Shown here: in pieces, positions 1 to 64,000 of the stretch
How positions within the stretch are numbered: the first letter of the stretch is position 1
How the letters are laid out: the number at the start of each line of letters is the position of its first letter
Assembly (NCBI GenBank): GCA_964187785.1
Contig: OZ076409.1
Coordinates: 64,232,001-64,296,000 of the forward strand
Reading direction: 5' to 3'
Length of the DNA: 64,000 bases
Origin: Amphiscolops sp. MND2022
Taxonomy: Eukaryota
Notes under the pieces: model-generated
The model's input: only the letters and a program-made list of their open reading frames with translations
Databases searched by the model: none
What the model was told of the DNA's origin: nothing
Made by a program: the position numbers and the translations under genes

Positions 1-158
1 TCTCCGCTTCGCGGGGTCTGCTCTTTCAGCTTTCTATGCTTTTCTAGGCAGGTACTTCGAAAGAAAACCATGTTCGAGAGCCACGTCATCCTTGAACGAA
101 TTTTTCAGCAAATTTCCATAGTTTCGAAAATCGTCGTTGATCACAGGATGCCGTTACA
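1..158 (-). repeat. E1 3' LTR (partial)
   Basis: Matches 19972-20129. On the minus strand it starts TGTAACGGCA and diverges from the other copy immediately beyond that end. Confidence 0.93.
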
Positions 159-168
159 TCCACTCCCC
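159..168 (-). other. E1 polypurine tract
   Basis: Minus strand GGGGAGTGGA directly precedes the TG of the 3' LTR. Confidence 0.85.
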
Positions 169-940
169 GGGCTTCTGGCTTGTCGTCCCTGGCAAGCTTC
201 GTAGGGGTCTTCGCTGAGAGTAGGGTCCCGCACATGCTGTGGATACATCTAGAAGTCAGACCGCCGTTGCATAGAACAGCTACCTTGGGGCATTGGCTTT
301 TCGATCCTATGATAATTTTACTGCAAAACCTAGTATTTTTACAAAAAAATTGAGTCATTTATAGCACCAGTGCGAGAGCTAAAAATTTTCAATAGCTAGA
401 GATGTCTGAAGCACCTTTGGCTGGCTAAAACTTTTTTTATTGCGGCAAGTGCCTGCTAAAAAATTTTTTAATTAGTTTAGTCAAGACTCGTTTTTTTTTC
501 AGTTTTTTGCTAAAAATGTCTTTTTGTAAGAGCGCATTGGCTCAACTCAAAAGTGGACAATCGATAGAACACACACGACTCAACCTACTAGTGTCAGATT
601 ACTTTAGATCTTTTTGCTAGTCTGCTGTGCTAGCGCACCTGGATCTCTTTTTTCGAGCGTCACTGGAGGCAACAATGATTGTTTTTATCTTTTTGTTGAA
701 CTTCGTTAACGTAACATCAGCACGAGGGGCAGGCGCACTCAATGACCGTACATCCAAGGCAGGCAGTGAAAACATTTGATTTACTAACTATTAAATAAAA
801 TTGCACCGAAATTAATGCAGCACCAAGGTAAGGCTAAAATGTTTATCATGAGTTTGTAGCAGGAATACGGCAAAAGAAGGCCTAGCTTCATTTGGGTTTG
901 TGTGAGCCCTCGGGCTCACCTACGTATTGGCAGAGGTGCA

Positions 941-1657
941 TCATTGGGCAGCAGACCTGTTCCTGCTACGAGGAGAAGTTTCCTTAGGGGGTGAGGCATC
1001 GCTCGTGGATACGCGTCTGGTAGGCGCCTCGGTGTCGATAGTTAATTGTCCAATGGGGTCAGCTAGTGCCGCATTGGTTGTAAGCTCTGCTGTGTGCTCA
1101 CCGGAAGGACTAGGGGCTACAGGCATAGCCGTCTCAACTGTAACCTCATCTTCCAAGGATGCAGCTTCCACGGTGAGGGTTTGCTCCAAGGACATGGTAA
1201 TAACAGGGGCAGCGGTGCTTTGAGATGGTGCTGGAGCATAGCACTGAGCACGCTCCTCTTCAGCGCGATGGTGAGCTGCTAGAGCTACGAGCTTTGAAAT
1301 CCATCCGCTTTGCTTCCAAAGCGCACACGCCTTCTTCCATATTTCGAAATTCGTCACTTCTAAGTGGAGACATTCGTCATCCAACTCGGCGCGCATTTCT
1401 GCGCCCAGCACTTGATTCACAATATCCAATAACGTCAGTGGCATATCTCCCGACATTGTCATACGGCCTTGCGGACGCCAGACCGGCTCATACTGTATCG
1501 GGGCCATCCGACGGTAAAGATTGCGGTCACGCACCTGCGCAGCGACGCTAATCCATTGTGGCAAATTCGCACAGTCTGTGTGGCGAAGCTGGTGGTTCAA
1601 AAGCTCCTGGCCGCGCGCGATTGGGCAGGCACGGGGATACCCACGGGCTCTTTTCAA
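941..1657 (-). CDS. E1 accessory ORF3, duplicate copy (238 aa, unknown function, disordered C-terminus)
   Basis: Open 238 aa; differs from 3297-4013 at only 2 residues. Confidence 0.6.
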   Translation of the reverse strand: MKRARGYPRACPIARGQELLNHQLRHTDCANLPQWISVAAQVRDRNLYRRMAPIQYEPVWRPQGRMTMSGDMPLTLLDIVNQVLGAEMRAELDDECLHLEVTNFEIWKKACALWKQSGWISKLVALAAHHRAEEERAQCYAPAPSQSTAAPVITMSLEQTLTVEAASLEDEVTVETAMPVAPSPSGEHTAELTTNAALADPIGQLTIDTEAPTRRVSTSDASPPKETSPRSRNRSAAQ

Positions 1658-3066
1658 TAGCGATTGGGTACTTTGATGAACTTGATCTTATAATCCGAGC
1701 GAACTGTGGGACTTGATTCCAGACTAGAGTTGATGGTTTTCTTCATAAAGTCCACGGTCCAGGGTAACCGAAAGGGTTGTCCATGGAGGTCCATTGGTGC
1801 GTTGTACCAGTTGACTGGTCCATACTCACGAGGGAGCACTGCGGCTTTGCGCGCGCGGGCACGAATGACGCCCATCATATTCTCCTCAGCTTGAAGCTCA
1901 GTTTTGATGGTCGTGTATGCTTGAGGCATCTCACCGCTCAATGTTTCTTGAATCATGCACTCATATGACATGGGTGGACTTCCCTGCAAGTAGGTATATT
2001 TCGAGACCGTTGCTACTTGAACTGCCATGGAGACGGGTTTGGTGGAATAGCGCAGCACACCCAAAGCTCCAAAGATAGGAATCAGTACCGGGGCGATGAC
2101 AGGGACCAGGTCTTCCACTTCAGCGAGTGTCAAGTCTGCCAATTGCTGTGGCAGTGGAAAGCCTGCATTCTCGCGCGGCAGTTGCGCGTCAGGGTGATGA
2201 AGGGGTTGAGCTTGGTGAACGAATAAACCTGATGCATAGATCAGAGTCGAGTATAACCAGTGTTGCACCGAAGCTCTCACGCGGAATAGGTGGTCGGCAT
2301 AGTTGTGCCCATTCTGCAAGAATAGTAACTCTCCGAAACCAAGCAAGCTGGTCAACTTTCCTTGTGCGATAACCACGTACGTGTAGAATTCTAGAATCCC
2401 TCCGGTAGTGGTCAAACCTACAAGAATGGCTAGGGGACCAGCCACGAATTTAGTGGGGCCCAAGGCCAATGCAAGAGCCAGTACCTCAATGACCGTGGTT
2501 CGCTGCAGCAAGTCGGTGAGTCTTTTCAACTGGTCATTCGTCAGACAAAATTCGGCGGCAATTACATCCAAATGCCAGCCTAAGCCAAAACTTGTTAGCA
2601 GCGCCGGAAAGGACGCAGACAATCCTCTGGCTGCAATTTCCAAGGTAACGGTGGCCAATCGGTCCTGATACCAGTCACCATACGTGACCTCACGCGCCTG
2701 GACCAGTTCGTCGAGGGTAACGGCTTCTTGCTCTACCAGGTGCCTCACACCCAGTGGCATTTTAATAATTTCAGTATTGTTGGCAAACTGGAGCTGAGGA
2801 ATCGTTCGCTCGATCTCGCGATTGAGTGGCCATCTGCCGATTTGATCCCAAACTGCAGCTAGATCCGCCTTAATTGTATTTGGGTGGGCTTCGCACACCA
2901 ACCAGTTGTACCGGCGCATGTTCTCGCGCTCTTTGAGTGTGGCCTCTGGACGAGTCCGATTGCCATTCTCATCGAAAGTTAGCGTGCCTAGACGCATTCC
3001 ATGATCGTAGTAGACTGCATCGTCCCAAGTGAGCTGTGCATTGCCTCCCTTTTCCACTGGCTGCAA
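1654..3066 (-). pseudogene. N-terminally truncated duplicate of E1 accessory ORF2 (C-terminal ~470 aa)
   Basis: Near-identical to the C-terminal part of 4010-6529 and cut at the duplication breakpoint 3116. Confidence 0.85.
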
Positions 3067-3296
3067 TAAGCGTGAGATCGCTGCCAGGTATGCGTGTGCT
3101 GACAGTGCGGCGGGGCAGGCAGTGAAAACATTTGATTTACTAACTATTAACTAAAATTGCACCGAAATTAATGCAGCACCAAGGTAAGGCAAAAATGTTT
3201 ATCATGAGTTTGTAGCAGGAATACGGCAAAAGAAGGCCTAGCTTCATTTGGGTTTGTGTGAGCCCTCGGGCTCACCTACGTATTGGCAGAGGTGCA

Positions 3297-4013
3297 TCAT
3301 TGGGCAGCAGACCTGTTCCTGCTACGAGGAGAAGTTTCCTTAGGGGGTGAGGCATCGCTCGTGGATACGCGTCTGGTAGGCGCCTCGGTGTCGATAGTTA
3401 ATTGTCCAATGGGGTCAGCTAGTGCCGCATTGGTTGTAAGCTCTGCTGTGTGCTCACCGGAAGGACTAGGGGCTACAGGCATAGCCGTCTCAACTGTAAC
3501 CTCATCTTCCAAGGATGCAGCTTCCACGGTGAGGGTTTGCTCCAAGGACATGGTAATAACAGGGGCAGCGGTGCTTTGAGATGGTGCTGGAGCATAGCAC
3601 TGAGCACGCTCCTCTTCAGCGCGATGGTGAGCTGCTAGAGCTACGAGCTTTGAAATCCATCCGCTTTGCTTCCAAAGCGCACACGCCTTCTTCCATATTT
3701 CGAAATTCGTCACTTCTAAGTGGAGACATTCGTCATCCAACTCGGCGCGCATTTCTGCGCCCAGCACTTGATTCACAATATCCAATAACGTCAGTGGCAT
3801 ATCTCCCGACATTGTCATACGGCCTTGCGGACGCCAGACCGGCTCATACTGTATCGGGGCCATCCGGCGGTAAAGATTGCGGTCACACACCTGCGCAGCG
3901 ACGCTAATCCATTGTGGCACATTCGCACAGTCTGTGTGGCGAAGCTGGTGATTCAAAAGCTCCTGGCCGCGCGCGATTGGGCAGGCACGGGGATACCCAC
4001 GGGCTCTTTTCAA
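3297..4013 (-). CDS. E1 accessory ORF3 (238 aa, unknown function)
   Basis: Long ORF overlapping the ORF2 stop by 4 nt. It may be a frameshifted continuation of ORF2. Confidence 0.6.
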   Translation of the reverse strand: MKRARGYPRACPIARGQELLNHQLRHTDCANVPQWISVAAQVCDRNLYRRMAPIQYEPVWRPQGRMTMSGDMPLTLLDIVNQVLGAEMRAELDDECLHLEVTNFEIWKKACALWKQSGWISKLVALAAHHRAEEERAQCYAPAPSQSTAAPVITMSLEQTLTVEAASLEDEVTVETAMPVAPSPSGEHTAELTTNAALADPIGQLTIDTEAPTRRVSTSDASPPKETSPRSRNRSAAQ

Positions 4014-7000
4014 TAGCGATTGGGTACTTTGATGAACTTGATCTTATAATCCGAGCGAACTGTGGGACTTGATTCCAGACTAGAGTTGATGGTTTTCTTT
4101 ATAAAGTCCACGGTCCAGGGTAACCGAAAGGGTTGTCCATGGAGGTCCATTGGTGCGTTGTACCAGTTGACTGGTCCATACTCACGAGGGAGCACTGCGG
4201 CTTTGCGCGCGCGGGCACGAATGACGCCCATCATATTCTCCTCAGCTTGAAGCTCAGTTTTGATGGTCGTGTATGCTTGAGGCATCTCACCGCTCAATGT
4301 TTCTTGAATCATGCACTCATATGACATGGGTGGACTTCCCTGCAAGTAGGTATATTTCGAGACCGTTGCTACTTGAACTGCCATGGAGACGGGTTTGGTG
4401 GAATAGCGCAGCACACCCAAAGCTCCAAAGATAGGAATCAGTACCGGGGCGATGACAGGGACCAGGTCTTCCACTTCAGCGAGTGTCAAGTCTGCCAATT
4501 GCTGTGGCAGTGGAAAGCCTGCATTCTCGCGCGGCAGTTGCGCGTCAGGGTGATGAAGGGGTTGAGCTTGGTGAACGAATAAACCTGATGCATAGATCAG
4601 AGTCGAGTATAACCAGTGTTGCACCGAAGCTCTCACGCGGAATAGGTGGTCGGCATAGTTGTGCCCATTCTGCAAGAATAGTAACTCTCCGAAACCAAGC
4701 AAGCTGGTCAACTTTCCTTGTGCGATAACCAGGTACGTGTAGAATTCTAGAATCCCTCCGGTAGTGGTCAAACCTACAAGAATGGCTAGGGGACCAGCCA
4801 CGAATTTAGTGGGGCCCAAGGCCAATGCAAGAGCCAGTACCTCAATGACCGTGGTTCGCTGCAGCAAGTCGGTGAGTCTTTTCAACTGGTCATTCGTCAG
4901 ACAAAATTCGGCGGCAATTACATCCAAATGCCAGCCTAAGCCAAAACTTGTTAGCAGCGCCGGAAAGGACGCACACAATCCTCTGGCTGCAATTTCCATG
5001 GTAACGGTGGCCAATCGGTCCTGATACCAGTCACCATACGTGACCTCAGGCGCCTGGACCAGTTCGTCGAGGTTAACGGCTTCTTGCTCTACCAGGTGCC
5101 TCACACCCAGTGGCATTTTTATAATTTCAGTATTGTTGGCAAACTGGAGCTGAGGAATCGTTCGCTCGATCTCGCGATTGAGTGGCCATCTGCCGATTTG
5201 ATCCCAAACTGCAGCTAGATCCGCCTTAATTGTATTTGGGTGAACTTCGCACACCAACCAGTTGTACCGGCGCATGTTCTCGCGCTCTTTGAGTGTGGCC
5301 TCTGGACGAGTCCGATTGCCATTCTCATCGAAAGTTAGCGTGCCTAGAAGCATTCCATGATCGTAGTAGAGTGCATCGTCCCAAGTGAGCTGTGCATTGC
5401 CTCCCTTTTCCACTGGCTGCAATAAGCGTGAGATCGCTGCAAGGTATGCGTGTGCTGACAGTGCGGCGGGGCGCAAGTCCGTCTTGCTGACGCGCAAGTT
5501 GGGCGCGCACAAGTAAAACTCGATGTTACGAGCTTGGCACACCTCACTCAGCATATATACGAATTGTTGGAACATCCCTCCCCAGTACAGCATGCCTGGA
5601 GGAGAAACAAACAGGGATGACATTCCCAACTGAGTGCGGAGCTTCTCTGCCGTACGCTCCATCGCGGTGGCATTTTGGTGCAACAATCTCGATACTTCAT
5701 TTCTGGCGGCGTCACGGGTGGTCATCTCGCGTAGTAAACGCGGCAGGTCTTGCAACTGGCCTTCACAAGCCATATGGTCCATTAAATTGGACAAAATAAT
5801 CCTCCGCGGTGGTGGCTCCTTTTGAGATCCTTCCAACTCCGGAGCGAACATGGCAATGGCTACTTCGGCCATCTCTGGCAGTCGCGACAACAGCATGGTT
5901 ACTACCAGGACATCCGGAGCCAAGTTGTCATACGGAAGGTCGCATGGGACCGTTGAATCCATCATCACGCAGTAGGTATTTTTTGAGATAGGTTGGATGG
6001 CTCTGAGACTTTGAGGATACTGTCCGTGGGTTTCCCAGGCTTCGCCTTGTTGCAATGAGTATCTGGCGGTGCATTGCGCATGCAAGTCGTTCATCATGGG
6101 TCGCAAATAGTTGTCATGAGCAGTAGTCAATCTCTGAACTACACGTTGCTCCCATGCTGGCTCACCTTTGTCGGCGTCAAAGGCTCGCAAGGTCCTCGAC
6201 ACATGAGCTACAATGGATAGCTTCTTCAGCTGAGCTTGGTCAGCGCTCGAGGGTGGAACCCGCCGTCGATCACGAAATTGCCGCTCATCTAGCCTTGGGG
6301 CAACCTGCCTCATGCGATTGGCATCGCGCGTTACCACAGTTCCTGCAACGTTATCAGACTGGGGAAAATAAGCCGGTGGTGTTGGTTTCGTAGATCTGGA
6401 AGCTGAGGAGGTCACTGATGTGCTCGAGCGTTCGGCACTGGCCGAAGAACTAGGACTTGGAGCATATCGTTCTATGGCTTCGTTCATTGCCATTTGGGGC
6501 GTGGGTACGCCACGGTAGCCCACTTTCACGTGCTCTTTTATAACTACTGAACGCAGCGCATGCTGGCGTTTATCCGGGGGAGGGCGACTTGTTGGACTAT
6601 CGGTGGTACTGACTGTTGGTGATTGCCCATGCGGCGAGGTTCGTTAACGACCCAGCTCTTCATCCGAGACGGGTGACAATCACGAGATAGGTGAGGGGGC
6701 TCTAGTCCTAGTAGTGCTAGGGCCAGGTGTATTTGAACTGGTGCCTGGACCAGGTGCTTCGAGTAGGTTTTGTAGGCCTGGAAATTGCTTGGACATAGTC
6801 TTGACGAACTCCCTTGATTCTGGATATTTCGCCACTGCTTGGAGGGGTTGAATGACTGCCTGCTCACTTAGCGTTCTATGTGACATGTCTGGTGCAGTGA
6901 TACTGCTGCGAGCAGATGAAGGTGCAGAAGACTGCACTGATTGCACTCTAGCGATAGACCTTGGAGAGGAGTCCTCGGGCTCCTTCTGGGGTGTTGTGCT

Positions 7001-7552
7001 TAATACCATGTGCGACGCATTGGCAGCTGGAGCACTGGCATAAGGTGCCATTTGAGCTGCAGGGGGCATCATGGCATGCACATTGGGCAGGTATGCTGCT
7101 TGACTCGTCAATTGCATTGATGGTGTCTGTGGCTGGATCACCAGATGTGCTGGTGGGAGAGGTTGCGGCATCGGCACGTTAACTATTGGGATCCGCAGCG
7201 TTGCTTCCTGCTCAATTGCTGTGAGCACGCTGGGACCTCGCACCTCTGAAGAGCGATCATTAGGGAACGGGTGGGTCAAATCGTAGCTGTCCCAAGTGCC
7301 GCTTTCACAGGTCATTGTACGCTTATAGCCAGCTACATCTGTGACTATAGAAACTGTCAAGCTAGGCAGTGTGGGCTGTGTCTCCAGTTGCGCCAAAAGG
7401 GCAGTGATCCCTGCAATGGCAGCTGGCGATATGCCATTGCGCAGCCTTTCTTCAATGAACTGCACTTGCCTCACACGTTGCGTTCGGGCAACGTCCTGAT
7501 TGGGTTGGGTCGAGGCAGGCATTGCTGCAGGGGCAGGGTGATGGTAAGCCAT
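4010..7552 (-). CDS. E1 accessory ORF2 in the env position, about 1,180 aa when repaired; disordered N-terminus, SGNH-like domain, hydrophobic segments
   Basis: ORFs 6680-7552 (290 aa) and 4010-6529 (839 aa) join through two in-frame stops and a 1-nt indel in a C run near 6575. ATG 7552 follows an acceptor-like TATTTTAG. Confidence 0.7.
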
Positions 7553-7558
7553 CCTGGT

Positions 7559-7580
7559 CTAAAATAGGTGCCTATTAGAT
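7559..7580 (-). promoter_or_regulatory. Putative splice acceptor for a subgenomic ORF2 mRNA
   Basis: Minus strand CTAATAGGCACCTATTTTAG|ACCAGGATG: branch-like CTAAT, pyrimidine run and AG 6 nt before the ATG. Confidence 0.5.
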
Positions 7581-7792
7581 CCTTGGTACTGATGTCATTT
7601 GGTGCATCGTTGAAACCGGTTCCATAAGGGAACTAGTCAGTGGAAAACATAATTGTAAATATCGAAAGGTTAATTAGGAGGGCGCTGAAGGCGTCCTTAT
7701 TTAACATAGATCTCAATAAAATTTAATGACAGAAAAGACGTACTCTAACAGAAATTAAAACCGAATTTACATGAGCTTTCGCTCAAGCAAGA

Positions 7793-9960
7793 TCAACTTG
7801 AGAGATGGCACTCAGGTGGCTTAACACCTATCTCTATGCTGAGTATAGACACGTACACGCGATTGTGTAGCACTACGTGAATGTTCGTGTCCACGAACAA
7901 ATCCACTAGTACCTTGTACAGGTTGGTCAGGGAGAATACTGGCCTTTCGGGCTCCAGTATCGGAAAATGGACTCAGGCAATACCCTTGTCCTCTAGCCAT
8001 GCCGTTAATTGTCGCATGCATAATAGGAAATCATCTGCTATTAGCGGGGCGCGCTGATTCGCACGGGTGATCAGCAAGTGTATGGTCTGGGTGGGTTTAG
8101 TGGTGATTGCAGGGGTCAGGGTCAGAATTTCTCCTACACGGGGGCGCAGTGAGAAAACTTGCTCCTTGCCGCATTCCCGCAACACGTAGCGCAGTGCTGC
8201 TGAGCTACTTTCTAAATCCGCCGGGCACGCCAGGGCTATATGCCCTTCGACTTGCAAAAAGTCAGTGGTGTCATAAGAGATGTATTCCACCATGTTCGGG
8301 CGTGGACTGCCGGGATACACTATTTCCCGACCCGGTCCATTATCAGGGGGCAAGCATACGCGTGGGGTGCGACCCTGTATGGCGGCTAAATCCTGCCACA
8401 CCGAGCGCGGCAACGCTTGGTTGTCCACACCTGCTCGGACCCACGTGTCCAGCGTGTTCAATGCTGCTCTCACTTTCAGGGTCTCCTCAAAATTGTGAAT
8501 CCATTCGTCATATAGACGAATGCGGGGGTAGTTGGTGAAGCACGTTATGATTAGCTCCAACCACCAGCGAAATTTTACTTTCCCACGATACCAGTCAATA
8601 AGGTGGAAGCACAAGATTAGGTGTTCCGGTGTGGAAGTTCTGTGGTTCCACTAACGCATCTACACGTGGTGCAGTCACTAACAGCCACCAGTGCGGAGCT
8701 GGACTATACACGCCACCTGGTTCTACCTCGACTCCGTATCGGTCCAACAGCAGGTCAGCAGTGATGCATCTGGCCATTTGCACTGGCTCCCGCTCAAAGT
8801 TGAACGGACCAAACACAATGTTAGGGGGCACTGGGGGTACCACGGTTGCCAGCGTGAATTCTAGGCCTTTGCCGTCACTTGTTCATTCCTTAATTCGAGG
8901 ACATGGCGCCTTCGCAACGCCCGGTACGCCGATTCGCTGCAAGATGGTTTCTGCTGAATAATTCTTGGTTCGCTCTAATCCAGCGAAGGTCTTTTCCGCT
9001 CGCACCACGATACGATGAACCAGTTCAGCATTGTGTCGTCCCTCCGGGGGAACTCCCCGGGCTCCAATGGGAACCTCCCGGTTCTCGTGCACGGCTAGCA
9101 CGCATACGCAGTCGCGCAAGCCACAGGTGCCGCATTTGTATCTGGGCTGCAGTTTCTGTCTCAATTGGTATCTATTTTGGGATCCCGTTTGGCTGTCTGA
9201 AATTGGCGCGTGGACCTTGGACGCTGCCTTTTCCGAAGGTTTACGTGGACGGGGTGCCCTTGTCGCACTTGTCTTTTTCCGAGGTCTCCCCCTCCCCCTT
9301 TTAACAGAAGGAGCCGTGTGTGGTTTGGGTAATGGTGGTGGGGCTTGGTCCGCTGAGGGTGTAGGCGGACGAGAAGTGGGGGCGCTGGTATCTTTGGCGT
9401 GATCGGGCCAAAGAGGGTAATTACTGAGGTAGTCGGTAAGAGAAGGATCGTCAGCAGCGGAGCAGAGGTACCCGAAGGGGATAGCTCCGGTGGATCGTCT
9501 GACGGTGATAACTGGGGTGAGGGTGAGCGCCTAGGCTCATGATCGGAGAATAACTGCGGAAGGCAGTCGATTATAGTTGTGTCTGACGGAAGAGCGGGCA
9601 CGGCGGGAGCTTCGATGATGTCCGCAGGTTGTGTCTGGACCAGTTGTGGGGAATTGGTAGGAGTGGGGAGCATCGCGTCCGTCGTTTCATCGTCGGTCTC
9701 AGACGTGGAATAATCGAAGTGTTGGTAATGCTGCCGGGTTCCTCCCGCGCGCAGCCTATTGCACAATCTAGTGTCCATCCAATGGCGTCGCCTAGAGGGT
9801 AGCGACACACCCGAGGCCTCTGAAAGTAATTGTTCTGAGTCATAGGAGGGCTGGGAGCAATCATCATCAATAGGTTCTACGGAGCGCTCGGGCTCAGGAT
9901 CCATTACCACGGCAATGTCAATGCTATCTAATGGGATGGCAGCGAATTCCAGGGGGCCTT
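7793..9960 (-). pseudogene. E1 integrase C-terminal extension: disordered region, AT-hook, CxxC-x4-CxC motif, macrodomain (TARG1/Poa1p-like)
   Basis: Fragments 9161-9910, 8883-9164, 8595-8843 and 7973-8614 plus read-through to 7793 join by three frameshifts and two TGA stops. KRGRGRPRKK lies at about 9273-9302. The macrodomain pattern ISYDTTD..HIALACPAD..VGEILTL..IHLLITR..GIA*VHFPI lies at about 7860-8290. Confidence 0.72.
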
Positions 9961-12900
9961 GTATTATGAGGTTTCAAACGTTCAAATTGGACTTTTTGTC
10001 CTGTGTCCAGGATGTATACACGCCCATCCTGGAGAGTATGAAAAATGCGATGCGGGCCACGCCAAACTCGCATCAATTTTGGTGAACCCTTTTGTGGAAC
10101 GTATCGACAAAAGACCCAGACCAACTCGCCAGGTTTATAGGCTTTGGCAAAATTAGAAAAGTGGTCAATGATGACTAAGATACCTGTGTTTCCATCATCG
10201 GTGGGGCAAGGCTTCATATGATCGTACTGGACCAACTCATTAAAGTACTCGCTTTGAATATTCTTGAGATGGAACAGCACGTCCCCAGGTTTGTCTCGAA
10301 CCTGCTGGCACGTGAGACACTGGCTCACGTACTCGCCCAAGGTGCGGCGAATGCCAGGCCAGGTGTGGCGTTCCTGTATTCGCGCCACGACTTTGCCGAT
10401 GCCTTGGTGACCCATAGCATCGTGGGCACGGAAGAGAATTTCATGTCGATATAACTGAGGCATCACAATCATGCAAGGGCGTTCATGAAGTGGACGTTGG
10501 GCTGGGGGGTATTTCACACAGAGCACGCCATTGGAATTTGGGAAAAGTAGCTCCTTCTTTTGCTTGAAATAGTTCCGGGCAAATGCACGTACGTCCTCGA
10601 GAAATATATCTTGATCGATTTTTTCCCCATTCACCAGTTTTTCGGGTACAAGGACATGCACGTCTCGATTCTGTGCGAGGAGTAAGTCCTTGATGCCATG
10701 AACCGTGTGGGTATGCTCGTGCAGCTCGGTACTCACACTGTGAACAGCCAGTGCGGCTTGCCTGATGTGACCTGGGACATTTTGCATGGTCACTCCGTCA
10801 GAGTTTGCTAGGTCGTAGGTGGTACGCGAGGGCACGTGGGTAATGTGCGTGGGCAGCAGATACTCATGATGAGCTTCTTCAGTCACATCAATCCAGTCCT
10901 CTGGATAGTCGGGATAGAAGTTTTCGTGAGCATGAAGGATTGCGGGTGGCGGTTGCGGCAAAGGTGCTTCCAGTGCTTTCTGCCGTTGGTCTCGTCGTCG
11001 GCTACGTTGTGCGCGGCAGATCACGCGTTGGACAATATCAACAGGTGTGGGCTGCAGGTTTTTGAGATGCTCAGGTAGCTCAGGATGGTTCGGGATAATC
11101 CGGCCTTGTAGATCGAACCAAGGTGCTGTGGGCAGCTGTTCGTATTCATCTTGAGATAAGAAATGCCAGCGCTCTGCTACTGGGGGCAGCTTTTCGAGTT
11201 GTTGCTCCCTCCATCGGTAGTCGTTTGTTCGTTTGGACAATCCATCGGCATTGCGATGTTGCGTTGGGGGTCGATGTTCGACCCGGAAGTGGTATTTTTC
11301 CAGCGTCATGATCCCTCACCAATCAGGGCTTGGTCAGTAGAATACGTTTTGAGCCACGAGAGGGCCTGATTGTCCACGCTCAACGTGAACTTACGCAGGC
11401 AAAGGTAGCTCTGTGATTCTTCACAATGAAGTGATGAGCAGCGAACATTTCCAGTTTAGGCGCTTCGTATTTGACTTGCGTAGCGGTGAGCTTCTTGCTA
11501 CCATAGAGTATTGGACGTAAACGTCGCTCTCCAGGTGGGCCTTGCCACTGGTGGAGGATGCCAGAGATGGCGACAGCACTAGCATCGGTATCCAGAACAA
11601 ATTCGCCTTCCGAATCCAGTTGCGCCAGCGCGGTGGCATCGATGAGCGCTTTTTTATTTCATTGAAGGCAAGCTGTTGTTCGGATCCCCAAGCAAAGGTA
11701 GCGTTGAGGCCAGTGATAGCATGCAAGGGGCCACCAGTTTGGCATGCCAGGGAATGATCTCGCGGTAATAATTGGCAAAGCCTAGGAAGCTTTGCATTTC
11801 TGTCTTGTTACGCGGAACTTCCCAGTCGCGCAGCTTTGCAACGGCCTTGGGGTCGGGCTTTATCCCTTCCGCGGACACTACGCGACCGAGGTACTTGATT
11901 TCGGACTTCATCAAATCGCACTTAGCAACTCGCATCTTGAAGCCAGCCTCGCGCAAGCAATTGAAAACCTCACGGAGAGGTATCATGTCGTCTTCCACGG
12001 TTTCAGTGGCGATGACTATATCATCTATGTAGGCCATAACCATGCTACCTTCACGATTTACGATGTTGCGTAGTGCTCGTGTTATTGCTCTTTGGAAGGT
12101 GGCAGAGGCATTGCACATGCGAAAGGGCATGCGTCTCTACTCGAACAACCCTAACTCACAGGCAAAGGCGGTTTTTTGGCGGTCAGCTTTCCGAACCGGT
12201 TTTTACCAAAATGCCCAAGCTAGATCTATGCTAGTGTAGATTTTAGCTTTGCCTAGCCTGGCTAGGCTCTCATCGATGCGAGGCAATGGATATGCATCCT
12301 TTACGGTGACCTCATTCAAAGTGCGGAAGTCACAGCAGAAGCGTATCTCGCCGTTCTTTTTCTTCACCATCACAATTCCGCTTGCCCAAGGGGACAAGAA
12401 AGGTTGGATCATTCCCAACGCAAGCAAGTTGCGCACTTCCTGATTACCCCGTTCGGCTTTTTCAGGAGACATGCGCCTTGCACCCTCGCGGTGAGGTATG
12501 GCGCCTGGTTCTACCTCCACTGGATGCTTGGCTATGGTGCATCGACCAATGTCAGCTTTGTGTTTCATGAACAAATCATTAAACTCTATAAGAATGTTCT
12601 CAAGCGCTCTACAGGCCGCTGGGCCCAGAGGTCCTGGACCTCCTTAAGCTGTGACTCAGGTCCCGGTATGGGAGCCATAAGCTCTGGGTCCGCGCGCTTG
12701 CGTATCTCATGATCCGAGAGACCTGCTTCGGTTGGCTCAGTTGAAGACAAAAATTCAAATTCGGACGAAGAGGTTAATTGAGAAACAGTACTATAGTTCA
12801 TTTTCTCATAAACTCTATTTACAAACGAAAGATGGTCGTTTTTGACCTCAGTTTTGGGGTTGTCCGGTGTTTGCTGAGGAATGGCCTGGTAGACCAAGGA

Positions 12901-14059
12901 GACCGGTACTACATGGCCCAGCCGAGTTCCCTTCCGCACCCGTTGAGGGTTACTTGTTAGATTCATCAGGCTGACGAACATCAAGCCTGACTCGCTGACA
13001 GTGGCGACGCTGTCCTCTAAAAACACAACATTGTGCAATGACGCGTCAGCAATGGCTGCGTTCAAGGCTACACTTTGAAAGATCAATGGTTCAAGCGTGT
13101 CAGTGATGAGCTTAGCTTTAACCACTGTGCGCTCGAAAAGCTGTAGGACTAGATCGCTGTCCAAGGCAACCGGGGTAGCTAACGAAGTATCACCTACCTG
13201 TGCGTGTGCATGATGCCAAACGGGCTTCATGGGTGCTCGCACAACGATCTTCATGGACGTGAGATCCACCAGGACCTGATAGGAACGGAGGAAGTTCCGG
13301 CCTAGCAGAAAGTCCTCCACACACATTGCATCGTCCACTACGACAAAGTTGGTTTCAAGTTCGTACCCTCCTAATTGGAAACGAATCTGCTCGGCTATCC
13401 AAAGGTCTTTATTGTTTTTCCATTAGCAGCATACAAGTCGATTTGATAGGGCTTTAGGACAGTACCGGTCCGAGCAGCTACTCGATTGAAGGCGGAGAAC
13501 GTAGATATCGATACGCCTGAACCGGTGTCCACCAGTCCACGTAGTGGGACAGGTGCCGCATGGGGCACTACGAAAGAAACAACAAGTGACGCACGTTCGT
13601 CAATACGTGCCTCACCAGTGGGTTCCTGGTGGTTGATGTTGTAGCACTTCAGTTCTTGGGGACCCAGACATTGGCCAGGTGGGAACACATCCACCGCCAC
13701 ACAGGCTTCAAACGTTACATCCACACCATCCATGGTGGCACAGATTGGCACTGGGGAATACGTCGTCAGGGTTTCAGAATCTCCGGGGGCGTACCATTCT
13801 TTGCGACGGGGCAACTCAACTCTAACATCAGGTGAATCGAGATCAACGTCCGTCCTTGTGGGTCGAACGTGGTATGCTCTAAGCAGGTTTGGACTTGCTT
13901 GGCACCGCAAGTAATTGTTAGCGGGGTGTAGAATGCTGGCAGTTCCGCCGGATGTAGCATCAATACGCGATCATCCTCTAAGGGTACTGTGTGCGCAGCG
14001 ACGCCAGCCGACTCAACCTCGGCCCATCGGTTGTAGGCGAATTCGTCATTGGGTTTCAA
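9924..14059 (-). pseudogene. pol: E1 pol: protease, dUTPase-like spacer, RT, RNase H, integrase with core deleted
   Basis: LVDTGSG and LLGRNFL (PR); SIDLAWAFW and AYIDDIVI (RT); DTDAS, LEM, VDNQAL and NADGLSK (RH); HDAMGH..CLTC (IN zinc finger); GPY/F-like WRGPHRI. Several frameshifts. Confidence 0.95.
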
Positions 14060-16544
14060 GGAGTGAGAGTGTTACCGCATTGCGCATCCGCATGATCAAA
14101 AATTCCACAGTTGCTGCATTGACGAATTCCGGGATAGCCTTCCAGAACACCATCAGTCACATCTTCGGCAGTGACTTTCACGCCTTCAGGCTCGGGGACA
14201 GCCAGTGGTTTACGAGCTTGGTCGCGATTAGGGCAGTCTCGAGCAAAGTGCCCAGTTTGGCCACAATTAAAGCAAGCACCCAAGGGTAAACTCACGGCAG
14301 GTTGTGCCGCTGCTTGATTTAGCGGGGCATTGCTCGCAGGTGGGGGGCATCACCCCTTGAGGTAGCACCATCTTGTTGGGGGTAGTGGTGCGAAAGGATG
14401 AGGCCTTGACCTCATGGCATATCGAGGGTCATAGGGTGCCGACCTTGGTCGAGTACGCTGCAGTTGCCGTGTTGTAAATCGCAATGATTCGACAGTGGGA
14501 GGCTCGGTGACCGTGGATTTGGACGCATAGATAATAGAGAGCTTCCTTCGTAGGGCTGGGTCACGAACACCTTCGATAAAGCGCTGCAAGAATTCATAAC
14601 GTTAAGTTGTGACGGACTCACCAGGGAAGCCTTGGCTTCGCAGCCCCTCCAATGCATCTTAATACTGCATCCAGTTTTCCCTGTCGGATTGCTGTCGCGT
14701 TGCAAAGGCCTGACGCATTTGCATGCGATTACCTCCCGTTCCGAATCGACTAGCTAACAAGTCAAAGACCTTTTCCGGTGTGTCTCTTTCAGACTCGGCC
14801 TTGTTGATGATGTAGTTTCTGGCTTCACCTTCTAGGTGCCCAATGATGCTCCATGCTTTGTCATCGGGGGTGGCTTTGGCCTGAGTGCGTTGGAGGTAGC
14901 GACGCATAACTAGGATCCAACCATCAATGGAACCCTCCTTTGAACCTCGGTAGACACTGGGCCTAGCCTGCGTCGGGTCACGCCCGGCCAGCAATGGGGC
15001 TAACTCTTTGGACATGGCCTTGGAAATTGCCGCGGTGAACTGTAACTGCTCTTGGGAGACTACTTCTCCTTCCTCACTAGGGGCGGGAGAATTGTCTCGA
15101 CTTCCCCTGGTGCCTTGCATGGACAGTTCACCATTTACGTCGTCCTTCTTACGAGTGATACTGGCGCAAGGGTCACCAGTGGGGACTCCCTCACTCGCAG
15201 TGAGGAACATTGAGGTGATACCTGCGGTTCCGCTTCTGGCAGTGGTGTAAACCTCGTCTTCGGCGCTGTTATCGCGTGAGCCAGCCGTTGCCTTGGTATC
15301 AGTTAGATCGACGGTTGATGAGGTAGTCGTCATGGGATCTACTGTTCGATTTGGGGTGCGAGTAAATGTTGGTGCCGGCGGTAGCGACACGCTACTAAGT
15401 GGGTTGGGTGCGCACACGTGCACTTTGTTGGTCTTCTTGCCGGTCGGTGGCGGTTTGGACACTCTGGGTTCAGACTTGGGGCTCGTTTTCAACGTGATCG
15501 GTTGATTGGGAGTGCGCATAGGCACGGTTTTGCTGGTAGATGCGATGGGTTCGGCGGCCTTGGGTTGCTTATCGGCAGGTGCCGCAGTGCGGGATGCAGC
15601 GCTCAGGGTATGCATCTGGTTGTTAAGCTCCGCCATCTGGACTTCCATGCGCAGTTCGCGTTGGAGGAGCATGTCCTTCATCTCTTCCAGACGATACCCC
15701 AAGGCGTCAACCTTGGCTGCTTGCACTGTTGCTGTTGTGTGGCAGCCCTCAGGCTTTCCTTTACCGAGGTCTGCATAGCTTCCAGTTCCGCAGTGATAGA
15801 TTGGTGTTGTTCATTGGACTCAGCGCGGGTGTCGGCTAAACGTGCCAAGGCCCGCTGGGCTTCGGCTTCCGCCTTGAGCATCGCGGTCCTTGCTGCTGCC
15901 GCCTCCTCGACGGCTCTGTACGTCGAGGAACGTCGCGAAGAGGTGCTCGACGTGGTGCCATCGCGATAAGAAGAGGCACTGTCACGGGCCAATTCTTCTT
16001 GCACGCACAATGTGGGAGGGCGTGTCTTCTGTTTGCCAGCGCTTTTGGCTCGGCTTGCCTCGAGCCGGTATTTAGCATATTTCATGCCGCCTACGTAGGT
16101 CATATTCTCTACGACCGCCGCAGTGTCGTTACTGGCTGGACTATCATCGTCTCGGGGTGGTCTTGAGCACCCATTACCGGCAGGGGTCATCTGCGCTGCC
16201 GTTTGATTTAAGTTGGATCAGAACCCCGCGGTTTGAGGCGACACCAATTCACCCCGATTGTCTTGGATCCACTGTCCCGTGCGGATAAGCTCATTGGGTA
16301 CAGGCGAATCCCCACGATAGAGAGTCATGGCATTCTGCTCCTCTCGTCGCTGCTGATCGGCAGTTACGCAATCACTTATTGCTTCTGAAAAGGAAGAACC
16401 GGTTACCAAGGAATCCACAGAGGACCATGCCGTTAGGCTCAGTTCGCTAGTAGCGCTAGAGTCCTCTCGTTAGATTGAACTCGTTTCTTGCGCATCATCC
16501 ATGTCCACGGCATTGCTGGTGCTGGACTCGCTAGTCCTCGACAT
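14056..16544 (-). pseudogene. gag: E1 gag: coiled coil, capsid-like region, two zinc knuckles
   Basis: YRGSKEGSIDGW..HLEGEARNY..FGTG (retrotransposon capsid pattern), CFNCGQTGHFARDC and CSNCGIFDHADAQC. Broken by stops and frameshifts; start inferred at ATG 16544. Confidence 0.88.
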
Positions 16545-17940
16545 CCCGCGCGCGAGCAGTTTGACAATGGCCGCTACACTGGTCCAGAACATGATGTATC
16601 AATCGGACGACCGCGCAGTGATTTGAATCGACGTACCGATGACGGCCAATCCGACAATTGATAGGCTATGTGGTCACGCGAAATCTTGTCCGATACACCC
16701 CTGCAAGGTTCATCTTCCGTAAGAGGAGTTCCGGGAACTCGGGAGATGCTTACGGCTCCCGCAATCTGCCCTCAGGGGTTCCCAGGGGGAGTCCGACCTC
16801 CAGTAGTTCCGGTGAGGACACAAGAAATTTTCGACACCTTAGCACGTTTCGGGAAGGTCGAAAACACTTCGAACGGTAGTATCGAGCTCAATTTTGCACA
16901 CGCAGTAGGTATTCACCCACAAGCTCCGAAAGTAAGCCTGGATTTACGCTAGGGGTGTGTGGAGATCAGTGCGGAACGTTTTCTACACTCTCACTATTTT
17001 CTCAGATTTTGCAAAAAAAAACACAAGTGGCTCGTATTCGTCACTCAACAGTCATATCTGGCTCAAATATGGCCAAGAGATCCTACACACACGTAGGTAC
17101 ACGATGGTGAACGCCGATTTGGGTTCCTTGACTTGTGCGCACTTTGCCCTGGGTACAGACGTGCGGTACTCCTGTGTACCAATAGGGGTCAAAATGCACT
17201 CTTATCACGCAACTTCTAGACACTGGCAATTGCCAGCGGGCTAGTTTTTTTTGCTAGCAGTGTGCCAACTAGTATTGGTTACGTTGGTGAGCATTAAACT
17301 GTTCCTACTCTCCAGCTAAGTTGTTCGGGGTTTTCAAAAAAAAAACTTTGCAAAAATGGCCTTTTTGCACCCCTTTTTGAGCAGTACTTTTCGTGCTATT
17401 TCTCGACGACTATCGTGTCAATCAAAACAAAACTTGGCACGCGTTGCCAGTGGGCACCTACAATGCCGGTTTGATAGTCCAATTGAAGCGCCTTGGCTTA
17501 TTTGGGACTTCGGCTAAGTACCGACACGATCTTAGAAAAAGCGGTCTTTTTTTCGACACTTTTCTCACAAATCGGCTAAGAGGGTCGACACTACAAATGT
17601 TGCGGCAGGCTCAGTGGGTTTAACGTGTTGCCCCACTGGTCACAGCACCTCCACCAACTACTAATTGGCCGTGCCCTTTCTGTGTAAGACACTATTGGTT
17701 CGACAGTTTTGGCTTTTTTCGGTTATTTCGGTGCTGTCTGAGGTCGAAACGTCAGAGGATTTTTCTCAACGTTGGTTAGCGCTAGGGCAATCAAACTTTT
17801 GGCACTAGCGTTAATTGTGGCGGTGGTTACGAAAATGCAACCAGTTTTTAGCTAGGGTTCGGGAATCAATGACCCGACCCTAACAATTGGACAGTCCGGT
17901 TCTGTTTAAATTCGGCCAAATTCTGTGCGTTTTTCCACTT

Positions 17941-18212
17941 TTCTCAGCACTGAATGGGAGTTTTTACATACAGTTTTCACCAGTACACGTTGTTTTTTAT
18001 AGAAAAACAGGAAATGAGAGCGCATAGGCTCCTGGATAACAAAAAGACGGAGTGCCCTAGGGGTTTTAGTTGTGTACTCAGACACTCCTGATAGTTACTA
18101 AAAGTCAAGGTTTTTCAACTTTTCTCAGCACTGAAAAAGAATTTTTGCACGCGGTTTTCACCACAATGCGTTATTTTTATTGTACAAACAGAAAATGAGA
18201 GCGCTTGGGCTC
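17941..18212. repeat. Diverged direct repeat, offset about 181 bp, in the E1 5' leader
   Basis: TTCTCAGCACTGA..GTTTTCACCA..GAAATGAGAGCGC..GGCTC at 17941-18032 and again at 18122-18212. Confidence 0.75.
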
Positions 18213-19366
18213 GCAGAAATAGTAAAGGGTTGAGTTCAATAAATTTTTTACGCTACGTCCAACTAGGCCACAAACGGCCTAATATGCAAGACTTTCGCTT
18301 TCTTGCTGCTTCTATACCAGTTAAACAGTTACTGAAAGTTATTTACGGTACCCTAGGGTTGTGACTCGCTCAAGAAACTACTTTACAGCGGTACCCCAGG
18401 CTTCTACACTTAGTCACTGTGGTGTTTTTAGGGTGTTTTTTACAGTTATTCTCACTTTTCGCACTTTTTCACAGGAAATTCCAACTTTTTCACCTAAAAG
18501 GGGCAACGGGGACGCTTGCCCGTTATTTTTCCTTGCTCCCTCAGGCTTTGAGGCAAATTTTGCCATCATTCTGGAAGGGCTACGTTGGACTTACGGAGCA
18601 CTCTTGCTCCAACCAATGAAAACACTCAAAAACACGAATTTTCGCTGTTTTTTTTGGAAATTCTCTGTTTTCTTCGCTCAAAAGCGTTCCATAGGGTGTC
18701 GTTACATCGTCAAATAGTGTGACTGACCTGAATGATTCCCCATAAAAAAGACGCAATTTCAAAATTTTCAGGGACCATGACCTATCTGAACGACACATCT
18801 GGTCCAAGGGGGTGTACCTTCGCCACGCAATTTCTCCACATCCAGACCAGTTAGAGACTTGCGGTTTGGACCGTTAGTTTCGTCAGGAGTGGTACTAGCT
18901 GTCCACCAAATTTCACTTCTCACGGACGTCGCCACGAGAAATGGGTAACGGCGAACCATAGCACTCAATTTCACCTCCCCGTCGCTCGGGTGGAGTATGG
19001 ATTTTCCACCATCGGTACCTGTCTTGCATAGCTCAAAAAGCTGAAAAAGGCTAGAAAAACCGGTTAAACACCCGTAGCCACGTGCTACGGTAGCCATAAC
19101 CTGCAAAACATGTACCCGCTGAAGGGCTAACAACATGACATCACACAACATACATTTACGGGTTTTTCAACCTCAAAAATGCCATTTTCATACCTGAAAA
19201 CGCATCTTTCTCGGGTTATTCTGGGCTTTCTTCGTTCCAGCTGCTAGGAATACGCATGAACGTTAAAATAAAGGAAAACTCTGGATTCTCCCACAGAAAC
19301 TGTCTTGGCGCTAAAAACCAGAGGGTCAGAAATTTTAATAACGATGCAGGAAAGCTTCCCAAAGAC

Positions 19367-19385
19367 GATCCCTCTGTGGTCGCCA
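19367..19385 (-). other. E1 primer-binding site, probably tRNA-Arg
   Basis: Minus strand TGGCGACCACAGAGGGATC resembles the complement of animal tRNA-Arg(UCG) 3' ends (..CCCTTCGTGGTCGCCA). Confidence 0.7.
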
Positions 19386-19400
19386 AAAAATGAAGTTCCA

Positions 19401-20129
19401 TGTAACGGCAAGCGCTAAGCGTTTGGGACGAAACATTGGAGTGAAGGAACTGACACTATGGATATGGTCCGGGAGAAACCACCATAGTACCAGCTCACTT
19501 TGTCCTCCTGTGGGTAGCCGGTCCCGAGGAGGGGGCACCGTCCTAAGGGATGCTCTCTGACCTGTTCCAGTCTTTAACTGCTGAGAATAACGGGCATTAT
19601 GCTTTTTCTCTTCACAACCACCGTCTAAACAGCCTATAAAAATGGGGCTAGTTGCATAGAACTCAATTGAATCGTTCAGAATCGTAAATAGCATCAAAAG
19701 CTCTCGAATAACACATAAATCAAACAAATCATTAAAACAGCCTCATAAAAGAGTTAAATCCAGTCTTTGGCGAGCAGTTGAGTCTAGGTGGCATAGCACC
19801 GGCGGTTCTTGGGCTGATCACAACCCTGGGTCCGGAAATGGCAATTATCTCAGCATATGGGTGGTCTGGTACGATACATTTTCATCTTGTCACCGTGGGT
19901 TTTCTCGAAGTTAAGCGCATAGGCTAGGTTCTCGGGCCATTTCGCAGGTCCATCTTACGCTTTTTCAGTTCTCTCCGCGTCGCGGGGTCTGCTCTTTCAG
20001 CTTTCTATGCTTTTCTAGGCAGGTACTTCGAAAGAAAACCATGTTCGAGTGCCACGTCATCCTTGAACGAATTTTTCAGCAAATTTCGAAAATTTCGAAA
20101 ATCGTCGTTGATCACAGGATGCCGTTACA
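19401..20129 (-). repeat. E1 5' LTR (about 730 bp; inner end is 19401 or 19391)
   Basis: 10-bp terminal inverted repeat TGTAACGGCA..TGCCGTTACA, adjacent PBS, and match to 1-158. Confidence 0.88.
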
Positions 20130-21272
20130 TAACTTCATACAGTTACAACAATTATGTTTCGTTTGTAGTGGTGATATTTTCGTCTCTTTAAATTATCGTT
20201 TAAGATTATCCATTTCTCCAACGATGCTTTTGTTTGTAGAGAAATGCTTGAAAATTTAGAACATACATATGCTTATTTGTCACCATACTGGTCCACTTGA
20301 TTTGTCTGATTGAAAAGTCTGAGAACTTTTGCTAAACTATCATGGACTATCGAAAACGTCTCAATCATGATTTTATTGGTGTCTTAGAACGTCTTTAGCG
20401 ATTACATCGGCTCGGAAAAAATCGTCACTCTGCTCGGTAACATTGAATAAATTTTCTTCCATTGGCATTCCTCACATGCCAATTTAAGAAATTTTTGCAT
20501 CCTGAATTGAATTAGCTTTTTACATTATTCACCATTCGAGCAAACTGTTTATAAACTTTGTTTGGAAAAGCGTTACGGAAGTATATTACTACAAATTATC
20601 ATCAATATTATCATATCTGCTTTATAGCTTTGGTCGTTTTTAAATGCACTTTTCACGCCAAAGGAGATCAAAAAATCATAGTGAGTCAAATATATATTTC
20701 TAACGAATATGTTAGGAAATACTTTCTCACAACCTGAAACTTGTACAGTAGACAAAAAGATGACATTTTTGAAAGTCAATTCCATGGAACAAGAACATGT
20801 TGGCTTGGGAAAAAACCTACAAATATTGTGGTTCCATCTGTAGAGCTCCCGGAGTTTTTGTATCCAGCAACGATTTCTCGCAAACAAATTAGGTTATTTG
20901 TTTTTGTACGACTCACGTCTTATATACACAGCTCACTCTAATTTTTGGTGGGAATGGCTATCTTATCCCCGGCAACTAGAGGTCACAGACATGACTAAAC
21001 TCCAAAGGCTTGAATTTGTTGACAAAGAAACCTCAAACAATACAAGAACGTCTCAAGTGGGCGCCCCGCTTGAGGCTCAGAGAGTGGAAAGTCTCAAATA
21101 TGCTCAGAGTAGCTTTAATGAAATTCTCAAATTTTCAGAGAGCAAAAATCCAAAAGGGCCCCATGTAACCATCCAAAAGTATCAATTTGGTAGATGAAAG
21201 CTTTTTATCGAAAAAAACGTTCTCAATAAACCACTGAAGAAAACAAGGAGGAGACCCTTGAGGCTCGTTTGA

Positions 21273-21470
21273 TGTGGTATTGCCTACGTATTCAGAAGGC
21301 TAGACAGAAACCATGAAAGTACCTGCATAGAATATTGACGTTGAACAATTTCATTTTACGTATGCGCTACCATAGATTTCAGTTTAGATGCTCTGTTGTT
21401 ATGATTTGATTTTACTGATTCTGATTCTGAAGAAAGTTTAGAAATTTCTCTTTTCTATTATTCTATTACA
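21273..21470 (+). repeat. E4 5' LTR
   Basis: TG..CA bounded, aligns with 26966-27163, followed by TGGCGCAGTC (tRNA-Ser-like PBS). Confidence 0.88.
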
Positions 21471-21479
21471 TGGCGCAGT

Positions 21480-24400
21480 CAACATGAAGAACAAGACGCT
21501 ATGGACTCTACCATTGAACCCAATGTATCCGATTAGATGGATACAAACCAAACAGGAGTCGTGGAAATAATGGAGAAAAACAAATAAACAAATACAAAAC
21601 ACCGATCCTTTCAGGCAGAGAAACGGATTTGAGAAAAAAAGCCCAAGGATGTGGTGGGAGCAAATCTCAGAGTACATCGATAACACATATCAGAAAAATT
21701 TAGACGAACTGATGATCTGGGAACAGCCACTCTGGACGCACCCACAACACATCATATCAAAGGCGATGTCATTGGGGCACTCGACCCAAAGGCGAAACAC
21801 GAAATAATGAGAGGCAAATGGGGAAAAGAATTGAAAGACATCAGTTCTCAGGAATTGTTAAAATTATTCAAAAAGACTTTTCTACCCACAAGAAATGTAC
21901 CACAGCAGAGTCGTTTTTTTCAAAATCAAACAAGAAGATAATGAGGTATTACATGAATATTGGAAACGACTTGCGGATATTGAAAAAAAATGCGAAACCA
22001 ATAGAATAACACCCGAAGATACTATCACTCACAAATTCGCGGCAAACATAAATGACAAGAAGGCCCAAGAACAATCTTATCAAGGGCTCATTAGAGCAGC
22101 AATTGATGCTTGAAACTATCCAACTAGACAACTAACACTGGAATTACGGAAATAAAAAGTCCAAACAAAAGAAACCGAGAAGACCGTCATCAGACAGTTC
22201 ATCAAACGGGGAACAAATCTTTTACACCAAACAGGCATGGAAAAAGAGAACTAATGATACCGACAAGAGGAAACAGTTAAACCACAGCTTTTGCGGGAAA
22301 TCATACTTGACACTGGAACATTCATGCCCGACACGGAAAGCTCAATGCAACAATTGCAAGAGAACGGGACATTTTGCCAGAGTCTGCCGATCCAAGACTG
22401 TAATTCACTTACGGGAAGGAAATGAAGCGGGCAGTAACACCGACACATGGCCAAAAATAGATCACATTCAATTCTTCAAAGGTGTGAGTTGAGTAGATTT
22501 TTACAAAGCAATCTTATTGGTCAAGGGAAAGCCAATAAAAGTCATTATCGATACAGACTCTCCAGTAACGAAAATCCCACCGATATTAATTCCGAAGGAC
22601 CTAAATGCCGAAGGACCTAAATTCCAAAGAGACCGCCTAATGCTTTGTGTATATAAACAAAAACCCTACAAATTTTAAAGAAGAAATCATGGTGGAAGTA
22701 AAAGCCAAAAAAGCAAAGAGTTATTACCAATATTTATTACAGAAAACAAAAACACGCAGCCATTGTTGGGACTGAACAGGTTCGATAAAGCGGGAATTGG
22801 GCTGCAAGGAAGCCAAAACACGAACTTTATCCGAAATGAAAAGTTGGTGAAAGACAAGAGAAGATTCTCTCCGACAACGGAAATTTGTTCAAAAAGAACC
22901 ACACAATAAAAGACCTGACAATAGACATCCAATTGAAAAAAGACGCAAAGCCTATACAACAAAAGGGGAGACCAGTCTCTATTAATTCCCAAAAATATTG
23001 TACGGGAAGTGTTGGAGAATTGATCGAGAAGGGACATCTGGAAAAAGCGGACAGGACAACCGAAAAGTGTTTTGCATCCCCCGCCGTAATACCTATAAAA
23101 AGGATAAATCCGTTAAATTAGCATTAGACTCCCAGAGACTAAATGAGGCTTGCATCAAAAGGAAAGCGACAATGCTAAATATGGAAGAACTATTTAGCAA
23201 AAATTCGGCTAAAACAACAACGAGCGAAGGCGAAATATGGATGTCAAAAATTGACTTTGATTATGTTTACGGACAGGTGAAGCTGTCAAGAGAGGCCTCA
23301 AAGCATTGTGTGTTTTCTATAATTGCGGGTGAGTTAACTGGCCAATACTGTTTCAAGAAGGGTTCTTACGGACTGTCGGATATTCCAACCATCTTCAAGG
23401 GAACACGTCGACAAAGTGTTGAAATTCAGAACACCAGTCTGGCCGAATGATATCATCTGTGTGACGACCGGAACCATCGAATACCATGAACTGGAACTGT
23501 GGGAAATCATATCCAAGTTGCAAGAAGCCGTCTACGGTGCAAGCCAGAAAAAAAAACTAAACTATTCAAAAGTGAACTCACATGGCTCGGCTACTACATT
23601 GATTGGAGCGGGTAAATCCGATAACAGACAAAACAGAAGTTTTTACAAAATTGAACGCTCCCAACAGCACGAAAGAATTAGAATCATTCTTGGGATCAAT
23701 TCAACACTTGTCAAAGTTCATAAAAAAATCTTGCAAGCAAGACTGACAGAAGGACAATACTGTTGAAGAAAAGTAGTAAATGGAATTGGACGCCGGCAAT
23801 CGAAAGTTTCGATCTCCTGAAGGGAGACATCACCGAAGCACCGTGTCTGGCACACTTTGAGCCGAAAAAAGACAATTGCTTTACGACGGCTGTTTGCAAC
23901 ACGTGATTGGGTGCAACACTATGGCAAACAAATTGAGATGTTCAGACCCATTGCTTTTGCCAGCAGAGTTTTAACGAATTGCGAAAGAAAATACGCCATA
24001 ATTGAATTTGACATGTTGGGTGCGTTGTGGGACCTTGAACATTTTATATATTACGTGTACGGAAAGACAGTTAAATTATCAACCTACCATCACGTCCTTC
24101 AACCTCTACTTAAACTTAATAGGGCACAACAAAAAATAGCGCGAGACTGACGCATTGGTTAGACCGTTTAGGCCATTTTGACGTAAACGTACAGTACAGT
24201 ACAGTACACGGCCGGAAAGAATATACTGCTGACGACTATCTAAGTTGCCACCCAATCACACCCGATGACAAACCCGAAGTAGAACGCAAAACCGACGAAG
24301 AAGATGAGATAATGCCGAAGAGGAGTTCGTAAATCAAGTATGTGGGATGTTTAATATAATTCCGCAAACGGAAGCATCTTGCGGTACATCGAACAATCGG

Positions 24401-26837
24401 TGTCGTCACGGAAAATGGACCAATCAGAGCACGGCATATATACGCATGAACAAAACGGAACAAACCATTCGCTCAAAACAACTACTCTGTAAAGCAGTGT
24501 TAACCTAATTGAAGCCAAACAACTTACAGCTCGAATTACCATCTAAATCCAAAATGGATAAAATCAACGGAATTGATATGGAAGTTATCTTCAAAAAACG
24601 TGGTCATCCCACAGAAACAGATAGACTGCTTAAAGAGAGAAACCGCATACTACAGCCCCAACGAACAAGATTGTCGGCAAGGGACAAGAAAATGAACGCG
24701 TTCAGGACGACAGACCAACCCAATAGGACAGCAAGCACATCGAGAAAAGAAATATCCTCATTCACAATAGGTTCGTCCACTGTTGTGAAAAAACTTGAAC
24801 AAAGCCATTTTAAGTGTTCCAAGAGAATAACAAAGAGTCCTGAATAAACAAAACCTCAGATGGGGAGAGCCAAGCCAGCCACGATAAAAAGGAAAATGCC
24901 CGTAAATGAGAGTATCAACCTTATCAGGCTGAAACAGACAGCGAAGCTAAACCAGCATGATGAGGCAAACAATGAGAAAACCATAGAGGCAATCAAAAAG
25001 GCCGAAAAAGACATCGCAATGGATTTGCTTCTAGTAGACGAGATGATCAGGGACGTGAAACTACTAAACGTCATTTCAGCAATCGAGACCGACTGTCTAG
25101 AGAAGGTTTTCTATCTTTACCGTCAGCACAGAGAGCACCTTACCCTTACCACGAGGTTCGGACTACTATTTTGTAATGATAAAATCGTTATCCCTGAGGC
25201 GATGAGGACGTCCATTATTGCAATGCTACATCAAGGTCACGTAGCTCTAACGAAGATGGACAAGTCAGCCGAAGCGTTCTGCAGGCCGGGATTACATCGC
25301 GAAATAATGGAAAAATCTGAAAACTGTCCCAGCTGTGGAGCCGCAGGTAAGAACCTTAAAACACAAATACCGCAAACAGAAGTAAATGGGCTAGAACTTT
25401 TAACCGTACCAAACCAAGAAATTCAATTGGATTTCGCCGGTGCAATCAAATCTAAAACCCACGGAAACATGTATTTTAGTAGCAATCGACCATTTTGATA
25501 AATGGGCGACCGCATAATTTTGTAAAACTACGGACACACGGACCGTAAAATAGTTTTCAATCTAGTTTTGTTCGGACAACGGAACACCACGGAAAATTCG
25601 TACCGACAACGGTAGCTGTTTTAAAAGTAAATAGTCCGAAGAGTTTTGCGGCGTTGAAAATAAAAAGCGAATCCGGAGTACACCAAATCTTCACACTCGC
25701 ACCGGATTGGTGGAAAGAACAATACGGACAATTAGGTCGTTAACAAGAGCTAATTTAGAAGACGGCTTGACATTTGAAGAGAGAAAACAATTAGACAGAC
25801 GCCGCACAACACGCTGAATATGACACTTTTCCAAATGGATATAGGACAAAAGCCGCGTACAGCTGTTTCTAATCTGATTGGCCAACCCGTCTGTCTCTTG
25901 TTCAATTGGAAGAAAACGTTGACAAAACTTATGTAGCACAACCCACAGAGCTACAAGTCTTTGCAACAAATGACTCAGATGGAGAATTGGCGGACTATCT
26001 GGACTATTGGCGACTATACAAGAAAGAGAGCCCGATCGGTAAGCCAAGACTTTAAAGAATATAAATTTTACGAAAAAGAGACAAAACTCAATGCCATGGA
26101 ACGTAGGTCTAAAACAGACAAAATCCAGAGGGTTGTAAAAGAAACGAACCACACCATAACGACGGCTGAGGGAAGGGTAATACATGAAAAATTAGTTTCT
26201 AACCCCATAAATTGCAGCCCTTAAAGGGGACCTATGAGGCCAGGAAACCCACACACCGGTGCCGCAGATGCGGAAGATATAGAAACGATGACTTCTGCGA
26301 CACACACAGGAGACTGATGCATGAAAACGGTGCTGATGTCGGCACAAGCCACACGTTTTCAGCAATCCCGATAAACAGGTCCGAAGACCCGTTACAGAAA
26401 ATTGTGATTGCCCAGGTCCAACACACGCACAAGAACGAACACCCGGTGACCGAAGAGAGGGCACTCGGGGAAATGGATACCGTGAGACACGATATTTTCA
26501 TGCCGGCCGTGGAGCCTACACTCCCCGGAGAGAAGGAGACAACGGTCGCAGATAAAAACATAAACGAGCGGACTTCGATGTCATTGTCACCAGCTGGGTG
26601 CTGCAATGGACATGCCACACCGAAAAATGCACGCGACGTTACAGCCACACCCGCAGGTCTATCGGAAGAATAACCGACGAAGAAGGTAGGATAAATTTGG
26701 GGCTCGGGAAGATAGCAACAAAAAACACCGTAAGATGTGAAGAAGCAAATAAAATCCGCAGATCCGATAGAATTAGAACTGCCAAAACGGGTAGAAAAAA
26801 TAGGCGGGTTGGAATATTTCTAATAGACGACGTTTAG
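21480..26837 (+). pseudogene. E4 gag-pol remnants
   Basis: Zinc knuckle CNNCKRTGHFARVC; PR IIDTDSP; RT SKIDFDYVY and WPNDII; RH PIAFASRVLTNCERKY; IN LHQGH..CPSC and QLDFAG. Many stops and frameshifts. Confidence 0.9.
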
Positions 26838-26965
26838 GGAACGCAGCCAGAACAGTGGGAAAGTTCTGGGCACACCCGCAGCAACTTTGCTAGTAAATCC
26901 GGACTGAGCCCACCAAAAACGCCCGGAAAGCAGGATTGGTTCCCTTGACACATGAAGGGGGGGAA

Positions 26966-27163
26966 TGTGGTATAGCCTACGTTTTTAGAAGGCCAGCTAG
27001 AAGACATGAAAGTACCTACCTAGAACGAAGATCTTAAACATTTTCATTTTACGTAAGTGCCACCATTGATTTCAGTTTAAATATTCTGTTGTTATGATTT
27101 GATGTAACTGATTCCTAATCTAAAGAACTTTTAGGAACTTCTCGTTTCTATTAGTCCATTACA
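26966..27163 (+). repeat. E4 3' LTR
   Basis: Preceded by the PPT and aligns with the 5' LTR. Confidence 0.88.
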
Positions 27164-28762
27164 GTGTGAGCGTCCATCATTCAGTGTGAGCACTCACAAA
27201 GAAAAGCAACCAGAGCCGCATGTTTAGTAAAGGAGCCGGAGTAGGACTTCTTTTGACTCGTTGCTCGAATCCCAGTCATACCTTTTTGATAAAATAGCAC
27301 ACATTAATCTCATACGTGGTGTAGAAAGGTTCCATAAAAGTTTTTTCATGGCGTAAAGAGTTTTTGAGTAAATCAAAAGATGTCAATATTGGCCATTTTT
27401 TGGTCACTTTTGGATTAATTTTGGCTTTGTTTCTCCGATCCCAGTCAAACATTTTTGATGCCATTGCACACATAGGACCATAATGTGGTATAGAATGACT
27501 TTAGTAAAATTGATTCGATATCTTCTTGTTTGTTGTATTTTCTGGAAGTAATTTTCTTGATCATGGGATTTTTTTGTTGGTGTTGCGTGGGCTCATAGTT
27601 ACGCCTTGAGTCTCTAAGATATATGATGTTACACATAGAAATTGAAGCGCCCTTTCTCTTCAATGCGCGTGGAGTGTTTTTGACGATCATAATGAAACAG
27701 AAAAAAAGTGCTGGAAAAATTGTATTGAGAAATGAATGATGCTCTGATATTTATCATCAGCAGAGACTTAGTGTTTATTGAGAAGATCTATCTGAGTCGT
27801 TGCAAACGTCAAAATTGATTTGGGGCAAGTTTTCGAAGTTGGGATGTATTCCCGATGGCAACAGATATCGCTGCCAAACAGTAACTCATGGGTCGTCCCT
27901 GGCATTGTGATTAGAATCCACTTTATTGTTGCCAGATATAAATTGTCAGAAAACTCGTAACCGTAGAAGTAGTCCGGAGAAACGCATAAAAACTCCAGAA
28001 AACATCTCTTGAAAATGTTTTTTTGTGATAAAAAGTTCATCGCTCGATCTCTAAAATTCACTTTACGAAGTGTTGAGATTTTTGCTCTTGACTCGAGAGT
28101 AGGTATTGTAGCAGGAGGAAAAAGATCCCAAAAGAGGAAAATCCAGGCTATGTTGGTGATCTGATTCTTTTAACGTACCCTAGTTGAATCAGTTTTTCAT
28201 GCCGCTTTTATGCATACAAAGGTATTTTTTCTACAAAACATGGAAAATGGAAAATCCCGAGAGCGTGCTTGGGCCAACTTTGTCGCATTACATTGCAGCT
28301 TTCACTATTTCAATCAAAATTGAAAATTTGCTGGGTAACCTGCAACATTTCGGTAAAATATGTTCTTGTAGATTCAACTAGGGTACGCACTCTTGCTTTC
28401 TTGCTGTCTCCACTGACTTGAACACCATTTATATTTGAAGTGTAAAAGAAGTATAAATTTTAATAATTCTAAGTCCTATTTTTTATTAAAAACAAACTCG
28501 TGAGCAGCCGAAGTTAAGAACAAGATGGTAAAGAGTCAATAAAGTTTTGTGACTTTCGCTGGTAAATTGTGAACAAGCTGTGCACGAAGTCGGTTTCCGC
28601 ACAAAGAGTGTAGCCTTGATTCTCATTTTTGATTTTTTAAAGAACGATTCTTTCAGGAGCAAGTCAACTATTGTTCACTTTCAAACGTGACAACAGTTTA
28701 CTTCGGAACGTTTTCTTTTGAAAAGCTACGTAATACTTGATGTCAATTTTTTTACGTGTATA

Positions 28763-29271
28763 TACTAAGGGACAAAAGTAATTTCCCTCCTAACGTTTTT
28801 TTTATTGTAAAGTCAACAGAATAACAGGAAAATAGATTTTATTTAATCAAAGTTGCTCCGCCGTTGGAAATGGTCCACTGTAGGATCTACTATTCCGGAT
28901 GTCATTCTTTTTCAGAACTCTGATAATTGTTTTTGCCGATATACTGAACTCGTGACTCACTTCTACCGGAGTCTTTAACTTATTTGTCCTGAACCCCCGA
29001 ACTAAAACTCGTTCTGATCTCCCACTGATGGCTTTAGGTCGACCACACATTGAAGATCGTCTTCCACGAGCAGCAAAATCGTATCTGTTGAGCCCAAATC
29101 AATCCGGCCGACAATTTCCATCTTTCAGTAAGTGTTAGTTTTGGCAATCGAGTTACAGTGCTCAACTGTTTGGTAACGGTTTGGCAAAAAATGAACAAAA
29201 CGTGTCAAAATTTCTGTTTCCAATATCCGTTTCACCAAAATTCGAAATCTGGTTACTTTGGTCCCTTAGTA
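28763..29271 (-). mobile_element. Internally deleted Tc1/mariner element
   Basis: 19-bp TIRs TACTAAGGGAC(A/C)AAAGTAA with 1 mismatch, TA on both sides. Minus-strand ORF 28847-29050 (GRPKAISGRSERVLVR..SAKTIIRVL) resembles the Tc1 helix-turn-helix region. Confidence 0.85.
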
Positions 29272-29567
29272 TAAATCATCGAGGTTGGTTTGCAAAAACT
29301 TCTTGTTCTCTTTCTGTGCAACAATTTCAACTTATGCTATCTTTTTGCAAGTGGTCGCTATTGAACGAATTAAAGCAGATCATTAGATCAAGAAAAGGTT
29401 TTGAAACTTAGACAATATAATAATACGACTTCTAAAACCAGAGTCGTAAAGAGATCTTTTGGAGCTTTTGAAAACATTCGAGAAAACGTTTACATTAGCC
29501 ACAATACGAAATGCTTGTCAAAGCGTTTTTCTCAATCAGCTCTTGCAGGTTTTCAACTATTTACAAG

Positions 29568-29765
29568 ATGACTGAAACGCCGAATGAGTGCAGTTGGAAG
29601 AATAAGCTATTGATCCTGTGTGTCCTTGCCATCCAAACTACTCTCCATACACTCACCGTTCGTTACACTCGGGTCAGAGTTGGTCAACCTTATCTCAGCA
29701 GTACAGTGGTCACCTTATGCGAAATCGGCAAACTCATAGCTAGCTTCCACGTTGTACTTTTCAGT
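29568..29765 (+). CDS. Host SLC35A-family nucleotide-sugar transporter, first coding exon
   Basis: KLLILCVLAIQTTLHTLTVRYTR..YLSSTVVTLCEIGKL matches the SLC35A N-terminal pattern. Phase-0 donor GTTAGT at 29766. Confidence 0.85.
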
Positions 29766-30421
29766 GTTAGTACCCCCTAGTGGAAATTACAGGAACTTTT
29801 TATATGCAGCATACAGGCTAATCTTTTATAAAAAACACAAATTCCGGGTACCCTGCATGACAATTTTTTTGTAAAACTTCCATGCAGCTGGGAAAGTTCC
29901 GGTAGCATTTCACTATGATTTTTAAGAACGTAACACTGTCTTGCTCGTCATGAGTTTCCATTTACACAAAAGGCAGAATTTCCTTAACAGCAATTTTTTC
30001 TATTAGTTTCCTGATTGTGACAAAAACAATAGGTCATCTGTAAACGATTAATCACGTGACTTCTGTGTTGATCAAAAACGCATCATTGATTTGATATTCC
30101 GAAACAATGGACAAAGCATCAATGAATTTTTTGAAAAACCCTCAATTTCACACCGAAAAAAAACCAAAGAGGGGCTTAACCAAAGCTTTTCTGCTTCTTT
30201 TCTAACCAAAAACACCAAAAACTAAAGCGAGAACCCTTTTGTGAAAAGAATATCTCCTCAAAAAAGTAGCTCCTTCCTGAAAAATGGCTCATGGCTTTTG
30301 CACACCGAAGATGTAGATACAAAAAATGAATATTTCTGAAATCTTTGCTCACTAACAAACAGTTTCTGACTGCACATGGTTCAAAAAATGTCTGTTTAAA
30401 CATCATGGTCCTTCGTTTCAG

Positions 30422-30580
30422 TGCAACTTCGACTTTTGCGGTTGTTTGGCGCAAGTGAAAAAAGAGTGTTTCTCCAGCTGGGTGGACTTTGGCAAGATGC
30501 TGGTTCCTGCCATTTTGTTCACTGCTCAGAACAACTTGCTTTACTTGAGCTTAAGTAACCTGCCAGTGGCTGTACATCAG
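30422..30580 (+). CDS. Host SLC35A-family transporter, second coding exon
   Basis: Acceptor TTTCAG at 30421; DFGKMLVPAILFTAQNNLLYLSLSNLPVAVHQ matches the family motif; donor GTAGGC at 30581; phase 0 at both ends. Confidence 0.87.
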
Positions 30581-30720
30581 GTAGGCTTCCATTATCTGAT
30601 AAATTTTGACCAAAACAATTCTCATTTGCGGAAGTTAGTGTCCTTTGAATGTAATTCGAATGAATAAAACATTGAATATTTTTCAGTTTTCACATTTTCC
30701 CGAAGCTTGAAAATTGTCTT

Positions 30721-33068
30721 TGTGGTTCATCAACATCCGCAGTAATTTAGTATACGTAAATTTTTACTGAGTACCTGTCATAATATATAGAGATAATGTT
30801 AGTTCACAGTTATTGCCATTCCGTTACGATTCGCCAAAGCAATTGTTACTGTCACTTTCTTTCTATCTGTCAGTTCTAGTCAAAATCGTTAGAATGGCGC
30901 TGCGCGGAATTGAACAAGAAGACTCTTCTTCCTCAAAATTACCAGGTGTACCGTACATTTGGCTAGATGCTGAAAAGCAACCTTCGACTGAATGGGAGCA
31001 ATGAGTGGAGTTATTCAAATTGGCTATGCTTGCTAAAATTTCGATCATCGAGATATATAGAACTCTAACTGAACAAGAATCCCTCATTCCAGCAATGTTG
31101 TGAAACATGACAATAAAGGCAGCGCAAGGAGAAAAGCAGCTTTGTACATGAAAATTTTTTTCTTTGTTCATTAGATTTGAGAAAAAGGTAATGGAAAAAT
31201 ACCCAAACATTAACATCTTTATAATCGGATTGGAGAGCTGTTAGGAAATTGCCGAACGTAATTTGAAATTCGCAGAGATAGGACTCTAGACTGTCGAGGA
31301 AACAGAAATCATGCGAGTCGTTCCATCATTTTTGGAATATATTAAGCGAGCTAGCTGCCAAATGCGATTTCGGCGACCAAACACATAGTTTGGTGTATGA
31401 TATATTCAACTTCAATATGTCTGATGAACAAGTGAAAGGAACATTGTGCACATAGCAATGCATTCGAGGATGGTCTAAAGTCACAAAGGTCCATCGAATA
31501 CCCATGGACATTGTCGTAAGTGAAGGAAGATCCAGTTTTCGCAATAATCACAAGACCAAACAAGAAAGAGTGTTGGACAAGTCGAGCTGGAAATTTCACA
31601 ACAGCCCATCTTAACAACTGGCAAGGACCGGACAAAACATGTAAGTTGAAGAAGAATGGGAAGTCAGCTTTTGAAAGACATAAAAATGAAAAGCCAAACA
31701 CGATAAAAGCTGCAATGATGAACGGACTTGTTTCAGAAAACGATCCTAAGATAGAGCTGGAAGAAGACGTTTTAAGCCCAGATGATGCCCAAAGCGAAGC
31801 TGATGGAAGAATCAAGTCACACAATAACGATTTTACCAAACTGGGGAAGCCCGTTGTGGCTGTCCAAAAGAGGTATGTGGCGGTCAAAAAAATCTGAAGC
31901 AGAAAAACCACGAACCATCAAAATTGGCATAGGTGTCTGACAAAGAGATAGACAGCACTGAACCGGAAAATCTTCAATGCGCCAAATCAGAACATTTTAC
32001 CAATTGCGGGAAATTTGTCAGAGGATTCAGAGGTTGCAAGTGACCTAAAATTGTAAAAGAGAAAAACAAGAAGAGAAAGTGCCATCTCCAAGAAAAGGAG
32101 GAAAGACACGATCGTGCCGAACAGTGAAAAAACCAAAGTGAATCGGCCACAAAATCATGGTGTCTGCAATGAAAAAAGTAGAAGAAAAGTGTGAATTGAA
32201 AACAAGACGGGAACGTCTAAAGTCGGCGCTATATCTAAGGCTCAAAAAGCGCAAAAGGCTTTTTTTTTGAAAAAAACTTGAAATTTTTGAATTTTTTTCT
32301 TTCAGAAAATGTCACATAGTGCCGGAAAATGTAAAAGGGGGGCCCTTTGGGCTTTATTAGCATATGCTCTGTTGCAAAATATCAAAAAACTCGAAAGGGG
32401 GACTCTTTTGAGACATTAATAAATTTTCGAAAAAAAAGTCGGACAATGCCAAAAATAAATCGAAAGGGGGGGGGACCCTTTAGTCTTGTCCGGTTTTGTA
32501 GGTTACGTTAAATAGTAAAAAATGAAAGAGGGACCCTTTTGCACTAATTTCCCCTGACCGGACTTGGCCTTATGGCAGTAGTTTTAGTAGTTTCGATTTT
32601 AAGAAAAGTGGCTCAATCAGAGTGAGATTGTAGTCTGACGAAAAAAAAAGAAAAAAAACTAGCCACTGTAAGTGTCGGGCACTTTTCCCTAGAAAAGCGC
32701 CGACTAAAAACAGCTGGAGTCAAACGTTTAGTTTCTTGAACTTTAAAAAATTGAAGTCATTCAATTGTGTGATGTTATCCACGTCTTGTTGTTATGTTAA
32801 TGTTAGCCACGATTTGTATTACTAGTAACCGAGTACCTATCTCAATTTGTATCCTAATGATCTCTAAAATATTATGATAAAAAGGGGAATGTGGTAATTA
32901 TGTAACTTCGTCATCATCCACAGTAAATTAGTCCACGTAAATATTTACTAATTACCTGTTTTAATACATCGCGAGGAAAAGAGTTCACAGTTATTGCCAT
33001 TCCGTTACGATTCGCCAATACAGTTGTCATTTCCACTTTCTTTCTTTCTGTCAGTTCTAGTGAAAATC
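30721..33068 (+). mobile_element. E5: small internally deleted LTR element in the SLC35A intron
   Basis: Diverged LTRs at about 30721-30893 and 32890-33068 share GTTCACAGTTATTGCCATTCCGTTACGATTCGCCAA. PBS-like TGGCGCTG at about 30895, PPT AAAGGGGAA at 32881, gag and PR remnants. Ends are approximate. Confidence 0.75.
32260..32710 (+). mobile_element. Non-coding insertion inside E5 ending in a hairpin (possibly Helitron-like)
   Basis: A/T- and G-run-rich block unlike its flanks. It ends in the imperfect stem GTCGGGCACTTTTC..GAAAAGCGCCGAC followed by TAAAAA. Boundaries are guessed. Confidence 0.35.
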
Positions 33069-33512
33069 TTGAAGAGTGTTCGTATGTTTACTGGCAAGTA
33101 AATGACCCAAAGATAGAAAACTTTAGCAGATCTGAAACCTAGTTCATGCACATCAAAACAGAAACTCAAAATATATGATAAAAGTTGCCCGTTAAAAACT
33201 CAAGATCATAAGGCTGATTGTACATCCAAAAATTTATCAAAAAAGTGGTATCAATCAATTTGAAATAAACAAACAGAAACAATCGTCGTCGGCCATGCTG
33301 GTACCAGCCGCCTCCTGCCTCCAGCTTCGGGATCGAACCAAAATGCCACCTTCTAACTAAATTCCCGAATTTGGCCAGCATTGAACCCTCGATATTTTCA
33401 TCTACTGAGCCAGGTGCTCTTTGATTTAAACTTCAAACCCGTAAAACCTTCAGACTTTTGTCAATTTCCTGTAATTCGAAAACCTCACAAAGCCAAAAGT
33501 TTTTCGAAGGGA

Positions 33513-33568
33513 CGACCCGACCCGACCCGACCCGACCCGACCCGACCCGAGCCGACCCGACCCGGCCC
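33513..33568. repeat. (CGACC)n pentanucleotide microsatellite, about 11 units
   Basis: Read directly from the sequence. Confidence 0.95.
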
Positions 33569-33753
33569 TTTGGTCTTACAAGACTTATACTTGAGCTGAC
33601 AACATCAGGAAAATCATCGCGAATCTTCTTTGTGGTGTGAAAAAAAAATAAAAAAAGTTGCACGATCCTGAAAAAAAAGCCGTCCGTTTGGGGCACAAAA
33701 TGTCTTTCTTGGAACCAAAATTTGTTTCTTGAACAATGCACAGTCACTGCCAG

Positions 33754-34037
33754 TGGCTGCTGGTACCATATCTTACTTCGGTAGTATTCCGAAAGGTGCC
33801 AACTTACAAAGGCAGAACTGCTCATTCGGCATCCACCCCGCGGAATTGGGGAAAAATATTTTGTTGTTCAAAAAATCTTTCTTCAATTTGTTTCACCTTT
33901 TTTTAGAGTTTTAGGAGACTATGAGGACCAGAAGGTTCCCCTTTTGCTATTTTCTCGATACGGTATCGAGCAGTTCTGCCTTTGTAAGTTGGCACCTTTC
34001 AGAATACTACCGAAGTAAGACATGGTACCAGCAGCCA
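33754..34037. repeat. 70-bp inverted repeat (33754-33823 and 33968-34037), 144-bp spacer
   Basis: The arms are reverse complements with 2 mismatches. Confidence 0.92.
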
Positions 34038-35276
34038 AGTGGTCAAGCAATGGTCGGCTTGAAGCTGTGGTTTCAAAGTGACTTGCTCAATGTCATAAAG
34101 GCCTGACTGCTCACCGTTACTCTTTGTTTTGCTTTTCTGCACAAAATGAATAATTTTTCTGTCATTGACCATACCACTCAGCTAGGGATGAAGGACTTGC
34201 TCAAGGCCCAACGATGATTAGTTGGGAGAGATTCGTACCTGATACCGTCCCAGTACAGGCCGAATGATCTAACCACTTTGTAATATTCCATCCTGTTTGC
34301 CTCATTCGGAAAATCAAATTTGAAACAAAGTTGTAAGAAAAAAGGTTTGTAAGGCTGAAAAAGTGTATTGAAAGGCTAAAAACAATTGCACACATTTCAA
34401 TTGTCTGAAAAGGATCAAATTCATACAACAAACAACCGAACCATCAATAAAGTTTCCATTTTGTCTTCCAAAAAACAGCACGCACCTCTAAAATGAAACG
34501 GTTTTCCTGTACCTTAAAAAAAACAAGACAACCAAAACAGTGAATTAGGCTGCAGCTTTTTTCAATTGTGCACTATGTTTCAATTGTTTGATGAATTTAT
34601 GAGAACAACATAAGAAAAACATAATCAAAAAGAAAGTGAAATGAGCCTAAGTTTTACTCTTCATAAAGTCATACTTGTACACTACTTTTCACTGATGCAT
34701 TACCGGTTTGAGTAGCAAATGTTATTGCTAATGCCTTTCAAATAGGTCTTCTTGGATCCGTTATTTTAACAAATACAAGCGGAAAATTATGTGAAGTGCT
34801 GTCGTGAAGTTTCAGAGTCTTGTTAGTCGTTTTTGTTAGACGGTCACATTTTTGTGCAAAGTAATTTTTATGGTATCTGGAAAACTTACCTAACTTTAGA
34901 TAACAAGCTGTTAAGGACACACTACATACAGTTAATAATATTGCAATTAAAATTAATTATCGATCGCCCACCACGATCACGTTTCCTTGAAACAGCACTG
35001 AAGTTGATTGTTAGTTTGCATTTCATAGCTTGATTGAAATTACAAAAATTAAAGAAAAGAACTGAACCTTTATTTGTAAGAAATATGTAACTTCAACTGC
35101 ATGTAAACAAAGCTAGCATTTACATGGTGGTTTCTTTCAATCTCTAATTTACCCAAAAATTTAGGGAACTGGAGAGACGAATTGAATATTGATGACAATG
35201 GATTTAAAAAAATTCTGTCGATATTAATATTACAGTCGAGTCCGGATAATTTCACCCGGAGATTGTCTGGGGCACC

Positions 35277-36953
35277 TGTCGCAGGCTCCCGCCTGCGATG
35301 GGAACTGGTATCAGGTTGCCCCTGATACCTGCAACAATTTACCCGTCCCCCCAGGAGTGCTGCCGATCTAAGTCGCAAAGACCATCAGTACTTGAAAACA
35401 ATTATTCATTGGACGATTTGAACTCATTATTAGCTCAAACTTTTATCTATGTACAATTACGGACCTTAAGTCCATTCTCCCTAGTAAGACTTATAATCGG
35501 AGTTAGACTCTCAATGTAGTATATTTGTGTGAAATCTAGTAATTTTGCTATCTTATGGATCTATCATATTCAATGCATGTATTTAGTCATGTAAACCAGT
35601 AGTCAATTATAGTGAATGTAATCAATTGCGTGCAATTAGAATTAACAAAGCAGCTATATAGTTGGAAGGAATCGCGTTCGAATTGTCCCCCGCGTTGGTC
35701 AGTTCGGACGCGTTGTCCGCCAAATTATTCAACCAATCAGCTGTGAGCACTAGTGCTTTCTTTCACTCATTCGCCGCCATTCACGTCTACACGTATTAGT
35801 GTGGACCACCAGTCCAAGTGCTATACTCTATTTACATTAGCATGTTATATAAACAAATAGAATTCTCTGGAGCGGTGTTATGTTGCTAATTAGACATAAA
35901 AGGCGTACCGCCATTTAGCCCCCCCCACATTAGCTTTCACTCCTTTTCGTAGAATTAAGCTATTTTTAGAGTGATGTCACTGTTCTAATAATATCCCCAA
36001 GGTGATTTTGCCCGCATTTGATGCTATTAATAGACCAAACCCTAGAAAACGTCACTATGACGTCAGGTCCAGTAATCTAGTTTTATCCCTGTGATGATCA
36101 TAATTTTGCGTGTCATGAGGCGCTGATTATAAATAGTGGGGACCCGAGGTTTCCAGGAACACAATCGACAATCTGTTTGACCGCGAATACACACACAATC
36201 CATTCCAAGTGAACTCTCAACTCTATTCAATCTTAACGCATAGTCAATTTGCCATTTCTTGCTACTCTACTTAACTATCAATCATTCACTTGTTTCCTCA
36301 TTCCTTTAATATACTGTAGAAGCTCTAATATACTCTTAGTTGAGCTTAAATCTCTTCAATGCCTTCTACCAGAAAACAAAGAGCTAAAGAGAGACGCTCT
36401 AGGCAAATAGACATAATGTCTGATGCTGAGAACTTAGATGTAATGCTTGGATCATATCCGAGAAATGACTTAGAAAATGATTTTGATAGAAACGATGAAA
36501 TGGACCTAGAGTCTAATAGGACAAGAGCTGACTTAGCACAAAATAGTGAGGATTTTAGGTCACTTTTGAACTCCAACAGTAGAGAGAACAGTGAATCAAC
36601 TGTTGAAACTATGAGGCTTGTTAACTCTGAGGTCACTAAGAAAATCGACGAACTGAGGAGAGAACTTAATTCTCAGTTAGTAGATGCTATAAACTCAGCG
36701 ATCACAGAAAAGGTATTGCCTGATATCAGAAATATGGTGACCGGCCAAAGCTCATTGTTTCGGGAAGAAGTGGACCACAGGTCCAGAGGACTAAACAGGA
36801 CCTCCGAAGAATTAGGTAGTAGAAACGCTTGGAAAAGCAATTCAAAGCCTACTTTGGCTTCCAGTAGTCGACGAGACTACTTCAGGAGAAACTCAGATGT
36901 TTCTCAGTTCAGTGATGATGATCACGAAGAAATGATGACCAATAATCATGACA
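35277..36953 (+). repeat. E2 5' LTR (1677 bp)
   Basis: TGTCGCAGG..CATGACA, near-identical to 49870-51548. Confidence 0.97.
36058..36134 (+). promoter_or_regulatory. E2 LTR promoter: CRE-like TGACGTCA and TATA box
   Basis: TGACGTCA at 36058-36065 and TATAAAT at 36128-36134. The same pair occurs in the E3 LTR. Confidence 0.55.
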
Positions 36954-38072
36954 TGGTGACAGGAGCCAAACCTACCCCTCGTACGGTTCCTGAATTCCTT
37001 ACTGGACGGCCCATGCATTCCCGAGAAGAAACACACAATTCCAATTCCCCACGAAATCAATCCTCAGAAAATGTCCCTCCCGTCCAAGAGACAAACGTCA
37101 ACGATGGCTCAGACCCCATTAGGCGTCTCGCAGATGTGCTGGTTGGAATGAACAGCAAATCATCAGCGCAGACACTGATGGTAAGACCCGTCACCACCAC
37201 CACACTGACGTTTGATGGCAAATCGGAGAAAATTGAACTCTTCGAAGATCTTTTCCATACTATGGTAAAGATGCAACCCGAAATGACGGAAACCATGAAA
37301 ATCAACCACTTCCACTCTCTGTTGAGGAAAAACGCCCTACAAACTTTCCGCAACATCAGTACCGCTAATAGGCAGACTCTGGAAGATGTACTGGCAGTCT
37401 TTCGACGCAAGTACGTCAAACCAGAATCTCAGGCAACAGCCAAACACAAATGGCACAAACTAGTGTTTGACCCAAATACTATGAAACTGCCTGATTTCCT
37501 TGAAGAATTAAATCAGGGTGCGGAAAAGGCATTTGGAGAACACGCCCAGGCCATGATGGACAGCCTATTGTACGCCAAATTGCCTCCAAAACTCAAACGG
37601 TCTGTCAATATGGCTAGGCTTGAAAATGCGTCGTATGAGGAAATAGTCACTCATCTAGAACGCGAGCTTGAACTTAACGGACTTGAGGGAGGTGACGACA
37701 TTCCAGTACCTACAATGTCCACTGCCCCCACAGCAACACGACCGGGAACTGGCCTCCTTTCATCGGGTATTGACCCCAATATCACTTTAATTATTGCAAA
37801 AAACCCGGCCATGTCAAGGAAGACTGCCGAAAACTCAAACGAAACGAGGAACAAAGGCGCAACGAAGGGCAGGATACTAAAAAGAATATCCCAAATGTCC
37901 AACTTGCGGCAAAACAAATCACCCGGCGGAACGTTGTTGGAAAGGCGCCGGAGCCCACCTCAAGCCCAAAAACCTCAAACTGGAGGACGCCAAACAGGAC
38001 GAAGCGCCCCCCGGACAAAATGAGACCAAGGACAAACAGTTCACCTCTATATTAAAAAACTCAAAAAACTAG
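36359..38072 (+). CDS. gag: E2 gag, starting inside the 5' LTR
   Basis: 554-aa ORF from ATG 36359 with capsid-like LTFDGKSEKIELFEDLF..LRKNALQTF. Two zinc knuckles (NYCKKPGHVKEDC, CPTCGKTNHPAERC) appear after 1-nt frameshifts near 37790 and 37880. Confidence 0.9.
36954..36967 (+). other. E2 primer-binding site (tRNA not assigned)
   Basis: TGGTGACAGGAGCC immediately after the LTR CA. The identical 14-mer follows the E3 LTR. Confidence 0.85.
38063..38069 (+). promoter_or_regulatory. Putative -1 ribosomal frameshift heptamer A AAA AAC
   Basis: Directly before the gag TAG, with pol in the -1 frame. The same arrangement occurs in E3 at 53895-53901. Confidence 0.7.
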
Positions 38073-41000
38073 ATTTGCCACGACTCCAATTTAATGAAAA
38101 ACTTAGAGTTAGACAATATATAATCTCTGACGCTGCTAATGTATTTTATATTGAATATTATTCTTCTTTAAAGGGAACCTCATCGGCTGACTGGCAGCAG
38201 CAAATGAGAATTACCCCTACTCAATTTTGCACTTCGGACCACAGGTCCGACAGACTTGACTTGACTACGGACAATATCCGACCTATTCCATCAATCCCTG
38301 ACTATAACCCCTATTACATCGATCCGGACTATGGCATTGCCCCTACTGGGATGTACAAATCTACAACCAACACGAATTGCATTTCTATGCCAACTTTAAC
38401 AAACAACAAGCCGAAATCGAACCTGACTGTCCTGTGGCAGACGGGGCTCTCAACAATATTCTGACTACGGCTCTGGTAGACCAGTGGCAATTGGTACCCA
38501 ATTCATTTGCTCTACCACCACCACAGGAGCCCGAAACAGAATTCTACACATTTGGACCACAAGTCTCTTTGGCGTTAGCCGTCGAGGCACGATTTGTCAA
38601 CACTCTGGTCACCAGAAATGGCGAACCAGATTATGTACCGCTGACAACCAACCTTGGACTGAAATATAAACGGCGTATGCTCTACTTTCCAATGGATTTT
38701 GGCGAACTTACATTAGATGGCCTTGTAGACACGGGAGCCCTATCTAGCGCGATCCCTGAAGCTGATCTACGTAAAATCCGATTATTAGCCCCTCAGTCAA
38801 TTGTCAAAGAGGGCCCAGCACCCAACTTCCAAATAATGGTAGCCAATGGGCAGCTGGAAACTCCAAAGAGCACCGTCGAACTGAAATTTGAGGTCGGCGA
38901 TATAGAATTTCACGAAATTTTTATTGTAATGGAGAAACTCACAAGCCCTTTGATTGGTCTTTCGTTCTTGCAACGAAACAACACCATATTGGACATGAGA
39001 CAGGGAGTCCTAAATTTCCCGTTCTTCTCCATGCAATTAAAGACGGCGGATCACAAGTACACCAACGTCATGGAGCCTATCTGTACGCAGGAGGACATAA
39101 TCATCCCTCCCAACGATAGACACCTAGCCACGTTAACTTCGCAGATGTACGACGATACCACCGTTACTGGTATATTACAACCAAGCAACGCCCTCACTGA
39201 GGATGGGGACATCATCTTTTGTGCGGCATTGGTCACATTGACCTCAGGTCAAGTTGAAATTCATCTGAATAACTTCACTGACCACCCTTATACTCTTAAG
39301 AGAGGTTCGCATATCGCTAATTTCTCTGTCATGACCCCAGGACAGATGAAGTACGTCAAACCTGTTGACCCGGTGACCACATGGCACCTTTTGCAGGACA
39401 ATCCTGAAAATGCTGCCTTTTATGTTAGCAGCTTGATTAAATCTTCAAAACCAGAAGATTTTCGTGAGAACTATTGGTTTCCTACCCCGGAAGACCCTGG
39501 GGATCCACAACACCATACGCCTATACAAAAGCGTATTCTGACTGAGCTCTTGACTTTACAAGAGCTAGAGAAGCTTAATCCTCAGGATGACCCTGAGTCC
39601 AGACGACAATTCTTGACCAACTTTGATTGGACTGACTCTATGCTGCAACCAGACGAAATTGTTCGCATTGAAAACTTGCTAGTCGAATTTCACGATATAT
39701 TCGCTAGACACCGATTCGACATAGGCATGAACGAGGATTTCAAGGTCAAATTGACCCCAAAAGATGATTCCCCGGCCTATAGTCAAAGTCTACCAACGCC
39801 TATTAACCTCAAGGAAGACATCCTTGTGGAATTGGCACTGTTACAACGATATGGGATTATAACAACTCTCCCATTTTCCAAATACGCTAGCCCAATCTTT
39901 GCCCAAAAGAAACCTAACGGCAAATTGAGACTGCAAGTCGATCTCCGTAAGATTAACAACCTAATTTCGGATGATTATATCAACAATAATCACCCCGTCA
40001 GTACACTGACCGATGCTGCCCAACATATGGCTGGCAAAAGGCTATTTTGCAAGTTGGACTGCTCGCAAGCATACCACTGCTTGCAAATGGCGGACCAACG
40101 GTCGATTGAAATGTTGGCGTTCAATTTCGCCAGCAGGACATTTGCTTACCGCAGGTTGGCACAGGGACTCAGCCGTGCTTTATCAGCCTTTTCATGCTTT
40201 ATGCGAGAATATCTCGACAAAGTAATCAAAGCCGACCAATGTGCACAATATGTCGACGATATTGGCATTGCTGCCAATGATTCCGAACAGCTCATAAAGA
40301 ACCTGCGGGCCACTTTCCAATGCATCCGCGAGGCAGGATTGAAGCTCACAATGCACAAATGTCATTTTGGTGCGACAGAAATTGACTTTTTGGGTCGAAC
40401 GATCACGCCAGTCGGCGTACGTCCACAGCGACCACGAGTCCAAAATTTCCTTGAAAATACGAAATTTCCGAAATCAAAGAAAGCATTGCAGCGATACCTG
40501 GGATTTCTTAACTATTATCGCAACTATATTCCCAGGCTTTCAGAAAAATTAACACCGTTCTTTAAATTATTAAAGAATGACGAAAAAGTCCTGGTAACAC
40601 CGGACCTATTGGAGAAATTTACCGATATCAACAAAGCACTTGACCGCTGTTGTGAATTAGCACTTAAACAGCCACTACCGAATAAACAATTAGCTCTCAT
40701 GACGGACGCCAGCTTTATGGCCGCTGGATACGCAGTCCTAATTGAAGACGATCCGCAAGAGAAATACACTTCAACGAGAAAAGCGTTTGCTCCGGTAGCC
40801 TACGGGTCAAAGACCTTTAGTCCCGCACAATTGAAAATGTCCATTTATGCAAAAGAATTCTTAGCCATATTCTTTGCGTTCAAGGAATTTGGACATATCT
40901 TTTGGGGGACGCCAAAACCGGTAATTATACTGACCGATAACAAATCCGTCACGCGTTTTTTTCAAACAAAGATAATACCACCAACGTTGTGGAACGCGTG

Positions 41001-43106
41001 TGATTACGTCATTCAATTCAACTTCACAATAGCACACATTCCCGGTAAAAACAACACAGCTGCTGATTATTTATCGCGTTTAGAAGTTTCACCAAAAGAG
41101 AAATTAATCCTTCGCATTAGAGAAGATATTCCCACTACGCCAATTGAACTTCATGCCCAATCCGCGGGAATTAACGAAGAAGAACAAATCTTCTATACTG
41201 ACGATGATGATGAGACGGAAGAACAAATCTGGCAAAGGAAGAAAGAATCACGAGACAACCCTTCCAACCAATTGCCGGATATTTCTTTTGAAAAATTTAC
41301 CACTCATCACAGCAATTACCAAGAATTATCCATTTGTCAAAAATTAGCCAATATCAACACTGTGGCCATAGAGCAAAACAACGACGTCATTCTACAACAA
41401 CCTAAACTCAAAATCCAAAAAGAAGAATATTCTGAAACGATCTTGATACAAGACACAAGATATCAGCACTAGCTACGTCAGTTAGACCGGATGTCCATCC
41501 AAGATGAAATCATCACCAGACAGTATTATGACGAAACAGGAAACGTCAAATACAATCAAGTGCTCTTACCAAAACATCTGGTAAATGAATTGCTCGAATC
41601 CCTCCACGGAAAGGCAAATAGACACCGGGCATTGCAAAAATGTTACAAGAAATTCGTTCCAAATATTATTACCCCGGAATAGCGAAACTAGTCCGCAAGA
41701 GGGTTAATGGATGTGAAATTTGCATCAAAGATAAAAGAATTCAAAACGAGTTAATAACTCCTGAGCTCCTTAATTTGCCAGAATGGACCTTGGGTCCAGA
41801 AGACGCAATGCAAATAGACCTCTTGCCGAACCTCCCGCCGAGCGGAGGCTACGAAAATATTATTACTGCCATGGACGTTTTTTCGCGTTACCTTTTTGCT
41901 TACCCAGTTACTGACGCCTCAGCTGCAAACACTGCCAAGGTCATTATCGACATCATGACCAAGCACACTTATTTGCCGACGACTTTGATTACCGATAAAG
42001 GATCAGCCTTCACATCAAAGTTAGTAGCTGAAATAGCGCAAATTCTGGGCATTCAAATTAAATGTGCGACGACAAAACACCCTCAGACCATAGGGAAACT
42101 GGAAAAAACACATGCCAGTCTCAAGACTAATCTCAAAATGGCCTCAGGGGAGTACAGACGTCAGTGGCACAAGTACTTGCCGTTAGCAGTCCTAAATTAC
42201 AACACGTCTTACCACTCGACGTTGGGCTGTGAGCCTTCAAGGATATTTCATGGCCGTATACCATACAACATCCTAGACCACAATTTGGGGCTTAATCCAA
42301 ACCCGCAGGTCCTTCCGACCACGGACTTTGCTGAGGAAGTTCAACGCAGATCGCAGATTTTGGTCGATGCAACAAAGAAAAACATCATGCAGTCTTATTT
42401 GAAGTACAAAGACTATTACGACCGAAAGGCCAAAGCCGCACCTTTGAAAATCAATGATTATTGCTTTATTTTGCAACCTATAGCTGACCATCAAGGATCC
42501 AAAATCCCTTTTCGAGAATTTCGTTGGATCGACCCTTACATTATTGAGAAAGTTTTACCCAACGACAATTATATAGTGCGCAAGCTCAGTTCCAACAAGA
42601 CGCAAATTTTACATAGAATACGTCTTCGAAAATATGAGCCTAATACTGACTTGCAGGACGATCGCCCTGAAGGGAATTTGCAGCCTGACGATGAAATTGT
42701 CGTTCCTCAAGACGATCTCTACGTAATCACGTGGGAAACGAACTTTGGAGACTTGCAGTCTGGTCGACGTAATGCGACCTACGAGCAATCAACCGAACGA
42801 GCAGAAAATACGAACGATGCAGCTGCCGATTTTGAGCAGCCAGACCAAATACTGACCGATGTGGATCTGAGGTCCACTAGACGTGATGCGACGGAGGAAA
42901 CTCTTCCTGAGCGAACTGCAACCGATTCTGAAGATGAAACAATTCCCGGTGATGAAACATCATCAGGGGGGAGCGATACTATCGTGCCCGAAGTATCAAA
43001 AAGCGAAAATGACGAAAGGATTCAAGACAATGAAAGCCCTAGGGGAGGGAAATATAACCTTCGCCCAAATCCTACCCCCAATTACTCAGGAGAATACAGA
43101 TACTAG
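38063..43106 (+). CDS. pol: E2 pol: PR, dUTPase-like spacer, RT, RNase H, integrase (frameshifts near 38400 and 41630)
   Basis: LVDTGALSS; KLDCSQAY and QYVDDIGI; LMTDASF, KEFLA and TDNKS; QIDLL..TDKGSAF..GKLEKTH; KIPFREFRWIDPY. Confidence 0.96.
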
Positions 43107-43300
43107 TCAGAACATTCAATTGTTACATCCCATCTTTTCTCTTTGCCCATGAGGACATGTATTTTTACTGGGACCGCTCTGACTTTATTTTTTTATGCTG
43201 CAATTAATAGACTGTCGACAAAGCGACTTAGAGGAAGAACAAAGAAATAAATACAAATGCAGTTTATAGTTTAAAGTTTACATATGTACTGTGCGTACAA

Positions 43301-46300
43301 TCAGTCTCTGCTGCTACATTGGCGCAGGCTCTTAGCAGACTGGGCCACTTCGGAATCCGACAAAAGGTGCGTCGGACGCACATTCTTCTTCGAGTACTGT
43401 AAGGTACTGGGGGACTGCTGGACGATAACGGAACTGGAAGTACCCGCCTTGCTGGCTTTGCTCTGAAGTCTACGATCAGGATCCAACTTCGACAGAATCT
43501 CCGTCCTCCCGAAATTATCCAAACCCGACCATGGGTCATACGTGTCGCCAAGCGCGGTGCGACCGAAAGTGGACTCCATTTCGAGGAATTCGGAGATTGA
43601 GGCATCGCTTGTCACTGACTCGACTGAATTGGCCACTTGGCTGAAGTATGATTGTACCGGCAGTACAATGTCCACTAGCTTGCTGGTGGGATCCTCCGTG
43701 TTGACTGAGCTAAATCTGACTGTTGGAAGACTTCGAAAGGGCTCGTCAATGCACAGGCAGGCCAACCTGAAGCAACTCAGCAGCAAAGGACGTGTGGGCA
43801 AGGTCGTTTGCTCCATTAGGAAGTCGATTGTGTCCTTGATCAATAAAGTTGGCTGATCAAACTCCGCGAATTTGACGCGCAGTTCGTCGACGAAGGACAA
43901 GTACTCTTCCTGCGCTGGAGCCTCTTGTTCCTGGGAGAAATACCCACGGAGACGGAAGATGGTAAATAGCTGACTGAAACACTTTGTGGCCAATGAGAGA
44001 GGCAGCTTTAGGAGGATTTCCAAGTCAAAGCTAGCTAAGCCTTGGGCAATGTTCGTGGTAAAGTTAAAGTGACCACGCGTCTCCTTGAATAAGTGCGTCA
44101 CATAACTTCTCGCCAAACGTCCAAACTCCTCCTTGGCTTTCTCCTTCAATTCGTCGATTGACGTCTTCTCTCCCTTCTGTTCGTGCTGGTCAATCTCAGC
44201 TTTCAGCTTGCAAGCTTGGTGAAGCTTCACTCCAAACTTAGTCCTGTTGAGGAACACTGTGACTTTGAGGGCAGGGGCAGTTGTCGTGTCCAGATCCAGA
44301 ATGCTCGCTATGTCCTCCTCGACAGGCAAAGCAGTAGGAAGAACAACGCGCTTGCCCAACTTGCGGAGGTAGAGACAAAGCTGACGAAAAGAGTAGAAGG
44401 CCCTGTCACGTCGGCCACTGAGACTGAGGGAGAAATTGGTGGTATCTGAAACAGTAAACAAGTCATGAGGACGACCTACGCCATGAAGACCTACGGTCCA
44501 CAGAAGCAACGCCAACTAAAAGGGATCCAAGTTGGAACAGTCAAGCTTAGATTGGAAATTTAAAGAAGTCTCAGCGCAGTTCAAGTCAAATGATACCTAT
44601 AGGGTTACTGCGAAGCAATGTGAAGACTAAAGCACAAGAAAACTTAAAGTACTAACAGTCACGGACGAGCTTTCCAAAGAACTCTAGTTTGCAAGGGAAG
44701 AAATCATCGTGAATGATGGAGCGCTCAAAGTTCTGTGGCTGAAAGAAAACAGATGTTATTGAGATTTGCTCTACCAGTGACCACGAGGACAGCAGTCGCA
44801 ACTCGACCTACCTGATTACGGACTCCTTGCATTTGCTGCTGTGGTGAATGGTCAGAGAGATAGTTGATAACAGCCTTCCAGTTAGCCATCAACTCCTGGC
44901 ACAATTTCGGGACTGTCGACACGTCGAGCTTGCAAGTCTTTATGTCCTAAACGAAAACCCTATTTTACACCAAAACAAGTTTTATGCAATACACGGAGAA
45001 TAGACCGAGAGTCTTACGTTTGTCAATTCAGGGGTAAAGAGGGTCCATTCCATCTCGAGGCTTCCACTCAAGCAAACAACCAGATATTGCAGTACCGAGA
45101 AGAAGTCGATGCGCCCGAACACGGAGAAACTGTCCTTGTGCATCAACTTCTTGATTGCAATCTCGTCGAAGATGGTCGGACGCTGTACCCCATGCTTGGT
45201 GAGTGGTGACCGATCTAATAACTGCACTAGACCATGTGTAGCGCCGGAGCAACACACCAGATCAGCTTCAGTGGAGATCGCAGCTAGGAGGGTAGTCACA
45301 AGGTTTACCTCAGCCGACGTCCGTCCACATGTCCTACCGGTCCGTCGTAGGTAGACACGACACAATCTATCACCCTTCCAGAACCTGACGTGGAGCAGAA
45401 GGAAAACCCCTTGAGGTTCGAACTCCACAGCAAATTGTCCAGAGGTCATGATATCGTTGCCGATATTTGGGACGATCTGAGTGAACAGATGATGGAACAA
45501 CACCTTAAAAACAACTTTGGATTAGACCATACGAACACAACTGTCAACCCAGGCCTACAGTTCAAAACCTGAACAACAACTCTTGGAGTCCAGTCAATTC
45601 TATACAATACGGTGATGGGACTAGAAGTCATTTAGACATGAAGGGACTACTTACCGAGAGTCTTGTCGTGCTCCAATCGATGTCGCTGAAAATGGCCTGG
45701 TGGTTCACGGCCGCGCCGACTTGCTGCCAGAGACTTCGAAGGACCTGAATATCTCCAGACAGAGGCAAGAAACGTCCTAGTACGGAGATCTGCATTTTGG
45801 CGCGATTCTGAGGGGAAGGAGCCATGTAGTCTGCACCTGCCATCGCCTCGTCGTAGAGCGGCAACTTCTCCCCGATGTCCACCAGCTCGCTATTGATGAA
45901 AAGCGGCAACTCCAGTTGGAGCTGATAGTTAGAGAGCACTTGGCCGTTTCGTCCTCTGACTTGATATCTACGCCGTTTGGTGAGGGGATCTTCAATGGTG
46001 AGGTACTCGTACCTCCAGCGCTGGTCTTTGCGCAAGTGTCGTTCAGTTGCGAAATGTCGCAAGATTTCCTTCGGGCCTTTAGCTCGTATCGACACGTTGC
46101 ACTTGCAAATCTGGCAGTAGATCTTATGCTTATTCCACTGGGGTCGACTGGCCCCGACACGAACGTTCTGGTCCACGGCATGGACTCAAAGTGCTTCTCC
46201 TTCATGACATGGTCTCGGCCCATCCGTCTTCTAGGTCGCGCTGGACCTCGGGCTCTTGTTCGGGCTGAAGTGTGCTTCCTGGAGTGGCGTTGTTCAGTGG

Positions 46301-47677
46301 TGGCCCCATGTCTGATAGTAGCTAGAGTTTGCATTCCAGGACTAAAGGCTACGGGTGACTGAGGATCGGACTCGAAGTCCACTTGCCTCCTGTTACCAGC
46401 GGTTGGAGGGGCAGGCATCGCCACACTTGACTGGAAGTCGGGTTGGGACTCCGCCTCACTAGTCATCCCTGGACTAGCGTCGCCTCTTCGAGTGTCATAG
46501 GTGATGACAGAATCGCTACCAATATCTGTGTCAGTATCTGGACCTGACGTCGAGGCAGCACGCCTTCGAGGAGTTGCTTTCACGGGACTGCTCAAATTCA
46601 GTCTGCTTGCCCGCTCTACCACGCTGTTCAGCATCTCAAAGGATGCTCGGGCGCTCTCGTCTGCCACAATCCTGAGGATGCTGGTAATTTGATCTTGATT
46701 GAGAGCAATGACAGGATGCCCAGGATCAAGGCAGATAGGGTTTACTTCAGTGAAGCACTGTTTGATTATGACCCTGCTGGTACCTGACAGGGAGGAGGTC
46801 CTGTACGAGGTGGTAAATCAGGAATGCTAGAATCATGGCTGGATTCATCGCGGCAAGGAATATCACGGACCTTTGTGGGGCTATAAAGTGCTTGGCCCAA
46901 AGTAGACCGAACCATGGATCCGGTGTCGGTCTCCATCCCAAAGCAGGAATATTCATCGGTGTGGTACCGGTAGTCCATTGGTCCACGGTTGACTTGTGGC
47001 TCACCAGAGCCAGAGCCTTCAGCGCCTCGGCCTTCTCCAGGCGCAACTAGTTCACGAGAGCCAGACTGTACTTGGGCAGGTGTCTGTTCTGTAAACCCGA
47101 CGTTCTCAAAGTGGACTTGCCTTTCTGCACTGGTACCATCAGCTCCGAAGTCAGGTTTGGATGTGCTGAGGGCTTGCTCATCTATTTCGCGAAAGGTCAA
47201 AGGACTCTGTTCCACGGTAGCAGCATTGTTTGGTTCTACTGATGAATCAGTCTTGTCCAGGAAAACAACTATAGGGATGCTTTCTGACGGCTGGACTTCA
47301 GGGATCATCTCGTTCAGTGCGGGAGTTACAGCAACTAACTCGCTCACACTCTGCTTTACTTCAGCAGGAATCTCATCTGCGGGACTAGCAGGAATCTCAT
47401 CTGCGGGACCAGCAGGATCACGTTCAGCGCTCTCCAGCAATTCAGCTGTGCGTTTGATGTACGCATCACAGCTCTCCGAATCAGTGTTAGACGACAGTTC
47501 GATTACAGACCTCTTGTCTGCTGCGACTTCTGTGACTTCAGGCTCTGGAGCCTGTTCAAATGATGGCAGATCTACTTCCATCTCTTTAGCAACATTTTGC
47601 TGCGGTTGGCCGTCCATTTCTTTGCCTAAACGGAAAGAAATAAATTTTCGCGATCCACTTCCGCTAAAGAAATCCAT
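43301..47677 (-). CDS. E2 antisense 5-exon gene; BED-like zinc finger plus probable inactive hAT-transposase fold
   Basis: Exons 47677-45655 (two 1-nt frameshifts), 45503-45018, 44946-44812, 44738-44657 and 44445-43301. The GT-AG introns give a continuous frame, and all four positions are shared with E3. Confidence 0.85.
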
Positions 47678-49145
47678 CTTATCGCGTTTGAAAGACTTTC
47701 GAAAGCAAGTTCATTATTTGTTCATACCTATGATTGAATATTTCACGATGGAGGAAGTGAAAATTAGTCAATGGGAAGCCCTGATCAAGCTCAAAATTGA
47801 CAAAATTATCTAAAAGAACCAACCTGATGTTTATCCAACTGGAAGACAGAATTCGAAAAGCGTGATGTAGCTGACTGGAGGTATATGGCCTGCCTGAACT
47901 GTGAATTTGGCTCGGGGAAGAAGCAGGTGAAGGAAAATTGTCAGCTGAAACGAACTGTTGTGAGGGCACCCAATGTCAATTAGATCACTAGTCCAATTAA
48001 AGGAGATTAAAGAAATGGACAGACTGAGTTGAGAGAGCTGCCGAGGAGTTGATTCTAGAGATGTAGTATGCACCTGCACTGTGCCAAGGATAGGAGATAA
48101 ATCTGCAAGATGGGGAATTCTGAGCTGGGGATGTATGCTCAACTTGTTCAGCTGGTCGATCAAAGGACGATTAGACCAGTGGTCCAAGAAACGAAATTAC
48201 AAGCAAATATTGCTAAAGGGACACTCCAGCAAGAGTATTCCAAGGAAACTTGACGATCTAATCTGGAACTGTGGAATAGAATTAGAGTGACGAATTCAAA
48301 ATGTAACAATGATGTAGTAATCAATTCAAAAGATTGCAATGAAGACTGTGGAAATTAGAAGACTGGTTTACTATGCTTTATGACAATTCGACTACATGTA
48401 TTACTTACCTATTCCTACTTCTTACCATCATACTTGACTGTCAAGACAGATAATTACTTGATCAATTCTAGCATTAAATTTATCTACATCAAAGGACGTC
48501 GTGGCTACATGCAATTAACCAACCATTATTATTGTTATTATCTCTTTTAACTACCTATGCATCATGACCTTTGGTGTTACGGAAACTGCCAGTGATGTAC
48601 ACTTTTGGTCATTTCTTTCACACTTCCTTGTTCCTTTAGTTAGAGTTACCATCGTTACCATTATTTGATTTCATTAATATGATCTATTTTATTATTTTCA
48701 TTCAAAATTCATTCAGAATTTTCAGTTATTTATCAAAGCGCTCTGATTGGTCAGTTGGTATCAGCTAGCCGCGGAGACCGCCGGTCTTTGATGACACTCC
48801 ACTGATGTTGATGAGCGGTGGTAAACAATCTCACCGCTCGTTAACACCTCTTCAGCAGTTACTATAACCACTTGAGACTGGACTCAAGGGCTTGTCAACT
48901 TTACGAGCCGCTCAATATCAAAATGATATTAAGAAAGAAATCTACTAAATAAGGAAATGTTTTGAATATGAGGGAAGCGGCGGGGAAATTTTCCCTAACT
49001 GAATTTCCCGCGAATTTTCAACCCTATGACCTAAGGTCGGCTGGTCTATCGCAGCCATTCTTCTGAATCTCAACTTACAAATCAGCAGCTCACACTTATT
49101 CTCAAAATAGCTAAGAAAATCTTGCTGAAAAGATTTCGATCAGAA

Positions 49146-49964
49146 ATGTCTCTGCAATTTGCCGTTGACGACTTGATTAGCCCTTTGGTCAGTTTGTCTT
49201 ACCTGTCCTCAGAGGAGGAAGACATGGAAGTGGATGATCCACAACCAGCCGTAGACGAGGAGGGGTACGACAGCGACATTGAAGTCCTGGCTTGCTTCAG
49301 CGAGTCACATTCTGTGAAGCCTATGGGTGTGGCTGGACGCACAATGACAACTGAAATCTACATCGAGGATGACGATCTAACACTGGTTGAAGAACTCTAC
49401 GGGCGAGCATGCAAGTTGGACTCAGAGCCAACCGATGATCTAGTCAACTTAGTACTGGGCAATGGACCCTCCAAGCATAGTATGATCCCTGTAGGCGAGA
49501 AACCGATAGCCAGGTGTGCTCAAATGCAACCAATTCCCGACACCCCACAGTCTCCACCTGCCCATGAGAGAGGCCCCACCTCCACCTTCGACAACACCCA
49601 GTGGGCTAACTTTCAAACTGCCTACGAGCCCGAGCATGCCCACATAACGGGGATAGCTGTAAGCGCAAGCGGTGTCTGCGGAACCTCAAATTTCGTGGCC
49701 AGAGGAGACTGCGTGGTGTGTGGGAAAGACTTTGGGTCTATCAAAGAGGAAGTGACATTAGACTACCTGGAGCGGACTCACTTATCCGGCGAACCTTATC
49801 TAACACGAGTAAGGAGGAGGAATGAGGCAGGCATGGCCGCCGGCTCATTTCTTCTCGTACCGGGGGGAGTGTCGCAGGCTCCCGCCTGCGATGGGAACTG
49901 GTATCAGGTTGCCCCTGATACCTGCAACAATTTACCCGTCCCCCCAGGAGTGCTGCCGATCTAA
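49146..49964 (+). CDS. E2 3' accessory ORF (272 aa from ATG), acidic with CxxC motif, reading through the PPT into the 3' LTR
   Basis: Intact ORF with CVVCGKDF. The last ~31 codons lie in the LTR, and the motif SQAxACDGNxY is conserved at the start of the E3 LTR. Confidence 0.75.
   Translation: MSLQFAVDDLISPLVSLSYLSSEEEDMEVDDPQPAVDEEGYDSDIEVLACFSESHSVKPMGVAGRTMTTEIYIEDDDLTLVEELYGRACKLDSEPTDDLVNLVLGNGPSKHSMIPVGEKPIARCAQMQPIPDTPQSPPAHERGPTSTFDNTQWANFQTAYEPEHAHITGIAVSASGVCGTSNFVARGDCVVCGKDFGSIKEEVTLDYLERTHLSGEPYLTRVRRRNEAGMAAGSFLLVPGGVSQAPACDGNWYQVAPDTCNNLPVPPGVLPI
49862..49869 (+). other. E2 polypurine tract
   Basis: GGGGGGAG directly before the 3' LTR TG. Confidence 0.85.
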
Positions 49965-51548
49965 GTCGCAAAGACCATCAGTACTTGAAAACAATTATTC
50001 ATTGGGCGATTTGAACTCATTATTAGCTCAAACTTTTATCTATGTACAATTACGGACCTTAAGTCCATTCTCCCTAGTAAGACTTATAATCGGAGTTAGA
50101 CTCTCAATGTAGTATATTTGTGTGAAATCTAGTAATTTTGCTATCTTATGGATCTATCATATTCAATGCATGTATTTAGTCATGTAAACCAGTAGTCAAT
50201 TATAGTGAATGTAATCAATTGCGTGCAATTAGAATTAACAAAGCAGCTATATAGTTGGAAGGAATCGCGTTCGAATTGTCCCCCGCGTTGGTCAGTTCGG
50301 ACGCGTTGTCCGCCAAATTATTCAACCAATCAGCTGTGAGCACTAGTGCTTTCTTTCACTCATTCGCCGCCATTCACGTCTACACGTATTAGTGTGGACC
50401 ACCAGTCCAAGTGCTATACTCTATTTACATTAGCATGTTATATAAACAAATAGAATTCTCTGGAGCGGTGTTATGTTGCTAATTAGACATAAAAGGCGTA
50501 CCGCCATTTAGCCCCCCCCACATTAGCTTTCACTCCTTTTCGTAGAATTAAGCTATTTTTAGAGTGATGTCACTGTTCTAATAATATCCCCAAGGTGATT
50601 TTGCCCGCATTTGATGCTATTAATAGACCAAACCCTAGAAAACGTCACTATGACGTCAGGTCCAGTAATCTAATTTTATCCCTGTGATGATCATAATTTT
50701 GCGTGTCATGAGGCGCTGATTATAAATAGTGGGGACCCGAGGTTTCCAGGAACACAATCGACAATCTGTTTGACCGCGAATATACACACACAATCCATTC
50801 CAAGTGAACTCTCAACTCTATTCAATCTTGACGCATAGTCAATTTGCCATTTCTTGCTACTCTACTTAACTATCAATCATTCACTTGTTTCCTCATTCCT
50901 TTAATATACTGTAGAAGCTCTAATATACTCTTAGTTGAGCTTAAATCTCTTCAATGCCTTCTACCAGAAAACAAAGAGCTAAAGAGAGACGCTCTAGGCA
51001 AATAGACATAATGTCTGATGCTGAGAACTTAGATGTAATGCTTGGATCATATCCGAGAAATGACTTAGAAAATGATTTTGATAGAAACGATGAAATGGAC
51101 CTAGAGTCTAATAGGACAAGAGCTGACTTAGCACAAAATAGTGAGGATTTTAGGTCACTTTTGAACTCCAACAGTAGAGAGAACAGTGAATCAACTGTTG
51201 AAACTATGAGGCTTGTTAACTCTGAGGTCACTAAGAAAATCGACGAACTGAGGAGAGAACTTAATTCTCAGTTAGTAGATGCTATAAACTCAGCGATCAC
51301 AGAAAAGGTATTGCCTGATATCAGAAATATGGTGACCGGCCAAAACTCAGTGTTTCGGGAAGAAGTGGACCACAGGTCCAGAGGACTAAACAGGACCTCC
51401 GAAGAATTAGGTAGTAGAAACGCTTGGAAAAGCAATTCAAAGCCTACTTTGGCTTCCAGTAGTCGACGAGACTACTTCAGGAGAAACTCAGATGTTTCTC
51501 AGTTCAGTGATGATGATCACGAAGAAATGATGACCAATAATCATGACA
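49870..51548 (+). repeat. E2 3' LTR (1679 bp), including a second copy of the Gag N-terminal ORF (50954-51616)
   Basis: Near-identical to the 5' LTR and followed by the TSD GCACC. Confidence 0.97.
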
Positions 51549-51556
51549 GCACCGGC

Positions 51557-52768
51557 TGTCCCAGGCGGCCGCCTGCGATGGGAATGTCTACGCTATCCCA
51601 CAAAATGCAATCATAACAAACACAAAACTGTCAAGCTTGCCTCTTCTCTAAGAAGAAGGTTCTTGCAAACCAAAACTATGAAAACTGTTGAGTCATGTAA
51701 CTTCTGTATAATGCCATTCATTGCCTCATCGAGACTGTAAAATACAAGTAAAATGGTTAATAATCATTAGTACTCAGTGTCATTTATGATGTCCTTATGA
51801 CATCAGTGGACAATACCAATACTTTCATTAGTGCAGTCTATATTGACTAATACTGCTCCCATGCGTGCATGAAAATAACGTTTACATTACGTACGCATGT
51901 GCGAAGTGAAGAAATAGCGATAACCCTAAATCAGAGCTATGTAAACACGGTGTTACTATATATGGATAGATGACCTGACGTCACATCCACTTTGATGATG
52001 CTATAAATAGAATTACTTGTAGTGTGTCATGCAAGGTGCTATTTTTAGAAGGTGACTTGACCTAAATTTGAGAGTCATGTAACTATGAGTATATATGGTA
52101 TGATCCCTGAGAGGGGACACAATCCTATTAGATTGCATTAAAAGTCACAACCAGATCTTGAGTATCAATTCAATTTACCAGTTATCATGTTTTCCTCTGA
52201 GAATGCCATCGACGAGGAGCAAAAAGGCAAAAACGAGAAGGTTGAGAGAAGCAGACATAATGTCGGATCTAGAGGACATGGATGTTATGCTGGGTTGCGG
52301 TGAGTATAATCCTTTTGAAAGAGAGATAGATCAAATAACCGGTTTCTCAAACACGCTAGATAGCGAAGAATCAAGGGAAAATATCTCAGCAAGAGGATGC
52401 TCTTCCCAAGAGAATGAAATCAGAAACATGCCTGAAAACAGGGATGATAATAATTTAGCGAGACATATAGACGTTCTAACGAACGAGGTTAATCTAACAA
52501 TTTCGAGAGAAATGGGTAGTTTGTTGAATGTAGTTAATTCCCAAATAGAGATCGCCATTAGCATGGCTTTATCTGAAAGGGTAAATCCCCAAATTCAAAA
52601 CGTCATTGAGAATGTGCTGGCTAGACAGTCTGAGCGTGTCGCGACAATGACCAGAAGACCTCACAACTCAGGTATTTGATGCGCAGAACTGTGACGGAGA
52701 TAAAGCGAGTAACAGGGATTTTTAATCTCATCAAAATTTAACAGAACTCCATGAGGAGAGTCCTTACA
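51557..52768 (+). repeat. E3 5' LTR (inferred, about 1.2 kb)
   Basis: Left end inferred by similarity to the E2 LTR start; right end is TTACA before TGGTGACAGGAGCC. TGACGTCA at 51976 and TATAAAT at 52002. No second copy in the window. Confidence 0.75.
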
Positions 52769-53904
52769 TGGTGACAGGAGCCTTCGGACCACAAACATCA
52801 ATTCCCGAATTCTTAACTGGACGAATCCACACACAACCGACACTCAGCCGCCCGGCCTCAATCAATAACATAGACTTGAAAGCTACTATTCCAGATCCGC
52901 AAAACACACCAGCAACACCTCAAGATCCCATAAAAGGACTGGCTGAGGTATCGGTCAATCTTCAGAATAAACCCGAAAAAATTCCTTTACCATTAGACCT
53001 GTCAACACGACTACAATGACATTTGATGGTAAAAGCGAAAAATTTGAGTTGTTTGAAGACCTATTACATACAACGATAAAAATGCAACCCGAAATGACGG
53101 AACAAATGAAAATCAATCACTTCCACCCTCTATTGAGGAAAAATGCTCTGCAAACGTTCCGCAATAATAATTCGTCTAACAGACAAACTCTTGAAGATGT
53201 GCTGGTAATTTTTCGCAGAACATACAACAAACTTGAATCTCAGGCTACAGCAAAACACAAATGGCATCGCCTAACTTTTGATCCTAACACCATGAAGCTA
53301 CCGGATTTTCTGGATGAACTAAACCAAGGCGCTGAGAAGGCGTTTGGCGAAAATGCGATAAGCATGATAGACAGCCTACTATATGCCAAGCTTCCGACTA
53401 AACTCAAGAGATCTGTTAACATGGCAAGATTGAAAAATTGATCATATAAACAGATAGTGGCACATTTGGAACGCGAACTTGAACTGAATGCGTTAGAGGT
53501 ATCAGATCATCTACCTATCGTCACCATTACATCTACCCAGACAAAAAATAGGGGTAATCTCCTCTCATCAGGCATCGATCCGAAAACCAATTGCACCTAC
53601 TGCAAGAAGGAAGGACACAATTACAAAGTTTGCCCCAAGTTGAAAGCTAAAAGAGAAAGGGAGGCCAAAGATGGAATGAAACCAAAAACAATCTACCCTA
53701 AACGCCCCACATGTCAAACAACCAACCATCCGGAAGAAAGAATGTTGGAAAGGAGCTGACGCACACCTCAAATCAAAGAGAAACAAAAATGACGACAACA
53801 CTACAACGGAAGACACAAACAAAAAAGAAGAATCCTCAGATAACACCCGTACCACATCAAAAGCACCAGCCTCCATACTTAAAAACCTGAATCCAAAAAA
53901 CTAA
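52203..53904 (+). pseudogene. gag: E3 gag, also starting within the LTR
   Basis: MPSTRSKKAK..DIMSDLEDMDVMLG aligns with E2 MPSTRKQRAK..DIMSDAENLDVMLG. Zinc knuckle CTYCKKEGHNYKVC. Fragmented. Confidence 0.88.
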
Positions 53905-56900
53905 TTTGGCCACGACTCCAAGTCTACCCGCTGACTAAAATCAGGAATTTCGTCATATCGGACCCTTTATCAGCAACATACAAAGAATACCAAGAAAACA
54001 CTGTTGGCATACCAACTGTTGTCTGGCAGCAACAGATGGAAATCGCCTTCATTCAAACCCAAAATTTAGTACATATCACTAACAAACCGCTCCCGGATTG
54101 GGAGATTGACTACACTACCGACTTCCCAACCAGATTTAGACCACTCTCCATTATCGAAGAATTTGACCCCTATTATATAGATCCGGACTACAATAGGGAC
54201 CCTTTTTGGTATGAAGAATTGTACAATCAACAAAACCTTCAATTTCATCATAACTACCAGAATCAAGATGACGACGTAGACACTAACGAGCCCATCAGTA
54301 ACAAAATGCTAACCAACGCCCTTATCCATTTATGGGAACCCAATCCCATCAAATACAACAAATGCTTACGGCCAAAAGATGGAAATGAGTTAAAGCCCCA
54401 AAACAAAACTTCCCTAATAGACGAGAGCATTTTTGCTAACGTCCTCATAACCACAGAAGGACACACGCCCTACGTTCCCCTATCAACAAACTTGGGCCTC
54501 AAATACAAAAGAAGATTGCTTTACTTCCCCATGGATTTTGGGGAACTGACAATAGATGGACTCGTTGACACAGGAGCACTCACAAGTGCGATACCGGAAT
54601 CGGACCTTCGGAAAATCAAATTGCTTACACCCCAGTCAAATATAAGAAGGCCCACCACCAGGTTTCCAAATAATGGTAGCCAGCGGTCAACTTGAAAAGC
54701 CAAAAGCTACAGTAGGGCTTAAGTTTGAAGTAGGCGATATCGAATTCCACAAAATATTCATAGTGATGGATAACCTCACGGGACCAATATTAGGTCTCTT
54801 GTTCCTGCAGAGAAACCATACAGTATTGGACATGTGACAAGGAATACTCAGTTTCCCGTAATTCTCCATGCAACTAAAAACTGCCGACCATAAGTATTCC
54901 AACGTCATGGAGCCAATTGCCAACCCTTGCGAATTTACTGTTCCACCTAATGACAGAGTAACAATACAAACTCACTCACAAATCTATTCTGAACACAATG
55001 TAACTGGAATACTGCAACCGAGCGAAACGCTACACGAAGAAAGATATGTGACATTCTGCCCAGGAATATAACCCTATCGGATAGCAATACTAGAGTGCGT
55101 GCACATAACCAACTTCTCAGACCAACCATACTGTCTGAAAAAAGGACTCCACATAGCTACTTCTCGGTCCTAACTCCAGAACAATTGAAGAATATACACC
55201 CGGTGGATCCCGTCGCAACATGGCACCTACTCCAAGAAAACGGCGATAAAGCAATACAATATGTCAGCAGCCTCCTAAAAACTCACCGAAATGGTGAAGA
55301 CATGAAACAATATTGGTTCCCAACACCAGACAATCCAGGAGATGAAACCTCCCACACTCCCATTCAAAAGAGGATACTCTCAGAACTACGAACCCTCTAA
55401 GAATCAGAACAATTCAATCCATTGGAAGACGAACAATCAATTCTTGAGCAACTTTGACTGCAAAGACTCCATGCTCAATGCACAGGAAATTGAAACCTTA
55501 GAAAACCTTCTAGTTGAATTCCATGACATATTTGCAAGACAGAGATTTGATATTGGAATGAATGAAACATTCACAGTCAAATTAACACCCAAAGATGACT
55601 CACCAGCCTATAGTCAGAGCCTACCAGCCCCAGTAAACCTCAAAGACGATATACTGGTTGAGCTAGCTCTACTTCATAAATACGGAATGATAAACACCCT
55701 CCCATTCTCCAAGTTTGCAAGTCCCATCTTTGCGCAAAAGAAACCAAATGGCAAATTACGCTTACTAGTCGACCTCAGAAAAATTAACAATCTCTTTTCT
55801 GATGATTACATAAACAATAACCACCCGGTCAGCACACTGACAGATGCAGCACAACATATGGCAGGCAAGAAACTATTTTGTAAACTTGACTGCTCCCTAG
55901 CCTACTATTGTCTATATGTGGCCGACCAAAGGTCGATTGAATTACTAGCCTTTAATTTTGCAAGAAGAACGTTCGCGTACAGAAGACTAGCACAAGGACT
56001 CAGCAGATCATTATCTGCTTTCTCCAGCTTCATGCGAGAATACCTGGATAAGGTTATCGATGCAAACCAATGTGCCCAATACGTCGATGATAATGGAGTA
56101 GCAACCAACAGCGCAGAACAACTCACAATCAACCTGCGTGAAACCTTCAAATGCATTAAGAAAGCGGGACGCAAATTGACATTGCACAAATGTCACTTTG
56201 GAGCCAGAGAAATCAATTTCCTCGGTCGAACGATCACTCCAGTTGGAGTGAAACCCCAAAGAGAAAATGTCCAAAACTTTTTACAAAAAACTAAATTCCC
56301 GAAATCCAAAAAAGCGCTCCAACGATACTTAGGCATCTTGAACTACTATTGAAACTACAATCCAAGGCTGTCAGAAAAAATAACACCATTTTTTCAACTC
56401 CTCAAAAATGATGACAAGGTACTAGTTTCCCAAGAACTCATACAACAATTCAACGCCACAAATAAAGATCATGACCGCTGCTGCAAATTAGCACTCAAAC
56501 AACCACTGCCCAACAAGCAATTGGCCCTAATGACTGATGCCAGCTTTACAGCAGCAGGATACGCCCTCCTCACGGAAGATGACCCTGAACAGAAATATAC
56601 CTCTTCAAGGAAAACATACGCCCCATTAGCGTATGGGTCGAAGACATTTAACCCCTCACAACTGAAAATGTCCATTTATGCAAAAAAATTCTTAGCTATA
56701 TATTTTGCATTTAAAGAATTTGGACACATTTTCTGGGGAGCTCCACAACCAGTAATCATACTCACAGATAATTAGGCCGTCACCAGATTTTTCCAAACCA
56801 AAATAATACCACCGCCGCTATGTAACGCGTGCGACTTTGTCATACAATTTAGTTTCACCATAGCTCACAATCCAGGCAAAAACAACACGGCAACAGACTA

Positions 56901-58723
56901 CCTCTCCAGGCTAGAAATAGACCCCAAGGATAAAAAAAATCCTCACCATACGAGAAGACATCACTACAAAACCAATAGAAGTCAATGTACAATCGACTGG
57001 GGTCGCTGAGGAAGAACAGATATTTTTCACAGAAGACGATGAAGAAACGGAGCAATAGATGTGGGAAAGGAAACAACTAGCTAAACGAAATCCGACAAAT
57101 GCCGAATCCACAATTACTATAGAAGCTTTGACCACCAATATAGTCGAGACAGACGCGACCATTAAATCACATCTCAACGAAGAAAGCCGGATTGCAGCTG
57201 AACAAACAAAAGATGTGACCCTAGTGCAACTCGGAGTGAACTAATGCAAATAGACCTTCTACCCAACCTGCCTTCGAGCGGGGAATACAACTCCATCATA
57301 ACGGCAATTGATGTCTTTTCTCGATACCTATTTGAATAACAGTTAATTGAAGCAACGGCAACATCAACAGCCAAAGTCTTAATTGACATAATGACCAAAC
57401 ATTCATATCTTCCTACAACGTTGCTAACAGATAAAGGCTCAGTTTTTACATCATTCATAATTGAAGAAATAACGAAAATACTTGGCATTACACTAAAATG
57501 TGCTACAACGAAACACCCAGAAACAATAGGGGAACTCGAAAGATCCCATGCTTTATTCAAAACAAATCTCAAAATGGCTTCCGGTGAGTACCGCAGTCAA
57601 TGGCACAAATACTTGCCATTAACGGTGCTAAATTACAACACCTCATATCACACAAGCATTTGGTGTGAACCAACCCGAATACCATACAACATCTTGGATC
57701 ATAAATTAGGACTAAACCCTTATGATAAAATCCTGCCGACAACAGATTTTGCAGAAGAACTACAAAGAAAAACGTAAATACTCATAGATCAAACAAAGCG
57801 TAATGTCATGCAATCCTATTTAAAATATAAAGAGTATTACGACCGGAAAGCTCGCGCAGCACCTCTGAAAGAGAAAGATTTTTGTTTTGTCTTACAGCCA
57901 AAAGCGGACAATCAGGGATCTAAAATCCCATTTTGCGACTTCAGATGAGTCGGTCCATGTTTTGTCCAAAAGGCATTACCAAATTATAACTATGTAGTAC
58001 GAAAGGTTAACACTATTAAAACACAAATCTTGCACCGAATACGCTTGAAAAAGTTCACTCCAAACAAACCGATAACTGACTCCTACCAAAATGAAAAATT
58101 GCAACCAGATGATGATAATATCATACCGCAAGATGACCTTTACACCTTAACATGGGAAACGGACTTTGGAAATCAAATCTCAGAAAATTCCCCTGTCCCC
58201 AATAGTGTCCGATCGACATCAAAGATACGAAGCCGAGACAGCAGCCGAATCTACGGTGACTCGTATACGAATAGAAAACGAGTCGAATAAGCCAAATACC
58301 GATGACGTCAACAACGAGTCCGCACAGCGTGACGCAACAAACACGAATGACGCCACGCACCACAATAATGAAATGAATGAAAGCCAGCGTGTCTCGAATT
58401 TGTCCAAACACCGTCAAAAGGATGAAAATATTCCAAAAGAGAAACGCAATGAGAACTATGAGAATACAAACGAAACTGAACGTGTCCCAGATTTGCCCAG
58501 ACAGCGACAAAGGGATGAAGCCATCCCCAGTACGGATGGAAATGACATACAAGAAAATGATGATCTTGAAAATAATTTTTTCACCGGGGGAGATATTACC
58601 GTGCCCGGAATATCAGAAAATGATGAAAGGGAGAAAGCAAATGATTATAGTAGTCCCAGAGGAGGGAAATGTAATCTTCGACCTAACCACACCCTCAACT
58701 ACACTGATGAATACAGATACTAG
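53895..58723 (+). pseudogene. pol: E3 pol; many stops and frameshifts; IN zinc-finger region deleted near 57240
   Basis: LVDTGALTS, QYVDDNG, LMTDASF and TDKGSVF; collinear with E2 pol and ends with the same YRY* tail. Confidence 0.93.
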
Positions 58724-58977
58724 ACTCAAACCTGAATTAAAAAACCCCTCTTTTACTCTAATATACAACAGTATTTTGAAGAGGACATAACTTTCTAGTA
58801 TGTAGACTGCCTTTTAACGCATCCATATAAAAAAATGAAACAGACATCCTCACTCAGGTTTTACAAATAAATGATGAGGTGACAGAGACAAATCTCCACA
58901 TAAAATGAATGCACATGACAAACGAATGAGTTTGAAGACAACTGGAAGGGAATTAATTTTTAGAGGTTCCTTGTAAA

Positions 58978-61900
58978 TCAGCAATACCCGAGCGACATCA
59001 GACTTGCAGACACTCCAAAACAAGTACGTCTTTTAACGCGGCGAGTAGGGCAAAAGGGTAACAGCTCCGAACGAGCTGCTCTAGCGGGCCTAACCTGCGC
59101 GCGTCGGGGACTCTCTTTCTCTTTGAGCAAAGTCGTGTGGCTGGTCCTCAGTCGCTTATGAATTGTGCTCCGGCCGAAGTATTCCACACTATGCCAGGGA
59201 TCATAACTGGCATCCAATCCGGTATGGCCGAAATCAATACTCAATCGGAGGTACTCCTCCAAAGACTGATCACTAGCACAGACTGTGGTAAATGAGCAAG
59301 GAAAGACTCTGGTAATACCACATCGGTAACACGGCAACACGGTACATCTGTGCGAACACTTCCAAAATGAACAACAGGTTAAGAGGGGGCCTTGTCAGTG
59401 AGACATAAACAACTTAAGCGGAACAGATGGTAGATATGCTTCGGCTCCTTGAGGGCGGGTAACTTGGACCTGAAATCCACCATGTCGTGAAATGCGTCGG
59501 GTCTAGAAATCAGAGATACCTTGGTCCCACGAAGATGACTCAGGACACTTATATATTCATCTCTGCATTCCTGCTCACTGGTGCCCTGGACCCACCCCCT
59601 CAATTTGAATCCTCGGTAAAGGTCGCTGAAACATCGAGTAGCGAAATACATTGGCATCTCCGTCAAGACAGCGGGATCGAAACAAGCCACCCCCCAACAT
59701 TGTTGGTAGTCATAGTGACATGTTTGCGAACCCCTTCGTTGAGGAAGAGATAGTAATTACGGGCAGAATTGCAAAACTTAGCCCGCAATTTAGTTACAAG
59801 GTCATCAAGGATTGAGCGGACCAGCTTCTTGTTACTAAGCTCTGCTGCCTCTTTCCGCCGTAACGCAGCATCCACTTTGCTAGTGAGATTGAGTCTATGT
59901 AGGAAGTCCTCATGCAACAACGCTTCCTGCCCCTCTGTATGAAGAGAAAGTAAGCCATTCCAGTCGACATCCTCCGGAACACAACGGTCTATCAAAAACC
60001 GCACGCACAACTTGTGGAGGAAGCGAGATGGTTGCCCATAAATATAGAATCCGGCATTCCCCATGTTGCTAAGTGAACGCTCGAAGCAAGTGACGACTAA
60101 AGCACAAGCACCACATATAAAACAAAGAACTCATGAAATTACTTCAATCCATAGGAAAATACAGTAGACGCAAAAAACTTATAGACACACAGAACATCGC
60201 AGACTTTAAACATGTAAAGATAAGCCGAACACGATGGATATTGTGGAAAGCGAATATTGTAAACTTACAGTCGTGCACGATCCTAGAGGACCGCTCGAGC
60301 TTCATGGTGAACAAGCCGTCCATCAGGATCATCCAGGCCGAGGTTTGCGGCTAAGGGAAAAAGAGTACCACGTTTAATAAACACTAATTCAGAATAAACA
60401 CTAAAATCAGATTGACACTGACTTTTTTTTCTAATTCCAGCAATTTCTTGGTAGCGGGTAGTTTTTCAGAGATATTCGCTCACTTGAGTCCAATGGGCCA
60501 ACAGTTCATGGCACACTAAGGGCAAAGTCACAAGCTCCAATTTACAAGCAATGATGGCCTCAAAAGTCAATGAACTTAAAATACGCACATGGAGGGATAA
60601 GGTAAGTAGAAACTGAAAAATACCTTGGTTAACTCGGGACACTCCAAAGTCCAACCCAGAAATAAACTGCCCCCAAGGGAAACCACGACCAAGGGAAACC
60701 ACGACGTTTTGGAGGACAGAAAAGAGATCCACCCTTTCAAACACACTGCGACTGTCCTTGTTAATAATGGACTGGAGATTGACAGTTTCAAAGCGGAATG
60801 GAGACTGAAGGGTATGCTGGAAAAACCCAGAGTCATCGACGGTTTGGATGAAGTCACTGGGACAACCAGAGACACCAACCAGCTGAGGGCGGGTAGAAAC
60901 AGCTGAGAGGATCCTTGATAACGATCCCATTTCTCCTGCTAAAGGGGGACTCTGTAAGCCATATCTGCATAGCAAAGCTTTGACAAGGCTGTCGTCCTTC
61001 CAGAAGCGAATAAATTTGTGTTTAAATCGTCCCACTTTTTCGAACTCCAGTGCGAACTGACCGTTAGTGAGAAGCTGCTGTCCCAAGTCCTTCAGCGACA
61101 AATGAAGAAATGGTGGAAGATATCCTAATAAACACAAAAGGGTGAACTGAGGAGGATATTCAATGAAGGGAATGCAGTTAAGGCATTAACAAAACAAAGA
61201 GAATGCGTAAACCTACGCCGATTTGAAAATAATTAAAGCAGGACTTACCGTCATTTTCTCCTCACTCCAGTCAAAGTCACTGAACATGCTTTGATGTTTA
61301 GTGAAGGTCCCAACATTCGTCCAAATGCCTCGCAGGGTTGTCAAGTCCCCAGAAGTCTTCAAATATTCACCAAATAGGCATAGTTGGGAGTAACTACGAC
61401 TTCTGTTGGAAGTGGAGCTGTCTCGTGCTGCCTTGAAATCCTGGTAAAAAGGCAGTTTCTCACCTAACTCAACCAACTTTTCGTCGATGACTTTGGGTAT
61501 TTCAAGTTCCTATTCAAACTTGTCAATCAGATTCCCCTTTTTGTCCCGAACAAAATGAGTAACGATCTTGCTCACTGGATCTGTCCTTACGAGGTGGGTG
61601 TAACGCCACTTCTGGTCCTTACGGAATCGTTCCGTGGAAGAGTAGTGACGTTTGACCTCCGCTGCACCTTTTCCATCAATGGAAACTTTTCTACAACAAA
61701 TTTGGCAGTAAAAGCATTGGGGATTGTCTAGGGGATTCATGGATCCGGGCAGAAATACCTGAGACTTTTCTATCTTCCGAAATTACGTCTCTTTGATTAT
61801 CTTGTCGGGCCGGCTCATTCGTTGTCGTTTTAGGGGGGATCACTGACCCCCACAGTTCTGGTAGATCTCTTACATCCGATAGGTTGTGAGGTTTCAGCTA

Positions 61901-63196
61901 TGGTCTGCTTACGGAGAAGTGCTATAGGGATTTGCTCCTGACTACTCCCGGACGCTTCTAAAGATCCAAACAGGTCCGCGTCCTGTCCTTCAACATCAGA
62001 GAGGCTAGGTAAACTCAAGTCGTTCTCCCCCGTCTGCATTGCACCACTGGTGTATCTTCCAGCAACGCTGCTACTGGAATGAACATCGCTGTAATCAGAT
62101 GAGCCGTCAACAAAAGGTATTGGTGTAGCTGCCCTTGCTCGCCCAGCCCGAAAAGACGGGTAGTAATTATCGGGTATTTTGCCGCCGCCGGAAAGCCTGG
62201 ATGCCCGCTGTAGAATACTGGTCGTCATCTCGAAAGAAGCATGTGCGATTTCATCGCAGGCCACTCTTATCAGGTTATAGACCTGATCCTCACTGGAAGC
62301 GACTGTAGTGTGGTCAGTCGGCAATTCCACGGGAGGGTTTTGTTCAAAATAACTCTTTAACAGAGAACGGGTAGGCCCAGTGAGTCGTCTGAGCTGAGGA
62401 TATGGGTCAACTAAATTCAGTCCAATTTCAGTCCGTTTTCACTCGGTTCCAGATTGCTCTGCATCAGAAGTATCTGTCCTTAATCCGAAGAGTGGTTCAG
62501 TCGCCTGATGGGTTCCATGAAGGACGGTAAAACAAGATTCTCCGGCAGCCGCAATGCGCTTTTCTTGTATGTCATCAAAAGAATGAGTTGGCCCTGGTGC
62601 CTTGATGCATTCGCCAAGACTGAGCACGTCGGAATCGCTGTCGAATTGGTCATGTATAACAGCCTTGTGAGCCAACGAGGTCCGAGCCGGTAGTTGTTCT
62701 GGCGTCTTGAGAAATTCTGGATCAGCAAGTGTACCAACTGTCCCTTCGTCACGACATACACGTGTAGGGGGTTTACTGGGAGACTCAGCAACTTTGGAAC
62801 TAGGGTTCCCCCTCTGGCCGACCTCGCTATCACCTTCGGGAATCGTGTCGCCTTGGGCGCACTTACGACTGACATAATCATGGGCATACTGGTTGATATC
62901 TTCACCAGAGCTACCGCTAGACTGAGACGCTCCAAGGGGACGAGTCAGGGAGACTGTTTCAGTGGACTGATTGAGACACTCTATTGGCAGTTCGGGATCG
63001 AGTTGTTGGTCAGGCTGATTGGATGTTGGATCATGCCTGAATGGAAGGGGATAAGGTTACGCGGAACATTTCCTGAGAAACAAAATTCATCTTGCCGCGC
63101 AAAAGCTTCCGGAAGCAGGATAGAAAACTTTTTCCAAACATTGATTGCCTGTATTTTGATGGAGGAAGTACCTAAAATAGAAAAAACCCTGATCAA
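58978..63196 (-). pseudogene. E3 antisense spliced gene, decayed homolog of the E2 gene
   Basis: Introns 61248-61125, 60623-60559, 60422-60351 and 60268-60097. Protein blocks align with E2 (FYCQIC, GQFALEFE, CKLELV, FRLSCLC, YDPW). Confidence 0.85.
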
Positions 63197-64000
63197 GCTA
63201 AAGTCCTTTGCAACAAATTAAACCAATCAAGAAAACTAACCTGAAACCGGAAATCCTAAGAAGTAGTGACCGGAAATAGATCTGATGTTCCTAATTAAAA
63301 GGTGTGTGATATAAGCAGGAAGTAGACGAAAAAAGCAAGAAGTAACTATTGAGAATGTGTAGATGACGGATAGTAGCAACTGGAAAAAGCTGAAGATAAT
63401 GAGACAAGTGGCAGACGAAACAATAACAGACTGTAAGTGAGTGGGTACTATTTGATCGAGGTTGTAGGATAAAGGACAGCATTGTAGCAAATGAGTAAAA
63501 TGACAGGTGAAAGGTGACACACGGACATGAATGGTGAAAATCAATGAAAGTGAATGTGGAAACGAATCAAAAGGTATTTAATACCACACGACTGACTAGC
63601 GAAACAAAGGCAATAAGCAATGAATAAATGAATAGTTTAATGAAACAATGGCAACGCGTGAACAGATTTGGAATGGTTAATTGGAGCTCGTGGCAATGAG
63701 ACATTTAAGCGTACATGTAAACACACGAAAGGTAAGTGCTTCTAGTCTGCCAGTTAGTGCACTTCAATTGTCCGACCTATATATATTTGGACATATTTGG
63801 ACAAAGAAAACCAGAAAGAAAATCCATTAGTGTGAAAAGATTAGGAATCTTTCGACATAAAAATTAAATTTTAACCAGACAGGATATGGAAAATTATTAA
63901 ATTAGCAAAAGCCTGTGGTTGGCTGAGGGCAATGGGGCAATGGCGAGCTAAATCGAAAACAAAATTTTATTTCCCACTTGAGAGACGATAGATGAGATGA

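Follow-up and report, generated by a model that had tools for sequence, protein, structure and literature searches.

ORF3 of a 19-kb Ty3/gypsy clade: a conserved third gene with a predicted, degenerate SGNH-like domain, found as a decayed copy

What does an LTR retrotransposon carry behind pol when the gene in the place of env lacks the features of an envelope protein? This question is raised by a reading frame on the minus strand of the window, i.e. the whole stretch of 64,000 nucleotides analyzed here. A preliminary description took it for a single open frame of about 1,180 amino acids, which it is not: the frame running from 7558 to 4010 comprises 1,183 codons and is broken by two internal stops (6680-6682 and 6644-6646). 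Beyond about 4010, homology to the intact relative P0010 runs on in another frame as far as 3309 and ORF3 is therefore longer than ~1,180 residues. This part of the window preserves a decayed ORF3, the conserved third gene of a clade of 19-kb Ty3/gypsy elements, and the window copy is incapable of making the ORF3 protein. Neither stop occurs in any of the ten subfamily loci that could be aligned there (11 other loci were taken, one of which did not align). The element as a whole is a dead Ty3/gypsy copy with an LTR pair 95.2% identical, and Pfam detects reverse transcriptase and the integrase zinc finger in the window. It is laid out as follows:

1..158, minus strand: start of the 3' LTR, which continues for ~575 bp beyond the window edge
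159..179, minus strand: polypurine tract, the same tract being present in relatives
758..3116, minus strand: tandem duplicate of 3114-5472 with a second partial ORF3 (sequence comparison)
3297..4043, minus strand: C-terminal part of ORF3, in the other frame in the window copy (homology)
6644..6682, minus strand: two in-frame stops, private to the window copy (comparison of subfamily loci)
6683..7552, minus strand: 5' part of ORF3, a conserved N-terminal block (about 7486-7244) followed by a Pro/Ser/Thr/Gln-rich linker
7835..16427, minus strand: gag-pol remains with stops and frameshifts, part of the integrase core being lost near 10140
19376..19385, minus strand: PBS-like TGG motif ~15 nt inside the LTR end, the same motif being present in relatives
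19401..20129, minus strand: 5' LTR (TG...CA), ~730 bp (compared with the 3' LTR)
20130..20132, minus strand: 3-bp target-site duplication, its partner lying outside the window on the distal side of the 3' LTR

The tandem duplicate differs from 3114-5472 by 18 mismatches in 2,359 bp; both subfamily siblings used for comparison lack it.

Within the same genome, relatives are elements of ~19 kb, with many young whole copies whose LTR pairs are 98-100% identical, and form a large, recently active retrotransposon family. They carry ORF3 as a whole frame of 1,426-1,491 amino acids (4.3-4.5 kb), confirming that the gene is conserved in other family copies; 46 of 146 matches sit in open frames of at least 1,400 residues, with further ones at 1,432-1,492. 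Four ORF3 subfamilies (A, B, C and D) share 24-52% mutual identity. The gene is under purifying selection in these four subfamilies, as judged from dN/dS values of 0.062, 0.093 and 0.095 in three subfamily pairs (0.044-0.068 for the SGNH part; 0.085 for Gag-Pol in one pair, for comparison). No relatives of P0212 longer than itself were found among 7,999 scored, none of 99 pattern matches from a JGI metagenome scan was confirmed, and the ESM Atlas yielded no usable match. Pfam gave no significant match for ORF3 or the Pol tail, and sequence and profile searches against PDB chains returned nothing for A2 and A4 at E<=10 and five chance matches for P0341.

The position of the gene after pol across an AT-rich gap is borne out: Pol homology stops at 7835, and 7559-7800 has 37% GC versus 53% in ORF3. 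The acceptor-like site that had been noted in front of the frame is likewise present, and a candidate donor lies in the long leader:

7559..7578, minus strand: acceptor-like site TTTTAG with CTAAT upstream, a short pyrimidine tract and TAG; ATG 6 nt downstream (sequence)
18721..18730, minus strand: putative splice donor CAG|GTCAGT in the leader, kept in subfamilies A and B

The acceptor, with a C/T exchange before AG, is conserved at 30 of 34 loci (37 were taken and three missing the ORF start were left out). It resembles host acceptors, represented by a matrix of 32 introns minus five (one duplicate, three doubtful and one with a shared length key); the window's own site scores low, at rank 139 of 1,284 AG sites. 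Of the GT sites in the leader, the candidate donor scores best or second best. A strong GTRAG donor common to all leaders was not found, and host donors are themselves degenerate. In subfamily B, a pattern search that would overlook many such cases detected no genomic copy in which the start of ORF3 is already spliced.

An SGNH-like domain had been proposed for the central part of the protein and emerges from structure prediction:

5387..6118, minus strand: predicted SGNH-fold domain (AlphaFold model and structural matches)

AlphaFold returned a confident alpha/beta/alpha domain with a five-stranded sheet (pLDDT mostly 85-97 over model residues 150-350). Solved SGNH proteins match it with Z 11.3-11.4 over about 180 residues, the best VIA structural match being PAF-acetylhydrolase (1bwp; Z 11.3, rmsd 3.5, 181 residues aligned); each of the best 50 matches listed is either an SGNH/GDSL protein or a chain whose alignment covers that domain. 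Fold assignments extend to about half of the protein. ORF3 is accordingly predicted to have an SGNH hydrolase-like fold, an assignment that depends on Z scores of 8-11, Foldseek against the PDB and viral models having given nothing at E<=0.001. The esterase of ZfL2-1 is not among the best 50 matches listed, which is uninformative since it crystallized in domain-swapped form. The register of the SGNH blocks was set by block spacing and aligned ranges, not by coordinates; the spacing of 22 between Ser and block II equals that in ZfL2-1 (S143 and G165; PMC3905857), and the Gly found at this place in the distant homologue P0341 supports the register.

The motifs quoted in the preliminary description were located at 5971-5464, and alignment places the diagnostic positions of the window copy as follows:

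5956-5954, minus strand: Ser codon
5890-5888, minus strand: block II Leu
5782-5780, minus strand: block III Met
5473-5471, minus strand: block V Arg

Counted over the non-gap rows of alignment A3, block I is kept (Asp 54/59, nucleophile Ser 51/60). The oxyanion Gly of block II has given way to Leu (59/69), Gly being found there only in the distant homologues P0341 and P0345, and the oxyanion Asn of block III to Leu (29), Ile (16), Phe (10) or Met (7 of 69). The Asp-His of block III is near-invariant (62/68 and 63/69). At the place of the Asp-x-x-His of block V, Arg stands at the His position in 58 of 72 rows, as had been claimed, and Asp remains at the acid position in 9 of 68. The earlier description had matched the motifs to blocks I, III and V by their spacing. 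Two corrections apply: the Asp of DLRP sits one residue away from where the catalytic acid belongs, and degeneracy extends to blocks II and III. Four of the five catalytic positions are thus replaced across the clade and Ser alone is kept. Judged by its residues, the domain is likely a pseudo-esterase that serves as a scaffold for binding and does not catalyze. Because it has been kept under strong selection after loss of the catalytic set, binding and not hydrolysis would be its useful property.

Two long hydrophobic runs had been reported further downstream:

4589..5119, minus strand: confidently predicted all-helical domain with the first hydrophobic run (AlphaFold)
4409..4465, minus strand: lone conserved hydrophobic segment ending in PIFG, a possible membrane-dipping helix with low pLDDT (hydropathy and AlphaFold)

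The first run reaches Kyte-Doolittle values (window 19) of just 1.4-1.8 and lies inside a helical domain with pLDDT>90, so that it belongs to a folded unit and drops out as a membrane segment. The second scores 1.73-2.44 in six of six proteins and stands as a possible membrane-dipping segment; it may be buried, as it contains prolines, is preceded by acidic residues and is poorly modelled.

A GDSL ORF3 in LTR elements has published precedent, which the preliminary description did not name, and the degenerate SGNH ORF3 described here is a variant of such genes. According to PMC5408684, bdelloid Vesta1 LTR retrotransposons carry a GDSL esterase ORF3 of ~1.3 kb with intact catalytic residues, and Athena-L Penelope-like elements carry catalytically dead GDSL derivatives. 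ORF3 resembles the former in having an SGNH/GDSL domain in the slot of a gypsy-like element where it replaces env, with no clear Env features, and the latter in its probable lack of catalysis, though Athena-L belongs to another retroelement class. By comparison with the published description, it differs from Vesta1 in its 4.3-4.5 kb, its several domains and its four replaced catalytic positions. The ORF1 protein of ZfL2-1 likewise is an SGNH fold in a retroelement; according to PMC3905857, its liposome binding persisted after active-site mutations, i.e. was independent of catalysis, and relied on surface charge at a pI of 10.8. In both, strand 4 ends in a Ser (S228 in ZfL2-1; 49/67 in the ORF3 family). 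In contrast, the ZfL2-1 protein is an active enzyme that contains a coiled coil and is encoded in front of pol, and its H191 corresponds to Phe, Ile or Leu in ORF3. The OSK domain of Drosophila Oskar (PDB 5a4a), as described in PMC10792757, is another SGNH fold that turned non-catalytic and has a hydrophobic residue at the place of the block III Asn; OSK lacks the Ser and has the Gly, whereas ORF3 has the Ser and has mostly lost the Gly. CERV of C. elegans Cer1, a non-Env accessory protein made from spliced RNA of an LTR element, is comparable by role only (PMC10309623). The giant gypsy elements Burro and Ogre are similar in their large size and long polyprotein with extra domains; these domains are others, and in Burro env homology resides inside the polyprotein (PMC6431247).

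The Pol protein of the clade also shows an addition. Intact relatives have one gag-pol frame of 3,100-3,260 amino acids with protease, reverse transcriptase, RNase H and integrase in this order (motifs at 1102, 1601, 1750 and 2138 of the 3,262-residue frame), followed by a further domain:

7835..8300, minus strand: C-terminal Pol domain, predicted TARG1-like macrodomain (fold modelled from relative L025)

The modelled tail has a macro fold with TARG1/DarG as nearest neighbors (E 2.4e-8, TM 0.83 to 4j5s; Z 17.6, rmsd 2.5, 140 aligned), and Pol is predicted to end in a TARG1-like macrodomain. By eye, its glycine-rich ADP-ribose loops may be replaced relative to the TARG1 motifs. A second SGNH domain in the Pol tail was considered and rejected (profile comparison 0.5%, macro-like fold). 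Macrodomain ORFs are on record for fish epsilon-like endogenous retroviruses (PMC4977317); there, too, a macro fold is carried by an LTR-type element, while in the present Ty3/gypsy clade the macrodomain forms the C-terminal end of Gag-Pol.

Taken together, we tentatively propose, with a probability of about 45%, that the ORF3 product works in the cytosol as a scaffold without catalytic activity, tethering the RNA-Gag particles of the element to membranes. It would be made from a spliced subgenomic RNA via the conserved acceptor; the pocket with Ser plus Arg would bind an anionic ligand, i.e. a phospholipid head group or RNA, without cutting esters, the lone hydrophobic segment would dip into the membrane from the cytosolic side and the low-complexity linkers would gather particles. 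Such a protein would steer assembly or transport and would not perform Env-like membrane fusion. Liposome binding by surface charge, as in ZfL2-1, fits the SGNH domain poorly, its pI being 6.1-9.3 and its net charge -3 to +7. The original idea of a membrane- or RNA-associated accessory protein holds insofar as a non-Env gene occupies the slot; the association itself is suggested by the analogues.

Conceivably, ORF3 is instead an RNA-binding regulator resembling OSK or CERV that binds the 18-kb unspliced RNA for export, protection or germ-line localization. OSK is known as a triad-less SGNH fold that binds RNA (PMC10792757), CERV is required for export of genomic RNA (PMC10309623), basic clusters (RKR, KKR) occur within the linker in subfamilies B, C and D and the 2.5-kb leader is ~70% conserved between subfamilies. 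However, OSK appears only at rank 32 among the best 50 matches listed, its Z of 8.1 being level with many esterases, the SGNH domain is not strongly basic (pI 6.1-9.3, net charge -3 to +7) and no RNA-binding family was found for ORF3, so that we regard this as somewhat unlikely. An antagonist or decoy directed against host silencing or stress signalling, acting alongside the macrodomain, would be in line with an element that has taken up two enzyme folds and with its many young whole copies; low dN/dS in all folded parts, unlike a host-conflict surface, and the absence of any indicated host partner make it improbable.

There are two further rival readings. A rewired active site, making the domain a hydrolase or acyltransferase, is possible because the Asp-His of block III is conserved besides the kept Ser; these residues and the following Thr are retained down to ~25% identity, and among SGNH proteins of solved structure some do without at least one of the canonical residues (PMC10792757). 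Yet substitutions affect all of the Gly, Asn, acid and His positions and even the block III His varies (Tyr in P0212, Asp in P0341), and we find an active enzyme quite improbable. An unconventional envelope or fusion protein rendering the element infectious would fit a gene that follows an acceptor-like site in the place of env, but a frame in this slot need not encode Env. As noted before, there is no signal peptide, hydropathy revealing no N-terminal hydrophobic stretch in the window copy or relatives (maximum 1.39 near the start), and the conserved Cys set and C-terminal anchor are missing, too: each protein has 7-20 Cys, none invariant among six proteins, and at most one hydrophobic segment, ~400 residues from the C-terminus. 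We consider this reading very improbable. The Foldseek matches listed contained no fusion protein, a result that speaks chiefly to the SGNH domain, which dominates the 788-residue query.

In a wider and rather doubtful picture, the elements would constitute an undescribed giant gypsy clade in which Env has been replaced by an intracellular machine of ~1,450 residues built on a dead esterase; together with the Pol-fused macrodomain, it would move particles along membranes without any fusogen and might thereby take them to other cells or to the germ line, while the integrase makes 3-bp duplications. The literature searched contained no paper that describes the clade, a gypsy element with a degenerate SGNH ORF3 or a Pol tail of TARG1-like fold, Repbase and most subscription journals lying outside the search. 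The role of retroelement SGNH domains has been a standing question since the LINE ORF1 proteins and rotifer ORF3s, and the clade offers a high-copy, recently active system for testing what they do. It has the Ty3/gypsy hallmarks of TG...CA LTRs, polypurine tract and target duplication, and its 3-bp duplication is at the low end of the 3-6 bp published for Ty3/gypsy elements (PMC10045372). This duplication is found at 21 of 22 copies (31 minus nine without resolvable ends). LTR finders whose default settings require duplications of 4-6 bp would miss these elements.

The gene ORF3, which occupies the env slot after pol in a Ty3/gypsy clade of about 19 kb, probably encodes a protein with the fold of an esterase. 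A structure model of window 6376-4013, built from 149 sequences, contains a five-stranded alpha/beta domain of high confidence and a helical domain with pLDDT >90, the remainder being poorly modelled. In a structural alignment against 48,161 chains the top match was PAF-acetylhydrolase (Z 11.3, rmsd 3.5 over 181 residues); GDSL esterases came next, and the OSK domain of Oskar scored Z 8.1. A second structural search agrees. Foldseek returned nothing at E<=0.001 for the model, and its rows of high probability were SGNH proteins too. We regard the SGNH (GDSL-type esterase) fold suggested in the preliminary description as about 90% likely.

Active-site blocks were placed with the table in PMC10792757 and the numbering of the LINE ORF1p esterase ZfL2-1 (PMC3905857). 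The register is supported by the Ser-to-Gly spacing of 22 residues, identical to that of ZfL2-1 (PMC3905857), by a Gly at the block II place in the distant homologue P0341 and by the alignment of model residues 132-324 to E. coli thioesterase I (residues 1-179). Counts that take in decayed copies and fragments give a retained Ser in block I (51/60), Leu at the Gly position of block II (59/69) and, as had been noticed earlier, Arg at the catalytic His position of block V (58/72); the Asn position of block III holds a hydrophobic residue. If the ends of the range aligned to E. coli thioesterase I are ungapped, its Ser10 and His157 would correspond to residues 141 and 302 of the model. Block V of ORF3 reads x-D-L-R-P with a variable acid position, that of active enzymes D-x-L-H-P (PMC10792757). 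Catalysis appears lost; an Asp-His pair is conserved in block III, and a rewired enzyme using it is possible.

Database relatives of ORF3 measure 1,426-1,456 aa. The genome that contains the window gave 146 matches to the SGNH region, of which 46 (by our own count, and all at 53-55% identity) belong to open frames 1,400 aa or longer; among these 146, subfamily A, to which the window copy belongs, has no such frame. Subfamilies C and D hold many further open frames of 1,432-1,492 aa. Ten copies read at full length are mostly 18.8-19.4 kb in size and ordered Gag-Pol, a gap of about 175-283 bp, ORF3, with Gag-Pol forming one frame of 3,111-3,262 aa in the three where it is unbroken. Identity between subfamilies is 24-52% for ORF3 versus 69-85% for RT-RNase H, which indicates that the gene is old within the clade. 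Pairwise dN/dS, for which dS approaches saturation in places, is 0.062-0.095 for ORF3 in three diverged pairs; a single close pair gives 0.195. The database homologue P0212 has no close match among 98 places scored in this genome (best identity about 30%), which makes it likely that other genomes carry the family too. Another homologue, P0170, resides on an 816-bp contig placed in a bacterial metagenome bin, likely mis-binned host DNA.

Because selection retains a fold whose catalysis appears lost, the domain likely acts by binding. The nearest tested analogue, ZfL2-1, is reported to bind anionic lipids even after active-site mutation (PMC3905857). The lack of Env features has been borne out, as neither a signal-peptide-like stretch in ORF3 proteins nor an invariant cysteine among those compared was found. 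Of two long hydrophobic runs described previously, the first corresponds to two helices within the helical domain predicted at high confidence; one hydrophobic segment per protein is kept in 6/6 proteins (scores 1.73-2.44), about 400 aa from the C-terminal end. We favour, at a little under even odds, a cytosolic scaffold that would tie particles to membranes, and prefer it to an RNA regulator because of the conserved hydrophobic segment, retroelement precedent and the common strand-4 Ser. Regulation of RNA would have its analogue in OSK, which shares the SGNH fold and binds RNA (PMC10792757), and seems unlikely to us; the modest pI of the domain speaks against simple charge-driven binding, of RNA and membrane alike. 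GDSL ORF3s with intact sites have already been described from rotifer LTR elements and dead GDSL derivatives from Athena-L (PMC5408684). Literature of incomplete coverage yielded no clade-wide 1,450-aa pseudo-esterase ORF3 in elements that also have 3-bp duplications and a macrodomain fused to Pol.

Sequence signals make a spliced ORF3 message likely. Of 34 loci, 30 (14/17 in A, 3/3 in B, 8/8 in C and 5/6 in D) have a pyrimidine tract and YAG at a fixed position ahead of the start; C and T interchange before the AG, and the gap sequences align poorly. Scored with a matrix from 27 introns of host actin and tubulin genes, the acceptor falls among the best-scoring 0.6-1.6% of AG sites for 6/7 elements, while that of the window copy ranks 139 of 1,284, inside the low end of the host range. 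Host donors are degenerate; CAG/GTCAGT at 18727 is a good candidate donor in subfamilies A and B, with similar candidates close by in subfamily C and in one copy of D. Subfamily B carries after the acceptor a two-codon upstream ORF (loci L025 2196-2212 and L027 1987-2003), the stop of which overlaps the ORF3 start codon, possibly a translational control of ORF3.

The window copy of the LTR retrotransposon lies on the minus strand:

19401-20129, minus strand: 5' LTR
16427-7835, minus strand: Gag-Pol homology, split over many frames
7835-8300, minus strand: TARG1-like macrodomain at the end of Pol (predicted fold)
from 158, continuing past the window edge, minus strand: 3' LTR

Its LTRs are 95.2% identical, with a 3-bp duplication on both sides. 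This copy is dead. Part of the integrase core is lost near 10140, and the supposed single open frame of about 1,180 aa contains two stops, neither present in sibling loci (0/10 aligned), and has its C-terminal 250 aa in another frame. A tandem duplication of 2,359 bp (758-3116 and 3114-5472; 18 mismatches, 99.2% identity, a short common motif at the junction), missing in two siblings compared, may be real or an assembly artefact. The leader (16500-19400, about 2.5-3 kb) is devoid of long ORFs, shows about 70% conservation between subfamilies and has in this copy an internal 100-bp repeat at 17929-18212. Between protease and RT, 12589-13422 gave no Pfam match; by eye it resembles a degenerate dUTPase fold.

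The last 150 aa of Pol are predicted to fold like TARG1 (E 2.4e-8, TM 0.83; Z 17.6), and the preceding domain has weak macro-like matches (Z 7.0). Upstream of the macrodomain, the Pol end of L025 (815-1909) also has a cluster of Cys residues and a basic motif resembling an AT-hook. Target duplications were surveyed in 31 copies (L061-L100 and window 20130-20132), 22 with both ends resolved: across four subfamilies, 21/22 have 3 bp, 0/22 4 bp and 1/22 5 bp. Such 3-bp duplications are uncommon, not unprecedented, since the range published for LTR elements is 3-6 bp (PMC10045372).

Further elements are present in the window:

35277-51548, plus strand: second Ty3/gypsy element, 16 kb, with 1,679-bp LTRs of 99.6% identity
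52995-58723 and 21272-27163: decayed gypsy-like sequences, older than the second element and related to it (69-74% identity)
33754-34037: inverted repeat of 70 bp, 97% complementary, arms 144 bp apart

The second element shows a weak dUTPase match and, after pol (43301-47710), three antisense ORFs of 314-404 aa that gave no match in Pfam. The inverted repeat is likely a small DNA transposon.

Follow-up and report, generated by a model that had tools for sequence, protein, structure and literature searches.

Does the gag gene of a retrotransposon in the assembly of Amphiscolops sp. MND2022 begin inside the long terminal repeat (LTR), so that the primer binding site (PBS) is read as codons, and is the LTR-encoded part a genuine piece of the protein? 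The question was raised by an element, E2, in a 64,000-nt stretch of contig OZ076409.1 (the window). The evidence set out below makes it very probable that E2 belongs to a Ty3/gypsy lineage in which the tRNA-Leu PBS lies 100 to 215 codons inside gag and the N-terminal domain of Gag is encoded by the LTR, duplicated with the LTR, and likely translated with the capsid as one protein.

E2 is a 16.3-kb Ty3/gypsy retrotransposon (35277-51548) with one LTR at each end (Table 1). The two LTRs are 99.6% identical by self-BLAST and are bordered on both sides by the 5-bp target site duplication (TSD) GCACC. E2 combines TG...CA LTRs and a TSD with a PBS, a polypurine tract (PPT) and the order protease, RT, RNase H, integrase, an order common to Ty3/gypsy, BEL/Pao and retroviruses; its integrase follows RNase H, unlike the Ty1/copia arrangement, in which integrase precedes RT. 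PDB sequence matches of the RT were to foamy-virus and Ty3 RT, a likeness to Ty3 by similarity scores. The tRNA 3' pattern matching the PBS occurs 865 times genome-wide, and ARAGORN called tRNA-Leu(cag) in two of eight loci checked. Included in the 865 matches is a tandem array of tRNA-Leu-like 3' ends with a spacing of ~296 bp (G000:C8:35587799-35639033).

The E2 copy itself is damaged, with its gag frame disrupted in the knuckle region (about 37,780-37,890) and its pol also broken. The Foldseek matches of the capsid, to PNMA2 and retroviral capsids, were weak, and all fell short of E <= 0.001. An A AAA AAC heptamer (38063-38072) sits immediately 5' of the gag stop, within the overlap with the pol frame, and we take it to be a likely -1 frameshift site. 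Between protease and RT, a dUTPase match (39079-39333) is weak (E 0.0016) and falls below the curated cut-off. Only 8 bp (51549-51557) separate the end of E2 from the 5' LTR of the next element, E3, and the open reading frame (ORF) in the 3' LTR of E2 continues into the start of the E3 LTR. A different retroelement occupies 1-20130 on the minus strand; it contains an 827-aa ORF that has no Pfam match and a 2.36-kb stretch duplicated in tandem (758-3116 and 3114-5472).

Table 1. Features of E2 and of the adjoining E3 LTR, in window coordinates
Feature	Position	Strand	Details and basis
Left TSD, GCACC	35272..35276	+	Second copy at 51549-51553
5' LTR of E2	35277..36953	+	1,677 bp, TGTC...GACA; self-BLAST
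TATA-like box	36128..36135	+	TCATG ahead, short G+C inverted repeat after; predicted core promoter
Predicted ATG-free 5' leader	36158..36358	+	
LTR-encoded N-terminal part of Gag	36359..36952	+	198 codons, comprising a basic head, a conserved motif (residues 17-31), a predicted long helix and a disordered linker
Predicted long alpha-helix	36581..36748	+	Residues 75-130; AlphaFold2; most constrained stretch of the LTR segment
Internal gag	36953..38072	+	Linker, capsid, two zinc knuckles; DUF1759 match, weak Foldseek matches
PBS, TGGTGACAGGAG	36954..36965	+	12-nt complement of the tRNA-Leu(CAG) 3' end plus CCA; codons of MVTG
pol, in pieces	38677..43106	+	Protease, weak dUTPase-like stretch, RT, RNase H, integrase (Ty3/gypsy order); Pfam, PDB sequence matches
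Antisense accessory ORF region	43301..47710	-	No Pfam match; conserved in related families
Sense accessory ORF	49146..49964	+	272 aa, CxxC motif; runs through the PPT and ends 31 codons inside the 3' LTR
PPT, GGGGGGAG	49862..49869	+	Inside the sense accessory ORF, also coding
3' LTR of E2	49870..51548	+	Self-BLAST
Second Gag N-terminal frame, 3' LTR of E2	50954..51616	+	198 codons plus 22 flank codons
5' LTR of E3	51557..52768	+	1,212 bp; ATG 52203; stop 52677-52679

As the original prediction had it, the gag ATG of E2 (36359) lies 595 nt upstream of the LTR end, so that the LTR supplies 198 codons and one further base. That base, the last of the LTR, is the A of a second ATG, the PBS is read as MVTGA in the gag frame, and the first stop comes at codon 555. 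An error in the LTR boundary was ruled out by the TSDs and the partner LTRs. The same reading had been proposed for E3, and there the ATG at 52203 and the CA/TGG junction at 52768 proved to be in place, but the frame stops at codon 159 and the 566 nt between them leave it out of phase. E3 is a decayed copy whose partner LTR matches only up to 52688. Its intact relatives L042, L045 and L048 do read through, with 188 codons in the LTR, and the element E3_C10 has 190.

The layout is widespread in this genome. The junction CATGGTGACAGGAG has 7,527 exact occurrences, compared with one for the reversed control. For a sample chosen regardless of protein similarity, we took the first 30 junctions on contig C1. 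At least 100 open codons lay upstream in the frame of the junction ATG at 24 of these 30, compared with 0/30 and 0/30 in the other two frames; two of the remaining six were matches to the N-terminal profile with stops, and four were closed on both sides. Intact copies carry an LTR-encoded part of 103 to 215 codons (about 100 to 215), in most cases with a basic head at its start, and all 30 of the 5' copies in which both junction and start were located have 187-199 LTR codons. In a capsid tree of 24 rows, every clade had the LTR-encoded part.

Matches in a genome-wide protein search with the LTR segment were mostly paired, 8-16 kb apart, with one member in a long frame and the other in a frame of ~200-300 codons, the pattern that 5' and 3' LTRs would produce. 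Among 11 elements fetched, eight had a partner LTR that terminates in CA, and their 5' copy was followed by the same PBS; in two others (one of them E3) the partner match stops early, and in the last the LTR start is unclear. For divergent elements, a partner LTR lay 12-17 kb downstream in nine of ten, spanned the frame and ended at the junction. Across the lineage, LTRs measure 1.1-2.5 kb and elements 15-19 kb. An MVTG-type motif is internal in 217 of 240 database relatives, mostly at least 80 residues from the start. Four relatives on ENA contigs of 1-5 kb (P0243, P0245, P0255 and P0275) show ~40% identity and carry DMVTG 68-118 residues from the start, and the layout may thus extend to other hosts, to judge from such short contigs. 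A metagenome scan returned one contig of 1.2 kb with capsid only (L138). Within the genome, a young, many-copy 9.8-kb family (L063/L064; G000:C1:93238400-93249200) is without RT, RNase H and integrase and has kept gag, with 95% in the capsid. In the LTR frame its codon 14 is TGA and its next Met is codon 20, so the first residues appear dispensable, at least there.

If the LTR segment is part of a functional protein, it should be constrained at the protein level, a check that the original prediction had called for. In 18 diverged pairs its dN/dS was 0.07-0.38, indicating frame-specific purifying selection. In one set, 20 of 30 copies passed the intact-frame filter and ten were compared pairwise (45 pairs): the nine pairs with dS of 0.7-1.5 gave 0.08-0.38 for the LTR part, with all bootstrap intervals below 1; three close pairs gave 0.25-0.37, with one interval reaching 1.06; and 33 were saturated. 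Of the nine pairs with dS of 0.7-1.5, six remained once those with a copy damaged in internal gag were left out, and in these six internal gag had 0.05-0.08. In position-sampled pairs, the LTR part had a dN/dS of 0.07-0.25 in nine of nine. Substitutions in the segment fall mostly at third codon positions, and pN/pS was below 0.5 only in the gag frame and its antisense mirror in seven of seven pairs. The coding part is also the longest stretch of the LTR that can be aligned between families. Constraint is uneven along it: dN/dS is lowest over the first 31 codons and the helix region (0.02-0.09, with dS partly near saturation) and reaches 0.43-0.45, a weak constraint, in the distal third (the last 50-70 codons). 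In six clean family pairs, dS in the LTR-encoded part was 1.2 to 3.9 times that of internal gag, and it falls over the last 50-70 codons ahead of the LTR end. These results support an N-terminal part of Gag that is encoded in the LTR and, as far as comparison of sequences can tell, real and constrained as protein.

The LTR also carries a likely core promoter ahead of gag. All six LTRs examined have the same TATA-like layout, 142-242 nt upstream of the gag ATG, while most other U3 sequence cannot be aligned between families. Several families have a short G+C-rich inverted repeat after the TATA-like box, with sequences that differ between them; that of E2 (36137-36160) is predicted to fold as a hairpin. 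The predicted transcription start lies near 36157-36165 (~36160), ~30 nt past the TATA-like box. Between there and gag, ATGs are scarce: the leaders of the six LTRs hold four, compared with 33 in equal lengths upstream. At 20 of the 30 position-sampled loci (the heptad test below likewise used 20 of the 30), the first 100 nt upstream of the start contained no ATG in 20/20 cases, compared with 30-64 in every 100-nt bin beyond; by construction this count leaves out in-frame ATGs, though not out-of-frame ones. Such an ATG-poor leader fits scanning from ~36160 to the LTR ATG. We found no conserved AATAAA or ATTAAA position in the LTRs examined that would place the R/U5 border. Frame, constraint and leader strongly imply that gag is likely translated from the LTR ATG across the PBS, as one protein with the capsid.

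What the LTR-encoded part looks like is less sharply defined. AlphaFold2 gave pLDDT values of 81-85 for residues 91-120 and disorder around the junction, in a model that is poor overall (mean pLDDT 50.5). The segment had been described as a coiled-coil domain, a description that the heptad test did not bear out for the 180-215-codon type to which E2 belongs: 9 of 20 N-termini beat their shuffles (at most 18 of 300), and these were mostly of short types. A model of self-association of the helix (residues 70-135, three copies) scored 0.13 against a mark of 0.32, which speaks neither for nor against association. Other gypsy-type Gags have N-terminal coiled coils, and by analogy the helix here likely serves Gag assembly or targeting.

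Two alternatives bear on how the frame is read. One is that it is untranslated, being a remnant or else an incidental consequence of either base composition or some cis-acting RNA element. The LTR-encoded part has no Pfam match above the curated cut-off and no informative ESM Atlas match (best 0.75), which would suit such a reading. We nevertheless consider it highly improbable in view of the third-position bias, the frame-specific dN/dS far below 1 in independent clades, and the depletion of ATGs upstream of the LTR start codon; a chance or untranslated frame was rejected on its frame-specific openness (24/30 versus 0 and 0) together with the constraint. The other alternative accepts translation and adds a second product, so that a long Gag would start at the LTR ATG and a short one, lacking the LTR-encoded domain, at the junction ATG of an internal transcript. 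This ATG is in frame in all intact copies, has a purine at -3 in 24/30 (mild support), and is followed in the E2-type clade by a conserved PEFLTGR motif; Ty1 offers a parallel in p22, which the accessible part of PMC4599808 describes as made from an alternative transcript. Yet an ATG arises at any CA/TGG junction and MVTG is dictated by the tRNA match, while a TGA at the junction in one of the other two frames leaves only two frames possible. The commonest base at -3, G (17/30), mirrors the TGTC start of the LTR as part of the terminal inverted repeat, and families with T at -3 exist. From its gag start to the junction E2 has 18 ATGs, so a short Gag would depend on a separate transcript, such as Ty1 has for p22, and TATAAA is present within the coding part of only three of nine LTRs. 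We therefore find the proposed short Gag without support and regard two Gag forms as unlikely; the junction ATG is most likely a by-product of CA+TGG, and the single long Gag is the reading we retain.

A further alternative concerns the frame as it recurs in 3' and solo LTRs, which had been predicted to carry an ORF of ~200 aa. As sequence this ORF exists, with 220 aa in the 3' LTR of E2, but it gave no sign of selection after insertion. Among 29 top-scoring LTR copies with a located end, 27 had no stop in the LTR part; open frames are no surprise in these copies, which are young and were chosen for their protein similarity. A check of solo LTRs, also suggested at the outset, found the frame open in three of five TSD-flagged cases, one of the three being doubtful in that its flank is shared with another copy. 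These open frames, and the presence of the same predicted promoter and leader in each LTR copy, might suggest that the frame is also expressed alone, as a peptide of ~200 residues that would bind full-length Gag and keep copy number down, much like Ty1 p22 but with the other half of Gag; a Gag fragment is known in Ty1 as a trans-dominant inhibitor (PMC4599808, in the portion available). The LTR would then be a self-contained gene for a Gag domain, and the free domain, rising with copy number, a dose-dependent brake on particle assembly: every insertion has two copies of the N-terminal domain to one capsid, and a solo LTR keeps promoter, leader and domain. Against expression alone, the LTRs of single insertions differ by 40 nonsynonymous and four synonymous changes (13 pairs), a nonsynonymous share of 0.91 against 0.80 expected under neutrality (p = 0.09) and hence no fewer than neutral, and the C-terminal read-through tails vary with the flank at each insertion site. 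The 40:4 ratio is compatible with neutrality, and selection thus appears to act via transposing lineages and not on resident copies. We consider separate expression of the peptide quite unlikely, and the brake, which we draw by analogy, just as much of a long shot; if it were true, copy-number control would be written into the LTR, which codes at both of its ends. Most likely, the frame copies in 3' and solo LTRs are by-products of LTR duplication.

The second coding end is the LTR start. The frame of the sense accessory ORF is kept across it in 11 of 11 elements compared, extending 28-40 codons inside the LTR, with 260-291 open codons upstream in six elements, 108-143 in three and 51 in two that are deleted. 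Divergent elements keep a frame across the 3' LTR start in seven of nine, two of these being short enough for chance. In seven of seven pairs, pN was well below pS, U3-internal codons included, which points to purifying selection on the ORF. The ORF has no match in Pfam or the ESM Atlas. Judged from the sequence, both LTR ends are coding, with the N-terminus of Gag at one and a conserved sense ORF at the other. Antisense ORFs lie between pol and the sense accessory ORF, head to head with the latter; a CxxC...HxxxxxH pattern at 45631-46185 on the minus strand has a tentative likeness to a BED-type zinc finger.

The data are accommodated by a model in which the ordinary LTR replication cycle duplicates the Gag N-terminus. 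During LTR replication, the RNA from cap to PBS becomes minus-strand strong-stop DNA and appears in both LTRs. For E2, the model puts the transcription start ~30 nt downstream of the TATA-like box (36128) and has ribosomes scan the ATG-free leader as far as 36359. Strong-stop DNA would here be ~800 nt long, and with the PBS so deep inside gag, the N-terminus of Gag would be copied into both LTRs. The linker that joins helix to capsid, disordered and under weak constraint, would hold the PBS and the integrase end and may be able to carry both messages. No sampled clade is without an LTR-encoded Gag part, and since every one has the feature, a shift of the PBS into gag and growth of the frame into the LTR are indistinguishable on this evidence. 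The basic, M-x-T-R-S-like heads resemble, as we take it, ordinary Gag N-termini, which favours the boundary shift.

What is new here is the scale, with a whole helical domain in the LTR; a PBS inside gag is already known from Ty1, which presumably has about a dozen GAG codons in its LTR. The original premise that gag normally starts after the PBS was therefore too general, Ty1 being a known exception: PMC4974528 puts its PBS within the GAG ORF, at RNA nt 94-104. Ty1 and the present elements share a PBS within the gag reading frame and a gag start upstream of it, but here the PBS is ~800 nt from the predicted start, with 103-215 LTR codons, the domain order is that of gypsy, and the primer is tRNA-Leu in place of tRNAiMet. 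Mag elements of Culex, in the accessible text of PMC3286476, have tRNA-Leu or -Ser primers, mostly 5-bp TSDs and LTRs of 119-304 bp. The tRNA-Leu primer and 5-bp TSD found here are features not exclusive to Mag, and the present elements differ from the Culex set in their LTRs of 1.1-2.5 kb and from Mag in their length of 15-19 kb, their accessory ORFs and their coding at both LTR ends. In CRM group A of the plant chromoviruses, the coding region crosses the PPT into the 3' LTR (PMC3059260, as far as its available part goes); the part that crosses is the integrase tail of their polyprotein, unlike the separate accessory ORF of the present elements, in which the opposite LTR end codes as well. 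Plant Grande, RIRE2 and Retand resemble the present elements in arrangement, with additional conserved ORFs of both orientations located between pol and the 3' LTR, and the portion of PMC7264820 available describes no gag start in the LTR for them. The available parts of PMC554778, PMC3601003, PMC10309623 and PMC5408684 contain nothing on gag starts in LTRs. A search of full-text literature returned no description of an LTR encoding a whole Gag domain or coding at both ends; its phrase matching is brittle, and subscription papers, Repbase, GyDB and supplements fell outside its coverage.

LTRs are usually treated as regulatory, and annotation pipelines seek gag only between them. In this lineage, such annotation strips 100-215 residues from Gag, and at 3' and solo LTRs it produces what look like short orphan genes, in their thousands; these protein clusters already include gene calls from ENA that measure about 200-230 aa. 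In one and the same element, the integrase end, the PBS and the PPT are all overlaid on coding sequence. The lineage also lets one ask, in a natural setting, whether a Gag fragment that is copied along with the LTR has a regulatory role or stays silent.

Follow-up and report, generated by a model that had tools for sequence, protein, structure and literature searches.

How could a gene with several introns persist in an element that moves by reverse transcription? Genes on reverse-transcribing elements are expected to be intron-poor. In a 64,000-nt stretch of the Amphiscolops sp. MND2022 genome (hereafter the window), an earlier note made from the sequence alone had proposed that an LTR retrotransposon carries, antisense to pol, a gene interrupted by four introns. 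We asked whether this gene is real, whether it belongs to the element, what it may encode and how its introns could have survived.

The host element, E2, is a ~16-kb Ty3/gypsy-type LTR retrotransposon and one member of a family, with the antisense gene lying opposite gag-pol (Table 1). Paired TG...CA LTRs, a short target duplication, and gag followed by PR-RT-RH-IN fit Ty3/gypsy. The LTR pair is bordered on both sides by the 5-bp target duplication GCACC, and the 5' LTR contains a TATA-like box near 36130 as well as the gag ATG at 36359. A PBS-like TGGTGACAGG at 36954 directly follows the 5' LTR, and a purine tract, GGGGGGAG, adjoins the 3' LTR (PPT). The Pfam order on the plus strand is gag and then PR-RT-RNase H-IN, the same order as in the related lineage L033, with matches in the first part of pol to RVT_1 (2e-23), RT_RNaseH (1e-15) and gag-asp_proteas (2e-7). 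The pol gene of the window copy is broken: it is split between 41472 and 41640, and Integrase_H2C2 is truncated at the start of the second ORF.

Table 1 Features of element E2, its antisense gene and the neighbouring element E3 (window positions).
Feature	Position	Strand	Remarks
5' LTR of E2	35277..36953	+	1,679 bp, TGTC...GACA, 99.58% identity to 49870-51548
gag ORF, 554 aa	36359..38023	+	Pfam DUF1759, E 4e-6
pol part 1	38377..41472	+	aspartic protease, reverse transcriptase, RNase H
pol part 2	41640..43106	+	integrase; Pfam rve 3.5e-12; frame differs from part 1
Spacer between pol and antisense gene	43107..43300	.	~195 nt between convergent stops; minus-strand AATAAA at 43189
Exon 5, 1,145 nt	43301..44445	-	stop 43303-43301; all-alpha C-terminal domain (model)
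Intron 4, 211 nt, phase 1	44446..44656	-	GTTAGT...TTTCAG
Exon 4, 82 nt	44657..44738	-	
Intron 3, 73 nt, phase 0	44739..44811	-	GTAGGT...TTTCAG
Exon 3, 135 nt	44812..44946	-	
Intron 2, 71 nt, phase 0	44947..45017	-	GTAAGA...GTTTAG
Exon 2, 486 nt	45018..45503	-	core of RNase-H-like domain (predicted)
Intron 1, 151 nt, phase 0	45504..45654	-	GTAAGT...TTTAAG
Exon 1	45655..47677	-	ATG 47677-47675; 665-674-codon single exon in L008 and subfamily B
Antisense ATG to 3' LTR, 2.2 kb	47678..49869	-	presumed antisense promoter and 5' UTR (putative role)
3' LTR of E2	49870..51548	+	partner of 35277-36953 LTR
Degraded homologous antisense gene of E3 (neighbouring element)	matches ~59068-61746	-	tblastn

The four GT-AG introns proposed for the opposite-strand ORFs proved exact at their borders, at the lengths of Table 1, and the proposed phases of 0, 0, 0 and 1 follow from the exon lengths of intact sister copies. 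A single frame of about 1,250-1,300 aa had also been claimed; this holds for intact family copies (1,289 or 1,280 aa) but not for the window copy, where exon 1 is frameshifted. After removal of the four introns, the window copy has 789 open codons between 46176 and the stop at 43301, and its exon 1 is spread over three frames (ORFs 47677-46766, 46667-45777 and 46176-45628). Compared with the intact copy L008, this exon carries two 1-nt length differences, near 46791 and 46140, both private to the window copy. The product of 1,250-1,300 aa is a property of the family, not of the window copy. Along exon 1, a poorly conserved N-terminal part of ~480 aa is followed by a CCHH zinc finger (~46116-46036) and a conserved region that extends to intron 1.

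We compared copies of two subfamilies within the genome, the older subfamily A and the young subfamily B. In intact copies, exon 1 measures 2022 or 1995 nt and is followed by exons of 486, 135 and 82 nt. The full spliced frame was present in 18 of 20 B copies (1,280 aa) and in one of ten A copies (L008, 1,289 aa). Every frameshift or premature stop in A was private to one copy while in-frame variants were shared, indicating that the antisense gene was intact in the copies that transposed. Intron 1 retained GT/AG in all 30 genomic copies; in A, the donor of intron 2 reads GC in six of ten copies, and its AG was lost in one (L002). Between the subfamilies, GT/AG is kept at intron lengths of 151/152, 71/72, 73 and 211 nt, with identities of 81-84% for exons 2-5 and 66-72% for introns. 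A search with the boundary between exon 4 and intron 4 of subfamily B returned 34 genome matches, all the young B copies found. Spliced junctions of subfamily B, searched as two patterns, gave zero genome matches, and no processed (intron-less) copy was found; the zero count is evidence neither for nor against splicing. In four sequencing runs from one sample, the locus appeared as long, DNA-like, unspliced contigs without joints.

The intervals flanking the gene were also compared. The AATAAA of the spacer occurs in A copies, is shifted in position in B and is missing from the spacer of the more distant lineages L031-L034. As AATAAA is not kept across lineages, a conserved poly(A) signal was rejected as family-wide evidence. 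On the other side of the gene, A and B share 75% identity, interrupted by few gaps, over the first 1.5 kb of the interval between the ATG and the 3' LTR; a search for a promoter upstream of the gene identified none.

Conservation of the gene extends well beyond these subfamilies. Six lineages from three assemblies (A, B, E3, L031, L032 and L033) share introns 2-4 and the 82-nt exon 4, with protein identity falling to ~31%; exon 5 of E3, L031, L032 and L033 is 31-47% identical. Intron 1 lies at the same position in E3, L031 and L033, and in P0208-P0211 the reading frame continues through it, leaving a short insert. L032 has a GTAAGT donor at the same place, but no in-frame AG acceptor could be placed. 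As the earlier note had reported, E3 has introns at the same four positions and an exon 4 of 82 nt; its introns lie at 61248-61125, 60623-60559, 60422-60351 and 60268-60097, and each of them is GT-AG. The E3 gene is damaged by a frameshift in exon 2 and a stop in a 136-nt exon 3; relative to E2, its exons are 31-39% identical by tblastn, compared with 70-74% for pol.

All related copies and lineages that we examined, across three assemblies, carry the gene, and in each it faces a gypsy pol convergently; L031-L034, from two other assemblies, are no exception. Divergence of pol and of the antisense gene ranks alike, with identities of 96, 91, 86, 77 and 74% for pol versus 89, 47, 45, 31 and 31% for exon 5. 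A library of 1.84 billion proteins contained 438 ORF fragments homologous to exon 5, each of at most 420 aa.

Selection on the spliced coding sequence had been set beforehand as a test, with a dN/dS near 1 counting against the gene. Between A (L008) and B (L011), dN was 0.10 and dS 1.36, giving a dN/dS of ~0.08, which indicates purifying selection. Differences between these two copies numbered 164, 127 and 547 at the first, second and third codon positions, and indels measured 24 and 3 nt in exons, compared with 1 nt for all of those in introns. Codon-position, indel and cross-lineage conservation exclude a chance origin of the spliced frame. Together with the linkage to pol and the 34 B copies retaining the boundary, purifying selection supports the central claim that an intron-containing antisense gene belongs to the LTR element, and we consider it highly probable that the gene is real, is under selection, is borne by the element and has conserved introns.

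In the exons, synonymous sites have changed more than expected, which is odd. An ADAR-like signature was considered and rejected, as transitions and transversions are raised alike, and a search for an overlapping sense-strand gene that might explain the anomaly found none.

We next consider the protein. The zinc finger has the form C-x2-C-x16-H-x5-H, with residues invariant in 21 relatives and a modelled beta-beta-alpha fold; Pfam gave weak C2H2/zinc-ribbon matches to it and no zf-BED. Exon 2 was modelled as a beta-beta-beta-alpha-beta-alpha core (pLDDT ~80) and exon 5 as all-alpha (pLDDT 79). Model 2 was poor overall, with a pLDDT of 55, TM-scores of 0.2-0.47 and Z-scores under the tool's own caution line. 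Among AlphaFold DB clusters, the RNase-H-like core matched ZMYM1-like, DUF4371, ZBED4/6/8, DUF659 and BED-type proteins (E ~1e-4), and in a shape search of the ESM Atlas, eight of ten rows were DUF4371/FAM200-ZBED5_RNase-like, ZNF862-like or ZBED families. The Hermes transposase aligned collinearly in two halves (residues 133-376, Z 6.6; residues 368-609, Z 4.7). For exon 5, AlphaFold DB returned hAT C-terminal dimerisation proteins (E 4e-5 to 0.2, TM 0.4-0.5). ZNF862-like proteins were also matched, and these similarities, like that of exon 5 to Hermes residues 368-609, are weak. A protein language-model atlas gave weak hAT/FAM200 leads for exon 5 and none for the middle part, and neither a Foldseek comparison with PDB nor a shape search of the ESM Atlas was informative for exon 5.

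Sequence searches gave no such leads. Pfam named no family for any exon or for 109 family members, with TRP28/PF04195 absent; the hAT dimerisation domain PF05699 had no match by sequence in 53 members; and phmmer and profile searches of PDB gave no match to the protein. HMMER searches of 1.84 billion proteins, word-indexed searches and a profile search of 5.8 billion returned only unnamed ORF fragments of the same family from ENA assemblies. No sequence method finds a hAT link, which is drawn from the structural comparisons. The predicted domain layout matches that of a hAT-superfamily transposase, and these models make descent from a hAT transposase likely.

One rival reading is that the protein has remained active as a hAT-type transposase or nuclease; by cutting DNA, it would provide the element, or other DNA, with a second mobility or with a cleavage activity. 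The RNase-H-like core, the purifying selection over the whole catalytic-like region and several acidic residues conserved across the family (E235, E273, D305, D341 and E367 in P0208 numbering) are compatible with such activity. The canonical first catalytic residue of hAT transposases is D, but the beta-1 acidic residue here is a conserved E; no residues could be assigned to catalytic positions two and three, and Pfam did not recognise hAT motifs. Moreover, a search for remnants of hAT ends found no terminal inverted repeats flanking the gene, and what moves is the LTR element, bordered by its 5-bp duplication, with no 8-bp hAT duplication around the gene. We consider present-day transposase activity improbable.

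Alternatively, the antisense RNA rather than a protein could be the important product, pairing with the sense genomic RNA in small-RNA self-regulation, as has been proposed for TART and some plant elements. An antisense transcript would have full complementarity to the 3' portion of the genomic RNA, TART offers a precedent of intron-bearing antisense RNAs without an ORF (PMC1636488), and the excess of synonymous change in the exons could reflect such a role. However, the dN/dS of ~0.08, the indels in multiples of three and the conserved initiator and N-terminus demand translation, and 1,280 codons are open in 18 of 20 young copies, so a role of the RNA would be additional at most; as a replacement for the protein it is very unlikely. 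That the gene is a decaying passenger, a nested hAT transposon without function whose splice sites were kept by recency alone, would suit the broken state of both the window copy and E3, but it is hardly credible, as lineages only 31-47% identical keep the frame, the intron positions and the 82-nt exon, breaks are never common to copies, and a dN/dS near 1 would be expected.

The best overall explanation, which we regard as quite probable, is that the retrotransposon has an accessory gene of its own, derived from a hAT transposase, whose introns have been kept by antisense orientation. In this reading, a ~16-kb Ty3/gypsy-type lineage bears, in the long stretch separating pol from the 3' LTR, an oppositely oriented gene of five exons. 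Expression would start at a dedicated promoter ahead of the ATG (47677), with splicing by the host spliceosome and termination in the short spacer next to the end of pol. In the sense RNA that is packaged, the same introns would read CT...AC and be unspliceable, so that reverse transcription would copy them into each new insertion. An intron that lies antisense to the transcript of an element cannot be spliced out of its genomic RNA. In the his3AI and neoAI reporters, the marker lies antisense and its intron lies in the element's sense orientation, to be lost on transposition. The logic of intron orientation relative to the element transcript is the same, whereas in the E2 family gene and introns share an orientation and the introns are kept, a natural mirror image of the reporters. 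We infer the survival of introns through retrotransposition by analogy with the antisense introns of such indicator cassettes.

The product of ~1,280-1,290 aa would comprise a fast-evolving N-terminus of ~480 aa, one CCHH finger, an RNase-H-like domain and an all-helical C-terminus. Its most likely origin is a hAT transposon that inserted backwards in an ancestral element and lost its ends while the transposase was kept. The protein may act as a nuclear DNA-binding factor for the element, regulating LTR transcription, guiding integration or opposing silencing; such a regulatory or targeting role, free of cut-and-paste activity, is plausible, though somewhat short of an even chance. More speculative, and on balance rather doubtful, is the idea that it is an essential trans-acting gypsy factor, for example a sequence-specific DNA binder directing integration or LTR activation, with the synonymous excess, restricted to exons, arising from an ongoing conflict over the mature antisense mRNA. 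Under this idea, candidates for the conflict would be escape from small-RNA silencing or duplex-dependent mutation.

Several known systems resemble this gene in part. The HBZ gene of HTLV-1 encodes a small bZIP protein; it has a single intron, its first exon lies in the 3' LTR and its mRNA is spliced. Retroviral antisense genes, HBZ included, have their own promoter at the 3' end. Like ours, these are coding genes on the minus strand of a reverse-transcribing element (summarised in PMC11963269). In contrast, the gene described here has four introns, encodes a transposase-like protein of 1,280 aa and occupies a wholly internal region, and the two proteins have no sequence or fold relationship. 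The hAT transposases and their derivatives (Hermes; ZBED, ZMYM1, ZNF862, FAM200, GTF2IRD2; DUF4371) share the same domain order in our models, and nearly every structural neighbour in the two libraries belongs to the hAT group. Unlike that group, our gene has no detectable sequence similarity to it and lacks a canonical first aspartate, terminal inverted repeats and 8-bp duplications; unlike its derivatives, it was apparently captured by a retrotransposon rather than by a host.

Antisense ORFs were said to be known in some gypsy lineages, and the literature agrees: in plant Tat/Retand elements (aORF-3R; maize Grande gene23, rice RIRE2, Silene Retand) and fungal Boty, antisense ORFs lie between pol and the 3' LTR (PMC7264820, PMC11963269). 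The aORF-3R genes share the position and orientation of ours, its presence in most copies and in related families, and the length of the stretch from pol to the 3' LTR; suggestions for their proteins include a regulatory or nuclear role (PMC7264820, PMC11963269). They are described as single ORFs, with introns unmentioned in these two papers, and the plant proteins carry TRP28 (PF04195), for which our gene gave no Pfam match. Our gene is also much longer (1,280 aa), with four conserved introns and a predicted hAT-like fold. A nested-transposon origin of plant aORFs finds no support according to a 2020 review, one of the two papers just cited, yet it is the best reading for the E2 family. The antisense strand of Drosophila TART has multiple spliceosomal introns of similar size and spacing across diverged subfamilies (PMC1636488), as does the gene described here, but TART is a non-LTR element whose spliced antisense RNAs lack a significant ORF (PMC1636488), whereas the exons of the E2 family encode a strongly constrained protein. 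No described case of a conserved multi-intron coding antisense ORF in gypsy was found in the searchable literature. Antisense accessory ORFs are known from plant and fungal elements; a conserved, multi-intron and transposase-like one is new.

These findings suggest that carrying an ordinary multi-exon eukaryotic gene in reverse lets an element retain it indefinitely, a principle previously encountered mainly in engineered reporters. For the antisense accessory genes known from plant elements, the present family offers a nested DNA transposon as a possible source, together with a protein that can be folded and tested. Should this protein serve the retrotransposon, one class of transposon would have domesticated another, unlike the domestication of hAT transposases by hosts (ZBED, ZMYM, GTF2IRD2). 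The family also exposes an annotation blind spot, being very abundant and nowhere bearing a name or a Pfam domain. A first look at the source genome gave thousands of matches, and public assemblies hold at least 685 cluster representatives.

The retrotransposon E2, a gypsy element of about 16 kb, is bordered at both ends by the 5-bp duplication GCACC, with a PBS-like TGGTGACAGG directly after its 5' LTR and a purine run just 5' of its 3' LTR. On the + strand Pfam identified, in gypsy order, gag (DUF1759), protease, RVT_1, RT-RNase H and integrase. The end of pol lies at 43106, and minus-strand ORFs occupy the 6.8 kb from there to the 3' LTR. In these ORFs an earlier note had proposed a gene with four introns, and all four prove to have GT-AG ends at precisely the proposed coordinates. 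The note also expected a single frame of about 1,250-1,300 aa, which proved correct for the family and incorrect for the copy in the window. There, exon 1 is spread over three ORFs in three frames, and splicing out the four introns leaves 789 open codons.

We searched the home genome (1.07 Gb), found at least 48 copies and compared 30 of them in detail. These fell into two subfamilies: A (n = 10), which contains the window copy and whose other members are 95-98.6% identical to it, and B (n = 20), which shares 77% identity with A and exceeds 99% among its own members. In B, exon 1 is one open exon which, with the same four introns, gives a 1,280-codon frame in 18 of the 20 copies; in A, L008 is the only intact copy (1 of 10; 1,289 aa). 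Exon 1 of the window copy departs in length from that of L008 at two places, near 46791 and near 46140, by 1 nt each; both changes are private to the window copy, whose pol is also split. Because sister copies carry intact frames and the breaks are private, the gene model holds for the family. The window copy belongs to this family but has decayed, and the antisense gene with its introns is real and a property of the retrotransposon.

Features of E2 and its antisense gene in the window
Feature	Position	Strand	Remarks
LTR retrotransposon E2, complete	35277-51548	+	16,272 bp
E2 5' LTR / 3' LTR	35277-36953 / 49870-51548	+	1,679 bp, 99.58% identical, TGTC...GACA
Start of gag ORF inside 5' LTR	36359-36953	+	~198 codons encoded by the LTR
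Identical ORF start in 3' LTR	50954-51548	+	ORF 50954-51616
ORF with dUTPase-like match	38377-41472	+	residues 235-319
Exon 1	45655-47677	-	
Intron 1	45504-45654	-	151 nt in A, 152 nt in B
Exon 2	45018-45503	-	
Intron 2	44947-45017	-	71 nt in A, 72 nt in B
Exon 3	44812-44946	-	
Intron 3	44739-44811	-	73 nt
Exon 4	44657-44738	-	
Intron 4	44446-44656	-	211 nt
Exon 5	43301-44445	-	
Open frame after splicing, window copy	46176 to stop 43301	-	789 codons
Tandem duplication in exon 1	47362-47417		24 nt, 2.3 copies

Comparison of intact copies pointed to a protein under constraint. Between L008 and the B copy L011, the antisense proteins are 81% identical, and on the spliced coding sequence, where the earlier note had proposed measuring selection, dN was 0.10 against a saturated dS of 1.36. 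Differences numbered 164, 127 and 547 at codon positions 1, 2 and 3, and indels were limited to two in the exons (24 and 3 nt), with six in the introns, each of 1 nt. L008 and L011 share 81-84% identity in exons 2-5 and 66-72% in the introns. Among the ten A copies, each frameshift or premature stop is limited to one copy and in-frame length variants are common to several, the pattern expected if the gene is intact in transposing elements and decays only after insertion. A genome search with exon 5 returned 7,647 first-look candidates, of which 108 were scored; every one of these was a match, with identities between 60% and 100%, and the majority were open. Two features at the start of the gene are conserved from A to L031, a homologous locus from another assembly: the context of the ATG (A at -3, G at +4) and an N-terminal motif, MDFF..G...RKFI..RL. 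The tandem duplication in exon 1 encodes a repeated PAGPADEIPA motif, and one of the two in-frame exon indels is the absence from B of 24 nt within that repeat (alignment columns 260-283, ~47417-47394).

The splice sites have not been lost from the family: nearly all of the 30 copies retain both GT and AG. The 40-nt exon 4/intron 4 boundary of B had 34 genome matches (33 exact), scattered over at least 12 chromosomes, and the spliced junctions 3 and 4 of B had none with up to three mismatches allowed. Identity above 99% among the B copies marks them as recent products of retrotransposition, and the intron was retained in all of them. Under established spliceosome rules, the introns would read CT...AC in the sense RNA and would hence be retained through retrotransposition. 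Four runs contained the locus; all came from one sample, their contigs reached 164 kb, and they covered the gene unspliced and without joints; they thus behave as DNA. A further search limited to RNA-Seq libraries yielded no run. An AATAAA lies 112 nt beyond the stop in A copies, but other lineages do not conserve it. In six of the ten A copies (L005-L010) the donor of intron 2 is GC (GCAAGA) and not GT; since GC-AG introns form a recognised minor class, these copies may still splice it.

The same architecture recurs in distant relatives. In E3, the diverged neighbouring element, GT-AG introns occupy the four homologous codon positions and exon 4 is 82 nt, as had been claimed, even though its antisense protein is only 31-39% identical to that of E2. 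Among 1.84 billion representatives, exon 5 had 438 homologues, all of them ORF fragments of at most 420 aa from ENA assemblies and none named. We examined four of their contigs, L031 (ERZ1742291) and L032-L034 (ERZ25074608). In all four the gene lies convergent with the 3' end of gypsy pol across a spacer of 150-270 nt; the L033 contig holds a whole element, DUF1759 gag included. Introns 2-4 keep their positions and phases in L031, L032 and L033 (junctions judged by eye), exon 4 is exactly 82 nt in these three, and the position of intron 1 matches in L031 and L033. The intron 1 donor is present in L032, but we could not place an AG acceptor in frame, and this copy may therefore be degraded or mis-assembled. 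Other relatives' ORFs spanning intron 1 read through a short in-frame intron starting 'VS' (GTnAGn). No intron-less version was seen among the copies and relatives compared. All homologues from public collections (L031-L034, P0001-P0400) are unnamed ORF fragments from ENA 'metagenome' assemblies, whose contigs reach 1.2 Mb and are evidently eukaryotic host DNA. The gene is absent from annotated proteomes in the public protein collections, where repeat masking presumably conceals it.

Identities of pol and of the antisense gene to E2 drop together across these lineages, the antisense gene far faster. These sequence comparisons fit long co-descent of the two with rapid protein evolution; occasional module exchange between elements may also have played a part.

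Identity to E2 (%) of integrase (IN), RT-RNase H (RT-RH) and antisense exon 5
Element	IN	RT-RH	Exon 5
B	96		89
L033	90	91.5	47
L034	84	86	45
L032	77	77	31
E3	70	74	31
L031	81	69	33

At synonymous sites of the antisense exons, divergence between A and B is roughly double that of every neutral proxy of the same element. Comparing 43301-47677 with L008, L011, L001 and L012, we found differences at 0.53 of 4-fold degenerate sites in the antisense exons (241/456), against 0.31 in the four introns (158/504), 0.25 in the 1.5 kb upstream of the antisense ATG and 0.27 at integrase 4-fold sites (43/157). The excess is significant (P ~1e-11 and ~1e-7), involves both transitions and transversions, and no sense-strand ORF overlaps the antisense exons. 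Within A, private variants are equally common at 4-fold and intron sites (0.074 vs. 0.085), whereas variants in at least two copies occur 2.7 times as often at 4-fold sites as at intron sites (0.069 vs. 0.026; Fisher P 8e-4). As the excess lies in shared and not in private variants, it arises in the transposing lineage and not after insertion. Two readings fit: sequence outside the exons is all under constraint, or the exons acquire additional synonymous change in the replication cycle or through selection.

No Pfam family matched any exon or any of 109 relatives, and PDB sequence and profile searches with the antisense protein were empty. A C-x2-C-x16-H-x5-H finger is invariant in the family alignment. 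We utilized AlphaFold to model the finger with exon 2 from P0208, a library protein fragment of the family that reads through a 26-residue intron. This model was poor overall (pLDDT 55), with a core of three strands, helix, strand and helix (pLDDT ~80), the RNase-H topology. Against AlphaFold DB clusters it matched ZMYM1-like, DUF4371, ZBED4/6/8, DUF659, BED-type and 'transposase' entries (E ~1e-4), and in the ESM Atlas DUF4371/FAM200-ZBED5_RNase-like, ZNF862-like or ZBED proteins in 8 of 10 rows (TM 0.29-0.37). Its PDB matches included retroviral integrases, Argonaute PIWI domains and the Hermes transposase (residues 133-376, Z 6.6), amid generic RNase-H-fold proteins. The exon 5 model, also from AlphaFold and an all-alpha domain (mean pLDDT 79), matched hAT C-terminal dimerisation and ZNF862-like proteins (E 4e-5 to 0.2, TM 0.4-0.5) and Hermes residues 368-609 (Z 4.7, the longest alignment among the matches listed with it). 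Both halves thus match Hermes in order, collinear on one hAT transposase. Taken singly, the structure scores are all weak on the tools' own guidance, and the weight lies in the agreement of two libraries and of both halves. On structure, its sole basis, descent of the antisense protein from a hAT transposase is likely. The acidic residue of strand beta-1 is a conserved E, not D, and the remaining catalytic positions are not placeable in the alignment, which makes catalytic inactivity plausible. We saw no inverted repeats on either side of the gene.

In HTLV-1, the antisense coding gene HBZ is spliced and has a single intron. TART antisense RNAs have several introns and no ORF (PMC1636488). As the earlier note said of some gypsy lineages, antisense ORFs are on record: accessory ORFs of this kind, in the interval from pol to the 3' LTR, are established in the plant Tat/Retand lineage (Grande, RIRE2, Retand) and in fungal Boty. 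Neither a function nor an origin has been settled for them, and introns go unmentioned in a 2020 review and a 2025 Retand survey (PMC7264820, PMC11963269). The plant proteins carry TRP28, whereas the protein described here does not (PMC7264820, PMC11963269). The earlier note knew of no multi-intron case, and our searches of the open-access literature likewise turned up no account of an LTR retrotransposon that carries a coding gene with several conserved introns, or a hAT-like gene.

Several minor features of E2 were also observed. The start of its gag ORF lies within the LTR, ~230 nt past a TATA-like box near 36130. At 51549-51560, E2 is inserted 8 bp upstream of the E3 5' LTR, which starts with TGTCCCAGGCGGCC at ~51557; the pair is arranged head to tail, with no LTR in common. 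A weak dUTPase-like match (E 0.0019, under the Pfam cut-off) falls between the protease and reverse transcriptase of pol.

Follow-up and report, generated by a model that had tools for sequence, protein, structure and literature searches.

The window, the whole 64,000-nt stretch that was analysed, contains a 16.3-kb LTR retrotransposon (E2, 35277-51548) and, near the 3' end of this element, an open reading frame (ORF) of 272 codons on the plus strand, from an ATG at 49146 to a TAA at 49964. The ORF reads through the polypurine tract (PPT) into U3: the purine run is translated as P-G-G-V, the 3' LTR opens with a TG at 49870 that supplies the final two bases of the Val codon, and the stop codon ends 95 nt into the LTR, leaving only 31 of the 272 residues to be encoded by U3. 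The first-pass annotation had described an acidic 272-aa product with a CVVC motif, crossing the PPT as PGG and ending 95 nt inside the 3' LTR, and all of this was confirmed (pI 4.28, D+E = 43 versus K+R = 16, CVVC at residues 189-192). Among 500 dinucleotide-matched simulations of 47701-51548, none produced an ATG-started ORF of at least 272 aa; with the composition of the ORF itself, 2 of 500 did.

Table 1. Features of E2 and of the adjoining end of E3 (positions in the window)
Feature	Position	Strand	Basis or remark
5' LTR of E2, 1677 bp, with an untranslatable copy of the U3 tail	35277..36953	+	LTR comparison
Within the 5' LTR of E2: TGACGTCA, TATA, gag start	36058, 36128, 36359		
PBS of E2	from 36954	+	adjoins 5' LTR
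gag and pol of E2 (protease, weak dUTPase-like, RT, RNase H, integrase)	36359..43106	+	Pfam
Antisense accessory gene, several ORFs, likely spliced, zinc-finger-like exon	43301..47710	-	diverges from U3-crossing ORF
Intergenic region between the divergent genes, likely internal promoter region	47747..49011	.	cis-motifs common with E3 and L001
In-frame basic amphipathic KIAKK-type peptide, likely translated (non-AUG start or upstream exon)	49104..49145	+	codon comparison versus L001
Accessory ORF, 272 aa, crosses PPT and ends in U3	49146..49964	+	ORF, homologues
First acidic patch SSEEED, CK2-type site; parallel SIM-like core here in deep-branching relatives	49206..49223	+	
Anti-parallel SUMO-interacting-like (SIM-like) motif DSDIEVL, residues 42-48	49269..49289	+	motif scan
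Proline-directed kinase-type motif [ST]PxSP, residues 133-137	49542..49556	+	25/27 members
C-terminal domain: CxxC, predicted two-helix hairpin, junction peptide with Q244, C248, D249	49710..49904	+	
Polypurine tract within coding sequence	49862..49869	+	PRG/PGG there in 76/105 relatives
3' LTR of E2, 1679 bp; first 95 nt encode the protein tail	49870..51548	+	
Homologous 30-codon U3 tail, start of E3 5' LTR	51559..51651	+	profile match E 2e-9

The carrier element and its neighbour

E2 was recognised as an LTR retrotransposon by its two TG...CA LTRs, a 5-bp target-site duplication (35272-35276 and 51549-51553), a PBS and a PPT. The LTRs (1677 bp at the 5' end, 1679 bp at the 3' end) are separated by no more than 5 substitutions and a single 2-nt indel. 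Pfam placed protease, a weak dUTPase-like stretch, RT, RNase H and integrase in the order typical of Ty3/gypsy elements, and the solved reverse transcriptases nearest to that of E2 were of foamy type and Ty3 (E 1e-27 to 1e-21). E2 is a young Ty3/gypsy element, yet a damaged copy, because its pol is interrupted between 41472 and 41622.

A related and more decayed element, E3, adjoins it, E2 having inserted 3 bp from its 5' end (51549-51557), which hints at a target preference common to both. The RT-RNase H regions of the two elements are 81% identical, and the pol clusters of this very abundant lineage comprise up to 1547 members. Between the LTRs of E2 and E3 there is almost no common sequence beyond a few short words; the earlier statement that they cannot be aligned stood for the LTRs overall, but not for the gag start, which lies inside both and aligns weakly. 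The E3 LTR starts at 51557, 8 bp beyond that of E2, and translation in the same frame yields 30 codons followed by a stop, so the open stretch announced as similar in length to that of E2 is in fact exactly equal to it. Gag begins inside the LTR in E2 (36359-36966, about 198 codons of it in the LTR) as in E3 (52202-52782), and its frame runs through the LTR end and the PBS in both; judged from these frames, both LTR junctions of the lineage are therefore coding. The Gag start presumably recalls invertebrate (acoel-type) gypsy proteins. A perfect TGACGTCA was kept 26-70 nt before TATAAATAG in the otherwise dissimilar LTRs of the two elements (36058, 50651, 51976).

Elsewhere in the window, a minus-strand LTR element (941-9530) carries long extra ORFs of up to 877 aa after pol, in the sense of gag-pol; two of them were scanned without a Pfam match, and none resembles the extra genes of E2. 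Within the same element lies a tandem duplication of 2356 bp (758-5472, 99.2% identical), real or an assembly artefact. An inverted repeat at 33754-34037, with 70-nt arms that are 97% complementary and 144 nt apart, looks like the remnant of a small DNA transposon.

The gene on the opposite strand, between pol and the U3-crossing ORF, has a counterpart in E3 (59.0-62.4 kb, minus strand) with 29-47% identity in tblastn (best E 1e-43), and its zinc-finger-like exon ends at a GTAAGT donor common to both elements. No match to it was obtained in Pfam, PDB or Atlas; by eye only, it has the look of a hAT transposase. The 1.4-kb gap that separates it from the U3-crossing ORF shares with E3 a 12-mer at 47747 and a 13-mer at 47779 (0.27 and 0.03 words under the null). 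The 10-mer CCACTTGAGA, found post hoc (null rate 1.7%), is present at 48868 in E2, at 63974 in E3 and at position 68 of L001, the locus of a relative whose DNA was available. A TGATTGG-type box (48744) and TTTCCCGC (49004) in E2 also lie 5' of the L001 gene, that is, at two loci. The motifs of the gap would be candidate sites for NF-Y, NK2, E2F and ETS factors. The simplest reading of this sequence is an internal, possibly two-way promoter, for which Grande gene23, with an internal promoter of its own, offers a precedent (PMC7264820). The alternative would be an mRNA spliced from the 5' LTR, by analogy with the rotifer ORF3s as far as these are described in the available text of PMC5408684.

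The reading frame of the ORF is already open from 49035. Over 11 codons 5' of the ATG (49104-49136), a block picked for its similarity, comparison with L001 gave pS 0.77 and pN 0.08, and the basic KIAKK-type peptide of this region recurs in five relatives that were called with longer starts (P0003, P0010, P0147, P0156 and P0177). From this coding signal and the shared peptide, the true start of the gene probably lies 5' of the ATG at 49146 and would use a non-AUG codon or a splice. In L001 (377-460) a pyrimidine-rich stretch that ends in AG lies before the peptide and could act as a splice acceptor; it has no clear same-phase counterpart in E2.

Protein family and selection on its gene

A word-index search returned 51 family clusters among 1053 candidates, with 33-96% identity, and in 37 of these the match spans 88% of the query or more; a profile search extended the family to 535 clusters (50% level) at E<=1e-3, the best 150 of which are 71-455 aa long. 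The junction pattern was matched by 105 of 210 proteins, many of the others being fragments. Among these 105, PRG or PGG stands at the PPT position in 76, and the protein ends 28-35 residues past it in 91 (near-identical sister copies counted). When CxxC, junction and tail were required together, 104 of 261 proteins passed, and the distance from CxxC to the junction was exactly 55 residues in 101 of the 104; the E2 copy is two residues shorter than these, in the second helix near residue 225. Across the family an end of the type P-x-x-L-P-x is retained about 30 codons into U3. In L001, 33% identical, purine run and TG fall on the codons that they occupy in E2. Full genes with DNA context were those of E2 and L001, the overlap with PPT and U3 being deduced from the peptide in the other members.

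A full homologue of the E3-type protein had been predicted, and at the protein level it was found: P0082, a full member of 275 aa, has a tail that shares 21 of 30 residues with the peptide of the E3 LTR, and P0174 (128 aa) shares 22 of 30. The gene of E3 itself lies beyond the window. Between the E2 protein and the E3-like P0082 the identity is 28%.

The C-terminal domains of E2 and L001 are identical at 42, 54 and 34% of first, second and third codon positions, and over 50 internal codons dS was about 3.0 against a dN of 0.57, which answered the call for a dN/dS comparison. The first 13 codons of U3 gave pN/pS values of 0.33 (E2/E3), 0.18 (L001/E3) and 0.59 (E2/L001), and the first 11 U3 codons of E2 and E3 differ by 4 synonymous and 2 non-synonymous changes. 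These values show purifying selection on the protein, both outside and inside U3. The synonymous divergence of the U3 codons between E2 and L001 is low too (pS 0.38), and E2, E3 and L001, the three copies with DNA, agree exactly in several codons at the junction; the low pS means that DNA signals constrain these bases as well. Conservation of the att site alone, raised beforehand as an explanation, is insufficient, because synonymous changes dominate, also within U3. About 240 residues 5' of the PPT show family-wide conservation, and neither these nor an end about 30 codons into U3 can be explained by DNA signals. With the family, the retained junction and tail and the excess of synonymous changes, we consider it practically certain that the U3-crossing ORF encodes a real protein, as had been proposed, and that this protein belongs to a large family without a name.

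Domains and motifs of the protein

No match of weight for the U3-crossing protein was found in Pfam, NCBIfam or PDB, and in a Pfam scan of 83 members no family occurred in more than 2 of the 83 (best E 0.004). AlphaFold2 left the N-terminal half unfolded (pLDDT <50). On a natural sister copy, P0058, it produced a two-helix hairpin after the CxxC with a pLDDT of 89-97, the rest being at 36-80 and the U3 tail of middling confidence. The predicted architecture is thus an acidic disordered N-terminal half followed by a small CxxC/helical-hairpin C-terminal domain, for which fold searches with the partial model returned generic hairpins only. Among 51 diverse members, Q244, C248 and D249, all encoded by U3, are the sole invariant residues, and three cysteines only are conserved in at least 90%; in the model, the CxxC and the invariant U3-coded cysteine may bind zinc. 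A hydropathy scan revealed no membrane segment (highest 19-residue value 0.74-1.52 in 6 members, 1.25 in P0001). Neither a clear basic nuclear signal within the ATG-started ORF nor an evident DNA-binding domain in the U3-crossing protein was detected.

The N-terminal half retains three short motifs. They were counted in 27 members of less than 70% identity, drawn from 88 full-length ones; because the patterns followed inspection of the alignment and these members are related, the counts overstate independence. SS[DEG][DES] occurs in 26 of the 27 (shuffle mean 3.3) and [ST]PxSP in 25 (mean 0.94, maximum 5). In 24 members a hydrophobic core of SIM-like type stands next to an acidic run, against a shuffle mean of 1.15, and when D, E and S were held fixed the mean rose to 1.5 and the maximum to 8 in 2000 shuffles; the strict pattern is lacking in 3 of the 27. 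A hydrophobic core beside an acidic or CK2-site run in a disordered region, as seen here, is a feature of SIM proteins, and the net charge of the first 110 residues is -13 to -23 in most members. Acidic-plus-hydrophobic stretches are also typical of activation domains and autophagy-type motifs. In a tree of the C-terminal domain, deep members carry the SIM-like core at the first acidic patch (four rows of this group owe their label to a looser match), and the branch that includes E2, with a support of 97/97, has it at the second. This shift looks like motif turnover with the function kept. According to the available text of PMC12751080, the SIM is a loose motif, CK2-enhanced and acidic-flanked SIMs as well as viral SIM proteins have been described, and DSEVEIVTV of RNF111 fits the anti-parallel pattern; the DSDIEVL of the E2 protein is nearly identical to it.

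Possible roles of the protein

From these motifs, we rather favour the view that the protein is a SUMO-binding nuclear regulator. That it acts as a counter-silencer or LTR activator is a more tentative step, towards which we are slightly sceptical. Taken as a whole, a conserved accessory gene with an internal promoter, the nuclear SUMO-binding product of which counters the silencing of the LTR, is a reading that we regard as finely balanced. A short mRNA would start in the 1.4-kb gap and end in the 3' LTR. CK2-type phosphorylation of the acidic patches would strengthen SUMO binding, and the [ST]PxSP site would couple activity to proline-directed kinases. The protein would then dock on, or titrate, chromatin silencing complexes marked by SUMO, so that the LTR promoter would stay active; the product of the antisense zinc-finger gene is a candidate partner for finding the protein's own element. 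The excerpted sources provide background for such a role: from flies to mammals, the repression of transposons depends on SUMO (PMC9406493), and the SIM-like motifs of HSV-1 ICP0 undo SUMO-dependent repression (PMC3174244). The fast divergence of the U3-crossing protein, at 28% identity as against 81% for RT-RNase H, would fit a host-facing protein; relaxed selection on accessory proteins can likewise speed divergence, to go by the accessible part of PMC13547354. In a wider version, which we think doubtful, an env-less Ty3/gypsy lineage would have arrived on its own at a complex-retrovirus layout with both LTR junctions coding; it would use a two-way internal promoter, and the spliced antisense zinc-finger gene and the nef-positioned SUMO-binding protein would together lift SUMO-dependent (piRNA/SetDB1-type) silencing.

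The same SIM-like motif counts could serve a factor that rides with the pre-integration complex and uses SUMO to anchor it in heterochromatin or at related elements. E2 did insert 3 bp from the related E3, in a window packed with retroelement remains, but a single case is anecdotal, no connection of the protein with Gag or integrase was seen, and no long fused form was found either in a weak search among proteins of 798-2275 residues or in the best 150 of the 535 profile matches (at most 455 aa); we hold such an integration-targeting or particle-associated role to be unlikely. A direct transactivator similar to Tas, with the acidic half as activation domain and the C-terminal domain binding the LTR or the internal promoter, likewise seems improbable to us. 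The strongly negative charge of the N-terminal 110 residues, an arginine-rich second helix and TGACGTCA just 5' of the TATA in the LTRs of both E2 and E3 would agree with it, as would the position and the likely internal promoter, which recall foamy tas/bet as presented in the available text of PMC6950176. However, the fold searches gave no known DNA-binding fold, the overall pI is 4.3, the two LTRs have almost no sequence in common beyond the short words, and the SIM-like pattern needs no such role.

A slim chance is left to a self-limiting factor, by negative regulation or copy-number control, or to a manipulator of the host cell cycle favouring transposition in dividing cells. The available text of PMC6950176 credits foamy Bet with the ability to dampen the internal promoter, but the very abundance of the present lineage, with its large pol clusters, speaks against self-limitation. 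For a cell-cycle role one could cite the conserved [ST]PxSP, the upstream peptide with its RxL-like word, and the TTTCCCGC and CCAAT-type boxes upstream in E2 and L001, presumably CDK, cyclin, E2F and NF-Y sites; the DNA motifs come from two loci only, though, and the RxL-like word does not hold in P0010, P0147 and P0177 having it in loose form only. We give very little credence to a passenger ORF without functional protein, in which only the PPT, the att site and DNA signals are conserved, or to an Env-like or captured host gene. The junction codons shared by E2, E3 and L001 would suit the former, which is nevertheless largely refuted by full-length open frames at 23-96% identity, by the synonymous excess in and outside U3, by the fixed domain spacing and by the conserved position of the stop. 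A cellular relative might be present among the 385 profile matches beyond the best 150 of 535; the absence of a signal or membrane segment contradicts an Env-like protein, and the Pfam result, with families in at most 2 of 83 members and a best E of 0.004, both proposals.

Extra genes are common in LTR retrotransposons, and a mechanism is available for almost none of them. New here are the SIM-like motifs, the conserved [ST]PxSP, the domain of CxxC and hairpin, the coding signal before the ATG and the cis-motifs facing the antisense gene. The SIM-like motif changed its place and yet persisted across deep divergence, and the pathway in question is one by which transposons are known to be silenced. 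Should counter-silencing be the function, a retrotransposon would fight SUMO-dependent silencing with a protein of its own, as herpesviruses do, and a PPT/U3 overlap of the nef/bet type would have arisen again outside retroviruses. If the two genes lift silencing together, this would be an anti-silencing system of a new kind encoded by an LTR retrotransposon. The family also supplies a marker peptide with which the 3' ends of this very abundant lineage can be annotated.

Comparison with known systems

Within the literature searched, of which coverage was incomplete, we found no description of the U3-crossing family or of any Ty3/gypsy ORF that crosses the PPT. The frames of nef and of MMTV sag overlap the 3' PPT and/or U3. 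The layout in E2 is like that of lentiviral nef, the ORF overlapping both PPT and U3, and a small, partly disordered, host-facing protein would be a further likeness to nef and sag. Lentiviral Nef has an N-terminal Met-Gly myristoylation site, whereas the ATG-started members begin with MS/MA/MN-LQF or similar (their true start being uncertain) and lack a Met-Gly start; no Nef profile appeared among the Pfam matches of 83 members, and none was listed in the fold searches. MMTV Sag, a type II membrane protein coded in U3, was rejected as a counterpart, given the lack of a membrane segment and the 31 of 272 residues from U3. The nef/sag-like layout is convergent, because the carrier is an env-less Ty3/gypsy element, and the initial view of an analogy in position only was borne out, no sequence or fold link having been found.

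An Env or env-like ORF3 was also rejected, with neither signal peptide nor transmembrane anchor in the hydropathy scan, and no homology to fusion glycoproteins was seen in Pfam, in PDB sequences or in fold searches with the partial model. A RING domain has eight metal ligands. With three cysteines conserved in at least 90% of 51 members and no RING profile, a RING-type STUbL of the RNF4/ICP0 type was discarded. Retand TRP28 and the bdelloid GDSL or DEDDy proteins were set aside for want of a Pfam match.

Extra ORFs after pol are on record in plants, fungi and rotifers (PMC7264820, PMC11963269, PMC5408684 and PMC6431247, each in the text available). The plant env-like genes of Athila and Bagy2, Grande gene23 and Retand TRP28 resemble the present case as extra post-pol genes kept across copies, with roles unknown, and gene23 is antisense with a nuclear product (PMC7264820; for the others also PMC11963269, in excerpt). 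In the accessible parts of these two papers the plant ORFs are described between pol and the LTR, whereas the U3-crossing gene contains the PPT and ends in U3; moreover, its protein has no transmembrane segment, and it is paired with a divergent antisense gene that is likely spliced. The bdelloid Vesta, Juno and TelKA and the planarian Burro share with E2 the dUTPase-like domain between protease and RT of an invertebrate Ty3/gypsy element, and non-Env extra ORFs as well; Burro has SUMO-like and ubiquitin-pathway domains. Their ORF3s encode Env, GDSL esterase, DEDDy nuclease, coiled-coil or membrane proteins, none of which was matched in E2, and a crossing of the PPT is not described in the text available from these sources (PMC5408684, PMC6431247).

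Foamy tas/bet come close in arrangement, with accessory genes at the 3' end, an internal promoter and a bel2/bet end adjoining non-coding U3 (PMC6950176, available text), but homology was not found, and in E2 internal promoter and transactivation are only inferred. No similarity to the plant VANC anti-silencing factors was seen in the Pfam scans; the likeness that we propose, by analogy with the accessible account in PMC13547354, would lie in the cancelling of silencing. With HSV-1 ICP0, the proposed likeness would be that of a mobile-element protein engaging SUMO-dependent repression (PMC3174244 and PMC12751080, as far as their available text goes).
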